Of a stretch of 39,374 nucleotides of DNA, positions 1-39,374 are shown piece by piece. Under the pieces are notes generated by a model. It searched no databases. It worked only from the letters and a program-made list of their open reading frames with translations, and was not told the DNA's origin. The position numbers and the translations under genes were made by a program. How positions within the stretch are numbered: position 1 is the stretch's first letter; the number at the start of each line of letters is the position of its first letter. Origin of the DNA: a virus; IMG/VR virus record IMGVR_UViG_3300005515_000023, positions 1 to 39,374 of that record, one strand, 5' to 3'.

Positions 1-40
1 TCATCGCCGGCCCCGGCCTTTCTCTTGTCCATCTTCTCGC
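1..40. repeat. Direct terminal repeat, copy 1 (identical to 39335..39374)
   Basis: tcatcgccggccccggcctttctcttgtccatcttctcgc is present verbatim at both window ends. Confidence 0.95.
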
Positions 41-133
41 GAGCGTCCGCCAAGACCTGCCTCACGAGAACATCGAGTCTGACCATTCGTCTCCCCCCTT
101 CGCGTCCTCACAGTCGCGAAAGGAACAGCCGAG

Positions 134-559
134 ATGTCGGTCAAATCAGCCCAGCTTGGAATTTCTAGACAAGGTTCAGATGAGATGAGTTGCTTCGCTA
201 TCCAGGCCCGATCCCACCTCGGGGCCATCGTCCAATTCGTCGCTCCGGCAATGCCGCTCAAGTCTGCTTTGCCGCGCGTCGCTGCCTATGTCGGCCTGAA
301 TGCCCGTCGCTGCCGCGCCCTTTGGAACAAGGAAGCGCGGGCGATCCTGGCACACGAAATCCATCAGCTCGAAGCAGCTCGCGCCCGCATTTCCGAGCGG
401 CTTCTGACCAAGGACATGCACGACCATGCGAGTCATCTGGAGATCCGCGCGGCCCGTCTGGCTGCGGATGATGGCGATTTTCACCGGGAAGAGATTTCAC
501 GCCTGCGCCGAATGGCTCAGCGAGCGAGGGACTTCGCTGCTGATCTGGGGGAGGCGTAA
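134..559 (+). CDS. Hypothetical early protein (cII-like map position)
   Basis: AAGGA lies about 9 nt upstream of the ATG. The frame is GC3-rich and the stop TAA abuts the next ATG. No recognisable domain. The antisense ORFs 1..261 and 176..484 look spurious. Confidence 0.6.
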   Translation: MSVKSAQLGISRQGSDEMSCFAIQARSHLGAIVQFVAPAMPLKSALPRVAAYVGLNARRCRALWNKEARAILAHEIHQLEAARARISERLLTKDMHDHASHLEIRAARLAADDGDFHREEISRLRRMAQRARDFAADLGEA

Positions 560-1009
560 ATGAGCGCGCCATGGCATGACGAAGCACGACGGCTGAAAGC
601 CGACGGAAAGCCGACGAGAGAGATCGCCCGGCTTGTCGGGCGGTCGCAAACCGTTCTCATCGACTTCTTCAATCCGGCTTCGGCCCAGCGCCGGCGGCTT
701 CGCAAGATCGAGCGGCGCGCAGAGGCGCGCCTGTCGTACAACGGAGAGCGCAAGCGCGCCTTCATTGAGCCAGAGGTTTTGGACGCAGCAGTCGTCGCAT
801 CCTATGGCGATAAGCCTTCGCGCCACGTGCCGAGCCTGCCCAAGATCAGTCTCCAGGCAGTCGTTGACGAGCCCAAGCCGCTTCGGATCGTAACCCGAAC
901 AGTCTTCACCGATGACGCTGGCGCAGATCGTTGGCGCGAAGTGCATCGCAAGATGATCCGAGAGGGGCGGATTTCCCAACCTGGCTTGGTTGAGGAGATG
1001 CGACATTGA
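560..1009 (+). CDS. Early protein with N-terminal helix-turn-helix-like segment
   Basis: WHDEARRLKADGKPTREIARLVGRSQTVL resembles a GcrA / sigma region 4 type HTH. The stop TGA overlaps the TTG start of the next gene (TTGA). Confidence 0.6.
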   Translation: MSAPWHDEARRLKADGKPTREIARLVGRSQTVLIDFFNPASAQRRRLRKIERRAEARLSYNGERKRAFIEPEVLDAAVVASYGDKPSRHVPSLPKISLQAVVDEPKPLRIVTRTVFTDDAGADRWREVHRKMIREGRISQPGLVEEMRH

Positions 1010-1380
1010 AGGTCGTTAAACTCGATCTCCCGCAGCCGGTATCGGCGAACCGCATCTGGCGGACGACCCGCACCGGCCGGACGTACCTGAACCCGCGCTA
1101 CAAAGCTTGGCGGGAGGACGCTCTTAGCCGCCTCTGGGAGCAAAAGCCGGCAGGAGGGTTTCCCTTCTTCCCGAGCGCTTTCGACGTGCAGATCATTATG
1201 CCTGTGAAGCTCCGGGCTGACATCGACAACATGATCAAGCCGTTGCTCGACTTTCTCGCGGAGCCGGCGCGCATCATCGCCAACGATCGGCATACGCGCA
1301 GTGCTTCGATCAGCCGCTCTGCCGATATCGCCAAGGGCATGTGTCGCGTGTTCGTCTACGAGACGAAGGAGGCGGCATGA
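1006..1380 (+). CDS. rusA: RusA-family Holliday junction resolvase
   Basis: LPQPVSANRIW...YKAW near the N-terminus and ADIDNMIKPLLDFL...IANDRH match the RusA pattern (LPxPxSxN, DxDN..K..xD.L, xDD). Size of 124 aa is typical. Confidence 0.85.
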   Translation: MKVVKLDLPQPVSANRIWRTTRTGRTYLNPRYKAWREDALSRLWEQKPAGGFPFFPSAFDVQIIMPVKLRADIDNMIKPLLDFLAEPARIIANDRHTRSASISRSADIAKGMCRVFVYETKEAA

Positions 1381-1556
1381 CGAACGTTGTCGACATGACC
1401 AAGCCTCTGCTCAAGCGTCGCGAGGAAGAGGCACGGCGCAAGTTCGGCTTTGAGCCGGGGCAGACCGCTATTCCGATCGGCTATGCCGCCGCGCTCCTTG
1501 TCGAGCGCACGAGACTTCGCATGGCCGAGCAGCGCAATCGCGAGGCCGCTCGATGA
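1377..1556 (+). CDS. Hypothetical small protein
   Basis: ATGA overlap with the rusA stop and with the dnaB start, so it is translationally coupled. 59 aa. Confidence 0.5.
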   Translation: MTNVVDMTKPLLKRREEEARRKFGFEPGQTAIPIGYAAALLVERTRLRMAEQRNREAAR

Positions 1557-2974
1557 ACGCGCACTTCGACGCCTATCAGGCTTGGGGCGATGGGATCGCC
1601 AGCATCGAGATGTCGCTCATTGGCGGCGTGATCCTGCATGCGGGATCAGTTGGCCGCGTCCTGATGACGGGCATCGAGGCAGAACACTTTGCGGACCCTG
1701 GCTGTCGTGCTCTCTGGCAGCGCATCGCCGATATCGTGGCGCGAGGCGGCGCTATTGACCACCGCACCGTACTTCAAGGCGGCGCGTCGGTCGTCGTAGA
1801 GCCGGGGGCGGATCACAATGCCTTCCTCGCCAAGATCCTTGCTGAGGCCGCTACAGCCCATTCGCTGACCGAGTACGCCAATCTCGTGAAGTCGGCATGG
1901 GTCATCCGCAGTTTCATCCAGAACGCCGATCACGCGCGCTCCGAGGCTGCGACATCCGACACCATCGCGCTGTCCCGCAATCTGATTGATGCGGTCGATA
2001 GCTTGAGAGACGGCGCATTCGATCGCGCCGGTTCGCGTCGCGGGTCGTTGAAGCAGATTTCCGAGATCGTAGGCCGCGAGGCACAGGAGATGATCCAGGG
2101 GCTTCGCGAGAGGCCGCCCGGCACCGGCTGGGCCGATCTCGACAAGCACCTGCCCATGGGAGGTCTTGCACCGGGGTCGCTGATCATCCTGGCCGGTCGA
2201 ACGGGCGCCGGCAAGACCATGATGTCGTCTGCCCTTGCTGCACAGCTTTCATTCGCGGGACATGGAGTCGTCTATTTCTCGCTTGAGGTCCCATCCACCG
2301 AGATCGCCGCCCGCGTCGTTTGCTCGCGGCTGCGCGGCAAAGCCCCTTCCTATGGCGATGTCCTCTCAGGTCGCATCACAGAAGACGAGCTAGAGCGGTT
2401 CCTGCGCGTGCAGGAGGACTTCAGCGCCGTCCCGATGGAGATCGAGGACGCGCCGGCCATGGGCATTCAGGACATCAACCTTGCTGCCCGCAAGGTAGCG
2501 CAACGGTTCGAGCGCAGCGGCCAGAAGCTGGGCCTCATCGTCGTAGACCATGCCCAGATCGTGAAGCCAACGGCGCGCTATCAGGGCAACCGCGTCGGAG
2601 AGCTTGGCGAGATCGCCAATGCCGCGAAGGTCATGGCCAAGCAGCTCGGCTGCTCTGTCGTCCTGTGCAGCCAGCTCAACCGTGGCGTAGAGGGGCGCGA
2701 CGACAAGCGTCCGCAACTGTCTGACCTCAGAGCATCTGGCGAGGTCGAGGAAGCCGCGGACGCCGTCCTGATGCTCTACCGCGAGGCCTACTACCTGGCG
2801 CGGGATAAGGACTATCTGGCCGGAGACCCTACCGCATTGGATCGCATGGACGTGGTCCGCAATCAGCTTTCGGTCGGCGTCGAGAAGTCCCGCCAAGGCT
2901 CAACGGGCCAATGCACGCTCTGGTGCGACCCGGCCCGCTCGATCGTCACTGGATGGCATGGAGATCGGCGATGA
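1553..2974 (+). CDS. dnaB: DnaB-type replicative DNA helicase
   Basis: Walker A GRTGAGKT. DnaB C-terminal motifs LIVVDHAQIV, SQLNRGVEGRDDKRPQLSDLRASGEVEEAADAVLMLYREAYY. DnaB_N-like IEMSLIGGVIL at the N-terminus. Confidence 0.9.
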   Translation: MNAHFDAYQAWGDGIASIEMSLIGGVILHAGSVGRVLMTGIEAEHFADPGCRALWQRIADIVARGGAIDHRTVLQGGASVVVEPGADHNAFLAKILAEAATAHSLTEYANLVKSAWVIRSFIQNADHARSEAATSDTIALSRNLIDAVDSLRDGAFDRAGSRRGSLKQISEIVGREAQEMIQGLRERPPGTGWADLDKHLPMGGLAPGSLIILAGRTGAGKTMMSSALAAQLSFAGHGVVYFSLEVPSTEIAARVVCSRLRGKAPSYGDVLSGRITEDELERFLRVQEDFSAVPMEIEDAPAMGIQDINLAARKVAQRFERSGQKLGLIVVDHAQIVKPTARYQGNRVGELGEIANAAKVMAKQLGCSVVLCSQLNRGVEGRDDKRPQLSDLRASGEVEEAADAVLMLYREAYYLARDKDYLAGDPTALDRMDVVRNQLSVGVEKSRQGSTGQCTLWCDPARSIVTGWHGDRR

Positions 2975-3792
2975 GCGTTCAAGCCATCGGCTGGGCATTG
3001 GCGCAGAAAGTGGGCTCGTCGTCCGCAAAGTCTGTCCTTGTGGCCATCGCCAACTATGCCGACGAGAACGGTCAGTGCTGGCCGTCTCAAGGAAGGATCG
3101 CTTCCGACACCGAGCTGACTGACCGATCAGTTCGAACGGCGATGGCTCTGCTTGAGGAAAATGGGTTCATCAACCGCGTCGAACGCCGGAGGCCGGACGG
3201 CAGCCGCGCTACCGATACGATCAGCCTGATCATGCAACCGGAAAAATCTTCCGCACCCCCGGAAACTGCTTCCAAAAAGGCGGAAACAATTTCCCCACCC
3301 CCGGAAGGAGTTTCCGGGCTCACTACGTTTGAACCGTCAGTTAACCATCAAGAACCAGTAGCGCGCGCGAGCGCTGCCATGGTCGATCCCATCGCCAAGC
3401 TGAAAATCGACATCGTCAAGGCATTCTCCGCAGCGGGGTCGATGACGCTCGTACCGGATACGCATCGAGCGGAGCGATGGATTGCGCAGGGATACAGGCC
3501 CGATCTGATAATCGCGACGATCCGCGAATGCCTAGCCCGGAAGCCTCATGTCACGACGCTTTCCTATTTCGACAAGCCGATAGCTGAGGCGCACACGGCC
3601 AAGCCTGCATCCATCGCAAGGCCCATGGACCCGGAAACCGAGTGGCGCAACAAGCTGACGCGCTGGTTCGAGAAGAACGACTGGCCCGGCATGTGGGGTG
3701 ATCCTCCCGGACATCCCTGCTGCAAGATCCCGGCTGCATTCATCGCAGCCTTCAACCCATCCCATCTCCCCAGGAACGAGGAAGCGGCATGA
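2971..3792 (+). CDS. Replication initiator (lambda O-like; N-terminal winged HTH, linker carrying iterons)
   Basis: Start at MSVQAIGW (ATGA overlap with the dnaB stop). AKSVLVAIANYADENGQCWPSQGRIASDTELTDRSVRTAMALLEENGFI is a typical phage replication-protein wHTH. Four phased iterons lie in the linker-coding part. Confidence 0.7.
   Translation: MSVQAIGWALAQKVGSSSAKSVLVAIANYADENGQCWPSQGRIASDTELTDRSVRTAMALLEENGFINRVERRRPDGSRATDTISLIMQPEKSSAPPETASKKAETISPPPEGVSGLTTFEPSVNHQEPVARASAAMVDPIAKLKIDIVKAFSAAGSMTLVPDTHRAERWIAQGYRPDLIIATIRECLARKPHVTTLSYFDKPIAEAHTAKPASIARPMDPETEWRNKLTRWFEKNDWPGMWGDPPGHPCCKIPAAFIAAFNPSHLPRNEEAA
3238..3317. repeat. Putative origin iterons: 4 x GGAA-N5-TTCC at exact 21-bp spacing
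   Basis: GGAA starts at 3240, 3261, 3282 and 3303, each followed after 5 nt by TTCC. Most are flanked by CC..G. A relatively AT-rich stretch follows (3321..3363). Confidence 0.6.
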
Positions 3793-4049
3793 GCGCAGGT
3801 CTGCACTTCAACAGCCGGTCGGAAGCCGAGCGCGAAGCGATGGTCCAAGCGCTGACTAGCGCGGCAATCGCCATGGAAATGCTGCGACCGGAAAACCATT
3901 CGCAGACCTCGGATAGCGAACTGGCTGCACTGCTCTCGATGGCAGACCACGCGGTTCACGAGGTGCTGGATGTCATCGGTTCTGGCCGGAAGCGCGCGGA
4001 TGCCACTCCAAAATCCCCCCTTCAAAACCAAGAGAGGGACAGGACATGA
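3789..4049 (+). CDS. Hypothetical protein
   Basis: ATGA-coupled to the upstream and downstream genes. GC3-rich frame. Confidence 0.5.
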   Translation: MSAGLHFNSRSEAEREAMVQALTSAAIAMEMLRPENHSQTSDSELAALLSMADHAVHEVLDVIGSGRKRADATPKSPLQNQERDRT

Positions 4050-4351
4050 GCAGGCTTGAGGATTTCAATCAGGTCTACACAGACGCGCCCCGTTCTCCGG
4101 TCAGCGACGAGCCATTCGTCTTTCTGTCGGTCGACTATGACGAGCCCGACCCCAAGACTTACCGGGGGGTAAACGTGTCGGTCAGCCGGGGCACGACCCG
4201 GCGAGAGGAAAGGCTATTCGCCACCTTGGCCGAAGCCGAGGTCTTCGCCCAAAAAATCGGCGGCCACAAAGCCTACTCGTCGTCGTTCGATAATTTCAAG
4301 GCCGACCTCAAGCGACACCGCCCCACCCCCACCGATACCGGAGGACGATGA
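4046..4351 (+). CDS. Hypothetical protein
   Basis: ATGA overlap with the upstream stop. 101 aa. No recognised motif. Confidence 0.55.
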   Translation: MSRLEDFNQVYTDAPRSPVSDEPFVFLSVDYDEPDPKTYRGVNVSVSRGTTRREERLFATLAEAEVFAQKIGGHKAYSSSFDNFKADLKRHRPTPTDTGGR

Positions 4352-4352
4352 G

Positions 4353-4583
4353 ATGAGCGGCTGGGCCATTCTGTTTCTGGCTACAGGGGCATTCTCGGTC
4401 GTTGGCAGCCTTTATCACGCTGGCTTCATGCGCGGACTTTCCCACGCATGGCGAGGGTTGGAGGGCGGCAACCAGCAAGCAGCTGACTGCAACGGCGAAG
4501 CGCGAACCGCGATATGGCGGGCGTTCATCGTCGCAGGCGTAACCGCAATCCTGGTTGCGTGGGTCGAGGGTATCCGCCCATGA
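4353..4583 (+). CDS. Small membrane protein (2 predicted TM helices)
   Basis: GGAGGA lies upstream of the ATG. Hydrophobic segments WAILFLATGAFSVVGSLY and AFIVAGVTAILVAWV. Confidence 0.55.
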   Translation: MSGWAILFLATGAFSVVGSLYHAGFMRGLSHAWRGLEGGNQQAADCNGEARTAIWRAFIVAGVTAILVAWVEGIRP

Positions 4584-4894
4584 CCCTATCCCATGAGGAC
4601 AAGGCTGAGGGCATCTGCGCAGCGCTGGCGCGAGCTGAGGCTGCGTTCGATAAGCGCGGCTGGGTGGAGATGCCGAAAGCTGATCGCGATCGGTACGTCC
4701 AGCGCGCCATGCTCGCCAAGCCTCTTATCGCCCAAGCCATCCGAGAAGCCTGCAACGAGAAGCTGGAGGAGGCGGCGCGCATGATGGATGACGGCCCTCT
4801 CGACACGAAAAAATTCATGAGAGGTGAAATCGCGCCGGCTGAGTTCGAAGAAATTGCAGAGCGGATCAGGGAATTCAAGGACACAACCCCATGA
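4580..4894 (+). CDS. Hypothetical protein
   Basis: Start taken at MTLSHED (ATGA overlap with the preceding stop) rather than the track start 4514, whose N-terminus is R-rich junk. Confidence 0.55.
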   Translation: MTLSHEDKAEGICAALARAEAAFDKRGWVEMPKADRDRYVQRAMLAKPLIAQAIREACNEKLEEAARMMDDGPLDTKKFMRGEIAPAEFEEIAERIREFKDTTP

Positions 4895-5181
4895 CGGACG
4901 AGACAGGGTGGAGGCCGATCACCGAGGAGCCAGATCGGCCGATGACGGTGCTCTACTACAGCGCCTTGTGTCGCTGGCACGATCAGAATGGCGTTGAGCA
5001 CACATTCGATGGTGACCGCGACGAGAAATTCGGCCTCGGCTTCTGGGATGGAGAATGGCTCTGGCTGGGGACAGCTCACGGCGTCTTTGAGTTCGAATAC
5101 GAGCCCGGCCACCCAGATTGCCCCACCCACTGGATGCCCGCGCCCCTCCCTCCACCGCCCACACCCAAGGAGAAGGCATAA
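4891..5181 (+). CDS. DUF551-like protein
   Basis: GWRPITEEP near the N-terminus and a C-terminal THWMPAPLPPPP, the characteristic DUF551 signature. A paralogue is at 28943..29263 (-). Confidence 0.7.
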   Translation: MTDETGWRPITEEPDRPMTVLYYSALCRWHDQNGVEHTFDGDRDEKFGLGFWDGEWLWLGTAHGVFEFEYEPGHPDCPTHWMPAPLPPPPTPKEKA

Positions 5182-5711
5182 TGGCCAAAGCCGGACCACG
5201 TCGCCGCGAGAACGTCCGCCGCTATGGCAACGGGCGCATCGTCAATGCTGACCGAGGTGAGAGGCCTGACAAGATCGTCGCCACCGTCCTTGCCCAGCCC
5301 CACCGTCGCGGCGAACGCTCGCACCTGGCCGGATTCGCCTATGGCCGCATGCTGCTAGGCGGGATGATCGATCAGCGCCAGTTCGAAGCCGCAGAGGTCT
5401 TCACCAAGCGCACCGTGCGCCACATGTCGATCGTCACCAGCAGCCTGCCGCGCTTTCCCAGCATCGCCGCCAACATGGTCGGCACGTTCTCGACTGGATC
5501 AGGCGCAGATCCTGACGATGAGACCATCGCCTCTGTCCGGTCAGCCTATTCCGAGATGGAGGACGCGCTTGCTGACAGTGGCATGCTCTACGAGGGCACA
5601 GCCATCCTCACTCGGGTCTGTGTTATGGACAAGGAGATCGAGGGAGACGCAGCTATGGGCGCCTTCCGCTGCGCGCTCAATGTCATCGCGAACAGGCTGA
5701 GGATTGCGTGA
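5181..5711 (+). CDS. Hypothetical protein, last large gene before the late control region (candidate late regulator by position only)
   Basis: Start MAKAGPRRR (TAATG overlap, AAGGAGAAGG upstream). 176 aa. No domain recognised. Confidence 0.6.
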   Translation: MAKAGPRRRENVRRYGNGRIVNADRGERPDKIVATVLAQPHRRGERSHLAGFAYGRMLLGGMIDQRQFEAAEVFTKRTVRHMSIVTSSLPRFPSIAANMVGTFSTGSGADPDDETIASVRSAYSEMEDALADSGMLYEGTAILTRVCVMDKEIEGDAAMGAFRCALNVIANRLRIA

Positions 5712-5896
5712 TGGAACGTCACAGGTGTCGATACTGCCGCAAGCTCGTGCGAGACAAGCCGGTTTTTGGTACGCTGCACGTTTGTCTGTCGGCCGGCAAG
5801 AGGATCGAGATCGACTATTACCGATGGGCGGCCGCAGAGCAGAAGCGGATGAATGCTCAGTGGGAAAAGTATCGCCAGGCCTGCGAGGGCTCTTGA
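5711..5896 (+). CDS. Small zinc-ribbon-like protein (CxxC...HxC)
   Basis: GTGATG overlap with the upstream stop. RCRYCRKL...LHVCLS gives a CCHC arrangement. The stop TGA lies inside the TTGACG hexamer of the candidate late promoter. Confidence 0.5.
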   Translation: MERHRCRYCRKLVRDKPVFGTLHVCLSAGKRIEIDYYRWAAAEQKRMNAQWEKYRQACEGS

Positions 5897-5921
5897 CGTT
5901 TCGCCCCCGAAACGGTATGCC
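5893..5921 (+). promoter_or_regulatory. Candidate late promoter TTGACG-N17-TATGCC
   Basis: TTGACG at 5893..5898, 17-nt spacer, TATGCC at 5916..5921. Sits at the start of a roughly 420-nt non-coding stretch preceding the first late gene. Confidence 0.35.
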
Positions 5922-6247
5922 GATCATGAACATGGGCTCATTCGCCCAGCGTACAGGTTTCAGAGTTCGCCCGCGCCTTGAGATGCTGTGCTCGCAACTC
6001 AGCAGAGGCTTCTAGAGCCGCTTAGACCGGGCGATTCACTTCATGCGGCGGCGTGGAAAGCAGACACGCTGAGAGGACAAAGCAGCGGGCTGGGTGGCCA
6101 GCCTTCCCAAGGGTGGACGGTCAGGTAGCCATAGCGCCGTCCGAAGCCGGGGGCGAAAGCCTACGCGAGATTCCTGACGAATGCTGCAAGCGCGGGCGTA
6201 CCAACGCCTTGCCACAGCCGGAGTAGCGCCCGGCCCGCATGAAATTC

Positions 6248-6272
6248 AACTAGTTCCAAAATGGAACTAGTT
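6248..6272. repeat. Perfect AT-rich inverted repeat AACTAGTTCC-aaaat-GGAACTAGTT
   Basis: 10-bp arms are exact reverse complements and each contains ACTAGT. Striking in a GC-rich genome. It lies immediately upstream of the leader terminator. Confidence 0.9.
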
Positions 6273-6275
6273 CAG

Positions 6276-6305
6276 CCCCGCCCTAGCCGGCGGGGTTCTT
6301 CGTTT
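6276..6305 (+). terminator. Intrinsic terminator-like hairpin before the first late gene
   Basis: CCCCGCC-ctagcc-GGCGGGG followed by TTCTTCGTTT. The RBS AGGAG and ATG 6318 follow directly. Confidence 0.55.
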
Positions 6306-6317
6306 CAGGAGCAGGCC

Positions 6318-6551
6318 ATGGCAAAATACGAATACGCCACCTGCGACACCGACAAGGTTGAGAACGCCAAGGCATCCCTTCATCAGCAGGCAGGCCGCAA
6401 AGGCGAAGAGATCGTCGGCTTCCACGTCTTCACATCGGACAGCTACCCCAAGCTCCAGCAGCACGACGCTACGAAGGGCCAGGAGTTCACGATCATCCTC
6501 GGCTTCACCACGCAGCGAGAGTTGGACAAGGCGAAAGATGGCCGCCCGTAA
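6318..6551 (+). CDS. Hypothetical protein, first late-operon gene
   Basis: Start MAKYEY with CAGGAGCAGG upstream. The track start 6261 lies inside the palindrome and has no RBS. Confidence 0.55.
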   Translation: MAKYEYATCDTDKVENAKASLHQQAGRKGEEIVGFHVFTSDSYPKLQQHDATKGQEFTIILGFTTQRELDKAKDGRP

Positions 6552-6801
6552 GCAGCTCTGGCACCCCGATGCGGTGCGCGAAAAGATCCAGGCAAGTCAG
6601 CTCATCAACCGCCTGACAAAGCACGCCCTTTCCGACAAGCCGATTATGGATGCGTCGCAAGTCACTGCGGCAACGAAGCTGCTTGGCAAGGTTCTGCCTG
6701 ATCTCTCCGCCACTACGCTCTCAGGCGGCCTTGATGTGACCACGCAGACCAAGGAACAGCGTGATGCCGCGGTCGCAGCTGCAACTCGCGCCGACAGCTG
6801 A
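6538..6801 (+). CDS. terS: Terminase small subunit (putative)
   Basis: Internal start MAARKQLW at 6538. IQASQLINRLTKHAL...QVTAATKLLGKVLPDL resembles small terminases of BcepC6B/F116-type podophages as I recall them. Lies directly upstream of and overlapping terL. Confidence 0.5.
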   Translation: MAARKQLWHPDAVREKIQASQLINRLTKHALSDKPIMDASQVTAATKLLGKVLPDLSATTLSGGLDVTTQTKEQRDAAVAAATRADS

Positions 6802-8236
6802 AGATTACGCCTTCTCTCGCCTCATTGCGTACGCGGCGTACCAGTGGCCCGGCTATCGTGACGCGCCGCATCACAGGTTGATCGCAAGGCATCTGGAGGC
6901 AGTCGAGCGGGGAGAAATCACCCGCCTGATGATCACAATGCCGCCTCGGCATGGCAAGAGCATGCTGGCGAGCGAGTTCTTCCCGGCTTGGTATCTCGGC
7001 AGGAACCCAGACCACTACGTTGTCACGGCCACATACGCGCAAGACCTGGCTGACGATTTCGGGCGCAAGGTCAAGAACCAGATCGAGGATTTCGGGTTCA
7101 AGGCCATTTTCCCCGGCGTGGGGCTGGCTGACGACAGCAAGAGCGCCAAGCGCTTCCACATTCAGGAGGCAGCCGGCGGCATCGAGCACGCGACGAACCA
7201 GCGCGGCGCCTTCTACGCAGTCGGTGTAGGCGGACCACTCACTGGCCGCGGCGCTCATCTTCTGCTGATCGACGACCCGGTGAAGAACCGCGAGGACGCG
7301 GAATCCGAGGTCATCCGGAAGAAGACGAAGGACTGGTACACGTCGACGGCCTACACCCGCCTGATGCCAGGCGGCCGGGTCGTGCTGATCCAAACACGTT
7401 GGCATGAAGACGATCTGTCGGGCTGGCTCCAGACCGAGCACAAACACGAGGGCTGGGTCGTTCTAGACCTGCCAGCGATCGACAAGGCCGGCAAAGCGCT
7501 CTGGCCTGAACAATACGACCTCGAGGCGCTGGAGAGGATCAAGCGAGCGCTCCCGCCGCGGGACTGGTCCGCGCTTTATCAGCAGGCACCAACACCGGAC
7601 GAAGGCGACTACTTCAAGACGGAGTGGTTCAGGGCTGGCACGCTGCCGCCAAAGGATCAGATGCGCATCTACGGCGCGTCCGACTATGCGGTCACGGCTG
7701 ACGGCGGCGACTTCACGGTTCACGTCGTCGTCGGTATCGACCCTGATGGGCGCATGTGGCTCCTCGATGTCTGGCGCCAGCAGGCGGCGTCCGATGTCTG
7801 GGTAGAGGCCTGGTGCGATCTCGTCCTGAAGTGGAAGCCCATGGGGTGGGCCGAGGAGACAGGCCAGATCAAAGCGGGCGTCGGGCCGTTCCTTGAGAAG
7901 CGCGCACGAGAGCGGAAAGCCTATTGCTATCGCGAGCAGTTCCCGACGCGCGGAGACAAGGCAGTACGGGCTCAATCAATCCGCGGGCGCATGGCCCTGG
8001 ATGGCCTCTACATCGCCGCTGACGCGCCATTCAGGAGCGATCTGATCAGCGAGTGCCTGCGCTTTCCGGCCGGCGTCCATGACGACCAGGTCGATGCTCT
8101 GGGGCTAGTGGGTCAGCTGCTCGACAGGATGCTGAACGGCCAGAAGCCGAAGACGGACGAGCCCCGGAAGCTGGCCAGCGACTACCGCGGCGCCGGAGAT
8201 GACTCGTCGTCGAGTGATGAATGGATGACCGTCTGA
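6761..8236 (+). CDS. terL: Terminase large subunit
   Basis: Walker A-like PPRHGKS, Walker B LLLIDDP, coupling motif and nuclease-domain residues (WHEDDLSGWL, GASDYAV, VHDDQVDAL). AAGGA lies upstream of GTG/ATG 6761/6764. Confidence 0.9.
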   Translation: MMPRSQLQLAPTAEDYAFSRLIAYAAYQWPGYRDAPHHRLIARHLEAVERGEITRLMITMPPRHGKSMLASEFFPAWYLGRNPDHYVVTATYAQDLADDFGRKVKNQIEDFGFKAIFPGVGLADDSKSAKRFHIQEAAGGIEHATNQRGAFYAVGVGGPLTGRGAHLLLIDDPVKNREDAESEVIRKKTKDWYTSTAYTRLMPGGRVVLIQTRWHEDDLSGWLQTEHKHEGWVVLDLPAIDKAGKALWPEQYDLEALERIKRALPPRDWSALYQQAPTPDEGDYFKTEWFRAGTLPPKDQMRIYGASDYAVTADGGDFTVHVVVGIDPDGRMWLLDVWRQQAASDVWVEAWCDLVLKWKPMGWAEETGQIKAGVGPFLEKRARERKAYCYREQFPTRGDKAVRAQSIRGRMALDGLYIAADAPFRSDLISECLRFPAGVHDDQVDALGLVGQLLDRMLNGQKPKTDEPRKLASDYRGAGDDSSSSDEWMTV

Positions 8237-10200
8237 TGCCAGAGATGACCGCCGATTTCGTGATGGGGGATGCGCCTCGTCGCGCGCCAATCGTCACGCG
8301 GACGGACGGCTATTGGTCTCTCCAACGGCTCAAGCGCGCTTACACGAGCTATCTCGAAGAGAAGCGTGACGAGATCAGCGAGCAGAAGGACGCCAGGCGC
8401 TACTACCATGGCTCTCAGTGGACGGCTGCGCAGCAGGCAGAGTTTCGCCGTCGCAAGCAGCCGGTGCTGACCTTCAATGAGATCTCCCCGAAGATCAACG
8501 GGATCGTCGGGATTATCGAGCGGCTAAGGCAGGACCCCAAGGGTTATGCTCGCACGCCCAAGCACGAGGAGGGCGCAGAGCTGGCCACCGCTGCGGTGCG
8601 CTACATCCTTGACCAACAGGAGTGGTCAGCGAAGTCGCCTTTTGCTGCCTTGGATGGGGCTATTGACGGCCTCGCTGGCATCGAGATCATTCTCGAGCAG
8701 GGCGACACCGGCGACCCGGAAATCGGCTTCGACAATGTTGACCCGGATTCGTTCTTCTACGACCCGCGGTCATTCAAGTCTGATTTCTCCGATGCCCGTT
8801 ACATGGGCTACGGGAAGTGGATGCTGGAAGAGGATGTCGTGGACCTGGCCCCGGAAGGGGTCGAGATCATTGGCACGGGCGGAGACGAGCTCTCTTCGGA
8901 CAGCGACCGCGACAACAAATGGTTTGCCGCTTCCCAGGAAGGAGGGCAGCGCATTCGCGTTGTCGATTGCTGGTACAAGCACAAAGGCGAATGGTGCTGG
9001 GCCATTTTCACCGGCTCGCAGATCCTCATGGAAGGGAAAAGCTACCTTCGGGATGAGAAGGGCCGGCCGGCCTGCAAGTACATCATGTACTCGGCTGCGA
9101 TCGATCAGGATGGCGACCGCTACGGGTTTGTCCGCAACCTGCGGTCTCCTCAGGACAGCATCAACGCGAACCAATCGAAGATCCGCCATATCGCCGCGAG
9201 CCAACGCATCATCATGCGCGAGGGTGCGGTCAAGGACGTCGAGAAGACCCGACGCGAGTGGGCCAAGCCAGACGGCGTTGTCGTGGTCGAGAGCGTGTCG
9301 GGTGACCTGACGCAGGACATCCGGACGGAAGACCAAGCTGTCGATTTGGCCGGATGGACCAAAATTCTTGAGTTCGGCATGCAGTGGCTGCGAGCCTATG
9401 GCCCGAACCCTGCTCTTCTTGGAGAGGCTGGTCAGGATCAATCTGGCCGCGCCTTGCAAATCCTTCAGCAGGCGGGGCTATCACAGCTCGGCCCCTACAT
9501 GCTCGTCTATAAGGGCTGGAAACTGCGGGTCTACCGCGCGCTTCTCAGTGCGGCTCAGCAGCACTGGAAAGCGGAGCGTTGGATTCGCGTCACCGACGAC
9601 GAAGGCCTGGCGCAGTACGTCCAGGTCAATGGCTTGGGCACCGACCCCAGAACCGGATTCCCGGCCATCGTTAACGCCCTCGGCAGCCTCGATGTCGATA
9701 TCATCATGGATGAGGGGCCAGACACGATCACCATGGCCCAGGACAACCTGGACACCTTGAATGCGCTTGGTGACGGGGCGCCGCCGGAGCTGAAGATCAA
9801 GCTCTCCCCGCTCAGTGCAAGCGTCAAGAAGGAGGCTTTGGCGATCCTCGACCAGGCGCGTCAGGCCCAGGCTCAACAGCCGAACCCCGAAATGATGAAG
9901 CTTCAAGCCGAGATGCAGGCCAAGCAGAAGGACGCACAGCTCCAGATCGAGCGGGCGCAGGCCGATATCATGCTGAAGCGCGAGGCGAACGCCGCAGACA
10001 TCCAGATGAAGCGGGAAAGCGCCGCGGTCGACATGGAATTGGATGCGCAGAAGGCCGCGCAGCAAATGGAAATCGAGCGCGTCAAAGCTGCCGCCCAAAT
10101 CCAGCTGCAACGCGACAAGGGCGTTGTTCAGAACGCCGTCGCCATCCAGCGCGGGGAACTGCAAGCGGAGCAGGCGCGGGAGCGCGCTGCTTCCGAATGA
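8236..10200 (+). CDS. Portal protein with long C-terminal coiled-coil (P22-like barrel)
   Basis: TGATG overlap with the terL stop (alternative start 8221). RRYYHGSQWTAAQQAEFRRRKQPVLTFNEI is typical of portals. The last roughly 120 aa are continuous E/Q/A/K-rich helix. Confidence 0.85.
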   Translation: MPEMTADFVMGDAPRRAPIVTRTDGYWSLQRLKRAYTSYLEEKRDEISEQKDARRYYHGSQWTAAQQAEFRRRKQPVLTFNEISPKINGIVGIIERLRQDPKGYARTPKHEEGAELATAAVRYILDQQEWSAKSPFAALDGAIDGLAGIEIILEQGDTGDPEIGFDNVDPDSFFYDPRSFKSDFSDARYMGYGKWMLEEDVVDLAPEGVEIIGTGGDELSSDSDRDNKWFAASQEGGQRIRVVDCWYKHKGEWCWAIFTGSQILMEGKSYLRDEKGRPACKYIMYSAAIDQDGDRYGFVRNLRSPQDSINANQSKIRHIAASQRIIMREGAVKDVEKTRREWAKPDGVVVVESVSGDLTQDIRTEDQAVDLAGWTKILEFGMQWLRAYGPNPALLGEAGQDQSGRALQILQQAGLSQLGPYMLVYKGWKLRVYRALLSAAQQHWKAERWIRVTDDEGLAQYVQVNGLGTDPRTGFPAIVNALGSLDVDIIMDEGPDTITMAQDNLDTLNALGDGAPPELKIKLSPLSASVKKEALAILDQARQAQAQQPNPEMMKLQAEMQAKQKDAQLQIERAQADIMLKREANAADIQMKRESAAVDMELDAQKAAQQMEIERVKAAAQIQLQRDKGVVQNAVAIQRGELQAEQARERAASE

Positions 10201-10212
10201 AATCGTAGGCGA

Positions 10213-10328
10213 CCGCGACACGGCGCCGTTGATGACCACGTAACGGCATGGCTCGGGCAGCCTTATCGCCCTTTCCGCACCGCCACCGCGACACGGGGCG
10301 ATCTCGTAACCAGCCACGATACGGCAGG
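10213..10328 (+). repeat. Duplicated motif in the portal-scaffold intergenic region
   Basis: CCGCGACACGG occurs at 10213..10223 and 10286..10296. Each copy is followed about 25-30 nt later by CCACG(TA/AT)ACGGCA. Confidence 0.5.
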
Positions 10329-10339
10329 AAGGACTAATC

Positions 10340-11239
10340 ATGTCAGGTTTCGACGACAAGGAGCTTTTCGAGAACGCTCTTCCCGACGACAAGCCGGCCG
10401 AACAGCCGGCGGCTGAACAGCCACAGGCAGAAGCTGAGACGGGCCGGCAGCGCGACGCGCACGGCAGGTACGCATCGGCAACGCCAGAAGGTGGTGAGCC
10501 CTCGCAGGAGCAGGCAACCGACCCGAGTGAGCCACAGCAGGACAACGGCGAGCAGCCGGTGCCCGGCAAGCGCTTCGGGGAAGTTACCCGCGCTCGTGAT
10601 GAGGCGATCCGCCGCGCTGAAGAGGCAGAGCGCCGCGCAAACGAGACAGCCGCCATGCTCCGGCAGGTGATGTCTCAGGGGCGACAGCCGCAGCCGCCGG
10701 CTCAGCAGCAAGAGCAACCCGACCCTCTCAACTCGCTTTTCGAGAACCCCGAAGCCTTCTTTGGGCAGCGGGACAGCGTGATCATGGGGGCTGTCGGAGA
10801 AGCACTCGCCAAGGCCACGCCAGAGGGCGCCAAAGCCTATGACGAGGCCTTTCAGGCGCTTGCACAGCTGAAGCAGCAGGACCGGGCTGCGTTTGGCGCT
10901 GCATACACCAACATCATGAACAGCCACCCGCTGAACCAGGCGAAGTCTCTCGTGGATTGGCATCGCAGCGTTCAGGTGCAGCAGCGCGTCGGAAATGATC
11001 CGGATGCCTTCTTCACCCGCACTCTTGAGGAGCGGCTGACCAAGGATCCGGAGTTCGCGAAGTCACTCGTCGAGAAACTGACAGGTCAGGCCCGCCAAAC
11101 GGCTTCAGCCAATGGCGACAAGCCTCTCCTCAACCTGCCGCCTTCGCTCAGCCGAGCAACTGCCGCGGCCCAGAATGCGGGCGCCGGCATCTCCGACCTG
11201 TCGGACGCGGCGCTTTTCGCTGACGCACTCCGAAACTAG
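10340..11239 (+). CDS. Scaffolding protein (putative)
   Basis: Lies between portal and coat. Acidic, Q/A/E-rich, largely helical and low in complexity at the N-terminus. AGGAAGGA RBS. Confidence 0.65.
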   Translation: MSGFDDKELFENALPDDKPAEQPAAEQPQAEAETGRQRDAHGRYASATPEGGEPSQEQATDPSEPQQDNGEQPVPGKRFGEVTRARDEAIRRAEEAERRANETAAMLRQVMSQGRQPQPPAQQQEQPDPLNSLFENPEAFFGQRDSVIMGAVGEALAKATPEGAKAYDEAFQALAQLKQQDRAAFGAAYTNIMNSHPLNQAKSLVDWHRSVQVQQRVGNDPDAFFTRTLEERLTKDPEFAKSLVEKLTGQARQTASANGDKPLLNLPPSLSRATAAAQNAGAGISDLSDAALFADALRN

Positions 11240-11265
11240 CCGCTAGCCACAGTCCAGACCGCACG

Positions 11266-11291
11266 AACCCGCCCTTCAAGGCGGGTTTTTT
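11266..11291 (+). terminator. Intrinsic terminator between scaffold and coat genes
   Basis: AACCCGCC-cttcaa-GGCGGGTT followed by a T run (TTTTTTG). Confidence 0.7.
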
Positions 11292-11335
11292 GTTGTCCGG
11301 GCGCGGTGGTGGCTGACCTTTGAAAGGAAACGGCG

Positions 11336-12475
11336 ATGGCCGTCACCACTGTCCAGTCCAACAACAACCTCGTCCAGTTCACGAGGGACATCAACCGCGA
11401 GTTCATCCGGCAGAACATGTTCAGCCCCTTCATGGGGCCTGGGCTCAATGCCATCATCCGCCTTCGCCAGGAGCCCAAGAAGGGCGGCGAAGTGATGAAC
11501 ATCCCGCTCGTCACCAAGCTGACGGGCAAGGGTGTCGGGCGCGGTCCTCTCGTCGGCAACGAGGAGAAGATCGACAACTACGGCATGCGCCTCTGGATCG
11601 ACTGGGCGCGTCATGCGGTCGTTTCGACTGATGCGGAGAAGCACAAGGACGACGGCCTCGTTTTCGAGGAAGCACGGCCGATGCTGTCCGACTGGGGCCG
11701 CGAGCTTCAGCGCGACGAGCTGGTCGAAGCCTTCATGGCGCTGCCGTCTGAGACTTCGCCCGTTGCGCACTCGTCCGATGATGGCGATCGGGTCAACGGC
11801 ATCCGCTGGGAAGCCTCGACCGCCACTCAGCGCAACGCGTTCGGCGCCGCCAACTCCGACCGCATCCTGTTCGGCAATGCCGTCTCCAACTACAACGCCA
11901 CCTTCGCCACCGCGCTCGGCAACGTCGATACGACCAACGACAAGCTGACCGGTTCGTCGGTGTCGCTTCTGGAGCGCATCGCGGAACAGGCTTCGCCTTC
12001 GATCCGCCCGTACTCGCTGCGGGATGGCTACGAGACGTATGTCCTCTTCGTCGGCACCAACACCTATCGCGATCTGTATGAGGACCTGAAGACGGTCCAC
12101 ATGAATGCGCAGGTTCGCGGCAGCAACAACCCGCTGTTTCGCCCCGGCGACCTTGAGTACGGCAATGTGCTCATCCGCAAGGTACCGCAGATCTCGACCT
12201 ACGTGTCGAACGTCTGGACCGACCTCAAGACCGCCGGCAACTCGTCCTCGCGAGTCGAGCCGGTGTTCCTGGCCGGCCAGCAGGCAGCGGTTCTCGGCTG
12301 GGGCCAGATGGCGAAGCCCGTCACCCGCAAGGAAGACGATTACGGCTTCGTCGACGGCCGCGGCATCTCCATGGCCTACGGCGTCGGCAAGATGTTCAAG
12401 AAGCATCCGATGGACGGAACCTCGCTGAAGCAGTGGGGCGTCGTCACCGGCTTCTTCTCGGCTGCTGCTGACTGA
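11336..12475 (+). CDS. Major capsid protein
   Basis: GAAAGGAAACGG RBS. The N-terminal pattern FTRDINREFIRQNMFSPFMGPGLNAIIRL...GGEVMNIPLVTKLTGKGV...LVGNEEKI matches coat proteins of the N4-gp56/BPP-1-type podophage family as I recall it. Position follows the scaffold gene. Confidence 0.8.
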   Translation: MAVTTVQSNNNLVQFTRDINREFIRQNMFSPFMGPGLNAIIRLRQEPKKGGEVMNIPLVTKLTGKGVGRGPLVGNEEKIDNYGMRLWIDWARHAVVSTDAEKHKDDGLVFEEARPMLSDWGRELQRDELVEAFMALPSETSPVAHSSDDGDRVNGIRWEASTATQRNAFGAANSDRILFGNAVSNYNATFATALGNVDTTNDKLTGSSVSLLERIAEQASPSIRPYSLRDGYETYVLFVGTNTYRDLYEDLKTVHMNAQVRGSNNPLFRPGDLEYGNVLIRKVPQISTYVSNVWTDLKTAGNSSSRVEPVFLAGQQAAVLGWGQMAKPVTRKEDDYGFVDGRGISMAYGVGKMFKKHPMDGTSLKQWGVVTGFFSAAAD

Positions 12476-12481
12476 TCAGTC

Positions 12482-12503
12482 GGGGCGGCCTGAACGCCGC
12501 CCC
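12482..12503 (+). terminator. GC hairpin after the coat gene (weak terminator or stability element)
   Basis: GGGGCGGC-ctgaac-GCCGCCCC. No T run follows, so termination efficiency is doubtful. Confidence 0.3.
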
Positions 12504-12536
12504 GCTCCTCCCTGACAATTCGGAAAGGAACGAGCC

Positions 12537-12932
12537 ATGGCGCTCAACAACGCGAAGCCCGCGCGCGACGTGTTCGAACACGTCGTCCACTACATCGCGA
12601 AGGATTTCACCTTCAACGACAACGGCAAGGTTCTGACGATCGGTACGATTCCCGCCGGCGCTCTGATCCTCAAGCCGCTCTCCGGCGCGACTGTCAACAC
12701 CGTGTTCAATGCCGGCACGACCAATGTGCTCGACATCGGAACGACTGCCGACGACGACCTGTACGGGACCGATCTTGCGCTCGGCACGGCGGCATTCGTG
12801 CCGTTGGACGAGGTGGTTTCCTACAAGGTCACGGCTGACACGACGTTCACGGCCACTGTTGCCCTTTCTGGCACCGCGGCGACGACCGGCGCCGGGGTTG
12901 TGAGCATCGCATACCTGCCCCGCATCGCGTGA
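12537..12932 (+). CDS. Head decoration / cement-type protein (putative)
   Basis: GGAAAGGAACGAGCC RBS. 131 aa, beta-rich and T/A/G-rich. Lies immediately after the coat gene, as for DUF2190-type decoration proteins. Confidence 0.45.
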   Translation: MALNNAKPARDVFEHVVHYIAKDFTFNDNGKVLTIGTIPAGALILKPLSGATVNTVFNAGTTNVLDIGTTADDDLYGTDLALGTAAFVPLDEVVSYKVTADTTFTATVALSGTAATTGAGVVSIAYLPRIA

Positions 12933-12944
12933 CCGGAGGGGCAA

Positions 12945-13319
12945 ATGGCACGGTTCACGTACATCGGCGTTGACGGCGCGGCCGATCCGAAGGGCACCCG
13001 CCAGTTCGGCATCGACTTCCCCGTCAACAAGTCGGTCGAAGTGACCGACGACGCGGCGATCTCGAAGCTGGCCGGTCATCCGCATTTCAAAGCGTCCGAC
13101 AAGGACGCGAAGAAGGCGGAGAAAGAGGCCTCAGACGCCAACCCGCAACCGCCCGAGCCAGAGCCCGCTGACAGCCGCGCCTACAACAAGGGCGCGGAAG
13201 CTGCGGCGGCTGGGAAGGGGCGCACTATCCCCCCGGCCTACCGCGGCAAGCAGGAAGAGGTCCAGTGGCTCGCTGGCTATGATGCCGGCCAAGCCCCGGC
13301 CTCCGGTCAGGAAGACTGA
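12945..13319 (+). CDS. Hypothetical virion-module protein with C-terminal Rmf/CrpP-like motif
   Basis: AYNKGAEAAAAGKGRTIPPAYRGKQEEVQWLAGYDAG resembles the GYxAGxxG...P...WLxGW pattern of Rmf/CrpP-fold proteins. Confidence 0.5.
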   Translation: MARFTYIGVDGAADPKGTRQFGIDFPVNKSVEVTDDAAISKLAGHPHFKASDKDAKKAEKEASDANPQPPEPEPADSRAYNKGAEAAAAGKGRTIPPAYRGKQEEVQWLAGYDAGQAPASGQED

Positions 13320-13321
13320 CC

Positions 13322-13654
13322 ATGGCTACGCAGGCGCAACTCGTCAGCTACGTCCTGTGGCGCCTGCGTGCCCGCGCCTCCGGGCAGGCGCCGATGACTG
13401 AGGACAGTGATGACGTGGCGGCTCTTGTCGCGCCAAAGCTGGCAGATCTCGCTGCCCGGCAGATCATCTACATCGGCGACCCTGACGATATCCCCGACGC
13501 TGCTCTGGAGTGGATCGGGCGCTTGGTCGAGCAAGCCGTGGTCTCCGCGTTCGGTGGCCAGGAGGATGGCCAAGGGATGCTCTATGCCGAGGCGATGCTC
13601 CGACGGCAGCAGCCGAGCGAACAGACGACGACAGCGCGGGCGGACTACTTCTGA
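13322..13654 (+). CDS. Head-tail adaptor (P22 gp4-position protein, putative)
   Basis: Position immediately upstream of the gp10-like gene. TGATG-coupled to it. No motif recognised. Confidence 0.45.
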   Translation: MATQAQLVSYVLWRLRARASGQAPMTEDSDDVAALVAPKLADLAARQIIYIGDPDDIPDAALEWIGRLVEQAVVSAFGGQEDGQGMLYAEAMLRRQQPSEQTTTARADYF

Positions 13655-15033
13655 TGCCCGGCACGCCGTTCCCCCTCGCCAAAAGCTCGACGCCAGGATC
13701 GCGACCGGGAGAGGGTGAAGGCCGGTACTTCAACTGCTCGCCCGTGATTGAGGGCGATCGGTTCTATGTGCGTCGGACGCCGGGGCTGGCAAAGCTGCTG
13801 ACGACCGGCGGCTCTGCGCCGTTTCGCGGCGGCATCGACATCAACGGCGTGAAATACGTCGTTCTCGGCACGACGGTCTACAAGATCACAGGAACGACGC
13901 CCACGGCCCTCACGGGCTCGATCCCAGGTTCTGACGGCGTCACCCTGGCCCGCAACAACAAGGTCACTGACGGTGTCTCCACGCCCGACGTGGTGGCGGT
14001 TCGCGAGAGTGGCGGCGCCTATGTGATCTCGACGACGGCTGTCAGCTCCTACCCGGATGCCGATCTGCCGAGCAATGTGAATTCCGTCACCTTCCTTGAA
14101 GGCTTCCTGCTCTTCAGCATCGCAGATGGCCGGTATTTCGCTTCCGAACTGAACTCGACCGACATCAATGCGCTGTCCTTTGCGACGGCGGAATCTCGGT
14201 CTGACGGCCTGCGCCGGGTCATCGTCCGCGGCAACATCTCGTATGCCATGGGCGAAACCACGATCGAGCCGTGGAAGAACATCGGCACATCGCCATTCCC
14301 GCTCCAGCGCTCTCCGACCGTGATGCAGGTGGGCCTGCTGACCACGATGGCGGTGGCGGGGTTTGAAGACAGCTGGAACGCCCCGACCTTCTTCGTCTCC
14401 TCCGATCGGCGCGTCATGGCGCTGGCGGGCTATGAGACATCCCCGGTTTCGACCCCTGATGTCGAACGCTTCCTGTCGGCTTCCACGGCCTCGACGGTTG
14501 AGGTTTCGGCCTATGTCTGGAAGGGCCGTTCGTTCATCGCTGTGTCGAGCGATGCCGGCTCCTGGGTCTACGACGTAACGGCGAAGGGCTGGCACGAGCG
14601 CGGCAGCACTGGCGCGACGCGTTGGCGGGCGAAGCTCTCGTTCGTCTCCTCTGGCCAATGGGTCTTCGGCGACGTTCTCAGCGGCGATCTGCTGGTGATG
14701 AGCGACACGCTGACCGAGAACGGCGCGGCGATCGGCGGCTTCGTCCAGACCGGGCCGCTCAAGGACTTCCCGTCTCGTATCGCGACGAAGCTGAGCGCAG
14801 ACTTCACCGAGGCTGCGATCACGATCTATGTGAGCTGGTCGCATGACGGCGGCAAGACGTGGTCAACCGAGCTTCAGCGTTCGATCACCGATGCCGAGAA
14901 GTGGCCGATGGCGGTCGCCAATCTGGGACTTTCTACGCAGGCCGGCATCATAGCGAAATTCCGATGGGAAGGCCCTCAGGACTTCTCGTTCATGGGCGCC
15001 ACGGCGACGCGCCTGTTTGGTGAGGCCGCGTAA
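13654..15033 (+). CDS. Packaged-DNA stabilisation / tail hub protein (P22 gp10-like)
   Basis: Start MPGTPFPL (TGATG overlap), not the track start 13510. Size of 459 aa and segments such as TTIEPWKNIG...FPLQRSP...VGLLT resemble P22 gp10 (STIEYFSLTG...). Confidence 0.6.
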   Translation: MPGTPFPLAKSSTPGSRPGEGEGRYFNCSPVIEGDRFYVRRTPGLAKLLTTGGSAPFRGGIDINGVKYVVLGTTVYKITGTTPTALTGSIPGSDGVTLARNNKVTDGVSTPDVVAVRESGGAYVISTTAVSSYPDADLPSNVNSVTFLEGFLLFSIADGRYFASELNSTDINALSFATAESRSDGLRRVIVRGNISYAMGETTIEPWKNIGTSPFPLQRSPTVMQVGLLTTMAVAGFEDSWNAPTFFVSSDRRVMALAGYETSPVSTPDVERFLSASTASTVEVSAYVWKGRSFIAVSSDAGSWVYDVTAKGWHERGSTGATRWRAKLSFVSSGQWVFGDVLSGDLLVMSDTLTENGAAIGGFVQTGPLKDFPSRIATKLSADFTEAAITIYVSWSHDGGKTWSTELQRSITDAEKWPMAVANLGLSTQAGIIAKFRWEGPQDFSFMGATATRLFGEAA

Positions 15034-15641
15034 TGGCTGATCTCGAACAGGACCCGCCATTCGTTCCCCCGACCGAGATCAGGGTCACGGACGAAAACGG
15101 CAAACAGACCACCTCGCTCCACGACTGGTTCACCGGGCTGTTCGGATGGATGCGGGCCAACGTCGTAGACCTACGAACGAAGGTCACGACACTCATTGAT
15201 GGCCAGGATGACCTTCAGGCTGCGCTAGAGGTCGAGCAGATCGCGCGCGTCGATGGTGATACCGCGCTCGCAGCGTCGATCACGACGGTCGATGCGAAGG
15301 CGAACAACGCCACGGCGAACGGCCAGATTTTCTTGGCGGCCAAGGCGGCCCCGAGCGGATCGACGGCGGCGTACGGCATTTATCTCACAGCCGGCAGCAA
15401 GTTCACTGGCCTGGAGATGCTGGCGACGAGCGGCGGTGATTCCGCGATCGGCATGACGGCCAGCAAGTTCACGTTCACCGACAGCGGAACGTCGCAGGCG
15501 GTGTTTGGCTACACGGGCAGCGCGTTCGTCTTTCAGGTGCCTGTCGTTCTCCAGTCGGGCGGGACAGGCCAGCCTAGCAGCAAGATCCTCATCTATGACG
15601 CCAGCAACGTCCTGCGCGTCGCTATCGGCGTGGGCATCTGA
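15033..15641 (+). CDS. Tail needle / fibre-like coiled-coil protein (P22 gp26 position)
   Basis: TAATG overlap. MADLEQDPPFVPP start, then the coiled-coil-like DLRTKVTTLIDGQDDLQAALEVEQIARVDGDTALAASITTVDAKANN. Confidence 0.5.
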   Translation: MADLEQDPPFVPPTEIRVTDENGKQTTSLHDWFTGLFGWMRANVVDLRTKVTTLIDGQDDLQAALEVEQIARVDGDTALAASITTVDAKANNATANGQIFLAAKAAPSGSTAAYGIYLTAGSKFTGLEMLATSGGDSAIGMTASKFTFTDSGTSQAVFGYTGSAFVFQVPVVLQSGGTGQPSSKILIYDASNVLRVAIGVGI

Positions 15642-15934
15642 TGGCGAATGGCCTGCGGGTTTGGGACGCTTCGGGAAATCTAATCCTCGATGTCACCGAC
15701 CGGCTGACGCGCATTCTCGGCTATGCCTACCTGCCGGCAAGCAGCAGTTCGTCACTCGTAGACAACGGCTTTCTGACAGGATCGCCCTTCTACATCGCTA
15801 TCCGCACAAACGGCAGTGGAACCGTCTTCAACGGGACCAGTGTCGCGGTCTCCATCTCGTTCTCAGGCAGCACGATGTTCTACTCGACGAGCCAGAGCAT
15901 CGCTGACTACATCATCGTGTACGGCGTCTACTGA
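15641..15934 (+). CDS. Small tail-associated protein (paralogous motif with next gene)
   Basis: TGATG-coupled. The N-terminal GLRVWDASGNLILD motif recurs in the next ORF. Confidence 0.5.
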   Translation: MANGLRVWDASGNLILDVTDRLTRILGYAYLPASSSSSLVDNGFLTGSPFYIAIRTNGSGTVFNGTSVAVSISFSGSTMFYSTSQSIADYIIVYGVY

Positions 15935-16563
15935 TGGCGACAGGCATCGCGATCTATAACGACTCCGGCACGGTCCAGATCGACGAGAACTACAGGAACG
16001 TCTGCCTCGTCAGCAAGATCCCGGTCAGCCTGAGCGGCGGCGGCATCCAGTATCACGACGTTACGGTGGCAGGCGCCCGCGTCCTCATGTGCATGGAGAG
16101 TGCGAATTATTCGCCCTTCCTGTTCAACACCGCATTCGACGGGACCTATTGGACCTACCGCTGGGGCTTCAACTACCTCGGAGGCGGATTTCCCTCGTCT
16201 GACACTGCTTATGCATGGGTGTTCGACTACCTCACGTCTCCACCTTCGGACACGTTCGGACTGAAGGTGTGGAATGCCTCGGGGGAGATGGTTTTTCACT
16301 CTTCCTCGAAGCCGCTCAAGATCGTCAGCGTACAGTCTCACCCCACAGGGTTCACTGGAACAAGCGGCCGCAAATATCTGCCGCTGATCATGCTGAACAG
16401 CTACTTCGTCGTCACCTCGATCCCGAGCAATTTCAGCCTGACTTACGGGCTCAGAACTGTCGGCAGTTCGATCGTGCCGAACAGCTTCGTCATCGGGACT
16501 GGTGCGCTGACTGTCGTAGCAACTGACGGCCTCTTCGCCGCGGTGGACGTCACCTACTACTGA
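15934..16563 (+). CDS. Tail-associated protein with two copies of the G-L/I-x-V/I-W/Y-N/D-x-SG motif
   Basis: GIAIYNDSGTVQID at the N-terminus and GLKVWNASGEMVFH internally. TGATG-coupled. Confidence 0.55.
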   Translation: MATGIAIYNDSGTVQIDENYRNVCLVSKIPVSLSGGGIQYHDVTVAGARVLMCMESANYSPFLFNTAFDGTYWTYRWGFNYLGGGFPSSDTAYAWVFDYLTSPPSDTFGLKVWNASGEMVFHSSSKPLKIVSVQSHPTGFTGTSGRKYLPLIMLNSYFVVTSIPSNFSLTYGLRTVGSSIVPNSFVIGTGALTVVATDGLFAAVDVTYY

Positions 16564-16579
16564 TCACAAGGACATCGCC

Positions 16580-17335
16580 ATGGGTCTTTTCTCCGGCAAA
16601 TCTGCGCGGAACACTGGCATTTGGGCCTACAACACGGCTCAGGACGCCAAGAATGAAGGCCAGTCGCAGATCGACCAGGCGCAGAGCAATTCGCTCAACT
16701 CGCTGGGGCAGGGCTATACCCAGGCGCGTGACGACGCGACGACCTACTACAATCAGGGCTCCAGCCGGCTGGACACCTATGCCAACAACGGTGAGAAGGC
16801 GAACAACGCCTACACCGATAGTCTCGGCCTCAATGGTCAGGACGGATACGACAACACGGTTGCGACCTATCGAGAGTCACCGGGGTATCAGTATCAGGTC
16901 GATCAAGCTCTGGATCAGACCGCTCGCAAGGCATCAGCGACGGGTGCGCTCGGTTCCGGCAACACTCTTCAGGCGCTCAGCGACCGCGCGCAGAACATGG
17001 CCGACGCCGACTATTCGGAGTGGCAGAACCAGCTCAAGGGGCTGTCCGACAGCGGCCAGGCCGCGGCCACGCAGCAGGGCAGTTGGGATACCCAGCTGGG
17101 CAACACGCTCGCGAGCCTCAGCCAGTCGCAGGGACGCGATGAATCGCAGGTCTACCAGAACTATTCGGGCCAGTCGCAGAACAACCTCTGGAACGCGACG
17201 AATACCGGTATCAATGCGGTGACGAATGCCAGCAAGCAGGCGCAAGGAAATGTAGCGAGCGGCTACAACTTTGGCGTCAACGCCGGCGGCAGCTTGATTA
17301 ACGCACTCGGGCTCTATAACAGCTGGGGCAAGTAG
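16580..17335 (+). CDS. Ejection / internal virion protein (P22 gp7 position)
   Basis: Q/N/S/G-rich. SPGYQYQVDQALDQTARKASATGALGSGNTLQALSDRAQNMADADY matches a motif common in podophage internal proteins as I recall. Confidence 0.5.
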   Translation: MGLFSGKSARNTGIWAYNTAQDAKNEGQSQIDQAQSNSLNSLGQGYTQARDDATTYYNQGSSRLDTYANNGEKANNAYTDSLGLNGQDGYDNTVATYRESPGYQYQVDQALDQTARKASATGALGSGNTLQALSDRAQNMADADYSEWQNQLKGLSDSGQAAATQQGSWDTQLGNTLASLSQSQGRDESQVYQNYSGQSQNNLWNATNTGINAVTNASKQAQGNVASGYNFGVNAGGSLINALGLYNSWGK

Positions 17336-17337
17336 TC

Positions 17338-19302
17338 ATGACCTATTATGACTTCTCCGGCGCGTTCCAAAATCTGAACAGCGCGATCGGTGGCCTGCGC
17401 AAGCAGTTTGATGACGACCGGAGGCGGCAATCGCTGGCCGATCTCGGCAAGGACATTGGCGCCGGAAACTACGACGCCGCTGCGCAGCGGGCGTTTGCCC
17501 TTGGCGATGCCGATGCGGGGATCAAAATCGCCACCCTCGGCAAGACCGCCCGGCAAGAAGCCGACTGGATGACGAACAACGGGGGTCTTCTGGGGCTAGG
17601 AAACCCTCAACCCGTCGCCCCGGCTCAGCCGTCTGCGTCGAGCACTGCGACCTCCCAAGGGGAGACGTCATTTGGTGACCGGTCACTCCCACGCGGAATC
17701 CGGAACAACAACCCTGGGAACATCGAGGCGGGCAATTTCACGGCCGGGCTGCCTGGTTTCAAAGGGTCTGATGGCCGATTTGCGCAGTTCGAGACCCCTG
17801 AGCAAGGCATCGTAGCAGCCGACCGCTTGCTTCAGTCTTACGCCGGCCGCGGCCTCAATACTGTTGCGGGCATCGTCAACCGGTGGGCGCCTCCGAGCGA
17901 GAACAACACTGGTGCGTATGTCGCGTCGGTAGCGAAAGAGCTTGGGGTAGACCCGAGTCAGCCGCTGGATATGACCAACCCGCAAGTGCGCCAGCGTCTC
18001 ATCGCGGCCAAGATCCGCGTTGAGAACGGACGCCAGCCTTACGGGGATGACGTATTCGCGAGGGCCTACGGCGGTGGTGGCGCCCCGCAGGTGGCTGCGC
18101 CGATCGTGCCTGTGCAGACTGCGGCGCTGGGCGCTCCAAGTCAGCCTGTCGCTCCGATCTCCGGCGACGACCCTGTTAAGCTCCGCCAAGACGCGGAGCG
18201 CTATGCGCAGAGCAATCCCGAGGCTGCGCGCCAACTGCTGGCTCGGGCGGATGCGGCTGAACGCGGCTCGGGCACTCAGATGGCGCAGGCAGCTCCCCAG
18301 GCTGGGACGCCGATGGCCGATCTGCCGGCACAGGGAGCCGCGCCAGCGCAAGGCTTCGCTATCCCCGGCGGTCAGCAGGTCGAATCCTCGATTGCGAACG
18401 ATCCTCGCGTGATGAACCTTCAGCGTGCGCTTGCTGGCGCGCCAGATCGCTTCAAGCCTTCAATCCAGTCTCGGCTCAACATCCTCGTTGAGGAGCTGAA
18501 GGCGCAGCGGCAGCAGCAGAGCCCCACTGACGTCCAGAAGAACTACGCAGCGGCGCGCCAGCAGGGCTACACCGGTTCGCTGTTCGACTATCAGCAAGCT
18601 CTTCGCCAGCAGAACAACGTCAATATCGACCAGAAGGGCGAAGGAGAATACGCCAAGACGGTCGGGAAGGGCCTTGGCGAGCGCATGGACGCCATTTCGA
18701 AAGAGGGTGACAGCGCGAGGCAGGATATGGCGATCATCGGCCAGATCAGGCAGCTGGGAGGCCAGATCCAGAACCTCGGGGCCGGCGCCGCTCTCCAGGC
18801 CCGTCTTGCTGATTGGGGCATCAAGGTCGGGCCGAACGTCAGCGAGATCGAGGCGTTCAACGCTCTGGTCGATAAGCTCACGCCGCAGCAGCGCGTACCG
18901 GGCACGGGCGCTTCTTCGGATCTCGATGTCCGCATGTTCAAGAGCGCATTGCCGAGCCTCATCAGGACGCCCGGCGGCAATGAACTGATCCTATCGACCT
19001 TGGAAGCAGTCGCGAATGACAAGGCGGCGCGCGCCGCTATTGCTGATCGTGCCCTGACCGGCGAACTGAAGCCGCAGGAGGCGATTAAGGAGCTGCGGGC
19101 GCTACCCGATCCTATGGCCGCTCTGAAGGAGTCGCGGAAAGACGGCTTCAAAAGCCTTCCGCAGCTTCAGCAGGAACGCCGCCCGCCGGAGCCGCCTCGT
19201 CCACCTGAGGCGCCGTCGATCCCCGGAGCACGCCAAGCGCCGGATGGACGGTTCTACGTCCCCGATCCGAACCGCCCCGGCAAATACCTTCAGGTGCAAT
19301 GA
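17338..19302 (+). CDS. Ejection / internal virion protein with putative muralytic domain
   Basis: RGIRNNNPGNIEAG...GRFAQFETPEQGIVAADRLLQSY...IVNRWAPPSENNTGAYV is the conserved NNNPGNI virion-protein domain. The remainder is long and A/Q-rich. Confidence 0.6.
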   Translation: MTYYDFSGAFQNLNSAIGGLRKQFDDDRRRQSLADLGKDIGAGNYDAAAQRAFALGDADAGIKIATLGKTARQEADWMTNNGGLLGLGNPQPVAPAQPSASSTATSQGETSFGDRSLPRGIRNNNPGNIEAGNFTAGLPGFKGSDGRFAQFETPEQGIVAADRLLQSYAGRGLNTVAGIVNRWAPPSENNTGAYVASVAKELGVDPSQPLDMTNPQVRQRLIAAKIRVENGRQPYGDDVFARAYGGGGAPQVAAPIVPVQTAALGAPSQPVAPISGDDPVKLRQDAERYAQSNPEAARQLLARADAAERGSGTQMAQAAPQAGTPMADLPAQGAAPAQGFAIPGGQQVESSIANDPRVMNLQRALAGAPDRFKPSIQSRLNILVEELKAQRQQQSPTDVQKNYAAARQQGYTGSLFDYQQALRQQNNVNIDQKGEGEYAKTVGKGLGERMDAISKEGDSARQDMAIIGQIRQLGGQIQNLGAGAALQARLADWGIKVGPNVSEIEAFNALVDKLTPQQRVPGTGASSDLDVRMFKSALPSLIRTPGGNELILSTLEAVANDKAARAAIADRALTGELKPQEAIKELRALPDPMAALKESRKDGFKSLPQLQQERRPPEPPRPPEAPSIPGARQAPDGRFYVPDPNRPGKYLQVQ

Positions 19303-21395
19303 TGGCCGAGCCCCAGCTTGTCCCGGTTGATTTCGATCCCTTCGCCGGGGCGCAGCAGGATACCGGCAGCGGGCCTTTGGTCGTCACGGCCGCGCCAAAC
19401 CGGAGGCAGACCGAGCCTAAGCTTGTGCCAGTCGACCACGACCCATTTGCGCAGGCTCCCTCAGTCGCGGAGGATGTGGCGAAGTCGGCGGGTGCTGGCG
19501 TCGCTCGTGGTGCGATCGGGCTGCTCGGGCTTCCGGGGACGGTAGCGCAGGGGCTGCGTTGGGGAGCGGACGCGCTTGCCGACCAGACCGTAGGTCGTGC
19601 GGTCAATTACGCCAAGACAGGTAGCTGGGACGCCCCGTCTCCACCCTCATCAACGGAGGCCGCCAGGCAGAACACTGTATTCAATCTGCCGACGCCGGAT
19701 CAGGTCATCTCTGGCGAAAAGCTGGTTGATGCGGCCGCGACCGTGGTTCCGGGAATCAAGTATCAGCCGCAGACCATCGCGGGAGAGTATGCTCGCACTG
19801 CCGGCGAATTCGCGCCCGGCGCGCTCATCCCTGGCTCTGCGGCGGCCCGTATCGTCGGCGGCGTAGCTGCACCCGCTATCCTGTCTGAAACTGCCGGGCA
19901 GCTGACAAAGGGAACCGGCTTAGAAGCTCCAGCCCGCGTAGCAGGCGCGCTCGCTGGTGGCCTAGGCGCCGCTATGCTGACGCGGCCTGGCAATGCAAAT
20001 GCCGCTGCTGCCGCTCACATGACAAATGTCGCGGATGCGGACGTTCTGGCCGCCGGTCGGCTGATGGAAGAGGCTGCGTCCCGAGGCGTGCCGTTGACGT
20101 GGCCTGAGGCCATTGCGCAGACCACCGGTAACAGTGCCAGCCTGACTAGCCTTCAGCGCGTCGTTGAAGGCTCCGAGAAGGGCGGGGAGGTAATGCGCGG
20201 CTTCATGAGCCAGCGCCCGGCGCAAATGCAAGCGGCTGGGCGGGCTGCAATGGAGGATCTTGCGCCACCTGTCATCCAGCCTTCGACTGTCGGGCCGCAA
20301 GCCGGCCGGGCTGCCCAGGGAGTGATCGACGACGGTGAGAGGGCTATCAACCGCGCAACGCGCCCTCTCTATGCTCAGGCTGAAGTCCAGAGGCTAGACC
20401 CCGCGGACTTCGCCCGCATCAGCCAGATTCCGGCATTCAAACAGGAATTGGCCGCACTTCGCGCCGATCCGATTATGGGACCGCAATTCGCTCAATTCGG
20501 CGACGACAGCGTTGCTGTGATCGACGCCATTCAAAAGCGGGTACGGGATCTCGGAGACGCAGCAAAGACCGGCGGAGAGAAGTTCAAGGCATCCGTGATC
20601 GGCGGCCAGCGTAGCGATATCATCAACGCTGCGGACGCTGCTGCCCCGTCATATGCCGCTGCTCGTCAGCAGCAGGCGACACTACGCGAGCGCTATCTTC
20701 AGCCGATCATCGACGGCCCGCTCGGCAAGATTGCCGCGAAAGATACGACGACCGAGACGGCCATCAATGCGCTGTTCCCGCGGAAACCGCTGCCTGGCGC
20801 CGCTGGCGAGGTCGCGGATGCGGTAGGAGCGCTTGCTCGAAAGAGCCCCGCGGTTGCCGAGCGTCTGGTTCGCGCACATGCAGAGAGCGTATTTGATGAC
20901 GCCACGCGCGCTCTGACCGGAGGCGCCAATGAGTTTGGTGCAGCGAAGTTCAGCGCAGCCTTAACCGGGAATGCCGAGCAAGCCGCTTCTCTGGAGGCCG
21001 CTGTGCGTGCTCTCCCGAACGGTGACGTGCGCTGGCAGGGCTTCAGGAAGTTCCTCGACGTAGCGGAGGCGACGGGGCAGCGCCAGCGCATCGGTTCCAT
21101 GACGGCCTTCAACAAGGAGATTCAAGACAGCCTTTCGAAGGGCGGTTTGCTGTCGGATGCTGTCCCAGTCATCAAATCTGGCGCTACCGTGCTGCCGACG
21201 ATGATCCGCGAGCGCTATGCGCAGTATCAGCTCGGCAAGAACACGCAGGAACTTGCTCGGCTGATCACCGATCCGGCCGCGCTTCCAGTGTTCCGTCAGC
21301 TCGCGAAAGAGGCGGCAGGCGGTGCGAAGGCGCAGGCGGCAACACTTCGTCTTCTGGCGCTCGCGCAACAGGGGCGGGCTGCCTCCGAACGGTGA
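19299..21395 (+). CDS. Ejection / internal virion protein (P22 gp16 position)
   Basis: ATGA overlap. Tandem N-terminal motif PQLVPVDFDPFAGA / PKLVPVDHDPFAQA. 698 aa, A/G-rich. Confidence 0.6.
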   Translation: MMAEPQLVPVDFDPFAGAQQDTGSGPLVVTAAPNRRQTEPKLVPVDHDPFAQAPSVAEDVAKSAGAGVARGAIGLLGLPGTVAQGLRWGADALADQTVGRAVNYAKTGSWDAPSPPSSTEAARQNTVFNLPTPDQVISGEKLVDAAATVVPGIKYQPQTIAGEYARTAGEFAPGALIPGSAAARIVGGVAAPAILSETAGQLTKGTGLEAPARVAGALAGGLGAAMLTRPGNANAAAAAHMTNVADADVLAAGRLMEEAASRGVPLTWPEAIAQTTGNSASLTSLQRVVEGSEKGGEVMRGFMSQRPAQMQAAGRAAMEDLAPPVIQPSTVGPQAGRAAQGVIDDGERAINRATRPLYAQAEVQRLDPADFARISQIPAFKQELAALRADPIMGPQFAQFGDDSVAVIDAIQKRVRDLGDAAKTGGEKFKASVIGGQRSDIINAADAAAPSYAAARQQQATLRERYLQPIIDGPLGKIAAKDTTTETAINALFPRKPLPGAAGEVADAVGALARKSPAVAERLVRAHAESVFDDATRALTGGANEFGAAKFSAALTGNAEQAASLEAAVRALPNGDVRWQGFRKFLDVAEATGQRQRIGSMTAFNKEIQDSLSKGGLLSDAVPVIKSGATVLPTMIRERYAQYQLGKNTQELARLITDPAALPVFRQLAKEAAGGAKAQAATLRLLALAQQGRAASER

Positions 21396-21564
21396 GCCAA
21401 TCCCACAGGCGAGTGAGGCAGGCGGTCAGGAAGGCGCAGAGGCATATGGAGATGAATAGCTGGATGCTCAGTTCGCCGGCCGTCATCTCCGGGTGCCGCT
21501 GCAAAACGGCCCAGGTGAACCACCCGATGAACAGCGTCTGAGCGATGTACCAGAGGTATCTCAT
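21265..21564 (-). CDS. Small membrane protein (2 TM), second gene of the antisense moron
   Basis: Start MRYLWYIAQTLFIGWFTWAVL at 21564, ATGA-coupled to the upstream 76-aa ORF. Its non-hydrophobic tail overlaps the 3-prime end of the + strand gene 19299..21395 by 131 nt. Confidence 0.45.
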   Translation of the reverse strand: MRYLWYIAQTLFIGWFTWAVLQRHPEMTAGELSIQLFISICLCAFLTACLTRLWDWLTVRRQPAPVARAPEDEVLPPAPSHRLPPLSRADGTLEARPDR

Positions 21565-21791
21565 CGCCCATTTCGCCAGTTGCTGATCATGGTAGCGATG
21601 TAGTCGATCCGGTTCGACATTTCGCGTTGGGTGGCCTCGGTGGAATATGCTTGTTGCCCTGAGAACAGTTGGTAGTGCGCCCTGACAATGTCTCGAATCT
21701 GCACAATGAATTCCAGAACAAAATAGAGCAAGACAACGGTCAGAGCCATTAGGACAACCAGCGCCGTCAAAAGCCACTCCGTCAGCGTCAT
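21561..21791 (-). CDS. Small membrane protein (1 N-terminal TM), first gene of the antisense moron
   Basis: MTLTEWLLTALVVLMALTVVLLYFVL then a polar C-terminus. Local GC is visibly lower than in the flanking late genes. Orientation is opposite to the late operon. Confidence 0.6.
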   Translation of the reverse strand: MTLTEWLLTALVVLMALTVVLLYFVLEFIVQIRDIVRAHYQLFSGQQAYSTEATQREMSNRIDYIATMISNWRNGR

Positions 21792-21884
21792 ATCGCCGCC
21801 CCATCCCGCCTAGGTTGAACATTCTGCCGTGACCTCGATCCCGAGTCCACGGCTAGATCAGCCAAGATCTCGGACATTTCGTGC

Positions 21885-21911
21885 AAGCCGCTCCTTCCGG
21901 GGCGGCTTTTT
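21885..21911 (+). terminator. Intrinsic terminator immediately upstream of the tail-fibre module
   Basis: AAGCCGC-tccttccgg-GCGGCTT followed by TTTTTCT. GGAG and ATG 21928 follow. Confidence 0.65.
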
Positions 21912-21927
21912 CTATTGGAGACCGCCA

Positions 21928-22254
21928 ATGTCAGGCGCCGGAGCGCTCGATGTCTCGTCGTCGATGACGAATGCAGAGAGCCTTTTGTTCACCCTCAAGA
22001 TAATCGATGACGTGGCCCCGAGTGCCTACGAGTGGGTTTATGACCTGGCGGGCTGCCAGACACTGCACCTCACGGAGGGTGACGGCATCACCGTCAATGA
22101 CGGCATTGCCACCGTCATCATTGACCCCGGCGCCGATTATCGGCTGGCCCCAGGCACCTACAAGCACGGCTGCATCATCACCGACAAAGTGACCGGGCGC
22201 GTGCAGCAGGTCTTCGACGGCGAAATCACCGTGACGTGGAGCCCGAACGCATGA
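21928..22254 (+). CDS. Hypothetical tail-module protein
   Basis: Start MSGAGALD (GGAG 8 nt upstream), not the track start 21829, which runs through the terminator hairpin. Beta-rich, 108 aa. Confidence 0.55.
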   Translation: MSGAGALDVSSSMTNAESLLFTLKIIDDVAPSAYEWVYDLAGCQTLHLTEGDGITVNDGIATVIIDPGADYRLAPGTYKHGCIITDKVTGRVQQVFDGEITVTWSPNA

Positions 22255-23627
22255 ACATCAACGTTCGGCTGCGCAGCCCTTCTCCGATCAAACTCCGCTT
22301 CCAGCCAGGCGCTACCGGGCCGTCTGGAACGGTCACGGTCAACCCGACGACGATCACCGGGGCGCCGGGGTCGAACGCATCCGTCGCGAACACTGGCACG
22401 CCTGAAGCAGCTGTTCTCCAGTTCACCATTCCCCGCGGCGATGTCGGTCAGCCTAACTCACTCGCGATTGGCACGGTGACGACTGGTGCGGCCGGCTCCA
22501 GCGCTTCAGCTTTGATCACAGGGACGCCTCCCAGCCAGACGCTAGACCTGACGATTCCTCGCGGGGATCAAGGCATCCCTGGCTCCGTCACCAACGGCGA
22601 CAAGGGCGACATCACCGTCACCGGCACTGGTGACACTTGGACGATCGATAACAGCGCTGTCACTACAGCCAAAATCGCCGCAGCAGCCATCACGATCCCC
22701 AAGCTCGGAGCCGACGTGCTGGCGCTGTTCCCGCTGGCGACCGGCCGGCTGACACTGGTCAGCGGCACGGCTTTCACGTCGGCTGACACTGTCGGGGCGA
22801 CGAACGTCTACTACACCCCGGCAGAAGGTGACGTGATCTCGATCTATGACGGCACGAACTTCGTCCCTCAGGTCTTCACCGAACTGACGCTCGCGCTCAG
22901 CTCGAACTCGGGTCACACCGGCTACCACCAGTCCGGCAAAAACTTCGACCTGTTCGCCGTGCTCGACAGCGGCACGCTGCGACTGGCGACCGGCCCGGCA
23001 TGGACTTCGGACACCGGGCGTGGAACCGGCGCTGGCACGACTGAACTGGAAATGCTCAAGGGCCAGCCGGTCAACAAGAACGCCATAACAATGCGGTTCG
23101 GATCGGCGTCCGGGAACACGATCTCCGCGGCGGCGCGGGCCGGGCGCTATCTCGGAACGCTCCGCACCACGGCAGATGGGGTCACCGAAGACAGCGTCGC
23201 CAAACGCTTCCTTTGGAACGCGTTTAACCAAGTCGAGCTACACATGCGCCGGACCGACCCCGCTGGATCGTGGGCCTACACCAGCGGAACGCCCCGCTAT
23301 GCCAATGGCAACGCTCTCAACCGGTTGGAATTTGTCACCGGCCTGACTGGCGCGAAAGTCGATGCTTTTGCGGTTCAAGGCGCGACCACCACTACTACCG
23401 GCTCTGCCGGCGTCTATTTGGGCCTAGACAGCTCCTCGACCAACGCCGGGTCTGACGGGCTCATGAACCTGCTGCAACCAAATGCGAGCCTCACCCTCGT
23501 CTCGTATGGCCGCATCGACTACAGCGGATATCCTGGGGTCGGCTTCCACTTTCTGTCCCATATCGAAGTGGGTGCGGCTGGGTTCACGATGTACGAAGGC
23601 GGCATCTCCGGCAGGCTGATGGGATGA
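22251..23627 (+). CDS. Tail fibre / receptor-binding protein
   Basis: ATGA overlap. N-terminal repeats GxxGxxAS...L(Q/D)(F/L)TIPRGD(V/Q)G typical of phage tail-fibre repeat regions. Large beta-rich C-terminal domain. Confidence 0.75.
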   Translation: MNINVRLRSPSPIKLRFQPGATGPSGTVTVNPTTITGAPGSNASVANTGTPEAAVLQFTIPRGDVGQPNSLAIGTVTTGAAGSSASALITGTPPSQTLDLTIPRGDQGIPGSVTNGDKGDITVTGTGDTWTIDNSAVTTAKIAAAAITIPKLGADVLALFPLATGRLTLVSGTAFTSADTVGATNVYYTPAEGDVISIYDGTNFVPQVFTELTLALSSNSGHTGYHQSGKNFDLFAVLDSGTLRLATGPAWTSDTGRGTGAGTTELEMLKGQPVNKNAITMRFGSASGNTISAAARAGRYLGTLRTTADGVTEDSVAKRFLWNAFNQVELHMRRTDPAGSWAYTSGTPRYANGNALNRLEFVTGLTGAKVDAFAVQGATTTTTGSAGVYLGLDSSSTNAGSDGLMNLLQPNASLTLVSYGRIDYSGYPGVGFHFLSHIEVGAAGFTMYEGGISGRLMG

Positions 23628-24466
23628 CGCGTTCTCGTTCATGGTCTAGCGCCGGACCTGACCCGGTTGCGCTTACATCTTCCAGCCAGTCGCTCGGTCT
23701 AGCCTTTGCGAACACGACCGGCCGGACGCAGGTCTATCCCGGCACCGCGTCCGGTCAGCGACGGTTCGCCCCGCTCATGGTAGGCCAATCGCTGATGGCG
23801 AGCTTCGCTGATGTGCTGGCGACGAATTCCTATTCAAGCCAGATCGACATGCTCAACATCAACAACGGCGGGGTCTACACCGCTCAAGACCCGCTGCTTA
23901 GTGCTGGCTACGACCCGAACCGAGAAGCGCTCGGCTTGGCCAACGGCAACGTTGGCATCCCGATCGCAAACAAGGTCATTGCGGCGAACTACACCGACCG
24001 CGTGACGCTGGTGAATGTCGCGATCGGCGGGACGTCGGTCGCGAATTGGGCCACCGGGCCGCTCGCTGATCGTCTGCGCATTGCGTGGAACAGGATGAAG
24101 GCGATCAATCTTGTCCCGTCCTGCGTCATGTGGGAGCAGGGCCAGGCCGATGCCGCCGGAGCGACGAGCGGGTCAGATTATCAAGACCGGCTCACCGCGA
24201 TCATCACGAACTTTCGGGCGCTCGACCCTGCACTTGCTGCGGTGCCGTGGCTGATCGCGCAAAGCACTTTCCCTGCCACAGACCCTGGAAAGACTACGAT
24301 CCGAGCTGCGCAGGCGGCCGTCGTCAACGTGCCGAATCATATCCTGGCGGGTCCTGACACGGACACGTTGAATGGCACATATCGCCACGATGGCGTGCAC
24401 TGGAATTCATCCGGCTTGAACGCAGCATCTGACCTATGGGTCGCCAAGCTCGCAGCCCTGTTCTGA
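23624..24466 (+). CDS. SASA/SGNH-type carbohydrate O-acetylesterase (tail-associated, putative)
   Basis: Motif order VGQSLM (GQSNM-like Ser block), AIGGTS, WEQGQAD, HDGVHW (DxxH) matches the sialate-O-acetylesterase (SASA) family. ATGA-coupled to the tail-fibre gene. Confidence 0.65.
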   Translation: MTRSRSWSSAGPDPVALTSSSQSLGLAFANTTGRTQVYPGTASGQRRFAPLMVGQSLMASFADVLATNSYSSQIDMLNINNGGVYTAQDPLLSAGYDPNREALGLANGNVGIPIANKVIAANYTDRVTLVNVAIGGTSVANWATGPLADRLRIAWNRMKAINLVPSCVMWEQGQADAAGATSGSDYQDRLTAIITNFRALDPALAAVPWLIAQSTFPATDPGKTTIRAAQAAVVNVPNHILAGPDTDTLNGTYRHDGVHWNSSGLNAASDLWVAKLAALF

Positions 24467-24480
24467 TCCTCCGTCCCGAA

Positions 24481-24702
24481 TCAGATCGATACGGCTCCGA
24501 AGACTCTCAGGATGCCAAACATCAGGGCGGCAGCGCCGAAGGATTGCAGGACTACCCACGCGTAGCCGACGACCGCCAGAACGGTTGAGACGATTGCGAT
24601 GAAAATCGCCGGCAGGAACCGTCCGGTCGCCATCCAGACGCCTAGCAAGGTGCATGCGAAATTGACCGCCCTTGCTATCCAATGCCTCAGATCATCATCC
24701 AT
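24481..24702 (-). CDS. Small membrane protein (2 TM), antisense to the late operon
   Basis: 73 aa, FACTLLGVWMA...LPAIFIAIVSTVLAVVGYAWVVL...AALMFGIL. Lies between the esterase and endolysin genes on the opposite strand. Confidence 0.55.
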   Translation of the reverse strand: MDDDLRHWIARAVNFACTLLGVWMATGRFLPAIFIAIVSTVLAVVGYAWVVLQSFGAAALMFGILRVFGAVSI

Positions 24703-24826
24703 GGCGATCCGGTCTGCCTAAGTTGGTCGGATGCCCATTTTGCACGCACAGAGCGCGCACGCAATGCGCGATCGCTGATCGCTGACGCCCCGTAAGCGCG
24801 CATAATTCTCATCTCCGGAGCAATCT

Positions 24827-25558
24827 ATGTTCACCGCTGACGATCTCACGCGGCTCGCGAAGGCGTGCGGCGCGAAGCCCAATGCTGCCGTAGTGGCAGG
24901 GATAGTCGAGAACCGCAGCTACCTGACCTATGGCGGGATCAACACGCCGGCCAGGGTCGCGGAATTCCTCGCTCAGGCATGCCTGGAGACCGATTATTTC
25001 CGCGTGCTGGAGGAGTACGCCAGCGGGAAGGCCTACGAAGGGCGCAAGGATCTCGGGAACGTCGTTGCCGGCGACGGCGTGAGGTTCAAGGGTCGCGGCA
25101 TCTTCCAGTGCACTGGCCGCGCCAACTACACCGCCTATGGCAAGCGGCTGGGTCTCGATCTGCTGAAGGAGCCGGGACTGGCAGCGCGGCCCGATATCAG
25201 CGCCCGCATCGCCGTCATGTACTGGAACGATAAAGGGCTGAACGCCTACGCCGATCGAGGCGAGACCGCGGCCATTTCGCGAGCGATCAACCGGGGCAAC
25301 CCGAAGGCCAAGAACCCAGCGAACCATGAGGCTGACCGGATCAAGATCGCCAAGCTGGCGCGTCAGATTATCAGGCCCGTAGCGAGCCCGGCCGCAGCCA
25401 ACACCTCCGACGCTGTCCCGGTCGAAGATCTCCCGAAAGCTCCCGCACCTCCGATCGACCACCAGCCGCCGGCTGTGATCGTCAGCGACGTGCCGCTTCC
25501 CAAGCCCGGCTTCTGGTCGCGCTTCTGGTCTGCTCTCACGAAGAAGGCTTCCGCATGA
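24827..25558 (+). CDS. Endolysin, glycoside hydrolase family 19 (chitinase-like)
   Basis: FLAQACLETDYF...LEEY...YEGRKDLGN...GDGVRFKGRGIFQCTGRANY matches the GH19 phage lysin pattern. CCGGAG RBS. Confidence 0.85.
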   Translation: MFTADDLTRLAKACGAKPNAAVVAGIVENRSYLTYGGINTPARVAEFLAQACLETDYFRVLEEYASGKAYEGRKDLGNVVAGDGVRFKGRGIFQCTGRANYTAYGKRLGLDLLKEPGLAARPDISARIAVMYWNDKGLNAYADRGETAAISRAINRGNPKAKNPANHEADRIKIAKLARQIIRPVASPAAANTSDAVPVEDLPKAPAPPIDHQPPAVIVSDVPLPKPGFWSRFWSALTKKASA

Positions 25559-26154
25559 ACGACCTGATCGCAGTCCTGACCAAGGCGGGCGCGCCTATCC
25601 TTGGCGGCATCATCGGAGGCCCGGTGGGCGCACTGGCTACCGCAGTCGTCGGAGCGCTCGCGGAAGCCCTAGGGACGCCTGCCACGCCCGAAGCAGTCAA
25701 GGAGGCCATCGAGACAGGCGGCCCGGCTGCGGAAGCCGCTGTGCGCCGCGTAGAGGCCGATCGCGGGCCGGGCTATCTCGAAGAGCTGAACGCGATCCTG
25801 AAGGATAGGCAGGAGGCTCGCCAGCACACCATCAGCCTGCTGGAAAGCGGCTCGTCGATGGCCTGGGGCGCGCCTATCGTCTCGGTGATCGTCATGGCCG
25901 GTTTCGTCGGTCTGTCATTCCTCGCCATGAAGCCGGAAAGCGCCGGCATCCGCAGCGACGTGGCGCTGTACCTTCTCGGGGCCTGGCAGTCTTTGGCAAC
26001 CGCAGTCGTCGGCTATTGGATCGGGTCGAGTGCCGGATCGGCCCGAAACGGCGACGCAATGCGCGCCCTGGCGCAGCAGGCCACCACACCGACCGCCGGA
26101 CAGATCGCCGGAAAGGCAATCGACGCCGCGGTGAAGACGGTCGCCAAACGATAG
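25555..26154 (+). CDS. Holin (GTA-type 3-TM holin family, putative)
   Basis: ATGA-coupled to the endolysin. G/A-rich N-terminal helix ILGGIIGGPVGALATAVVGALAEAL, a central soluble region, then TM segments (APIVSVIVMAGFVGLSFL, ALYLLGAWQSLATAVVGYWIG). Confidence 0.6.
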   Translation: MNDLIAVLTKAGAPILGGIIGGPVGALATAVVGALAEALGTPATPEAVKEAIETGGPAAEAAVRRVEADRGPGYLEELNAILKDRQEARQHTISLLESGSSMAWGAPIVSVIVMAGFVGLSFLAMKPESAGIRSDVALYLLGAWQSLATAVVGYWIGSSAGSARNGDAMRALAQQATTPTAGQIAGKAIDAAVKTVAKR

Positions 26155-26318
26155 CAGAGCGGCACAGGACGGCGCTTGCAACACCGCCCCGTGCCTTACC
26201 CCGAAGCCTGGATAAGAGGCCGCGAGGATCGGATACGAGATGCCTAAGCCTAGTGATGCGCAACCCGTGCCTATCAGCAGGGTTAACACGCCGTCGCCTA
26301 CCCGAAGGGTGACCCGGA

Positions 26319-26756
26319 GTGGCTGACATGAAGATGCCGGAAAAAGGCCGGTTCGAGTACAACCTCAATACGTGGGTGATACTCGGGGGCATTGCCGCCG
26401 GCCTAGCATCGACAGGCGCCACGTGGGGCTACTTCGCCAGCCAGGTCGCCAACGCTGATCGCGAAACCAAGGAGTGGCAGCAGCGCCACGAGCAGCTCCA
26501 CCGCGATCGCCTCCAGCAAACGACTGCCGAGAATTCCCGTCAAGAGCAGCGCCTCAACCAGGCTGAAGAGCGCTTGAGGAAGATGGACAACCTCGAATAC
26601 CGGATCACGGTTGCTGAGCAGGCGGGGCTGAACACTGCCAAATCGATTGAGCGCCTGACTGACACCGTGAACGGCCAATCGGCTGATATCCGCGTGATGC
26701 GGGAGATCATCGAGCGCCAGTTTGGGACCACGTTCCAGAGGCCCACCCGGCGCTAA
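26319..26756 (+). CDS. Membrane-anchored coiled-coil protein (i-spanin-like or lysis accessory)
   Basis: N-terminal TM WVILGGIAAGLASTGATWGYF followed by a Q/E/R-rich coiled coil. The start may be ATG 26328 rather than GTG 26319. Confidence 0.5.
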   Translation: MADMKMPEKGRFEYNLNTWVILGGIAAGLASTGATWGYFASQVANADRETKEWQQRHEQLHRDRLQQTTAENSRQEQRLNQAEERLRKMDNLEYRITVAEQAGLNTAKSIERLTDTVNGQSADIRVMREIIERQFGTTFQRPTRR

Positions 26757-26781
26757 CCAGACAGCACCTCCCTGTTGAACT

Positions 26782-26826
26782 AGCCGGCGCTGTCCTTCGG
26801 GGCGGCGTCGGCTGCTTTTTTGCGTT
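26782..26826 (+). terminator. Intrinsic terminator ending the late operon
   Basis: AGCCGGCGCTGTCC-ttcg-GGGCGGCGTCGGCT (UUCG loop, some G-U pairs) followed by GCTTTTTTTGCGTTTT. Lies between convergent gene ends. Confidence 0.75.
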
Positions 26827-27093
26827 TTACATTTGAGCGCGAAGTGCGGCGGCAATTCGCACGAAAGACGCGGTCGCCTCGTCACGTATGTCGTCGTAAT
26901 AGTGGTCATCCTGGCACGCGGAGGCGATCTTGATCGCTTCCTGTTCTGCCATAGTCTCTACTATTCGAGCAGCGCTTTCCGGTCCGATCTCTTCGCCACT
27001 ATCGTTCCATATTCTGACCCCCCGCTCAGCTCCGGGCGCACGTGTAGCCCACCACGGCGTCATCCACTGCGGCAGGTACTCGCTAAACTTCAT
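26827..27093 (-). CDS. Hypothetical protein (last gene of leftward array)
   Basis: Strong RBS GAGGAGGA upstream of ATG 27093. 88 aa. Confidence 0.6.
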   Translation of the reverse strand: MKFSEYLPQWMTPWWATRAPGAERGVRIWNDSGEEIGPESAARIVETMAEQEAIKIASACQDDHYYDDIRDEATASFVRIAAALRAQM

Positions 27094-27146
27094 CCCTTAT
27101 CCTCCTCATCAGTCATGCGGGCGGGGCCGCCGGCTCTTTTGGCGTT

Positions 27147-27476
27147 TCAATACCTGCCCTTGCCCGCCCGCGCGTTCACAAGCTCCATGTGCTTGATCCA
27201 TTGCAGCCAGCGCTCATCGCCAAGCCAATCACGGTAGGTATCCCAAGCTGAGCGGAACTGCTTCATCGCATCATCGCGCGTTTGAGCGACGCCTTGCTTG
27301 CCGAGGTCTGGTGATGGGTCATGGACTTGGATTGTCCAATGCCATACGGGGCTCTGCTGCCATGCTTGGTGGACGATCGACCCGATGTAGACGCCTTCGC
27401 TGGTCACACGCCAGAAGTGCTCTCGGTTCGCCTGAATCGGGTCGTCGGGATAGGTGCGGGAGAGGATCAGGCCCAT
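27147..27476 (-). CDS. Hypothetical Trp-rich protein
   Basis: 109 aa with GC3-rich frame. W-rich (WHWTIQV..., AWDTYRDWLGDERWLQW). No function recognised. Confidence 0.55.
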   Translation of the reverse strand: MGLILSRTYPDDPIQANREHFWRVTSEGVYIGSIVHQAWQQSPVWHWTIQVHDPSPDLGKQGVAQTRDDAMKQFRSAWDTYRDWLGDERWLQWIKHMELVNARAGKGRY

Positions 27477-27544
27477 CCCCCCAGTCTATGGCTTCTCCTT
27501 GCCGGAGGCGAGGGTGTCGCGCGTTTCCCATAGCGCCTTGACTG

Positions 27545-27631
27545 TCACTTCCATGGATCGCGCCATGTGGTCGGGCTCGTAGCGCCCCAGCGCGGCGGTT
27601 TGCCATACATGGGGTCACGCGGGTGCTTCAT
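27545..27631 (-). CDS. Possible 28-aa micro-ORF
   Basis: ATGA overlap with the stop of the upstream gene (27628). MKHPRDPMYGKPPRWGATSPTTWRDPWK with good GC3. Below the 60-aa track cutoff. Confidence 0.3.
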   Translation of the reverse strand: MKHPRDPMYGKPPRWGATSPTTWRDPWK

Positions 27632-27837
27632 CCCTCTTTCCCCTCTGCGAGCGCGAAGAGGGCTTCTCGTCCACTCTTCGTAATCCGCCACGTTGGCCGG
27701 TCTTCCAGCCCAACGCGCTCTGTGAACTTCTCGACATAGCCAAGGTCGCTAAGAGCGCTCATCTCTGGCTCGCATGAGCCGACAGCCACCGGCGCGCAAT
27801 CCACGAGCCGCAGGACTGATTGTTCCTGCGGGCTCAT
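27628..27837 (-). CDS. Small winged-helix-like protein
   Basis: ATGA-coupled. LSDLGYVEKFTERVGLEDRPTWRITKSGREAL looks like a wHTH recognition helix plus wing. Confidence 0.55.
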   Translation of the reverse strand: MSPQEQSVLRLVDCAPVAVGSCEPEMSALSDLGYVEKFTERVGLEDRPTWRITKSGREALFALAEGKEG

Positions 27838-28394
27838 CTACTTCCCCTCGCAGCGGCGGAAGCGGAACGGGCTGGGGAGTGCTCGTCGTTGATCGCGATC
27901 ACAGTCCGGTCGGGCTTGTTCGTGTAGAGCCAGAACTGCCAAGCCTCCCCTGCGCCTGAATAGATGCCGAGGTACCACGATCCCTTGTCCATCTGTTCGA
28001 GGTGTACCTTCGCTCCGCAGGCTACGACCTCGTCGATTGTCCCGTCGTCGTTCCGGCGGATTTCGACCTCCGTCTTTTCGGTCGCAATCGCCACCGCCTG
28101 CGCGAGCTTGGCTTGAAGTGCATCTGCCCTAGCGGCCTCCTCCCTGATCATGATGCCGCGTTGTTTGCAGACCTCGCGCTCGATCTCGATCTCCGCGTCC
28201 TTCGCCTCGAACGCTGGGCGGATGAGGGAGAGGATGCGCGCAGTGGCTTCAGGGATGCCGCGGGTCTTTCCGCTGTGTTCGGTCCACAGTTCCTCAGAGA
28301 GGATGAACGACAGGTCTTCCTCGCTCGGCATCCCAGGTGCGGCGGAGCATGATGCATTTTCGGCGTATTGCTCTGAGGGTGAGTTAGCGCTCAT
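27834..28394 (-). CDS. Hypothetical protein
   Basis: ATGA-coupled at both ends. GGGAGACAAGGA RBS. 186 aa with a central coiled coil. Confidence 0.6.
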   Translation of the reverse strand: MSANSPSEQYAENASCSAAPGMPSEEDLSFILSEELWTEHSGKTRGIPEATARILSLIRPAFEAKDAEIEIEREVCKQRGIMIREEAARADALQAKLAQAVAIATEKTEVEIRRNDDGTIDEVVACGAKVHLEQMDKGSWYLGIYSGAGEAWQFWLYTNKPDRTVIAINDEHSPARSASAAARGSR

Positions 28395-28750
28395 TCCTTG
28401 TCTCCCGCCGCTGAGAGCATGGCGCTCGGAGGAGCGGGCGCCAGAAAGAGCTTGTGCTCGCCAGGTAGCAAGCGACTGAGCCGGCTGTCGATCTCATTTA
28501 GAGATATGCAGCGCCGCCCGTCATGCATGTAGACGGTCGCACGAACGCTTGGTTCGGCTGCCGCCTCCTTCGGCTTGGCGGATTCGTAGGCCTCGATCGC
28601 GACGACAGCCAAGGCCTGAGCGCTCTCCCACTGGCGCTGCTGCCTAGCGAAGTCCTGGTTGCTAACCGGGCCTTCCATCGCTTCATAGAGCGCCTTTGCA
28701 ACGGTGCTCTTCGCCTTCTCATCGATCATTGCAAGACTCCTGGTCTGCAT
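28391..28750 (-). CDS. Hypothetical protein
   Basis: GC3-rich frame. An alternative start MIDEKAKS at 28729 would reduce the overlap with the upstream gene. Confidence 0.55.
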   Translation of the reverse strand: MQTRSLAMIDEKAKSTVAKALYEAMEGPVSNQDFARQQRQWESAQALAVVAIEAYESAKPKEAAAEPSVRATVYMHDGRRCISLNEIDSRLSRLLPGEHKLFLAPAPPSAMLSAAGDKE

Positions 28751-28946
28751 CGCGGGCCTCGTTGAGTGCGGCGCGGCATTCGGCGCACTGCTCGAAATCG
28801 AGCACGCCGTGTTCGCAAGGAGTTGTCATTCCGCGGACGAATGAGGCACGTTGCGCTTCGTCATGAGCTTTGCGCTGCTCAGGCGTCATTGCCTCATAGC
28901 GACGCACGGCTTCGCGAAAGAGATGACGGAGTTGAAGCTCGCTCAC
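28719..28946 (-). CDS. Small Cys/His-containing protein
   Basis: GTGA overlap with the upstream stop. TPCEHGVLDFEQCAECRAAL suggests a small metal-binding knuckle. Confidence 0.5.
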   Translation of the reverse strand: MSELQLRHLFREAVRRYEAMTPEQRKAHDEAQRASFVRGMTTPCEHGVLDFEQCAECRAALNEARDADQESCNDR

Positions 28947-29263
28947 GACCGGCCCTCCTTATCGCCTGTGGGGTGGGGATTTGAGGTGGCATCCGCTAGG
29001 TTCCGGCCAGAACTCTCAGGCGGGAGCGGAAGCGGCATCCAATGCGTTGGCGTCACCACCGAATAACGGTCATACAGCCCCTGCCATCTGGGCTCCCCGA
29101 TCGGCTCACCGCCCCATACCGTACGCGCCCAAATGCAGTTTGCGTACCGGTCGGCTTCGCCCGTAGCTTCACGGACAGCCCAAAGGTCGATGACCGTCCC
29201 ATCCTTCGGAGCCGTTTCGATCGGCTGCCAGGTAGGTGAGGACAGCTCGCGGATGCCCCTCAT
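28943..29263 (-). CDS. DUF551-like protein (second copy)
   Basis: WQPIETAPKDGTVIDLW... and TPTHWMPLPLPPES. Paralogue of 4891..5181. Confidence 0.7.
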   Translation of the reverse strand: MRGIRELSSPTWQPIETAPKDGTVIDLWAVREATGEADRYANCIWARTVWGGEPIGEPRWQGLYDRYSVVTPTHWMPLPLPPESSGRNLADATSNPHPTGDKEGRS

Positions 29264-30984
29264 AATCCCCCCTCCCCATGGCCGGGGGCGGGGTTGAGGG
29301 CGGCAAAGACGTGGTTGCGAAGCTCAAGCAAGGCCATGAGGCCTTCTGGCGTCTTTTCAGGCCAGCACTTGCAGCGCTCGTAAATCTCGCGAGCCTTCTC
29401 CATCCACTCGGCAGAAAACGCCTCCACCACCTCCCCAGTCGCGGGAGAGGACAGGGCGACGCGGGCTGCATCTTCGGCAGAGTGCAGCCACGACACCAAT
29501 CGGTTCAGATCGCCGTACAGCTCCCGCTTATGCCAAACCGGATCAGCGACCTTCTCGCCTGCCAGAAATGCCGACCTCGTCCACCCTTCCAGGATTTCGC
29601 GTTGCTCGCGCCATCCATCCGGCGAACCCAACGCCTCCCTTACCCCGCCCGCAGGCGAGGGGTTTGGCTTGTCGAGGGCTAGGTCTACCTGCCCTTGAGC
29701 ATAGCCAAGCCCGTAATGATGGCCGGGGCCGCCGCGTTCCTCGTCGATTGTCGCTACAACTGACATTATTTCTGCGAGGTAGACCTTCTGCTGCTCAGGA
29801 TCGACTGTCGGCCAGTAGGAGCCTCGTCGCAGCGACAGTCGTTGCGCGGCCTTGTAGACGGCGCGCTGAAGGAGAGATCCCACGCGCTCTGCTGCTTCGC
29901 TGCCCTCTTCGGCAAGCGGGATGTAGCCGTCCTCGCCGCACGCCACGACCATCCGCAGCAGGGTATCAACCTCCCCGACGCCGAGATCATTCGCCCCCCT
30001 GCGAAGCTGATATCTCGCGAGGCGGATGGCCTCTTTCATGCCACGCATACGCTCGGCAGACGAAAGGTCGACATCATTGCCCGCAGGCGAGGGAGAGGAC
30101 ACGGGCGATGAGGGGGTGGCGCCTGCGAGTACATCGATGCCCATTCGAAAAACGGTCGCGTCGAGCGCGCGCTTGTCCTTGTCAGCAATCTTGGCGCGCT
30201 GGCTGAATAGGCCGATCATCATGTCGCGCTCATGCTCTTGCAGCTTGGGCTCGTCCTCGCCCGGCAGCGAAGGGTCCTTGAGCAACTGGTCAGCCCGCCA
30301 CATCAAGGCCCTATGGGAAGCCGGGATATCGCCGTCCCCGGTCTCATGGCCATAGCGGTTCAGTGCCGCGAGCATGTCCGTCAGGACCGAGCGCCATGCC
30401 ACCGGCTCGGGTGCCCCATCCCCTTGCGTCGGGGCCGTGAGAGAGGCGAGACGGAGTATTTCTTGAGCGCTGGCCGTGCGCTCCGCGTCGTCGGCTTCCC
30501 CGGCCAGCAGGCTCTCGTCCCGCTCTTTCAGGAAGGCCGCCACCGCCTCCACGCTCGCGGTCTGGACGGGCGCGGGTGGGGTGGCCGCAAGGGCGGACCT
30601 GATGCGGGACTCGTAGTCGGCTTGGGCGGTGGCCATTGCCTCGTTTGGCGACTTGAACCCGATCTTGCCACCGAAGAGACTAGGCGGCTCGAAAGCCCAC
30701 GAGTTGTTTGATCGCATGTAGACCAGATAGCGACCGAAACTGCTTTCCGCGCGCCACGTTGGGCTATGGTTCAGTCCCTGCTCAACCCAATCCAGCTGCT
30801 TGACCACCACACCGCCCGCACCGGCCTGCGAGAGGGGTCGGCTGTTCCACAGTTCGACGGTGTCCGCGCACCCGGCGCAGTCATCGCACGCCGGCCCCTT
30901 GCGCTCGGTCGATACCCAGCCCTCGGGGTCGATGTTCGCGCTGCCGCAGAACGGGCAAGGCAAAAGCTTCGCGGCTTCATTCAT
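29260..30984 (-). CDS. Large multidomain protein with N-terminal Lar-family (restriction alleviation) zinc ribbon
   Basis: Start MNEAAKLLPCPFCGS (GGAGAAG RBS). CPFCGS...GPACDDCAGC...ELWNSRP matches the Lar-type zinc ribbon. Followed by the KQLDW...GRYLVY...AMATAQADYESRI module common in alphaproteobacterial prophages, then about 400 aa that I cannot assign. Confidence 0.65.
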   Translation of the reverse strand: MNEAAKLLPCPFCGSANIDPEGWVSTERKGPACDDCAGCADTVELWNSRPLSQAGAGGVVVKQLDWVEQGLNHSPTWRAESSFGRYLVYMRSNNSWAFEPPSLFGGKIGFKSPNEAMATAQADYESRIRSALAATPPAPVQTASVEAVAAFLKERDESLLAGEADDAERTASAQEILRLASLTAPTQGDGAPEPVAWRSVLTDMLAALNRYGHETGDGDIPASHRALMWRADQLLKDPSLPGEDEPKLQEHERDMMIGLFSQRAKIADKDKRALDATVFRMGIDVLAGATPSSPVSSPSPAGNDVDLSSAERMRGMKEAIRLARYQLRRGANDLGVGEVDTLLRMVVACGEDGYIPLAEEGSEAAERVGSLLQRAVYKAAQRLSLRRGSYWPTVDPEQQKVYLAEIMSVVATIDEERGGPGHHYGLGYAQGQVDLALDKPNPSPAGGVREALGSPDGWREQREILEGWTRSAFLAGEKVADPVWHKRELYGDLNRLVSWLHSAEDAARVALSSPATGEVVEAFSAEWMEKAREIYERCKCWPEKTPEGLMALLELRNHVFAALNPAPGHGEGGL

Positions 30985-31069
30985 CGTTCTTCTCCGTGCT
31001 GCGGGAGAGGGCTTGGGCCGCGCGCCATTCCGCGACCACATTCTCGGTGGGGGTGGTCTCCCGGCTCAT
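30977..31069 (-). CDS. Possible 30-aa micro-ORF
   Basis: ATGA overlap with the stop of 31066..31275, and its stop overlaps the Lar-gene start. MSRETTPTENVVAEWRAAQALSRSTEKNDE has better GC3 than the alternative N-terminal extension of the Lar ORF (track start 31041). Confidence 0.3.
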   Translation of the reverse strand: MSRETTPTENVVAEWRAAQALSRSTEKNDE

Positions 31070-31275
31070 CGTCCGGTCTCCTGCGGAGAGGGGGATTTTG
31101 GGTAGACCCGAACCGAATCCTTGTTCCATTTGACGCCGAAACGCTGGCCGTTCTCGAACTCGATCCCGGCAACGTTCCTGGACGGACGCCCGTCGCGGAG
31201 GCTCGCATGAGCCGCTCGGACCTGAAGGATGAGATCGCCACCCGCCTCCAGAATGATGCGCTTGATCTCGCCCAT
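31066..31275 (-). CDS. Hypothetical small protein
   Basis: GGAGGGG RBS upstream of ATG 31275. 69 aa. Confidence 0.55.
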   Translation of the reverse strand: MGEIKRIILEAGGDLILQVRAAHASLRDGRPSRNVAGIEFENGQRFGVKWNKDSVRVYPKSPSPQETGR

Positions 31276-31315
31276 CTACCCCTCCACCGAGGAAGAGCGG
31301 GCGATAACCGGAAGA

Positions 31316-31753
31316 TCAATCATCGTCGCTCTCCTTGGTCTGGAGAACGACACCTCCGTCAGCAATGCCGATGCCGACAAGTCGAAGGCCGGACGCAGCG
31401 CCGTAGCTGCTGCACCAAACCATCGTATCTCGATGCATAACGAAGTCGCCGCCCTTGTATCCCACCATCGTCGAGCCGTTGGCGGACTGCGCGGCCATCA
31501 GAAATTCGGCGACGGTCGAATTCGATCCACAGGGGTCGAACTCAATCTGCTCATAGTAGCCGCGGTAGCTCCTGAACTGCCCTGGCGCAGATCCTGAGGC
31601 GTCTACAGTAATCTGAAGTCCACCATCGAGGGACGCTAAGGCGTCGATGAGATTCCCGAGCGTCATTTGCCCGGCGGCAACAGCCTCCGACCGGATTTTC
31701 CCCCGCAGTTCGGGGAACAAGTCGTAGATCGATAAAACTCGCGGCTCACCCAT
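31316..31753 (-). CDS. Hypothetical protein (first gene on the far side of attP)
   Basis: Start MGEPRVLSIY at 31753 (GGAGGAGAG RBS), not the track start 31804. F(R)SYRGYY...GYKGGDF pattern recalls a widespread phage family of unknown function. Confidence 0.55.
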   Translation of the reverse strand: MGEPRVLSIYDLFPELRGKIRSEAVAAGQMTLGNLIDALASLDGGLQITVDASGSAPGQFRSYRGYYEQIEFDPCGSNSTVAEFLMAAQSANGSTMVGYKGGDFVMHRDTMVWCSSYGAASGLRLVGIGIADGGVVLQTKESDDD

Positions 31754-31872
31754 GTCGGCTCTCCTCCCGGTTCGGAGAGGAGGGGGCACGCCTCTCCATG
31801 CCACGGCCTTGTTCGACCATGGCGTGGTAGCCGGATGCCCAGGTGGCGCGGGGGGAGGGCGGATTATCCTCT

Positions 31873-32131
31873 CCGGGTATTTTCCCGGGTATTATCGAAG
31901 ATGGCTTTCCGATGGGACATTGAAAATCAATATGTTGGGACTTGAGTTCGGCGGTCTCCGTCTCCGCCACCATACTTTTCCGCATCGTTTGCTCCTGTCC
32001 CAAAAGGCTTGAAAAGAAGGGCTTCCGCGGCGCATAACCGTTACAGGACGGTTCAGCGGATACCGGTGCAGCCCGATGAGTATCGGGTATTTCGCCGGGT
32101 ATGGCAATGCATGAACCGGGTATTTCGCCGG
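31873..32131 (+). repeat. Candidate integrase arm-type sites: 5 direct copies of (C/T)CGGGTAT
   Basis: Copies at 31873, 31885, 32083, 32095 and 32116. CGGGTATTTCGCCGG is repeated exactly at 32084..32098 and 32117..32131. Confidence 0.55.
32009..32038 (+). promoter_or_regulatory. Candidate integrase promoter TTGAAA-N18-CATAAC
   Basis: TTGAAA at 32009..32014 and CATAAC at 32033..38. The same -10-like hexamer occurs at the candidate PRM. Confidence 0.3.
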
Positions 32132-32138
32132 AAATCGC

Positions 32139-33374
32139 ATGCTCACAGACACAAAAATCAGAGCCGCGAAGCCCAAGGAAAAGGGCTACAAGCTCACCGA
32201 TTCGGCCGGCCTGCATGTCTTTGTCAGCCCATCCGGCGGCAAACTCTGGCGCTACCGATACGAATTCCAGGGTAAGGAGAAGCTGCTCTCGCTTGGTCCA
32301 TACCCGGAAACTACCCTGCTTGATGCGCGCGCCGGGCGTGATGCCGCGCGGGCCATTCTGCGGGAGGGCCGTGACCCAGCTCTGGCAAAAAAGCAGAAGC
32401 GCCTCACCATCGCCAAGCAGACGACCGAGACCTTCAGGAAGGTCGCCGATGAATGGCAGGCAGCCAACCTCAAGCGCTGGTCCCCGGTCCATGCCGCTGA
32501 TGTGAAGCATCAGATCGAGCGCGACGTATACCCGGCTATCGGCGAATACCCGGTGCGGGACATTACCGTGCAGCAGGTCCTTCAGCTCTTGCGCGATATC
32601 GAGGCGAGGGGGGCGGTTGAGACCGCTCACCGAGCTCGTCAGCGCATCAGCTCGATTTTCACCTTCGCTATCGCTGCCGACAAGGCCAGCGCAAATCCTG
32701 CTCTCCTTGTGGGGGGCGCTCTCTCCGCCGTGGTGAAGGGCCGCCAGCCGGCGGTCACGGATCTCGACAAGGCCAAGAGGATTCTGGTCGATGTGGACGG
32801 GACGAACGGTCACATCGTTACGAAGCTCGCCATTCGCCTGCTGGCCATCACCGCAGTTCGGCCTGGTGTGATCGCCGGAGCGCCATGGTCCGAACTGCCG
32901 CCCGGGCAGACTATTTGGACGGTGCCGGCGAAGCGCATGAAGCTTCAGGTCGGCATGAAGAACGATGAGCGCCGTGATCATCTCGTTCCTCTGCCGAAGC
33001 AGGCGATTGAGCTGATCGAGTGCATTCGCACGATTACCGGTGACGGCCCGATGGTTTTCCCGAACCACCGCCACGCTCACAAGCCCATGAGCGAGAACGC
33101 CATGGCCTACATGCTGAACCGGGCGGGATATCATCATCGCCATGTTCCTCATGGCTGGCGCGCAACGTTTTCCACCATCATGAACGAGCGTTTCCCGGAC
33201 GATCGCGCCATCATTGATCTGATGCTCGCGCACACCCCGAAAGATGAGGTCGAGAGCGCTTATAACCGGGCAGCCTACCTCAAGCGCAGGACGGAACTTG
33301 CGCAGCTTTGGGCTGACCTCATCACCGATGGTCTGGCGGAGCCGGTCGCTCTCAAAACATTGCCGTTCCGATAG
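32139..33374 (+). CDS. int: Tyrosine integrase, P4/CP4-57 type (DUF4102 N-terminal domain)
   Basis: MLTDTKIRAAKPKEKGYKLTDSAGLHVFVSPSGGKLWRYRYEFQGKEKLLSLGPYP is the canonical DUF4102 arm-binding domain. C-terminal catalytic residues HGWRATF...LAHT...AY. Confidence 0.92.
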   Translation: MLTDTKIRAAKPKEKGYKLTDSAGLHVFVSPSGGKLWRYRYEFQGKEKLLSLGPYPETTLLDARAGRDAARAILREGRDPALAKKQKRLTIAKQTTETFRKVADEWQAANLKRWSPVHAADVKHQIERDVYPAIGEYPVRDITVQQVLQLLRDIEARGAVETAHRARQRISSIFTFAIAADKASANPALLVGGALSAVVKGRQPAVTDLDKAKRILVDVDGTNGHIVTKLAIRLLAITAVRPGVIAGAPWSELPPGQTIWTVPAKRMKLQVGMKNDERRDHLVPLPKQAIELIECIRTITGDGPMVFPNHRHAHKPMSENAMAYMLNRAGYHHRHVPHGWRATFSTIMNERFPDDRAIIDLMLAHTPKDEVESAYNRAAYLKRRTELAQLWADLITDGLAEPVALKTLPFR

Positions 33375-33376
33375 CA

Positions 33377-33586
33377 TCACGAGGCCTTCGCGAAGCCGGT
33401 TTCGTTCAGATTTGCGATCCACTGGTTGATGGCGGATTCGCGCCAGGCAATGGCGTTCCCCCCGAGAGAGACAGGGCGCGGGAAAGTCCGCTCTGTCACG
33501 CGGCGGTAGATCGTTGTGCGGCTGAGCCCAGTCTTGCTCTTGACCTCAGGCAGCCGAAGCAGGCGATCGTTCGGAGCTTGGTTCAT
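33377..33586 (-). CDS. xis: AlpA-family excisionase / transcriptional regulator
   Basis: LLRLPEVKSKTGLSRTTIYRRVTERTFPRPVSLGGNAIAWRESAINQWI is a textbook AlpA/Xis HTH. Convergent with int, with 2 nt between the stops. Confidence 0.85.
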   Translation of the reverse strand: MNQAPNDRLLRLPEVKSKTGLSRTTIYRRVTERTFPRPVSLGGNAIAWRESAINQWIANLNETGFAKAS

Positions 33587-33990
33587 CGCGACACCTCACC
33601 TGGTAGCCGACGCGGGGGAAGGGGATTGGACAACGGGGAAGACGCGCGCCGCTGCGGCGGCTGCTTGCGAAAGCGAGGGCCTGACAGCTTCGACCCGATC
33701 CCGCGATGCTTCGCCTCACGACGTTTGGCTTCCGCAATGACGGCCATGTCCTGAGCGGTCTTGCCGTCAGGTCCTCGGTGGCAGCAGTCCCGGCCAAGCA
33801 TCTTGCCATCGTCAGCCGTCAGCTTGCGGCTCTTGTCGAGGATAAGGGCCTCGGCAATGGTGTGATCGAACTCGATCGCCTTGCCAGTGACGTTGAGACC
33901 GCAGCCTTCGCAGAAGATGTTGCCCTTCGCGTCGGTAGCGCGACGGACCATCTCGGCTTTTTGAGCATTGCTGAACTCGCGGCGCTTCAT
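33583..33990 (-). CDS. HNH endonuclease
   Basis: CEGCG...EFDHTIAEAL...CCH pattern (CxxC, DH, downstream H). ATGA-coupled to xis. Confidence 0.7.
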   Translation of the reverse strand: MKRREFSNAQKAEMVRRATDAKGNIFCEGCGLNVTGKAIEFDHTIAEALILDKSRKLTADDGKMLGRDCCHRGPDGKTAQDMAVIAEAKRREAKHRGIGSKLSGPRFRKQPPQRRASSPLSNPLPPRRLPGEVSR

Positions 33991-34175
33991 CAGATCCCCC
34001 GAGCTTTAAGCGCGGCATCAAGAAGAGCACGGGCGGCTTCTACCTCTGACCGGCAGCCCTCCTGATATCCGTACTCTCTGATGCGCTGGACGAGTTCGCC
34101 GGGCAGCTCGTAGACCCGGCGCTCGGCCGGAACCGGAGGCGGTCGGACGTACTTGCGAGGAGTGTAGCCCTTCAT
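33990..34175 (-). CDS. Small protein, possibly ribbon-helix-helix
   Basis: Start MKGYTPRKY at 34175 (ATGA overlap). RVYELPGELVQRIREYGYQEG..SEVEAARALLDAAL resembles CopG/Arc-type RHH. Confidence 0.45.
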   Translation of the reverse strand: MKGYTPRKYVRPPPVPAERRVYELPGELVQRIREYGYQEGCRSEVEAARALLDAALKARGI

Positions 34176-34645
34176 CTCCGCCCCCTCTGCCAAGCGTAGT
34201 ACTCGGCATCGAGGGCGCGCCACTTGAACCCGCTATCCTGCGGAGATCGGTCGCTTGGCCCCTTTCCGATATCGGAACGGCTCGTGACGCCACACAGCCG
34301 ACGCACGGCAATCGCAACTCGATCCTGATTTTGATCAAGCTCGGAGATCCGCCCTGTCTCGGCCAAGAACCGTTCAAACTCCGGCTCCTGGCATCGCATT
34401 GCCGCCTGCTGCGCGAGCGGCAGATTGGTGAAGGGCGTGCGTTCCTTGACTTGCTCGGGTTTACCCCGCGCATTTTCGACAAGCCGCGCCAGCGCGATAT
34501 GCCCGCCGTGGCCCGGCATGCCGAGCGTATCGAACGCGTGCTGAGCCGCCTCCTCAGCTACTTCAATGACGAGCTGATAGACCTTGCGAGACGGGACGTG
34601 CTTGATCGTCGTGAACTCGCCAGAGATTGCAGCGGGGGCGCTCAT
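34172..34645 (-). CDS. Hypothetical protein coupled to ERF (recombination accessory?)
   Basis: ATGA-coupled on both sides. 157 aa. No domain recognised. Confidence 0.6.
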   Translation of the reverse strand: MSAPAAISGEFTTIKHVPSRKVYQLVIEVAEEAAQHAFDTLGMPGHGGHIALARLVENARGKPEQVKERTPFTNLPLAQQAAMRCQEPEFERFLAETGRISELDQNQDRVAIAVRRLCGVTSRSDIGKGPSDRSPQDSGFKWRALDAEYYAWQRGRR

Positions 34646-35316
34646 GCTGCTGCCTTCTCAGGAAGGCCGGAAGCGAGGCCGGCGACGTGCTGTTTGATGT
34701 CTTCGAACGCGTCTGGCGGCAGCATCGACTTGGCCTTGGGGATCTGGCCAGACCACCAAGACCGCAAGTCCTCTTGGTTGCTGGCTTTCGCCGCAGCTAT
34801 GCGAAGCGCCTTGTCGAGCAGGGCCGCGTCGCCTGAAAGAGGCGCTGCCGACGCAGGGAAGTTGCGCGAACCCGCGCCGGCAGCGATCCGGCCTTGCTGG
34901 GGCGCGGAACTGGAATTGCGATCGATAGCGGTCTCCGCATCGTCATCGACGGGAGGCAGGCCAAGCGAAGCCATCAGCGCATAGCGCTGCGCATAGGTGA
35001 GCGCAGAGCCTGCGCCCTGCGGATCATGCTTCCCGAGAGGGATTTCCATATCACTGGAAATCCACTGCCCCGAGGCGGCATGCATCAGCAGGGTGGTCAT
35101 TCCGATATTGCCGGCGTTGATCTTGCCGGGAGCCTGCATCCACGAAATGCCGACGCGCTGGAGAACCGGGCGCGCCTCGTCCACCACAGCCTCAAGCGAG
35201 GCATAGCGGTTCTTGAAGTGCGGGTTCTGGCTGTCCTTGACGACGCCAGTGGCCTCAGCCTGGAATGCGAGCAGGGCCTTGGCGATCTCGGTGATCTCTG
35301 TGCTCTTCTCAATCAT
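34642..35316 (-). CDS. erf: ERF-family single-strand annealing recombinase
   Basis: IAKALLAFQAE...KDSQNPHFKNRYASLEAVVDEARPVLQRVGI...GAGSALTYAQRYALMASLGL matches the ERF (P22 Erf) family pattern. Confidence 0.85.
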   Translation of the reverse strand: MIEKSTEITEIAKALLAFQAEATGVVKDSQNPHFKNRYASLEAVVDEARPVLQRVGISWMQAPGKINAGNIGMTTLLMHAASGQWISSDMEIPLGKHDPQGAGSALTYAQRYALMASLGLPPVDDDAETAIDRNSSSAPQQGRIAAGAGSRNFPASAAPLSGDAALLDKALRIAAAKASNQEDLRSWWSGQIPKAKSMLPPDAFEDIKQHVAGLASGLPEKAAA

Positions 35317-35533
35317 CGCTAGCCTCTTTCGGCATCCTACGGGGCGTCCAATCGGGGCAATCGCCGTCCAGATTGATGCGCTTGCATTCGTGATAGGGCG
35401 GCGACGGCCGCCAGTCGGGATCTACAAAGCCGCCGAACGGCTCTGCCGGGTTCGCCATGCACCGCCAGCGGTAGGGGGCGTGCTGCCGCGTATCGGGGTG
35501 AACCAGATCGCAGTCTCGGCAGAGGGTGGTCAT
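35309..35533 (-). CDS. Small Cys-rich protein
   Basis: Start MTTLCRDCDLVH at 35533 (ATGA overlap). Contains CxxC ... C ... C ... C. Confidence 0.5.
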   Translation of the reverse strand: MTTLCRDCDLVHPDTRQHAPYRWRCMANPAEPFGGFVDPDWRPSPPYHECKRINLDGDCPDWTPRRMPKEASDD

Positions 35534-35772
35534 TCGTCGCGAGCCTTTCGGTCGCGCTCCGATCGAGCCCAAGCCATGAACTCTTCGAAGTTGTCAGGCT
35601 CAGCTTGAACCTTTTGGCGAAAGTCATCATCGAGGCGCTCCCAAAAAAGCTCCTCCAGGAATTGATCGGAATCGTCGCCTTCGAAATCGTCCGCAGAGAT
35701 CGAGAGCTCCTGCGGCCTCGATCTCCCGACATATCCATCAGCAGCCTGCCATTTGACGCTGAACTTGCTCAC
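35530..35772 (-). CDS. Small strongly acidic protein
   Basis: 80 aa with 22 D/E by my count, e.g. DDFEGDDSDQFLEELFWERLDDDF. GC3-rich frame. Confidence 0.55.
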   Translation of the reverse strand: MSKFSVKWQAADGYVGRSRPQELSISADDFEGDDSDQFLEELFWERLDDDFRQKVQAEPDNFEEFMAWARSERDRKARDE

Positions 35773-35777
35773 CGCCC

Positions 35778-36029
35778 TTACTCCGCCGCTTCCAACAGGA
35801 AAGGCTTGGCGATGGGAGCCGCGGCAGCAGAGCGAAGCGCCTTCGCCGTGATCTCCAGCTCGGCAGCGAGCTCGTTGATCTTCTTCCGGTCGGCTGGAAC
35901 GAGATCGACCTGACGAGCAGCGCAGATCAGGTAGTTGGCTGCGCTCGATGCGGCCCAGATCGGCTGAGATGCCATGTCGAGCGCGGTCTTGAGAGACCCG
36001 GCCCTGTAATCGCGCATATAGTCGCTCAT
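35778..36029 (-). CDS. Hypothetical protein
   Basis: Start MSDYMRDY at 36029 (ATGA overlap), not the track start 36203, whose N-terminus is P/R/S-rich junk. Confidence 0.5.
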   Translation of the reverse strand: MSDYMRDYRAGSLKTALDMASQPIWAASSAANYLICAARQVDLVPADRKKINELAAELEITAKALRSAAAAPIAKPFLLEAAE

Positions 36030-36238
36030 GCGATCCTCCTGCGCTCCAGTCGGAGCAGTTCGACGGTGATTTGTTGAAGCTGGGCGTAGAGGTGACGCAC
36101 CTTGCGGTGATTGCCCTTTTCGACGCGGATGCGGTGGATCAGTTCGAACCGCTTGGCTTTGAGCTGATTGGCTCGCCGCTTCGTCGGGCGGGTGGCGATC
36201 CACTCGATGATCGCGCGGATGATGCGGCGGTCGATCAT
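36026..36238 (-). CDS. Small basic helical protein
   Basis: ATG 36238 is preceded by GGAG. R/K-rich (RPTKRRANQLKAKRFELIHRIRVEKGNHRKVRHL). Confidence 0.5.
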   Translation of the reverse strand: MIDRRIIRAIIEWIATRPTKRRANQLKAKRFELIHRIRVEKGNHRKVRHLYAQLQQITVELLRLERRRIA

Positions 36239-36250
36239 CACACGCTCCAA

Positions 36251-36388
36251 TCAGAAGAGAGAGGCCACGCCGTAGCCGTAGATGCCCACCAGAAAGGCGG
36301 CGTAGACAGCGAGGGCGATGAGGGTGTTACGCGCGAGAGGAGCCGCGGAGACAGGCTCAGGCGCTGGGATATAGACGCGGCGGATCAC
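36251..36388 (-). CDS. Possible 45-aa single-TM micro-protein
   Basis: GTG start overlapping the upstream stop (GTGA). ...NTLIALAVYAAFLVGIYGYGVASLF. Below the track cutoff. Confidence 0.3.
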   Translation of the reverse strand: MIRRVYIPAPEPVSAAPLARNTLIALAVYAAFLVGIYGYGVASLF

Positions 36389-36576
36389 TGGCCTGCCTCC
36401 CGAAGCTTCTGCTCAGGCGAGCGACGATCGGCCAGCCAATCGCTCGGCATCGGCGGATCTACCTTCTCGCGGAGAGGGGTGACGCGGGGATAGGCGATCA
36501 GGCTGGCGACCCAAGTGAGGGCGCAGATGACACTGACCGCGAAGCTGATGAGGACAGCGCGCTCGTAGGGGCTCAT
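36385..36576 (-). CDS. Small membrane protein (1 TM)
   Basis: Start MSPYERAV at 36576 (GGAGGCG RBS, 1 nt after the upstream stop). TM LISFAVSVICALTWVASLIA. Confidence 0.5.
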   Translation of the reverse strand: MSPYERAVLISFAVSVICALTWVASLIAYPRVTPLREKVDPPMPSDWLADRRSPEQKLREAGQ

Positions 36577-36577
36577 G

Positions 36578-36844
36578 TCACTCGCCTCCGGCTTTGGAGC
36601 GTTCGGCGAGTAGGGCATCCGCTAGGGCATAAGCCTCTCGCGCGGCGCAGTTGTTTCTATCCTCGAACCCCGGCCCGACCATTCCGCACTTTGGGTGAGC
36701 CATGAGCCCGGCCAGAGCCTGCCCCGCGAACCAGTCGCGCAGAGACATGCCTTGGGCATATTCAGTGCCGACGTAGTGATTGCCGCCGTCGTATCTGCGC
36801 GTTCCATAAGGGAACGCTGGACCGCCATTTGTGATATCGGCCAT
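36578..36844 (-). CDS. Hypothetical phage protein (GGPAFP...GMSLRDWFAGQAL family)
   Basis: This N-terminal motif pair recurs in many phage early-region proteins of unknown function, as I recall. Confidence 0.6.
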   Translation of the reverse strand: MADITNGGPAFPYGTRRYDGGNHYVGTEYAQGMSLRDWFAGQALAGLMAHPKCGMVGPGFEDRNNCAAREAYALADALLAERSKAGGE

Positions 36845-36848
36845 CGAC

Positions 36849-37181
36849 CTACTCCGCAGCTGACAGGAACTGCACGCCCCACTCAGCCCGATCGTCCTCG
36901 CGGCTTTCGTCGCGGGCGTTCAGGGCGTCGATGTAGGCTTGGCGAACGAGAGAGCGATGCTTGGCGCCGCGCGGCCGAGGAGCGGTGTCGTCGTCCACCC
37001 ACTCCTGAACGAGAGCGAAGGCGGCCTTGGACACGCCAGAGCCGCAGCTCTCGGCATCGATCAGACGGAAGCTGAAGCCCAGATCATCGGTTGAGAGCTT
37101 GAGGAGCCAGCTGCCAGACAGGGCAAAGGAGCCGAAATCAAGCTCAATCCCGAAGTCGTGGCTGAAGTCGAAGGCGGCCAT
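36849..37181 (-). CDS. Hypothetical acidic protein
   Basis: 110 aa with GC3-rich frame. Second gene of the leftward operon. Confidence 0.55.
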   Translation of the reverse strand: MAAFDFSHDFGIELDFGSFALSGSWLLKLSTDDLGFSFRLIDAESCGSGVSKAAFALVQEWVDDDTAPRPRGAKHRSLVRQAYIDALNARDESREDDRAEWGVQFLSAAE

Positions 37182-37183
37182 GG

Positions 37184-37492
37184 TCAGCGAGCCTCCGAGA
37201 GGGAGGCGCGACGCAGGGCATCCTTGAACGCAAGCTTGGTGCTGGCGATCTCCTGTTCACTCCCCGTCGCATCGACAGCAATCGTCGCCAGACGGAGAGC
37301 TTCCTCGACAAGGGGGAGCCGGCCAATACGATTGGCAATCGCCTTGTCGGCACACAAGGCAATGTCAGGGCCATCGCGCATCACCTCCAGCGCGGAAATG
37401 GCCCCCGTCCTGACGTAGAAGGCCGGCTCGTTGTCGAACGATGAGCCGATCTCTCCGACAATCCATTTTTCGGCAGGCTTCGTCTCGCTCAT
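37184..37492 (-). CDS. Hypothetical protein, first gene of the leftward (PL) operon
   Basis: GGAGAGCGAG RBS upstream of ATG 37492, about 40 nt downstream of the PL -10. Not Arg-rich, so not obviously N-like. Confidence 0.6.
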   Translation of the reverse strand: MSETKPAEKWIVGEIGSSFDNEPAFYVRTGAISALEVMRDGPDIALCADKAIANRIGRLPLVEEALRLATIAVDATGSEQEIASTKLAFKDALRRASLSEAR

Positions 37493-37536
37493 CTCGCTCT
37501 CCGGTCCAGAGCCTTAGCTCGGTGGGTGTGAGAGCG

Positions 37537-37565
37537 GTTATAACTTTAGTGTTTTAGAGCGTCAA
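37537..37565 (-). promoter_or_regulatory. Candidate PL promoter TTGACG-N17-TATAAC with operator-like elements
   Basis: On the minus strand: TTGACG (37565..37560), 17-nt spacer, TATAAC (37542..37537). The -10 lies in the palindrome GTTATAAC. The spacer holds the 10-mer AACTTTAGTG (37542..37551), which also occurs in OR. Confidence 0.55.
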
Positions 37566-37588
37566 CAACTTTTGTTATCGCAACGAAT

Positions 37589-37626
37589 AAAAAAATGCCC
37601 GCGCTTATGGCGGGCGGCGTTTTCTT
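37589..37626 (-). terminator. Intrinsic terminator after cI (potentially bidirectional)
   Basis: GCCCGC-gcttatg-GCGGGC (37597..37615), flanked by AAAAAAA on one side and GGCGTTTTCTT on the other. On the minus strand the stem is followed by ATTTTTTT. Confidence 0.75.
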
Positions 37627-37627
37627 G

Positions 37628-38284
37628 TTATGTGCCAAACAGTTCGTTGATCGTGAACACCCTATGGATGCTCTTTATCCGGGCTGTCTCGATCTCGATA
37701 TCGCAGTCCGGATTGAACTGGTGGAGCTTCACGACTGTCGCGCCCCTTCTTACCAGACGCTTAATGAACCCTTTCCCGGGTACCCCATCTTCCTCAGGGT
37801 GCAGCTCGACTACGACGTAGTCCCCAATGGCCGCTGGCCTCAGTGCAGAGACGTAGAGCATATCGTTCGGGTCGAAACGGGGCGACATGCTGTCGCTCGT
37901 CACGTAGACCGCGTAGACGCCATTAGTCTTAGCTAGCCCCGGAGGGCGCCGGACGTACTCAGATACAGATCCATTAAACGAAAAGTCTGCGTCGCTTCCT
38001 CCCACAGCTACCCCCTTAACGGGAATGTCCAGCGGCATTGACTGCCTCTGAAGCGCCAGGTCGGTGGAGGCTTCCTCTGCGGGTGCTTCCGGCTGGCTTC
38101 CCACCGGGATATTGAGCAGGCGCATGATCTCGGGCAACCACTTTGATTTGGTCGTCTCGCCGCTTTCAATCTTGGCGATTGCAGCCTGAGATATACCTAC
38201 CCCGCGCGCGAGGTCGGATTGCGACATCCCTCGCGCTTCGCGTTCAGATCTGATTCGGTCACCTAACGGCATATCGCCGTCCAT
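37628..38284 (-). CDS. cI: cI-type repressor (XRE-family HTH + S24 LexA-like peptidase domain)
   Basis: GMSQSDLARGVGISQAAIAKIESGETT (HTH_3). C-terminal VTSDSMSPRF (Ser) and GFIKRLV (Lys) give the S24 autoprotease dyad. Start set at MDGDMPLG (38284); the track start 38413 would overlap cro. Confidence 0.88.
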   Translation of the reverse strand: MDGDMPLGDRIRSEREARGMSQSDLARGVGISQAAIAKIESGETTKSKWLPEIMRLLNIPVGSQPEAPAEEASTDLALQRQSMPLDIPVKGVAVGGSDADFSFNGSVSEYVRRPPGLAKTNGVYAVYVTSDSMSPRFDPNDMLYVSALRPAAIGDYVVVELHPEEDGVPGKGFIKRLVRRGATVVKLHQFNPDCDIEIETARIKSIHRVFTINELFGT

Positions 38285-38363
38285 AACCGGAGTTATGGCG
38301 CTTGTCGCGAAAACTTTAGTGGTTGCAGTTCCATAACTTCTGTTGTATTTCGTTGTTATGGAC
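38279..38363. promoter_or_regulatory. Divergent control region (OR) with four CCATAAC/GTTATGG half-sites
   Basis: CCATAAC at 38281 and 38331; GTTATGG at 38292 and 38355. The outermost copies extend to a 9-bp inverted repeat, GTCCATAAC (38279..87) / GTTATGGAC (38355..63), that contains the ATGs of cI and cro. The 10-mer AACTTTAGTG at 38312..21 is shared with OL. Confidence 0.6.
38323..38351 (+). promoter_or_regulatory. Candidate PR promoter TTGCAG-N17-TATTTC
   Basis: Hexamers at 38323..28 and 38346..51. The cro ATG is only 6 nt after the -10 and no SD is visible, which suggests a leaderless transcript. Confidence 0.35.
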
Positions 38364-38591
38364 ACTCGCTCACTCCTGATTTCGGCCATCCAAGATGCCG
38401 GTTCCGAGGCCAAGCTTGCCGCGAAAGCGGGGTGCTCTCAGGTCGCCATCAACAAGGCCAAAAAAGCCGGGCGCGTATCGCCCGCCATGGCAGTCATGCT
38501 GGAGCGCGCTACCAGCCACGGCCGTCACGTCTGGCGCCCTGACCTTTGGCCTGTCGCAGTCCCTTCCGACGAAATGCGGAGGGCTGGGTGA
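38358..38591 (+). CDS. cro: Cro-like / YdaS-type small DNA-binding protein
   Basis: LLISAIQDAGSEAKLAAKAGCSQVAINKAKKAGRVSPAMAVMLERAT is the Cro/YdaS-type HTH. Divergent from cI. An alternative TTG start is at 38343. Confidence 0.75.
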   Translation: MDTRSLLISAIQDAGSEAKLAAKAGCSQVAINKAKKAGRVSPAMAVMLERATSHGRHVWRPDLWPVAVPSDEMRRAG

Positions 38592-39157
38592 TGACCGTCG
38601 TGGCGTCTGGGTACGAACGTCAGGTCAATGACCTGTACGAAACTCCTGAGTGGGTGACGCAGGCATTGATCCGCGCGATCGGGTTCAACCCCGATCGAGA
38701 CGTTGTCTGGGAACCGTCCGCTGGCAACCACAAAATCGCGGATGTGCTCAAGGCTGCTGGGATGTCTGTCCGCACCAGCGATATCGCGACTTACAGCCGA
38801 GAACATGACGCTACCTTCGATTTCCTTGGGAACGAGAGCATCAACTTCGGAGCGCGGCATCTTGTCACCAATCCACCCTACGGCAAGGGGAACCGCGACG
38901 CCGTCAAGTTCGCTCATCGTGCCCTCTGGCGGTGCAATGGCATCGTCGCGCTGTTGCTCACCGCCAAGTTCGATTTCGGCAAGACCAGAGCCGATCTGTT
39001 CCGCGACAACCCTCGTTTCCTTGCCAAGATCGCATTGCTCGATCGTATCCAGTGGTTTGAAGGCGAGCATGGGTCGACCGAGGACCACGCGTGGTTCGTG
39101 TGGGGCGCCGCCGATAGGCGACATGAGCCCCGGCTACTCTGGGAAGCGCGCAAGTAA
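38591..39157 (+). CDS. Orphan N6-adenine DNA methyltransferase (minimal, 188 aa)
   Basis: Start MTVVASG (TGATG overlap with the cro stop). SAM motif I-like VWEPSAGNHKIA and catalytic motif IV LVTNPPYG. No adjacent restriction gene. Confidence 0.75.
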   Translation: MTVVASGYERQVNDLYETPEWVTQALIRAIGFNPDRDVVWEPSAGNHKIADVLKAAGMSVRTSDIATYSREHDATFDFLGNESINFGARHLVTNPPYGKGNRDAVKFAHRALWRCNGIVALLLTAKFDFGKTRADLFRDNPRFLAKIALLDRIQWFEGEHGSTEDHAWFVWGAADRRHEPRLLWEARK

Positions 39158-39174
39158 TGCCGCGCCTTTCCCTC

Positions 39175-39366
39175 TCACCCCCTTTGGCCGCCCGGACGGC
39201 CCGTCAGTGCCCTGTCTCCTCCCTTCGGGTGCACGACAAAGCGACGCGCTGGGATAGCCACGTCGGCTCCGGGCCTTCCACCCGCGAGGCTTGTTCCTCC
39301 CTTGCCGTCTCGCGGCATCCTGCCGGGGCTCGGCTCATCGCCGGCCCCGGCCTTTCTCTTGTCCAT
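39175..39366 (-). CDS. Doubtful minus-strand ORF; in the circular molecule extends to an ATG at 84..86 (81 aa)
   Basis: Across the junction it reads MVRLDVLVRQVLADAREKMDKRKAGAG..., preceded by GGGGGGAG. The body is G/P/R-rich with many AGA/AGG/GGA codons atypical for this genome. Confidence 0.2.
   Translation of the reverse strand: MDKRKAGAGDEPSPGRMPRDGKGGTSLAGGRPGADVAIPARRFVVHPKGGDRALTGRPGGQRG
39186..39360 (+). ncRNA. Candidate structured RNA / sRNA with anti-SD (CCUCCC) loop motifs
   Basis: Four consecutive hairpins. 39186..39201. 39207..39234 (loop UGUCUCCUCCCUUC). 39282..39315 (stem CCGCGAG/CUCGCGG, loop with UUCCUCCCUU). 39322..39351 (GCCGGGGC/GCCCCGGC) followed by CUUUCUCUU. Confidence 0.3.
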
Positions 39367-39374
39367 CTTCTCGC
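39335..39374. repeat. Direct terminal repeat, copy 2 (identical to 1..40)
   Basis: Exact 40/40 match to positions 1..40. Confidence 0.95.

Follow-up and report, generated by a model that had tools for sequence, protein, structure and literature searches.

What four evenly spaced palindromes are doing inside the coding sequence of a phage replication initiator is the question raised by this locus, which lies in a 39,374-base stretch of DNA (the window) that comes from an uncultured temperate phage, likely of an alphaproteobacterial host. Our answer, to which we give a probability of roughly 80%, is that positions 3239-3375 are the replication origin of this temperate phage, situated inside its initiator gene, in the stretch that codes for the linker; that the origin fires is something we infer. 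By analogy, this would be an origin of the lambda kind, nested in the gene for its initiator (i.e. a known design in an unstudied initiator family).

A pattern search for GGAANNNNNTTCC returned exactly four matches, at 3240, 3261, 3282 and 3303, compared to a chance expectation of 0.49, and a count of four was reached in none of 100 shuffles. The spacing is uniform (21/21/21 bp), all four copies lie inside 76 bp, and Tandem Repeats Finder detects a period of 21 nt between 3238 and 3306. The earlier note had described GGAA-N5-TTCC at 21-bp steps, and these are indeed the only four copies in the 39-kb window. The core extends to CGGAA-N5-TTCC in all four copies, with a further G (CGGAA-N5-TTCCG) in copies 1 and 4. 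The iterons, to which no strand is assigned, occupy 3239-3253 (CGGAAAAATCTTCCG), 3260-3274 (CGGAAACTGCTTCCA), 3281-3295 (CGGAAACAATTTCCC) and 3302-3316 (CGGAAGGAGTTTCCG). All four fall within the gene at 2971-3792, in the part coding for a predicted disordered linker; the array corresponds to amino acids 90-115 and encodes PEKSSAPPETASKKAETISPPPEGVSG, in agreement with the linker peptide that had been given earlier. No further iteron-like clusters or strong tandem repeats are present in the window, which offers no other origin candidate. Lone CCGGAAA half-sites at 3631 and 3888 were treated as chance occurrences because the copy at 3631 is not kept in the peptides of close relatives. DnaA boxes are not enriched (42 matches against 44 expected, none with fewer than two mismatches).

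The gene that houses the array (plus strand, 273 aa) is assigned as a replication initiator from Pfam, PHROGs and an AlphaFold2 model. Its start was placed at 2971, rather than at an upstream in-frame ATG at 2911, because the homologues all begin MSVQA. The protein consists of an N-terminal winged helix (aa 1-87), a disordered linker (aa ~90-139) and a helical C-terminal domain (aa 140-260). A linker between the winged helix and the C-terminal domain had been proposed from the sequence, and the AlphaFold2 model backs it, with pLDDT values of 45-64 for residues ~90-139 flanked by two domains at ~90. HTH_36 (PF13730) matches residues 17-67 at E = 6.7e-13 (48.7 bits against a gathering cut-off of 25), and the replication initiation families PHROG 1032, 270 and 391 ('replication initiation protein / O-like') match at 1e-18 to 4e-23. 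The protein could not be placed in Phage_rep_O (PF04492), to which it has no match at E ≤ 0.01, whereas the controls lambda O and P22 gp18 hit that family at 1e-36 to 1e-38; hhalign probabilities are 0.9% against lambda O and 1.4% against P22 gp18 (not significant). The likeness to lambda is therefore architectural, since sequence homology to lambda O was not detected. There was no match in a PDB sequence search and no Pfam match to a Rep_3 domain. Foldseek with the full-length model gave weak generic winged-helix matches only (DnaD-N, 2v79; the RepA_N initiators 4pt7 and 5kbj; E = 0.015-0.04), the C-terminal part matches PF07261 (DnaB_2) at E = 0.016, which is below the cut-off, and PHROG 186 ('DnaD-like helicase loader') matches at 2.7e-6. 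Phage records contain protein matches at 36% identity or less only, over the N-terminal half, and no match at all to the Rhodobacterales relative L026; the single plasmid match, in Tardiphaga, is distant.

The gene immediately upstream (1553-2974, plus strand) encodes a DnaB-type replicative helicase of 473 aa, with a DnaB_C match at 2e-57, the DnaB N-terminal domain and membership of PHROG 19. Its TGA stop codon overlaps the initiator ATG as ATGA, and in the relatives L057-L065 the two genes are likewise paired, with 4 nt of overlap. The order of helicase before initiator and the ATGA junction noted earlier are thus borne out, but 'unusual', as the order had been called, needs amending, for it is conserved in the clade and not a one-off; among the 84 relatives with enough flanking sequence, 18 have a DnaB homologue directly upstream of the initiator. 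No separate helicase loader gene is visible. The surrounding genome is that of a temperate phage and is complete; the module belongs to the early operon, and the genome also has genes for a CI-like repressor, an ERF recombinase and a RusA resolvase. At the DNA level, positions 1-8000 match phage records only over the terminase region (6902-7999), and a scan of positions 1-6500 for sigma-70 promoters stayed at chance level.

Directly after the last iteron, a conserved junction block, GGGCTCACTACGTTT, occupies 3316-3330 (plus strand) and has exactly the same nucleotides in relatives with as little as 36% protein identity. Next, at 3331-3360 on the same strand, come three direct repeats that resemble GAACCNTCA and succeed one another at roughly one helical turn: GAACCGTCA (3331-3339), TAACCATCA (3342-3350) and GAACCAGTA (3352-3360). 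The 'relatively AT-rich stretch' which the earlier note placed after the iterons is real but modest, positions 3319-3360 having 43% GC compared to 62% for the genome and ranking within the lowest 0.6% of 42-nt windows. The origin region closes with a GC-rich alternating palindrome, AGCGCGCGCGAGCGCT, at 3360-3375 (no strand assigned); visual inspection shows GC-rich palindromes at this position in many relatives, and 14 of 109 carry a simple GCGC..GCGC pattern. Together, the junction block and the GAACCNTCA-like repeats make up an AT-richer stretch which is a candidate DNA-unwinding or loading element.

Both the array and the repeats beyond it recur across the HTH_36 family, for which we assembled 109 dereplicated relatives. 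At least three exact palindromes with the same half-site are present in gene nucleotides 200-560 in 40/109 relatives, compared to six clusters (0.4%) in the other 589 kb, so that equivalent arrays are about 100 times commoner at this place than elsewhere, with spacings mostly of 21-24 bp. When one mismatch was allowed, 65/109 linker zones (60%) were positive against 6% of control zones; at least four copies of a 10-mer were found in 54/109 zones (50%) against 1.3% of controls, with a modal spacing of 22. Alpha-, Beta- and Gammaproteobacteria, among others, have HTH_36 initiators in their prophages, and the array keeps its genetic linkage to the initiator N-terminal domain even where the surrounding genes are very different. 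On these counts, an iteron array directly 3' of the HTH-coding part, a feature that we define here, is by its position a hallmark of HTH_36 initiators as a whole. Of the downstream sequences, CTCACTNCGTT, from the junction block, is found in the zone in 41/109 relatives, and GAACCNTCA occurs family-wide at 2.55 per kb in the zone versus 0.015 per kb elsewhere, on one strand only and at a spacing of 11-12. Codon choice within the GAACCNTCA repeats is strongly skewed (GAA over GAG by 90:1; TCA in 84/91). A link of GAACCNTCA to a phage helicase or to the type of C-terminal domain was looked for and not found, the motif occurring with and without both.

Comparison of six close sequences (83-98% nucleotide identity) separates what is kept in the array from what is free to change. 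The half-sites vary at 0/32 positions and the spacers at 7/20, the latter with changes of amino acid (S/F, A/P, T/A, I/F/V and G/R/A). Of the third-codon positions, 1/26 are variable in the array and 4/21 in the block downstream of it, compared to 60/87 in the HTH-coding part (Fisher's test against that part, p = 1e-9 and 4e-5, respectively). In L059, L060 and L064, which are ~65% identical, the third copy lies in another frame and encodes TGNNFR instead of PExxS, with iteron spacings of 21/22/22/22. At 36% identity (L002, a Camelimonas fluminis prophage, and L065), the same positions hold CCGGCA-N5-TGCCGG with some hybrid copies, both half-sites having switched together from GGAA/TTCC to GGCA/TGCC. 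The half-sites of other clades are different again (GGACA/TGTCC, GGCCA/TGGCC, CGACA/TGTCG, TCGCA/TGCGA and others), but within each genome all copies have one half-site sequence in common. The correspondence between protein residues and half-sites spans few clades and is confounded by phylogeny. The pattern that the earlier note would have counted against an origin, homologues that keep the peptide and lose the nucleotide periodicity, is reversed here: relatives keep motif and phasing while the peptide changes. By these comparisons, the four repeats are under strong selection as DNA, independently of the encoded peptide; being kept by selection on DNA and not on protein, they are therefore very probably the sites bound by the initiator at an origin of lambda style.

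Other explanations can be weighed against this reading. In one, the periodicity is a by-product of a seven-residue peptide repeat (P-E-x-x-S-x-x) in a low-complexity linker, with no function at the DNA level; 21 bp is indeed seven codons, and the units can be aligned as PEKSSAP, PETASKK, AETISPP and PEGVSGL. Yet it is the amino-acid-changing positions that vary in close relatives and the synonymous sites that are frozen, codon 4 ends in T throughout, whether it encodes S, A, I or V, and the nucleotide motif is kept in a different frame in the three ~65%-identical relatives. Spacings of 22-23 bp, moreover, are used by many relatives and prevail across the family, and these cannot be a peptide repeat. 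We reject this explanation on the codon-position statistics and the frame shifts, and give it next to no weight. The palindromes might instead act through nucleic-acid structure (hairpins in mRNA or ssDNA, or a cruciform), perhaps making translation or transcription pause in the linker. A 161-nt region does fold unusually well as a single strand (z = -5.0 versus shuffles), and symmetric half-site changes preserve base pairing too. A hairpin would explain the comparative evidence of dyad symmetry just as well. The single stems, however, are just 4-6 bp, and predicted pairings between iterons show on inspection no compensatory changes in the spacers of close relatives. One half-site per genome, differing between genomes, is needed by a sequence-specific binder and not by a hairpin, and helical phasing at 21-24 bp is a property of duplex DNA. 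We regard a structural role as very unlikely.

The repeats could be operator or roadblock sites for the HTH protein or another regulator, serving autoregulation or downstream transcription and not replication, given that HTH_36 is a generic DNA-binding domain and that some sources name relatives 'transcriptional regulator'. Iteron-binding initiators of plasmids frequently autoregulate as well (PMC5043065). Several points speak against a purely regulatory function. The protein matches families of phage replication initiators best, its gene is coupled in translation to that of a DnaB helicase, and the genome lacks another origin candidate. In every case, moreover, an AT-richer element, containing direct repeats one turn apart, and a palindrome come after the array, just as they do in lambda and P22. 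We consider it unlikely that the sites are operators instead of an origin, though one array could serve both ends. Centromeres of the parC/parS type, too, typically contain phased repeats (PMC6669507), and the array might accordingly be a partition site or a packaging (pac) recognition site. The absence of an integrase domain among the 26 window ORFs scanned against Pfam makes a plasmid-like prophage possible, but the same 26 ORFs lack any ParA/ParM/ParB-type domain and the terminase genes are 3 kb off. A partition or pac site would also leave the linkage of the array to the initiator N-terminal domain, across such varied neighbourhoods, to be accounted for, and we think this reading highly improbable.

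For the replication origin that we favour, a mechanism can be proposed. Dimers of the N-terminal winged helix would bind the four dyad-symmetric iterons (CGGAA-N5-TTCC) and, the iterons being 21 bp apart, would therefore be positioned on one face of the helix. The resulting nucleoprotein complex would stress the adjoining 45-bp stretch, the AT-richest part of the module, comprising the junction block and the three one-turn-phased GAACCNTCA-like repeats and bounded by the GC palindrome. The C-terminal domain of the initiator might then recruit the phage's own DnaB-type helicase, product of the translationally coupled gene just upstream. We infer the initiator as the binder in this scheme, as well as the place of melting and the mode of helicase loading.

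More tentatively, and with more doubt than confidence, we suggest that HTH_36 origins are built in two parts, a fast-evolving part for iteron specificity and an invariant, strand-specific GAACCNTCA part. In the first, half-sites may co-vary with recognition-helix residues 50-51, forming a natural protein-DNA recognition code. The second, with its one-turn spacing, may have been retained all the way from alphaproteobacterial to enterobacterial phages, irrespective of iteron type, C-terminal domain or helicase, and may serve in a sequence-specific way to open the origin or load the helicase, being captured as ssDNA in the manner of the RK2 13-mers or DnaA-trios. To our knowledge, no such element has been described for phage origins.

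Beyond locating the probable origin of an uncultured temperate phage, the analysis suggests that the lambda design, with the origin in the initiator linker, is common to a large and unstudied family of HTH_36 initiators. The natural iteron variants, along with small changes in the recognition helix, provide a data set for the co-evolution of initiator and origin specificity, and the GAACCNTCA repeats are a concrete, testable candidate for a melting or loading site. There is also a warning for annotation, as conserved 'peptide motifs' such as SGLTTFEPS in these initiators are largely shadows of DNA elements.

The layout of ori-lambda within gene O is well described (PMC5043065, PMC6022878, PMC7466680). 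There, and in the Stx phages 933W and P27, as here, four dyad-symmetric initiator-binding repeats spaced about two turns apart lie within the initiator gene, in the part for a flexible linker between N-terminal DNA-binding and C-terminal domains, and are followed by ~40 bp of lower GC and then an inverted repeat. Our control reading of lambda places the repeat starts at 39034, 39054, 39078 and 39101 (spacings 20/24/23). The comparison with lambda drawn in the earlier note holds for layout: lambda and P22 alike have iterons, an AT-rich stretch and a palindrome, in that order, in the linker part of the initiator gene. The two systems differ in the initiator (HTH_36 here, Phage_rep_O in lambda), in the AT-richer element, which at 22% GC is far more extreme in lambda than the 43% found here, and in its content (conserved GAACCNTCA direct repeats here, A-tracts in lambda). 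There is no P-type loader here and the DnaB-type helicase gene lies upstream, whereas the lambda loader gene lies downstream. P22 is similar in pairing an initiator with a phage DnaB-type helicase (gene 12) with no separate loader, and its origin is annotated in the initiator gene (gene 18), where iterons are joined by a GC palindrome and by an AT-rich stretch that contains short direct repeats. The P22 initiator gp18 is, however, a Phage_rep_O protein, and the P22 order is initiator then helicase, compared to helicase then initiator with an ATGA overlap here.

In phage SPP1, G38P binds repeats within its own gene at oriL (gene 38), adjoining an AT-rich DNA-unwinding element, and the phage, like this one, encodes a DnaB-family helicase (PMC6316719). 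SPP1 differs in that its repeats are direct, its loader (G39P) is a separate protein and it has a second origin, oriR; any sequence kinship is a matter of weak DnaD-like hints. Iteron plasmids such as RK2, P1, F, R6K and pSC101 also have helically phased initiator-binding repeats adjoining a DNA-unwinding element. Theirs, however, are direct repeats, bound by monomers and located outside the rep gene along with DnaA boxes; the palindromic in-gene repeats, the lack of Rep_3 and the unenriched DnaA boxes place the present locus outside that group (Rep_3 / WH1-WH2). The RK2 element contains short direct repeats (13-mers) which are captured by Rep as single strands (PMC5043065, PMC4081077). By analogy, this capture is a possible model for the GAACCNTCA repeats.

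A further parallel is provided by E. coli and Shigella phages, namely mEp460, SfV (orf39) and some Stx phages, whose uncharacterised 'replication proteins' share the N-terminal HTH_36 domain (1.8e-11). Identity is ~30% over the N-terminal half only, and the iteron sequence and C-terminal region differ. The literature searched contained no published origin analysis for these orf39-type HTH_36 proteins, queries on motif strings and on an SfV orf39 origin returning irrelevant matches only. In layout, nevertheless, the genes for the mEp460/SfV-type proteins resemble the one described here, with five repeats of the GTGCA-N5-TTCAC type 21-24 bp apart, followed by three copies of GAACCAGTCA at intervals of 12-17 bp, and these E. 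coli phage relatives make tests practical.

The window contains exactly four matches to GGAA-N5-TTCC in its 39,374 bases, at 3240, 3261, 3282 and 3303 (shuffled sequence gave a mean of 0.49 and never four). They are spaced by 21 bp throughout, and a repeat with a 21-nt period is called by Tandem Repeats Finder across 3238-3306. All four share a conserved core, CGGAA-N5-TTCC, which stands alone in iteron 2 (3260-3274) and iteron 3 (3281-3295) and is extended to CGGAA-N5-TTCCG in iteron 1 (3239-3253) and iteron 4 (3302-3316). All four iterons lie within ORF 2971..3792, the ATG of which overlaps, as ATGA, the stop of an upstream 473-aa ORF encoding a DnaB-type helicase (DnaB_C 2e-57). The product of ORF 2971..3792 carries an N-terminal HTH_36 domain (6.7e-13), and its PHROG hits are to families with replication initiation or 'O-like' annotations. 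In an AlphaFold2 model of this initiator, built on 68 homologues, a winged helix (aa 1-87) and a helical C-terminal domain (aa 140-260) are both predicted with confidence, and the linker between them (aa about 90-139) with low confidence (pLDDT 45-64); this linker takes in the whole of the array (aa 90-115) and of the conserved DNA that follows, as far as aa 135. The earlier note's description of iteron positions, 21-bp phasing, gene placement and linker was right in each checkable detail. Isolated CCGGAAA half-sites also occur downstream of the array at 3631-3637 and 3888-3894; the genome holds 14 copies of this heptamer, five of them within 660 bp. We took these two as chance occurrences, and the copy at 3631 is not kept in close relatives.

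The 21-bp unit corresponds to seven codons (PEKSSAP / PETASKK / AETISPP / PEGVSGL), and a peptide repeat therefore needed to be excluded. The DNA of relatives was retrieved for loci found by protein search. Among six close sequences (83-98% nucleotide identity), none of the 32 half-site positions varies, while 7 of the 20 spacer positions do, altering the encoded amino acids (S/F, A/P, T/A, I/F/V, G/R/A). Third-codon positions vary at 1/26 sites in the array and 4/21 in the block behind it, versus 60/87 in the HTH-coding part (Fisher p = 1e-9 and 4e-5, respectively). Three relatives of about 65% identity (loci L059, L060 and L064) keep GGAA-N5-TTCC at nt 279, 300, 322 and 366 of the gene, plus half a copy near 344; the copy at 322 is in another reading frame (T-G-N-N-F-R). 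The frozen third-codon sites, amino-acid-changing spacers and frame-shifted copy exclude the peptide-repeat reading, and it is close to certain that the DNA itself is under selection. The earlier note had held that homologues keeping the peptide and losing the nucleotide periodicity would count against an origin; the comparison gave the reverse outcome. In a Camelimonas fluminis prophage (L002) and a second locus, L065 (36% identical), the iteron positions are occupied by CCGGCA-N5-TGCCGG, and both half-sites have therefore switched together. Hybrid iterons (GGAA...TGCC and GGCA...TTCC, e.g. TTGGAAAAATCTGCCG and CCGGCAGATCCTTCCG), standing among otherwise GGCA/TGCC arrays at gene nt about 300-345 of L002 and in the same region of L065, may be intermediates of this specificity switch.

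Directly after the last iteron lies a junction block, GGGCTCACTACGTTT (3316-3330), in which not one nucleotide differs, even in the relatives of 36% identity. It is followed by three direct repeats, GAACCGTCA (3331-3339), TAACCATCA (3342-3350) and GAACCAGTA (3352-3360), and then, at the end of the low-GC stretch, by a GC palindrome, AGCGCGCGCGAGCGCT (3360-3375), comparable examples of which are visible in many relatives. The 'relatively AT-rich stretch' of the earlier note is borne out, with 43% GC over 3319-3360 versus 62% for the genome (lowest 0.6% of same-size windows). Across the family, GAACCNTCA is found at 2.55 per kb in the origin zone versus 0.015 per kb elsewhere, on the coding strand only, mostly at 11-12 bp spacing and in differing reading frames (84, 17 and 2 cases). 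Where it encodes E-P-S, GAA is used over GAG 90:1 (gene-wide GAA, 50%) and TCA in 84/91 cases (gene-wide, 15%). Given this codon bias and the mixed frames, the conserved peptide motif SGLTTFEPS is largely a shadow of the DNA element. The element is present with or without an upstream phage DnaB gene and with unrelated C-terminal domains, and forms part of a module of N-terminal domain plus predicted origin.

For the wider family, we collected 170 loci, drawn from genomes, from metagenomes and from viral contigs, and dereplicated them to 109, scoring gene nt 200-560 as the linker zone. Three or more exact palindromes sharing one 4+4 half-site are present in 40 of the 109 zones, versus six such clusters over the remaining 589 kb, or about 0.004 per zone of equal size. 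With one mismatch allowed, such palindromes occur in 60% of linker zones and 6% of controls, and at least four copies of a 10-mer in 50% and 1.3%. Spacings concentrate between 21 and 24 bp, 22 being the commonest, so neighbouring copies are mostly in different reading frames. One metagenomic locus, L074, departs from this usual spacing, with four GGAA-N5-TTCC units 15 bp apart (gene nt 303-348, locus 2803-2862), contiguous and sharing their CG ends, and a fifth copy 45 bp beyond. Half-sites are clade-specific (CCGGAA, CCGGCA(C), CCGGACA, CCGGCCA, CCCGACA, TCGCA, CTGCAC, CCGCA, TTGCA and others). Loci of the same iteron type share 55% identity in the N-terminal domain versus 44% otherwise, an effect not seen in the C-terminal region (27% versus 25%). 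The predicted recognition helix begins at residues 50-51, which are T-D/E with GGAA, S-E with GGCA and, in two separate clades, G-E with GGCC half-sites; that these residues track the half-site is, in a small and phylogeny-confounded sample, a lead and not a proof.

Taken together, we consider the array region to be a predicted initiator-bound origin, with a probability of roughly 0.8; the array that the earlier note described is real, and its interpretation as a probable ori within the initiator gene is supported. Strong predicted folding (z = -5.0) would suit an array acting purely through structure, as a hairpin, but this fits neither the helical phasing nor the half-site sequence, which is uniform inside each genome, the pattern that would be expected of a co-evolving sequence-specific binder and not of a mere hairpin. 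The same binding sites could possibly serve as an operator or roadblock, a role compatible with that of an origin, although it leaves the conserved downstream elements unexplained, and a partition or packaging site comes without supporting genes, no ParA/ParM/ParB-type domain having been found among the 26 window ORFs scanned against Pfam.

In the proposed origin, dimers of the winged-helix domain would occupy the four iterons on one helix face, and the complex would bend and stress the DNA such that the adjoining 45-bp lower-GC element opens. The one-turn-phased GAACCNTCA repeats might stabilise the opening through strand-specific capture, in the manner described for the 13-mers of RK2 (PMC4081077). 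The C-terminal domain would recruit the DnaB-type helicase that the phage itself encodes; neither a separate loader gene, among the ORFs searched for domains, nor DnaA boxes were evident. Transcription assists origin opening in lambda, and transcription through the gene from an early promoter could, speculatively, do so here.

The first 40 bases of the window are identical to 39335-39374 (TCATCGCCGGCCCCGGCCTTTCTCTTGTCCATCTTCTCGC), and the assembly is therefore circular and probably represents the whole phage genome, at about 39,334 bp. Its AT-richest 100-nt windows (37531-37630 and 38261-38360, 42-45% GC) flank a CI-like repressor gene (37628-38413, minus strand; HTH_3 and Peptidase_S24 domains), presumably an immunity region with divergent promoters and operators. 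Late in the structural region, ORFs at 23624-24466 and 24827-25558 encode one SASA (sialate O-acetylesterase-like) and one glycoside hydrolase family 19 protein, possibly a receptor-modifying tail protein and an endolysin, respectively. Close relatives carry extra early-operon genes upstream of the helicase (L059 1503-2078, L062 1623-2162, L060 1258-1773, L057 650-916), including a Bac_DnaA_C (DnaA C-terminal) domain protein, GcrA-like and GapR-like proteins; these point to alphaproteobacterial hosts and, possibly, to interplay with replication or control of the cell cycle in the host.

The earlier note had likened the array to the iterons in the lambda initiator linker, and the layout matches both lambda and P22. 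Lambda gene O contains four annotated iterons (39034, 39054, 39078 and 39101) and, beyond them, AT-rich DNA (22% GC) and an inverted repeat; O dimers bind the 18-19-bp inverted repeats, a 39-40-bp AT-rich region opens, and a flexible linker separates the two domains of O (PMC5043065, PMC6022878, PMC7466680). The annotated P22 origin, inside gene 18, combines iterons, AT-rich DNA containing short direct repeats, and a GC palindrome, with helicase gene 12 coming after gene 18. In SPP1, oriL is located in gene 38 (PMC6316719), and origins of this kind are commonly reported from in-silico work on new phages, e.g. Francisella phage KIRK (PMC7924643). Lambda O and P22 gp18 belong to Phage_rep_O, unlike the HTH_36 initiator, which has no Phage_rep_O match, aligns to them in hhalign at only 0.9-1.4% probability, shows DnaD-like hints below threshold and has no match among solved structures by sequence search. 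No close cultured-phage relative was found in the collections searched. The 'replication protein' of E. coli phage mEp460 (L171, JQ182728.1) is also HTH_36, with 30% identity across the N-terminal half, and has the same in-gene layout, with five GTGCA-N5-TTCAC-type repeats 21-24 bp apart followed by three copies of GAACCAGTCA (2066-2214); SfV orf39 gives a tblastn match to the query identical to that of mEp460, which is a cultured, tractable relative for testing the origin prediction. The in-gene origin is already a known type, and what the comparative work adds is the conserved strand-specific GAACCNTCA element and the apparent co-variation, specific to each clade, between iterons and recognition helix, in an architecture the same as that of lambda, P22 and SPP1 but with an initiator of a different, uncharacterised family.

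Follow-up and report, generated by a model that had tools for sequence, protein, structure and literature searches.

What function might be served by two small genes that run against the late operon of a phage, at the junction between its last ejection-protein gene and its tail genes? The window, i.e. the whole analysed stretch of 39,374 nucleotides (IMG/VR virus record IMGVR_UViG_3300005515_000023), encodes a CI-like HTH and S24 repressor, which indicates a temperate phage. Its last ejection-protein gene (19299-21395, plus strand, 698 aa) was assigned to the position of P22 gene 16 because it follows a PHROG "DNA ejection" protein and a transglycosylase-bearing protein of 654 aa. The first late gene past the cassette (21928-22254, plus strand, 108 aa, with its ATG at 21928 preceded by GGAG) has a homologue in the related locus L008, where it likewise borders the cassette, and tail-fibre-like, SASA esterase and GH19 endolysin genes lie further 3'. 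Between these flanks the minus strand carries ORF A (21561-21791, 76 aa) and ORF B (21265-21564, 99 aa). Since the plus strand reads "tcat" at 21561-21564, the TGA of ORF A and the ATG of ORF B overlap as ATGA, and since the ejection gene stops at 21395 (stop codon 21393-21395), its convergent overlap with ORF B amounts to 131 nt. The preliminary description of this locus had reported the coupled pair, the 131-nt overlap, the placement between the last ejection-protein gene and the tail-fibre module, and a local GC content below that of the flanks, all of which agree with the coordinates and the flanking genes; the GC content is 0.515 in ORF A and 0.598 in the hairpin-encoding part of ORF B, compared with 0.621 for the whole window, and the lowest sliding-window value (0.533) is found at 21450-21749. 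An exclusion or conversion function had been proposed from the position and the type of protein only.

The gene calling on which the public protein collection is based recorded neither ORF for this contig, and spurious antisense ORFs of similar size are numerous in the window, as would be expected if both were chance open frames in GC-rich DNA. This explanation is refuted by the homologues of both ORFs, which are equal in length and location, and by their codon-position substitution pattern and dN/dS values below 1, and we attach next to no probability to it. A search of 5.8 billion protein clusters gave at first 16 and then 31 homologues of ORF B, mostly of 99 aa and unnamed, in which the substitutions are distributed over the three codon positions as 562/371/755 and the pairwise dN/dS is mostly 0.1-0.6, pointing to purifying selection. 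For ORF A the same collection contains a single homologue (P0017), which is also 76 aa long and matches over the full length with 53% identity (E 1e-18) and a dN/dS of 0.20. Judged from these same-length, same-place homologues and from the substitution pattern, both ORF A and ORF B are real genes. A longer open frame of 185 aa (21265-21822), to which the ATG of ORF B is internal, was rejected as a gene because its own ATG lies inside the -10-like hexamer described below and its N-terminal 86 residues, rich in Arg, Cys and His, have no homologues; the frame of ORF A, in contrast, is matched over its full length by a homologue.

The family of ORF B is rare and unnamed, and its members are predicted to form two-helix membrane hairpins. 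The conserved hairpin domain (aa 1-57; 21394-21564, minus strand) lies outside the ejection gene and has a GC3 of 0.86, like native genes. An AlphaFold2 model comprises a helix at residues 2-23, a loop at 24-28, a second helix at 29-60 and a disordered tail. In the alignment of the homologues Q9, F45, W54 and D55 are invariant, the glutamine being located in helix 1, and helix 2 carries the motif (L/V/A)(C/A)AFLTA(C/L)LTxxWD(W/L); the variable positions (16-41) comprise the loop and the adjoining helix ends, whereas the helix cores are invariant. Concerning the number of membrane segments, the single one described for ORF A was recovered as a strong N-terminal hydrophobic segment (Kyte-Doolittle 19-residue mean 2.8). 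The two described for ORF B are likely, with one strong segment (2.28) and a borderline first helix, which is uncharged, aromatic-rich and has a mean of about 1.2 when computed by hand. The hairpin would probably be oriented with both termini in the cytoplasm and a periplasmic loop of 8-10 residues. We also considered whether helix 2 is a duplicate of the antisense ejection-gene 3' end, and rejected this as chance; the direct repeat concerned (21314-21335 and 21417-21439) is a marginal signal in the window, where 6 of 300 shuffles reach it, and is absent in eight relatives.

The conservation of ORF B ends at the WDW motif, beside the ejection-gene stop codon, and the remaining tail (aa 58-99; 21265-21395, minus strand) is antisense to the last 131 nt of the ejection gene. 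Two unrelated types of tail occur in the family, tracking the type of C-terminus of the neighbouring gp16-like protein, and according to a hand calculation from the coordinates the window-type tail and the tail of L001 are read in different antisense frames. The base composition of the tail (GC3 0.58, GC1 0.84) is atypical for a selected frame. The 42-residue tail is simply an antisense run-on into the ejection gene, and its variation in sequence and length is what one would expect where GC-rich antisense frames lack stop codons. The overlap itself is constant: without exception the homologues of ORF B converge on one and the same C-terminal domain of the ejection protein (about 250 aa, here the C-domain) and overlap its coding sequence, and the overlap ranges from 39 to 273 nt over all members of the family and unrelated genes in the same slot. 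In the genome of a Methylobacterium isolate the C-domain ends a protein of 1100 aa and is again overlapped by a homologue of ORF B, with a short and different tail; the phage-like gene cluster in that genome is organised differently from this phage. Homologue P0034 is encoded on contig SRLB01000046.1 of Methylobacterium nonmethylotrophicum (GCA_004745635.1).

The distribution of slot genes was followed in the 39 metagenome loci that contain this C-domain (the set was not de-replicated). A small minus-strand membrane ORF overlaps the 3' end of the ejection gene in 22 of them, whereas the other 17 have none and run directly from the ejection gene into the tail genes. The slot genes form highly diverse groups with only partial remote links (hhalign 99%, 93%, 75% and 40%). 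Comparison of the window with L008 gives 94% identity for the C-domain and 62% for ORF B, whereas comparison with L002 gives 49% for the C-domain and about 85% nucleotide identity for the ORF B hairpin, confined to 21397-21554 as in a mosaic module. On these figures, the alleles of ORF B reassort separately from the ejection gene. The slot of L013 contains a two-TM gene, an Arc-domain (Mnt-like) gene, an Arc-like gene and an ANT/pRha antirepressor gene, so that the immI-like neighbourhood suggested earlier for this slot is found in a relative. In L021 the slot gene is located on a contig of 1.13 Mb and is therefore probably integrated in a bacterial chromosome.

Partnership with ORF A is not a constant feature, and the notion of a conserved two-gene pair had to be abandoned: ORF B occurs alone or with unrelated upstream genes. 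Positions 21564-21791 have no counterpart in L008, where the flanks on both sides align, and the closest relative has about 1 kb with three other ORFs in the place of ORF A. More generally, relatives have at this position either nothing or other small membrane or secreted genes, among them genes for G/Y-rich secreted proteins, DUF5334 proteins and one-TM peptides. The contig of the only ORF A homologue (L057) is just 900 nt long and cuts off a downstream ATGA-coupled ORF, which is not recognisably ORF B-like. Alignment and composition identify ORF A as a low-GC insertion, placed between ORF B and a promoter-like element. The view of the cassette as a moron is borne out by its patchy occurrence at a fixed junction and by the replacement or absence of ORF A; with regard to composition, this view holds well for ORF A and weakly for the ORF B hairpin.

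The promoter-like element, TGGACT-N17-CAGAAT, extends over 21821-21849 on the minus strand (-35 at 21844-21849, -10 at 21821-21826), and transcription is predicted to start near 21814. Its use as a promoter is suggested by conservation: an element of the form T(G/T/C)(G/T)A(C/A)N-N17-CAnnnT, with the spacing fixed at 17 nt, also heads the operon in L002 and is found 6-8 nt before the ATG of ORF B in six relatives (L001, L006, L009, L010, L011 and L041). In these six, ORF B is the first gene of the unit and has no Shine-Dalgarno sequence, and its translation might be leaderless. By hand count the element matches the sigma-70 consensus at 8 of 12 positions, and the promoter tool, with a threshold of 9, did not report it. 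Upstream of it lies a block (21850-21884) that is conserved between the window, L001, L006 and L010, followed by a terminator-like hairpin with a T run on the plus strand (21885-21913; 10-bp stem with seven G-C pairs). The hairpin is located 15-20 nt before the next late gene and is kept in relatives, including L027, L035 and L038, which lack a slot gene. Motif scans detected neither a minus-strand terminator for the cassette nor a plus-strand promoter; the window contains no second copy of the block, and Rfam and tRNA scans of the region, including the block, gave no match. Inspection of the repressor region for shared operators yielded nothing usable.

Searches with both ORFs against Pfam, PHROG, NCBIfam and PADLOC returned nothing above noise, in line with the earlier impression that the proteins resemble nothing familiar, and the hits to PspM/Rv2743c (E 0.007-0.03) and LptG (E 0.016) were discarded as far below the cut-offs. 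A tblastn search with ORF B in 50,697 GenBank phage records gave no match. In GenBank phages the C-domain was found only in Rhizobium phage RHph_N65 (33% identity), in which a lysin gene follows immediately and the slot gene is missing. A Foldseek search of BFVD with the AlphaFold2 model of ORF B gave no match with E below 0.5, a result that is uninformative for a helical hairpin.

The reading that we prefer is that ORF B is a non-homologous analogue of the P22 exclusion protein SieA and blocks DNA entry at the inner membrane; we regard this as quite possible, although we would not call it probable. The cassette would be an accessory, prophage-type minus-strand unit between the last ejection gene and an internal late-operon terminator, with a transcript that starts at the sigma-70-like element and contains ORF A first and ORF B next, the latter being translated by coupling at the ATGA. 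ORF B, with its hairpin of about 56 residues, would be the ancestral conserved gene and ORF A a later insertion in the operon leader. Produced in the lysogen and located in the inner membrane, ORF B might hinder incoming ejection proteins in assembling their conduit or inserting it into the membrane; alternatively, it might tie up a host factor of the inner membrane on which the conduit depends. Adsorption of superinfecting relatives would proceed, but delivery of their DNA would fail.

Several observations favour an exclusion function. The gene occupies the slot and orientation of sieA, with an immI-like Arc/Ant region in the same slot of L013, and belongs to a temperate phage, while the slot gene of L021 is probably chromosomal. 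Its product is a small membrane hairpin on which purifying selection acts, and its patchy distribution is comparable to that of sieA, which is present in 22 of 66 P22-like phages (PMC10883804). The diversity of the slot genes, the independent reassortment of alleles and the contrast between a variable loop region and invariant helix cores point in the same direction, as do the conserved promoter-like element with its fixed spacing and the missing Shine-Dalgarno sequence where ORF B comes first. The link with the C-domain persists in Methylobacterium, and the mutations that let phages escape P22 SieA are located in the C-terminal parts of gp16 and gp20. Finally, a membrane protein gene at 25555-26154, ATGA-coupled to the endolysin gene, is a separate holin candidate, so that ORF B would be unnecessary for lysis. 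Against exclusion stand the lack of SieA sequence or profile similarity and of any family match, the different architecture, a promoter-like element below the sigma-70 threshold, and the fact that the positional argument is an analogy with a single well-studied phage. Moreover, the periplasmic loop is so short that contact with ejection proteins would have to take place within the membrane, and a conserved partner in the host would account for the near-invariant helix 2 no less well than an arms race with phage proteins would.

This last point is also what one would expect if the prophage-expressed cassette acted on the host envelope (for instance on a transporter, a sensor or an envelope-stress pathway of the host, or as some other factor of lysogenic conversion or defence) and not on DNA entry, which we consider possible, albeit on the unlikely side. 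The varied small secreted or membrane genes upstream of ORF B are typical of mixed moron cargo, and no family match connects ORF B to exclusion; a strict linkage to the ejection C-domain in two phage-type clusters would, however, be unexpected for a generic conversion gene, and the exact slot and orientation of sieA would be left without explanation.

The constant 3' overlap, kept in all family members and in unrelated slot genes, might rather suggest that ORF B or its transcript targets the ejection gene of its own phage during lytic growth, either by tuning the expression of gp16-like, tail or lysis genes or by handling the ejection protein at the membrane, and the internal late terminator adjoining the cassette would suit such a role. 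We think this improbable, since the slot gene is absent from 17 of 39 related loci and hence dispensable, selection acts on the ORF B protein, and the overlapped tail varies in sequence and length between types. Little credence can be given as well to ORF B as a membrane-damaging peptide, holin-like or a type I toxin, restrained by antisense transcription. With two helices and a charged C-terminal tail it resembles class II holins, it is antisense to a strongly transcribed operon, and the conserved block with the plus-strand terminator could in principle represent an antisense RNA. Yet neither a plus-strand promoter nor an Rfam RNA was found, the gene is not adjacent to the endolysin gene, its strand is not the one expressed late, a holin candidate exists elsewhere, and 99 aa with two helices exceed the size of typical type I toxins.

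If exclusion by ORF B holds true, an exclusion protein about 40% smaller than SieA would occupy the same slot in alphaproteobacterial phages, this genome position might be a general home of entry-blocking genes, and ORF B would provide a minimal model for an inner-membrane protein that stops the ejection-protein conduit. A bolder proposal, which we make tentatively and hold to be doubtful, is that ORF B represents a new superfamily of minimal hairpin exclusion proteins overprinted on the gene of their target domain, in which exclusion factor and target travel together across podovirus lineages, the alleles shuffle at the stop-codon joint, and the genes are often leaderless. In any case the family illustrates neatly how antisense overprinting has created the tail of a gene in nature, and its recombination joint coincides with a stop codon. 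Both ORFs of this contig escaped public gene calling, so that genes of this sort are probably more numerous than present counts indicate.

All descriptions of SieA-type exclusion to date concern P22-like prophages of Enterobacteriaceae, in which types A-C are distinguished (PMC10883804). In the P22 record (BK000583) sieA is located on the opposite strand, 22 nt past gene 16, and has its own promoter. The proposed correspondence with the P22 slot, opposite to the late operon and between the homologues of genes 16 and 9, is confirmed for position and orientation. Like sieA, ORF B lies directly 3' of the last ejection gene and convergent with it, before the tail-fibre or tailspike genes; it is predicted to encode a small integral inner-membrane protein and is carried by some relatives only, and the slot sequences are very divergent in both cases (PMC10883804). 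The differences are equally clear. SieA proteins have about 160-200 aa and three TM helices (four in types B and C), with 162-164 aa and three or four helices in SieA itself compared with 99 aa and two predicted helices in ORF B; the 3' end of ORF B overlaps the ejection gene, whereas sieA is separated from it by a gap; and ORF B is found in high-GC phages of alphaproteobacterial type. Homology with P22 SieA was rejected (hhalign probability 0.5% over 15 columns), and the FxRYPxEAxxFNK motif of SieA is absent from the ORF B family alignment. The reported up-regulation of P22 sieA upon induction (PMC10883804) is opposite to the idea, put forward in the preliminary description, that late antisense transcription silences the cassette.

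Other small membrane proteins and accessory genes of phages are also comparable in part. ORF B resembles class II holins such as S21 in being small and having two helices and a charged C-terminal tail, but it is encoded on the other strand at a distance of 3.3 kb from the endolysin gene and has no family match. As very small phage-encoded helical membrane proteins, T4 Imm and HK97 gp15 are further counterparts, both being inner-membrane proteins that reportedly block phage DNA entry. HK97 gp15 is encoded by a moron inside the late structural operon. The contexts are unlike that of ORF B, T4 being virulent and the HK97 gene lying among tail genes on the same strand, and we know of no sequence relationship with either protein, nor would we expect one. 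With the lambdoid morons the cassette shares its insertion between late genes, a promoter-like element of its own, exchangeable cargo, a patchy occurrence in relatives and, in ORF A, a deviating GC content. It differs from them in being transcribed against the late operon, with no minus-strand terminator found, and in that ORF A was inserted into an older accessory unit instead of between core genes, as a moron inside a moron.

Between the last ejection gene of the window, which encodes a 698-aa protein at the gene 16 position (19299..21395, plus strand), and the next late gene, whose ATG is at 21928, two small membrane-protein genes lie on the minus strand, as the preliminary description had claimed. 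ORF A (21561..21791, 76 aa) and ORF B (21265..21564, 99 aa) are indeed coupled by an ATGA overlap of the stop of the first with the start of the second, ORF B overlaps the ejection gene by the expected 131 nt, and the lower local GC is borne out as well (0.515 in ORF A against 0.621 in the window). Both were skipped by automated gene calling, and their exact products are absent from a 15-billion-protein public collection in which the 39,475-nt contig is nevertheless represented by its portal and coat proteins. Searches of 5.8 billion protein clusters recovered 16 homologues of ORF B with a single sequence and 31 with a profile, most of them exactly 99 aa long, none named and none with a Pfam domain. 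Across the first 56 codons of nine distinct genes, differences at codon positions 1/2/3 amounted to 562/371/755, and pairwise dN/dS was mostly 0.1-0.6. For ORF A, a word-indexed search found no homologue; exhaustive phmmer against 1.84 billion representatives found one, of the full 76 aa (53% identity, E 1e-18; dN/dS 0.20; codon-position differences 32/21/45). Judged from sequence conservation, ORF A and ORF B are real genes, and their being chance ORFs is excluded. ORF B represents a real gene family, previously unnamed and un-annotated, and the genomic slot that it occupies is of a kind already known.

At every recovered locus the ORF B homologue is convergent with the last ejection gene (~700 aa) in a P22-like module and overlaps its 3' end by ~130-165 nt. 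The most distant member, and the only one found in a cultured isolate, comes from the genome of Methylobacterium nonmethylotrophicum (SRLB01000046.1; locus L058, 10001-10243). It overlaps the end of a gene for an 1100-aa protein whose last 250 residues are homologous to the C-terminal domain of the ejection protein of the window (hhalign E 4e-41), within a phage-like cluster that is organised unlike P22-like phages and contains an SU10-adaptor Pfam match and Peptidase_S74. A census of the slot was made by searching metagenomes with the ejection C-terminal domain instead of ORF B, which gave 42 loci, 39 of them with enough downstream sequence. A small minus-strand membrane ORF overlapped the ejection-gene 3' end in 22/39 loci, ten of which carried ORF B by HMM, and in the other 17 the ejection gene led straight to the tail genes (counts not de-replicated). 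The slot genes other than ORF B fall into several groups; some could be linked to ORF B by profile comparison, with probabilities of 99%, 93%, 75% and 40% (reversed controls mostly <=1%, worst 23%), and one group showed no link in such a comparison. Gly/Tyr/Asn-rich secreted small proteins were seen as repeated cargo of the slot (L022, 4076-4348; L054, 4756-5028; L057, 243-521). Similar single-helix small peptides (MREP...W..) were observed upstream of ORF B in two loci (L009, 5756-5956; L024, 4442-4687) and may be a second, semi-conserved partner of ORF B.

The expectation that ORF A and ORF B would be conserved as a pair did not hold, since ORF B occurs elsewhere alone or with unrelated upstream genes. 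Nothing precedes it in L001, L006, L010 and L011; in some other relatives this place encodes small proteins, membrane or secreted, of unrelated kinds, and in L002 and L007 the unrelated upstream gene is coupled to ORF B by a stop/start overlap. The closest relative, L008, aligns with the window by blastn over 20403-21563 (80% identity) and 21792-22318 (72% identity), and in place of the ORF A segment in between it has ~1 kb that carries three different ORFs, DUF5334 among them; thus, ORF A is an insert. Its single homologue lies on a 900-nt contig (L057), adjoining a G/Y-rich secreted protein of the kind found in other slot cassettes, and is ATGA-coupled to a downstream ORF that runs off the contig end.

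The AlphaFold2 model of ORF B from the family alignment (mean pLDDT 70) consists of a helix (2-23), a short loop (24-28), a second helix (29-60) and a disordered tail. Among 29 sequences, Q9, F45, W54 and D55 are invariant, W5, I13, W15 and an AFLTA..T core are nearly so, and positions 16-41, comprising the loop and the adjoining helix ends, are variable. Conservation stops at a WDW motif adjoining the ejection-gene stop codon, and the rest of the protein is an antisense reading of the ejection gene. These tails fall into unrelated types according to the kind of C-terminus encoded by the adjacent gp16-like gene, and those of the window type and the L001 type use different antisense frames, as calculated by hand from coordinates. 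GC3 is 0.58 in the tail against 0.86 in the hairpin part, and the codon-position GC pattern of the tail is wrong for a selected frame. We infer that the tail is overprinting and not a functional domain, and that it persists for want of stop codons in GC-rich antisense frames. The window and L008 are 94% identical in the ejection C-terminal domain and only 62% in ORF B, whereas the window and L002 are 85% identical in nucleotides precisely from 21397 to 21554, in the hairpin part, and only 49% identical in the ejection C-terminal domain. These contrasts place a recombination joint at the ejection-gene stop codon and imply that hairpin alleles move independently of the overlapped ejection gene. 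The architecture of the family is unusual in its overprinted tail, its joint at a stop codon, its probably leaderless expression and the presence of one moron inside another.

Upstream of the operon, the minus-strand order of the next late gene start, an A run, a GC hairpin, a block of ~35 nt and TGGACT-N17-CAGAAT is conserved. On the plus strand the hairpin (21885-21908) and T run (to 21913) form a strong intrinsic terminator-like element within the late operon, 15-20 nt before the tail genes. Since this terminator is conserved both with a slot gene and without one (L027, L035, L038), it looks like an older internal terminator of the late operon, and the accessory unit sits between it and the ejection gene; with a terminator at this location, the tail and lysis genes would have to rely on antitermination. 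In the block (21850-21884), which has no Rfam match, a conserved ATG opens a mini-ORF of variable length whose frame is broken in L006. The 17-nt spacing of TGGACT-N17-CAGAAT is kept in seven lineages. The element scores below the sigma-70 threshold of the scanning tool, so that it is a putative promoter by virtue of its conservation. In six of the seven lineages only 6-8 nt separate the -10-like hexamer from the ATG of ORF B and no Shine-Dalgarno sequence is present, which suggests a leaderless transcript there and, probably, leaderless expression of ORF B. In the window and L002, inserted genes separate an element of this type from ORF B; an ORF B located inside the unit comes with either a strong Shine-Dalgarno sequence (L008) or stop-start coupling.

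At 39.4 kb, the window represents the genome, or a near-complete contig, of a temperate lambdoid phage of the P22-like kind. It encodes a large terminase, portal, major head and head-closure proteins, and the 698-aa protein is preceded by a PHROG 'DNA ejection' protein and by one of 654 aa that includes a transglycosylase region. After these come tail-fibre-like genes and those for a SASA-type esterase and a GH19 endolysin; the early and lysogeny genes include an ERF recombinase, a DnaB helicase and a CI-like HTH and S24 repressor, and the ORFs scanned in 26000-29000 included no recognisable integrase. A 199-aa ORF (25555-26154, plus strand), ATGA-coupled to the endolysin and with at least two hydrophobic segments, is the likely holin. 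This pair puts the lysis genes after the tail genes, whereas the late operon of P22 begins with them. Between the esterase and endolysin genes we also observed a 73-aa antisense ORF (24481-24702, minus strand) with 2 or 3 hydrophobic segments, without a family match and without a homologue in any fetched locus.

As the function of the ORF B cassette we tentatively propose superinfection exclusion at the inner membrane, the likeliest of the readings considered. Its main rival is that the prophage expresses the cassette for some other action on a conserved partner in the host membrane. This would fit the near-invariant helix 2 of ORF B, and we consider it possible but less probable. A lytic-cycle or antisense-regulatory role appears improbable. 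A toxin- or holin-like role ranks lower again, and a holin-like one is opposed by the separate holin candidate already coupled to the endolysin.

Superinfection exclusion has a precedent in P22, to whose sieA/immI position the cassette had been assigned. Indeed, in P22 (BK000583) sieA has the slot and orientation of ORF B: it is on the strand opposite to gene 16, from which 22 nt separate it, and has a promoter of its own. Beyond it come orf59a, mnt, arc, ant and gene 9. This layout is shared by L013 (5957-8179), whose slot carries an immI-like set. Its 2-TM gene overlaps the ejection gene and is followed by genes for a 137-aa C-terminally anchored protein and an Arc-domain (Mnt-like) protein, the latter on the minus strand, and then, on the plus strand, by those for an Arc-like protein and an ANT/pRha antirepressor. 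SieA, a three-helix inner-membrane protein of 162-164 aa, blocks DNA injection, and its escape mutations map to gp16 and gp20, in the C-terminal region of each (PMC10883804). It was found in 22/66 P22-like phages, only in Enterobacteriaceae, as three types ~25% identical to one another, and sieA is up-regulated on induction (PMC10883804). By analogy, the P22 precedent would not favour the suggested silencing of the cassette by late transcription. ORF B resembles SieA in slot, orientation, membrane nature, patchiness and diversity; however, tests showed no homology and a different architecture, so that ORF B is at most a functional analogue of SieA and not a member of its family.

What the first reader, a model, noticed from the sequence alone, without database searches (positions are those of the whole stretch)
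39158..39374. Structured C/U-rich gap after the methylase: candidate sRNA with CCUCCC anti-Shine-Dalgarno loops
Between the methylase stop (39157) and the next + strand gene (ATG 134 after the junction) lie about 310 nt with no credible + strand ORF. The + strand is strikingly pyrimidine-rich. It folds by eye into four successive hairpins:
- 39186..39201.
- 39207..39234, with a C/U-rich loop containing CUCCUCCC.
- 39282..39315, with a C/U-rich loop containing UUCCUCCCUU.
- 39322..39351, followed by a U-rich CUUUCUCUU tail.

A further hairpin (99..120, TTCGCG/CGCGAA) abuts the next RBS. Hairpins displaying CCUCC-type anti-SD seeds followed by a terminator-like stem is the layout of Rhizobiales trans-acting sRNAs (AbcR CUCCCA loops, and the ar14/cuckoo-type C/U-rich loop motifs, as I recall them). 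A phage-borne copy in the early operon could reprogram host translation. Alternatively it could act as a tR1-like terminator or nut-like region.
Basis: partly seen in the sequence, partly recalled or inferred. Interest (0 to 1): 0.7.

Follow-up and report, generated by a model that had tools for sequence, protein, structure and literature searches.

The report
Phage early-operon hairpin-terminator RNA module
The "gap" after the methylase is a conserved, folded stretch of the phage's early transcript: hairpins that display ribosome-binding-site-like decoy loops, then a transcription stop signal, overlapped on the opposite strand by a small gene of which only the first ~20 codons are kept by selection; it may be a new phage-borne regulatory RNA, but no transcript data exist.

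Summary
The window is a circular 39,334-bp temperate-phage genome, and the gap is its most pyrimidine-rich 310 nt. The four hairpins and the RBS hairpin exist, and their stems covary in relatives.

The core is a + strand unit:
- hairpin A, 39282-39315, with a UUCCUCCCUU loop;
- a 12-bp G+C hairpin B, 39322-39351, followed by CUUUCUCUU.

A structural descriptor found this unit in 22 loci of related alphaproteobacterial phages. All 22 are in the sense orientation of the early operon. Three sit between two + strand genes with no antisense ORF.

The unit is not a member of ar14, AbcR or sX13. Only sub-threshold Rfam hits occur, and only in relatives.

The minus-strand 81-aa ORF is partly real:
- Codons 1-20 are under purifying selection (pN/pS about 0.4) and are predicted to form a helix.
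- The tail over the hairpins is not selected as protein. pN/pS is at least 1.1 in 5 of 6 pairs, and the GGGAGGA motif is read in different frames.

Best reading (confidence about 0.45): a tR1-like intra-operon terminator whose 3'-end RNA carries anti-SD-like loops. This combines DicF-style biogenesis with cuckoo-style seeds. Trans-action, targets and transcript ends are untested.

Verdict: a new variant of a known kind, of moderate interest.

The parts
38591..39157 (+). DNA methyltransferase gene, the last gene of the cro-methylase early segment; its stop codon is followed directly by the element.
   Evidence: Matches phrog_799 DNA methyltransferase at E 1.9e-42. The repressor 37628..38413(-) and the cro/YdaS-like gene 38343..38591(+) lie upstream.
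39158..39185 (+). Conserved leader TGCCGCGCCTTTCCCTCTCACCCCCTTT. It contains the stop codon of the minus ORF (39175-39177). Homology to L103, L104 and L105 starts exactly at the upstream stop codon, although the upstream genes differ.
   Evidence: Alignment A3; sequences.
39186..39201 (+). hp1, GGCCG-CCCGGA-CGGCC, a 5-bp G+C hairpin.
   Evidence: The stem is 100% paired with 2 covarying pairs (GGCCG/CGGCC, GGCGC/GCGCC; GGCCA/TGGCC in L102). The compensatory changes turn GRPGGQ into GAPVRQ in the minus ORF.
39203..39237 (+). hp2, an interrupted 11-bp stem. Its loop at 39213-39226, UGUCUCCUCCCUUC, resembles an anti-SD sequence.
   Evidence: The stem is 98% paired with 3 pairs showing double changes. 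The loop is kept in L083 (GUGUCCCUCCCUG) while the stem changes.
39232..39259 (.). Invariant block CACGACAAAGCGACGCGCTGGGATAGCC; function unknown.
   Evidence: All 28 bases are identical in WIN, L103, L104, L105 and L083. In L083 the block lies outside the minus ORF, which an insertion truncates, so it is not conserved as protein.
39282..39315 (+).
   Evidence: In the consensus fold. Ten stem variants occur across 17 loci with 69 of 70 cells paired, and the loop motif [CU]CCUCCC(C) is kept. Found by the descriptor scan.
39322..39351 (+).
   Evidence: In the MFE and the consensus fold. Eleven stem variants with 77 of 77 cells paired. Not called by the simple scan tool, because of the bulge and loop limits.
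39352..39364 (+). U/C-rich tail CUUUCUCUUGUCC (equals positions 18-30 of the window start).
   Evidence: A T/C-rich tail lies on the + strand side only, in all 22 units.
15..86 (-). First 24 codons of the minus-strand small ORF (ATG 86..84): MVRLDVLVRQVLADAREKMDKRKA. This is the only part under protein-level selection.
   Evidence: Entropy by codon position is 21.3/20.2/30.1. pN/pS is 0.06-0.90 with a median about 0.4 over 15 pairs. AlphaFold predicts a helix at residues 4-24 with pLDDT about 85. 56 protein clusters were found.
39175..39334 (-). Tail of the 81-codon minus ORF (continues from position 1); antisense to hp1-hp4; Gly/Arg/Pro-rich; not selected as protein.
   Evidence: Substitutions by codon position are 12:12:10. 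pN/pS is 1.1-2.65 in 5 of 6 pairs. GGGAGGA is read in different frames. pLDDT is 40-57. Openness is largely compositional: alternative frame +1 is open for at least 45 codons in 13 of 19 loci.
35..69 (.). hp5, an inverted repeat TCTCGCGAG..CTCACGAGA inside the N-terminal coding part, with loop CGCCAAGACC.
   Evidence: 6 of 8 pairs show double changes among 5 sequences. In WIN the + strand C-A mismatch becomes G.U on the minus strand (read directly). The strand is undecided.
90..98 (-). Shine-Dalgarno sequence of the minus ORF (GGGGGGAGA on the minus strand).
   Evidence: Read directly from the sequence. An equivalent C-rich run lies next to CAT in all loci.
97..123 (+). hp6, CCUUCGCG..CGCGAAAGG, a hairpin whose 3' arm holds the ORF134 Shine-Dalgarno sequence.
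   Evidence: In the MFE. Other loci have different stems at the same place, each including the SD: GTGACG/CGTCAC, CTCCTGTCA/TGACAGGAG, CTCCGTTGCGA/TCGCAAACGGAG.
134..559 (+). ORF134, the first gene after the terminator. It belongs to no known family. In relatives it is followed by a Bac_DnaA_C protein, that is, the replication module.
   Evidence: 74 protein clusters; synteny. In the window it is followed by an HTH ORF, RusA, DnaB and an O-like initiator.

Best explanation
**What it is.** The gap is the untranslated 3' end of the immediate-early rightward transcript (cro, then methylase) of a lambdoid alphaproteobacterial temperate phage.

**How it most likely works.**
- On the + strand RNA it folds into hp1 and then two hairpins (hp2, hairpin A). 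Their large loops expose UCCUCCCUU, which resembles the 16S anti-Shine-Dalgarno sequence.
- A 12-bp G+C hairpin with a U/C tail follows (hairpin B).
- Hairpin A plus hairpin B is a conserved unit.
- The unit most likely stops or attenuates transcription before the replication genes, in the way tR1 does in lambda.
- It thereby leaves a stable structured 3'-end RNA, perhaps trimmed at its 5' side, as the prophage sRNA DicF is made.
- The C-rich loops of that RNA can pair with ribosome-binding sites, in the manner of cuckoo/ar14/sX13-type seeds.

**The opposite strand.** A small ORF starts at 86..84, just right of the terminator, and is read back through the unit. Only its N-terminal helix of about 20-24 residues is a selected protein feature.

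**Shown:** the structure, the covariation, loop conservation, polarity, position, and the split between the coding N-terminus and the unconstrained tail.

**Inferred:** termination, accumulation of the RNA, trans-pairing, and the targets.
For: **Structure**
- Covariation statistics on the 5-sequence alignment.
- Hairpins A and B have 10 and 11 stem variants with 69/70 and 77/77 cells paired. Re-dealing the arms gives 41/70 and 51.5/77.
- The loop motif TCCTCCC(C) is kept in 15 of 17 loci.

**Polarity and independence from the antisense ORF**
- The descriptor scan gave 22 hits, all in the sense orientation of the early operon and none on the other strand in 640 kb.
- There were no false positives in 586 kb of unrelated viral DNA.
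- In L059, L062 and L028 the unit sits between two + strand genes with no antisense ORF.
- In L001 an HNH gene separates the unit from the peptide start.
- G.U pairs fall 5 on the + strand against 1 on the minus strand in hairpins A and B.
- The z-score is more negative on the + strand in 12 of 16 loci.

**Not protein-driven**
- The tail shows pN/pS of at least 1.1, no 3-periodicity and shifting frames.

**Position**
- The unit lies directly after cro in L103 and L104, and before ORF134/DnaA_C/DnaB elsewhere.

**Design resemblance**
- Sub-threshold ar14 and sX13 hits fall exactly on the unit, on the right strand.
- The cuckoo family is defined by variable stems with CCUCCUCCC loops, co-transcribed with an upstream gene and followed by a terminator-like hairpin (PMC4615179).
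- DicF is made by early Rho-independent termination inside a lambdoid prophage operon (PMC9438474).
Against: - No transcript data exist.
- The U-tract is short and interrupted (5 U in 9), and the generic terminator scan did not call hairpin B.
- No Rfam family is reached.
- No conserved target was found. The hp2 loop's best site in the genome is the small ORF's RBS (-30.5 kcal/mol), but this does not hold in other loci.
- Hairpins are strand-symmetric. The WIN minus strand has the better z-score (-3.45 against -1.9). Some helices carry G.U pairs only on the minus strand (hp5 in WIN, hp2 in L104, and the block helix).
- My hairpin registers were chosen on the + strand, which biases the G.U count.
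- The antisense ORF is open in all 19 loci and has been called as a gene in 56 clusters.
Confidence: 0.45

Rival explanations
1. The element acts only in cis, as an antitermination site plus terminator. Hairpin A with its conserved loop would be a nut/boxB-like or put-like recognition element. It would load a factor, or modify RNA polymerase directly, so that early transcription reads through hairpin B into the replication genes. No trans-acting RNA would be involved.
For: The position matches lambda nutR-tR1: after cro, before the replication and delayed-early genes. There is a hairpin with an invariant loop and free-varying stem, 1-6 nt upstream of the terminator, in all loci. The downstream replication genes have no recognisable promoter of their own.
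Against: No boxA-like sequence lies in the gap. No N-like or Q-like protein was recognised among 28 early proteins scanned, although N proteins are hard to detect. The loops are 16-26 nt, unlike the boxB pentaloop. There is no covariation between loop A and the terminator's 5' arm (matched -10.7 against mismatched -10.8 kcal/mol).
Confidence: 0.2
2. The minus-strand small ORF (81 aa, family of 60-120 aa) is the functional element. The pyrimidine richness is the mirror of its Gly/Arg/Glu/Lys codons, and the hairpins are mRNA structure or incidental.
For: It has an ATG with a strong SD. The start position is conserved 49-62 nt from the neighbouring start in 18 of 18 loci. The N-terminal codons are under purifying selection. 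56 clusters have been called by gene finders. The ORF is always open and usually ends next to the upstream gene. The minus strand folds well.
Against: The tail has pN/pS of at least 1.1 and no periodicity. Compensatory stem changes cause radical residue changes. The conserved GGGAGGA is read in 2-3 frames, and L002 and L085 differ by compensating frameshifts. The L083 insertion truncates the ORF, yet the downstream DNA stays conserved. The unit exists without any antisense ORF in L059, L062 and L028, and lies 650 nt away from the peptide in L001. Openness is largely explained by 7-15% T. The tail is predicted to be disordered.
Confidence: 0.2
3. The element works at the DNA level, as a replication origin, a single-strand initiation signal or a protein-binding array next to the replication module, with the hairpins forming in single-stranded DNA.
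For: It is adjacent to ORF134, a DnaA_C-like HTH protein, DnaB and an O-like initiator. An invariant 28-bp block has no assigned role.
Against: The stems vary freely while the loops are conserved, which is the opposite of protein-bound palindromes. There are no iterons and no A+T-rich segment (read from the sequence). The U/C tail has strict polarity. The unit also occurs upstream of non-replication genes.
Confidence: 0.05

Closest known systems
Cuckoo RNA family / ar14 (NfeR1, CcsR1-4/RSs0680a-d) of Rhizobiales and Rhodobacterales
   Same: Both have hairpins of 24-50 nt with highly variable stems and a conserved C-rich anti-SD-like loop. The cuckoo loop is CCUCCUCCC. Here it is UCUCCUCCC and UUCCUCCC, with exact CCUCCUCCC in L062. 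[quoted passage not shown] Both occur in an alphaproteobacterial setting.
   Different: The element scores below Rfam gathering: no hit in the window, and 21.7 against 58.8 bits in L062. It is phage-borne and lies inside an early operon. It is overlapped by an antisense ORF. No expression data exist.
DicF of the Qin/Kim lambdoid prophage
   Same: DicF is an sRNA embedded in the early operon next to the immunity region of a lambdoid prophage. It is produced by early Rho-independent termination inside the operon plus 5' processing, and it pairs with ribosome-binding sites (PMC9438474).
   Different: There is no sequence or structure similarity (no Rfam hit). The host clade differs. DicF has a single defined seed, not 16S-like C-rich loops.
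Lambda nutR-tR1 region
   Same: Both form a non-coding, structured, C-rich segment between cro and the next early genes that controls passage of pR transcription.
   Different: tR1 is Rho-dependent and nutR has boxA and boxB, which are used by the N protein. Here there is an intrinsic-type hairpin, no boxA and no recognisable N.
sX13 of Xanthomonadaceae
   Same: sX13 has several stem-loops whose C-rich loops are its noted feature (PMC3771888 title and abstract; PMC4615179 lists it as a cuckoo-like motif carrier). A sub-threshold hit falls on the unit in L097.
   Different: The hit scores 21.3 bits against a gathering score of 50. The phylum-level lineage is unrelated, and sX13 is a stand-alone gene.

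Membership tests
Rfam ar14 (RF02344) | A covariance-model score at or above gathering (58.8 bits). | tested here: not met
   The window has no hit at gathering or at E<=10 for 38900-39374. The best hit in relatives is L062 at 21.7 bits, E 6.7.
Cuckoo family (thermodynamic-matcher definition, PMC4615179) | Hairpins of 24-50 nt, helix of at least 6 bp, loop of 9-27 nt. | tested here: met
   hp2 is 35 nt with a 14-nt loop. Hairpin A is 34 nt with a 7-9 bp stem and a 16-20 nt loop.
Cuckoo family (thermodynamic-matcher definition, PMC4615179) | Two or more motif-bearing hairpins joined by at most 10 unpaired bases. | tested here: not met
   hp2 ends at 39237 and hairpin A starts at 39282. Most related loci have a single motif hairpin followed by the terminator.
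Cuckoo family (thermodynamic-matcher definition, PMC4615179) | Loop motif CCUCCUCCC or an allowed variant. | tested here: inconclusive
   The window has UCUCCUCCC (8 of 9) and GUUCCUCCC (7 of 9). L062 has the exact motif. The list of allowed variants (the paper's Fig. 3C) is not held as text.
AbcR / other Rfam alphaproteobacterial sRNAs | A covariance-model match. | tested here: not met
   No such family appears among hits up to E 10 in the window end or in 10 related loci.
Rfam sX13 (RF02232) | A score at or above gathering (50 bits). | tested here: not met
   L097 2267-2381(+) scores 21.3 bits, E 8.4. There is no hit in the window.
Intrinsic (Rho-independent) terminator | A G+C-rich stem-loop immediately followed by a U-tract on the transcribed strand. 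| tested here: inconclusive
   The stem is 8+4 bp and strongly G+C-rich, and it is conserved with covariation. The tail CUUUCUCUU has 5 U in the first 8 nt, interrupted by C. The generic scan did not call it. Relatives have UUUUUCUCC or CUUUUCAUU.
Intrinsic (Rho-independent) terminator | Transcripts end there. | not testable with these tools
   This needs Term-seq, 3' RACE or in-vitro transcription.
Lambda-type nut site | A boxA consensus plus a boxB hairpin, and an N-like protein. | tested here: not met
   There is no boxA (CGCTCTTTA, up to 1 mismatch) in the gap. No antiterminator family was found among the scanned early proteins.
Trans-acting base-pairing sRNA (generic) | A discrete stable transcript and conserved complementarity to targets. 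| tested here: inconclusive
   The transcript cannot be tested. Within-phage target complementarity is strong in the window but not conserved. Host targets could not be searched.
Protein-coding gene (minus-strand 81-aa ORF) | Purifying selection on codons along the ORF. | tested here: inconclusive
   Met for codons 1-20, with pN/pS of 0.06-0.90 and excess entropy at codon position 3. Not met for codons 25-81, with pN/pS of 1.1-2.65 and substitutions at 12:12:10.

The most novel reading that the evidence does not exclude
Temperate phages of Alphaproteobacteria may carry a family of early-operon 3'-end RNAs not yet described. Their loops would mimic the 16S anti-Shine-Dalgarno tail and mask ribosome-binding sites of host or phage mRNAs early in infection. 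The RNA would be paired with an antisense small ORF, so that rightward (lytic) and leftward transcription through the same 200 nt form a sense/antisense switch between the immunity and replication modules.
Probability: 0.2. Interest if true: 0.8.

Novelty: new variant of a known kind. Interest (0 to 1): 0.55.

Why it matters
Anti-SD-loop sRNAs (cuckoo/ar14/CcsR, sX13) are known as chromosomal stress and symbiosis regulators. Phage-borne relatives by design have not been described in the sources I could search.

If the unit is expressed as proposed, three things would follow:
- It would be a second example, after DicF, of an sRNA made by premature termination inside a lambdoid early operon, in a different bacterial class.
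- It would give a handle on how these largely uncultured alphaproteobacterial phages gate replication-gene expression.
- It would add a candidate family to RNA databases.

The locus is also a clean case of a gene-finder ORF whose tail is shaped by RNA structure rather than by protein selection. That ORF is annotated as 'hypothetical protein' in 56 clusters.

Tried and rejected
- **Rfam.** Searches at gathering and at E<=10 gave nothing significant.
- **Sequence searches for relatives.** Neither the gap, the last 9.4 kb nor ORF134 matched GenBank phages, and ORF134 did not match PLSDB plasmids. Two conserved 19-22-mers had no exact match in IMG/VR.
- **Pattern scan.** A gapped primary-sequence pattern in IMG/VR gave 67 loci. 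Only the contig already known passed the structural descriptor, so the rest are chance matches.
- **Covariance model.** MAFFT would not keep my structural alignment (A4, A5), so I used my own descriptor scan instead.
- **Promoters.** A sigma-70-type scan found none on either strand around the gap.
- **Small-ORF RBS as conserved target.** The idea that the loops target the small ORF's RBS ranks first in the window. For hairpin A it ranks 17 to 369 in the 12 other loci tested, although the hp2 loop still ranks 3rd in L083. I rejected it as a general rule.
- **Antiterminator pairing.** Pairing of loop A with the terminator's 5' arm shows no covariation.
- **Antitermination features.** No boxA and no N/Q-like antiterminator were found.
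- **+ strand ORF.** The 121-codon ORF 39157..188 as a real gene is rejected, because substitutions show no periodicity in any frame.
- **ORF openness.** Openness as proof of a full-length minus-strand protein is weakened, because an alternative frame is open in 13 of 19 loci.
- **Family search for the small ORF.** Pfam and PHROGs gave nothing.
- **Strand assignment.** Folding energy and G.U counts gave mixed signals. Only the polarity of the U/C tail and the ORF-free loci decide for the + strand.
Full report
**Setting.** The first 40 bases of the window repeat its last 40, so it is a circular contig of 39,334 bp. The gene order around the finding is that of a lambdoid temperate phage:
- an S24/HTH CI-like repressor at 37628..38413 (-);
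- a Cro/YdaS-like gene at 38343..38591 (+);
- a DNA methyltransferase at 38591..39157 (+);
- the gap;
- ORF134 at 134..559 (+, no known family);
- an HTH ORF, RusA, a DnaB-like helicase and an O-like replication initiator.

Neither the gap, the last 9.4 kb nor ORF134 has a counterpart in GenBank phages, and ORF134 has none in PLSDB plasmids. Relatives exist only in metagenomes, in a Sphingopyxis MAG and in a Bosea genome.

**The observation.** The gap is 62% pyrimidine. The most pyrimidine-rich 310-nt window of the genome starts at 39134 and overlaps it almost entirely. hp1, hp2, hp4, a fifth hairpin (35-69) and the RBS hairpin (97-123) appear in the single-sequence fold. hp3 appears in the consensus fold of five homologous gaps. 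On that alignment:
- 90.5% of cells pair, against 81.0% after shuffling (0 of 500 shuffles reach it);
- 18 pairs carry compensatory double changes, against 8.3 (0 of 500);
- sliding the partners drops pairing to 35-46%.

Gap regions of 16 related loci all fold better than dinucleotide shuffles.

One correction is needed. A + strand ORF of 121 codons does cross the gap, and its ATG overlaps the methylase stop. Substitutions among the closest relatives fall 12:12:10 over the three phases, which excludes coding constraint in any frame on either strand between hp1 and hp4.

**The conserved core.** In all loci with an ORF134 homolog the order on the + strand is the same:
- the stop of a variable upstream gene (methylase, GapR-like, ParB-like, or cro itself);
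- a small G+C hairpin;
- a hairpin with a 7-9 bp stem and a 16-26 nt loop containing [CU]CCUCCC(C);
- 1-6 nt of linker;
- a 9-12 bp G+C hairpin with a loop near CUCAACA;
- a U/C-rich tail;
- about 70 nt that encode, in antisense, the N-terminus of a small ORF;
- CAT, then a C-rich run;
- a hairpin that contains the Shine-Dalgarno sequence of the next gene.

In a structural alignment, hairpin A has 10 distinct stems with 69 of 70 cells paired. Hairpin B has 11 distinct stems with 77 of 77 paired. Re-dealing the arms among variants gives 41/70 and 51.5/77.

I wrote a descriptor for the A+B unit and scanned both strands of 640 kb of fetched loci. It gave 22 hits, every one in the sense orientation of the early operon. 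It gave no false positive in a further 586 kb of unrelated viral DNA.

The four extra hits are informative:
- In L059, L062 and L028 the unit lies between two + strand genes. In L059 and L062 it starts just after the upstream stop codon. None of the three has an antisense ORF.
- L042 has the unit with a distant version of the antisense ORF.
- In L001, one of the ORF134 loci, an HNH endonuclease gene separates the unit from the antisense peptide by 650 nt.

The unit is therefore an independent, polar, + strand element.

**The minus-strand ORF.** An ATG at 86..84, preceded by GGGGGGAG, opens 81 codons. An equivalent ORF of 70-114 codons starts 49-62 nt from the neighbouring start codon in all 18 loci. 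A profile search finds 56 protein clusters of 60-120 residues, all unnamed. No Pfam or PHROG family matches.

The N-terminus is a real coding feature:
- Entropy by codon position is 21.3/20.2/30.1.
- pN/pS for codons 1-20 is 0.06-0.90, with a median near 0.4.
- AlphaFold predicts one helix, residues 4-24, at pLDDT about 85.

The remaining 55-60 codons are not:
- pN/pS is 1.1-2.65 in five of six comparable pairs.
- The compensatory hp1 changes turn GRPGGQ into GAPVRQ.
- The conserved GGGAGGA is read as GGG-GGA-GGA, G-GGG-AGG-A or GAG-GGG-GAG in different loci, and L002 and L085 differ by two compensating frameshifts.
- An insertion truncates the ORF in L083 while the DNA beyond it stays 28/28 identical.
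- The model is disordered there.

The ORF's length is largely explained by composition. T is 7-15% on that strand, and one alternative frame stays open for at least 45 codons in 13 of 19 loci.

**Which strand, and what for.** Folding energy and G.U counts give mixed votes. The decision for the + strand rests on three points: the one-sided U/C tail, the strict sense orientation, and the loci without an antisense ORF.

The unit sits where lambda has nutR-tR1. In L103 and L104 it directly follows a 50-residue cro-like gene. No own promoter is detectable, and in some loci there is no room for one.

I therefore read it as the 3' end of the immediate-early transcript. It would be an intra-operon terminator or attenuator that also generates a structured RNA with exposed anti-SD-like loops. 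The biogenesis model is DicF, which is made by early Rho-independent termination inside a lambdoid prophage operon plus 5' processing (PMC9438474). The seed model is the cuckoo/ar14 family. That family has variable stems and CCUCCUCCC loops, is co-transcribed with an upstream gene, and is followed by a terminator-like hairpin (PMC4615179).

**Membership.**
- The window has no Rfam hit even at E<=10.
- In relatives, the only hits that coincide with the unit are ar14 at 21.7 bits (gathering 58.8) and sX13 at 21.3 bits (gathering 50). These show a resemblance in design, not homology.
- The cuckoo rule of at most 10 nt between motif hairpins fails, since hp2 and hairpin A are 44 nt apart and most relatives have one motif hairpin.
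- For the nut alternative, there is no boxA in the gap and no recognisable N/Q-type protein.
- A loop-to-terminator-arm antiterminator pairing shows no covariation.

**Targets.** In the window, the hp2 loop's best non-self site in the whole genome is the ribosome-binding site of the antisense small ORF: 14 contiguous pairs, -30.5 kcal/mol. This does not hold for hairpin A or in most other loci, so it is a local lead and not a rule. Host targets could not be examined.

**Verdict.** The structures, their conservation and their polarity are shown. Termination, RNA accumulation and trans-action are inferred.

My estimates are:
- 0.45 for the terminator plus 3'-end anti-SD RNA reading;
- 0.2 for a purely cis antitermination site;
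- 0.2 for the small ORF as the only functional element;
- 0.05 for a DNA-level element.

The element is a new variant of a known kind, of moderate interest.

Noticed in passing
window 1..40 = 39335..39374: A 40-nt terminal repeat shows that the window is a complete circular 39,334-bp contig (assembly overlap). Features at the end of the window continue at position 41.
   Followed up: yes
window 38484..38468 (-): A good intrinsic-terminator-like site lies on the minus strand (CGGGCG-ATACG-CGCCCG followed by GCTTTTTTGG). It sits inside the cro-like gene in antisense, about 50 nt upstream of the repressor start. It would stop leftward transcripts, such as those from the small ORF, before they reach the repressor gene.
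   Followed up: no
L001 2143..2766 (+): A 207-aa ORF, which I judged HNH/AP2-like by eye and did not scan against any family library, is inserted exactly between the hairpin-terminator unit (2045-2110) and the antisense peptide start (2830). It looks like a homing-endonuclease insertion at the module boundary.
   Followed up: partly
L083 about 2690-2790; L106 about 20-65: An insertion of about 100 nt in the L083 gap shares a hairpin-forming element of about 40 nt with the flank of L106: CGCG(C/T)CTGACCGTCG(C/T)GCGGGGAGAAAGACGGTCGC. It may be a small mobile repeat.
   Followed up: no
L002 about 1367-1450; L085, L087, L095-L098 at the equivalent place: Small hydrophobic + strand ORFs of 25-33 residues (for example MPFCGYFLAALLALALSVFAGFATVTP) start at an ATG that overlaps the upstream stop codon (TGATG or TAATG). 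They lie under the tail of the antisense ORF. The window has the TAATG overlap but no hydrophobic peptide.
   Followed up: partly
window 134..559 (+) and homologs (P0001-P0074): ORF134 belongs to an uncharacterised family of 74 clusters with no Pfam or PHROG match. In relatives it is almost always followed by a Bac_DnaA_C-domain protein, so it is probably part of the replication or early regulatory module.
   Followed up: partly
window 39232..39259: The 28-bp block CACGACAAAGCGACGCGCTGGGATAGCC is invariant in five loci whose flanks differ. It lies outside any ORF in L083, and no role could be assigned. It contains a weak DnaA-box-like CTATCCC on the minus strand.
   Followed up: partly
window 88..101 vs 39211..39228 vs 39293..39306: Three + strand copies of YGTYTCCYCCCTTS are present: the hp2 loop, the hairpin A loop, and the complement of the small ORF's Shine-Dalgarno region. 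This repeat explains why the hp2 loop's best pairing site in the genome is that ribosome-binding site.
   Followed up: partly
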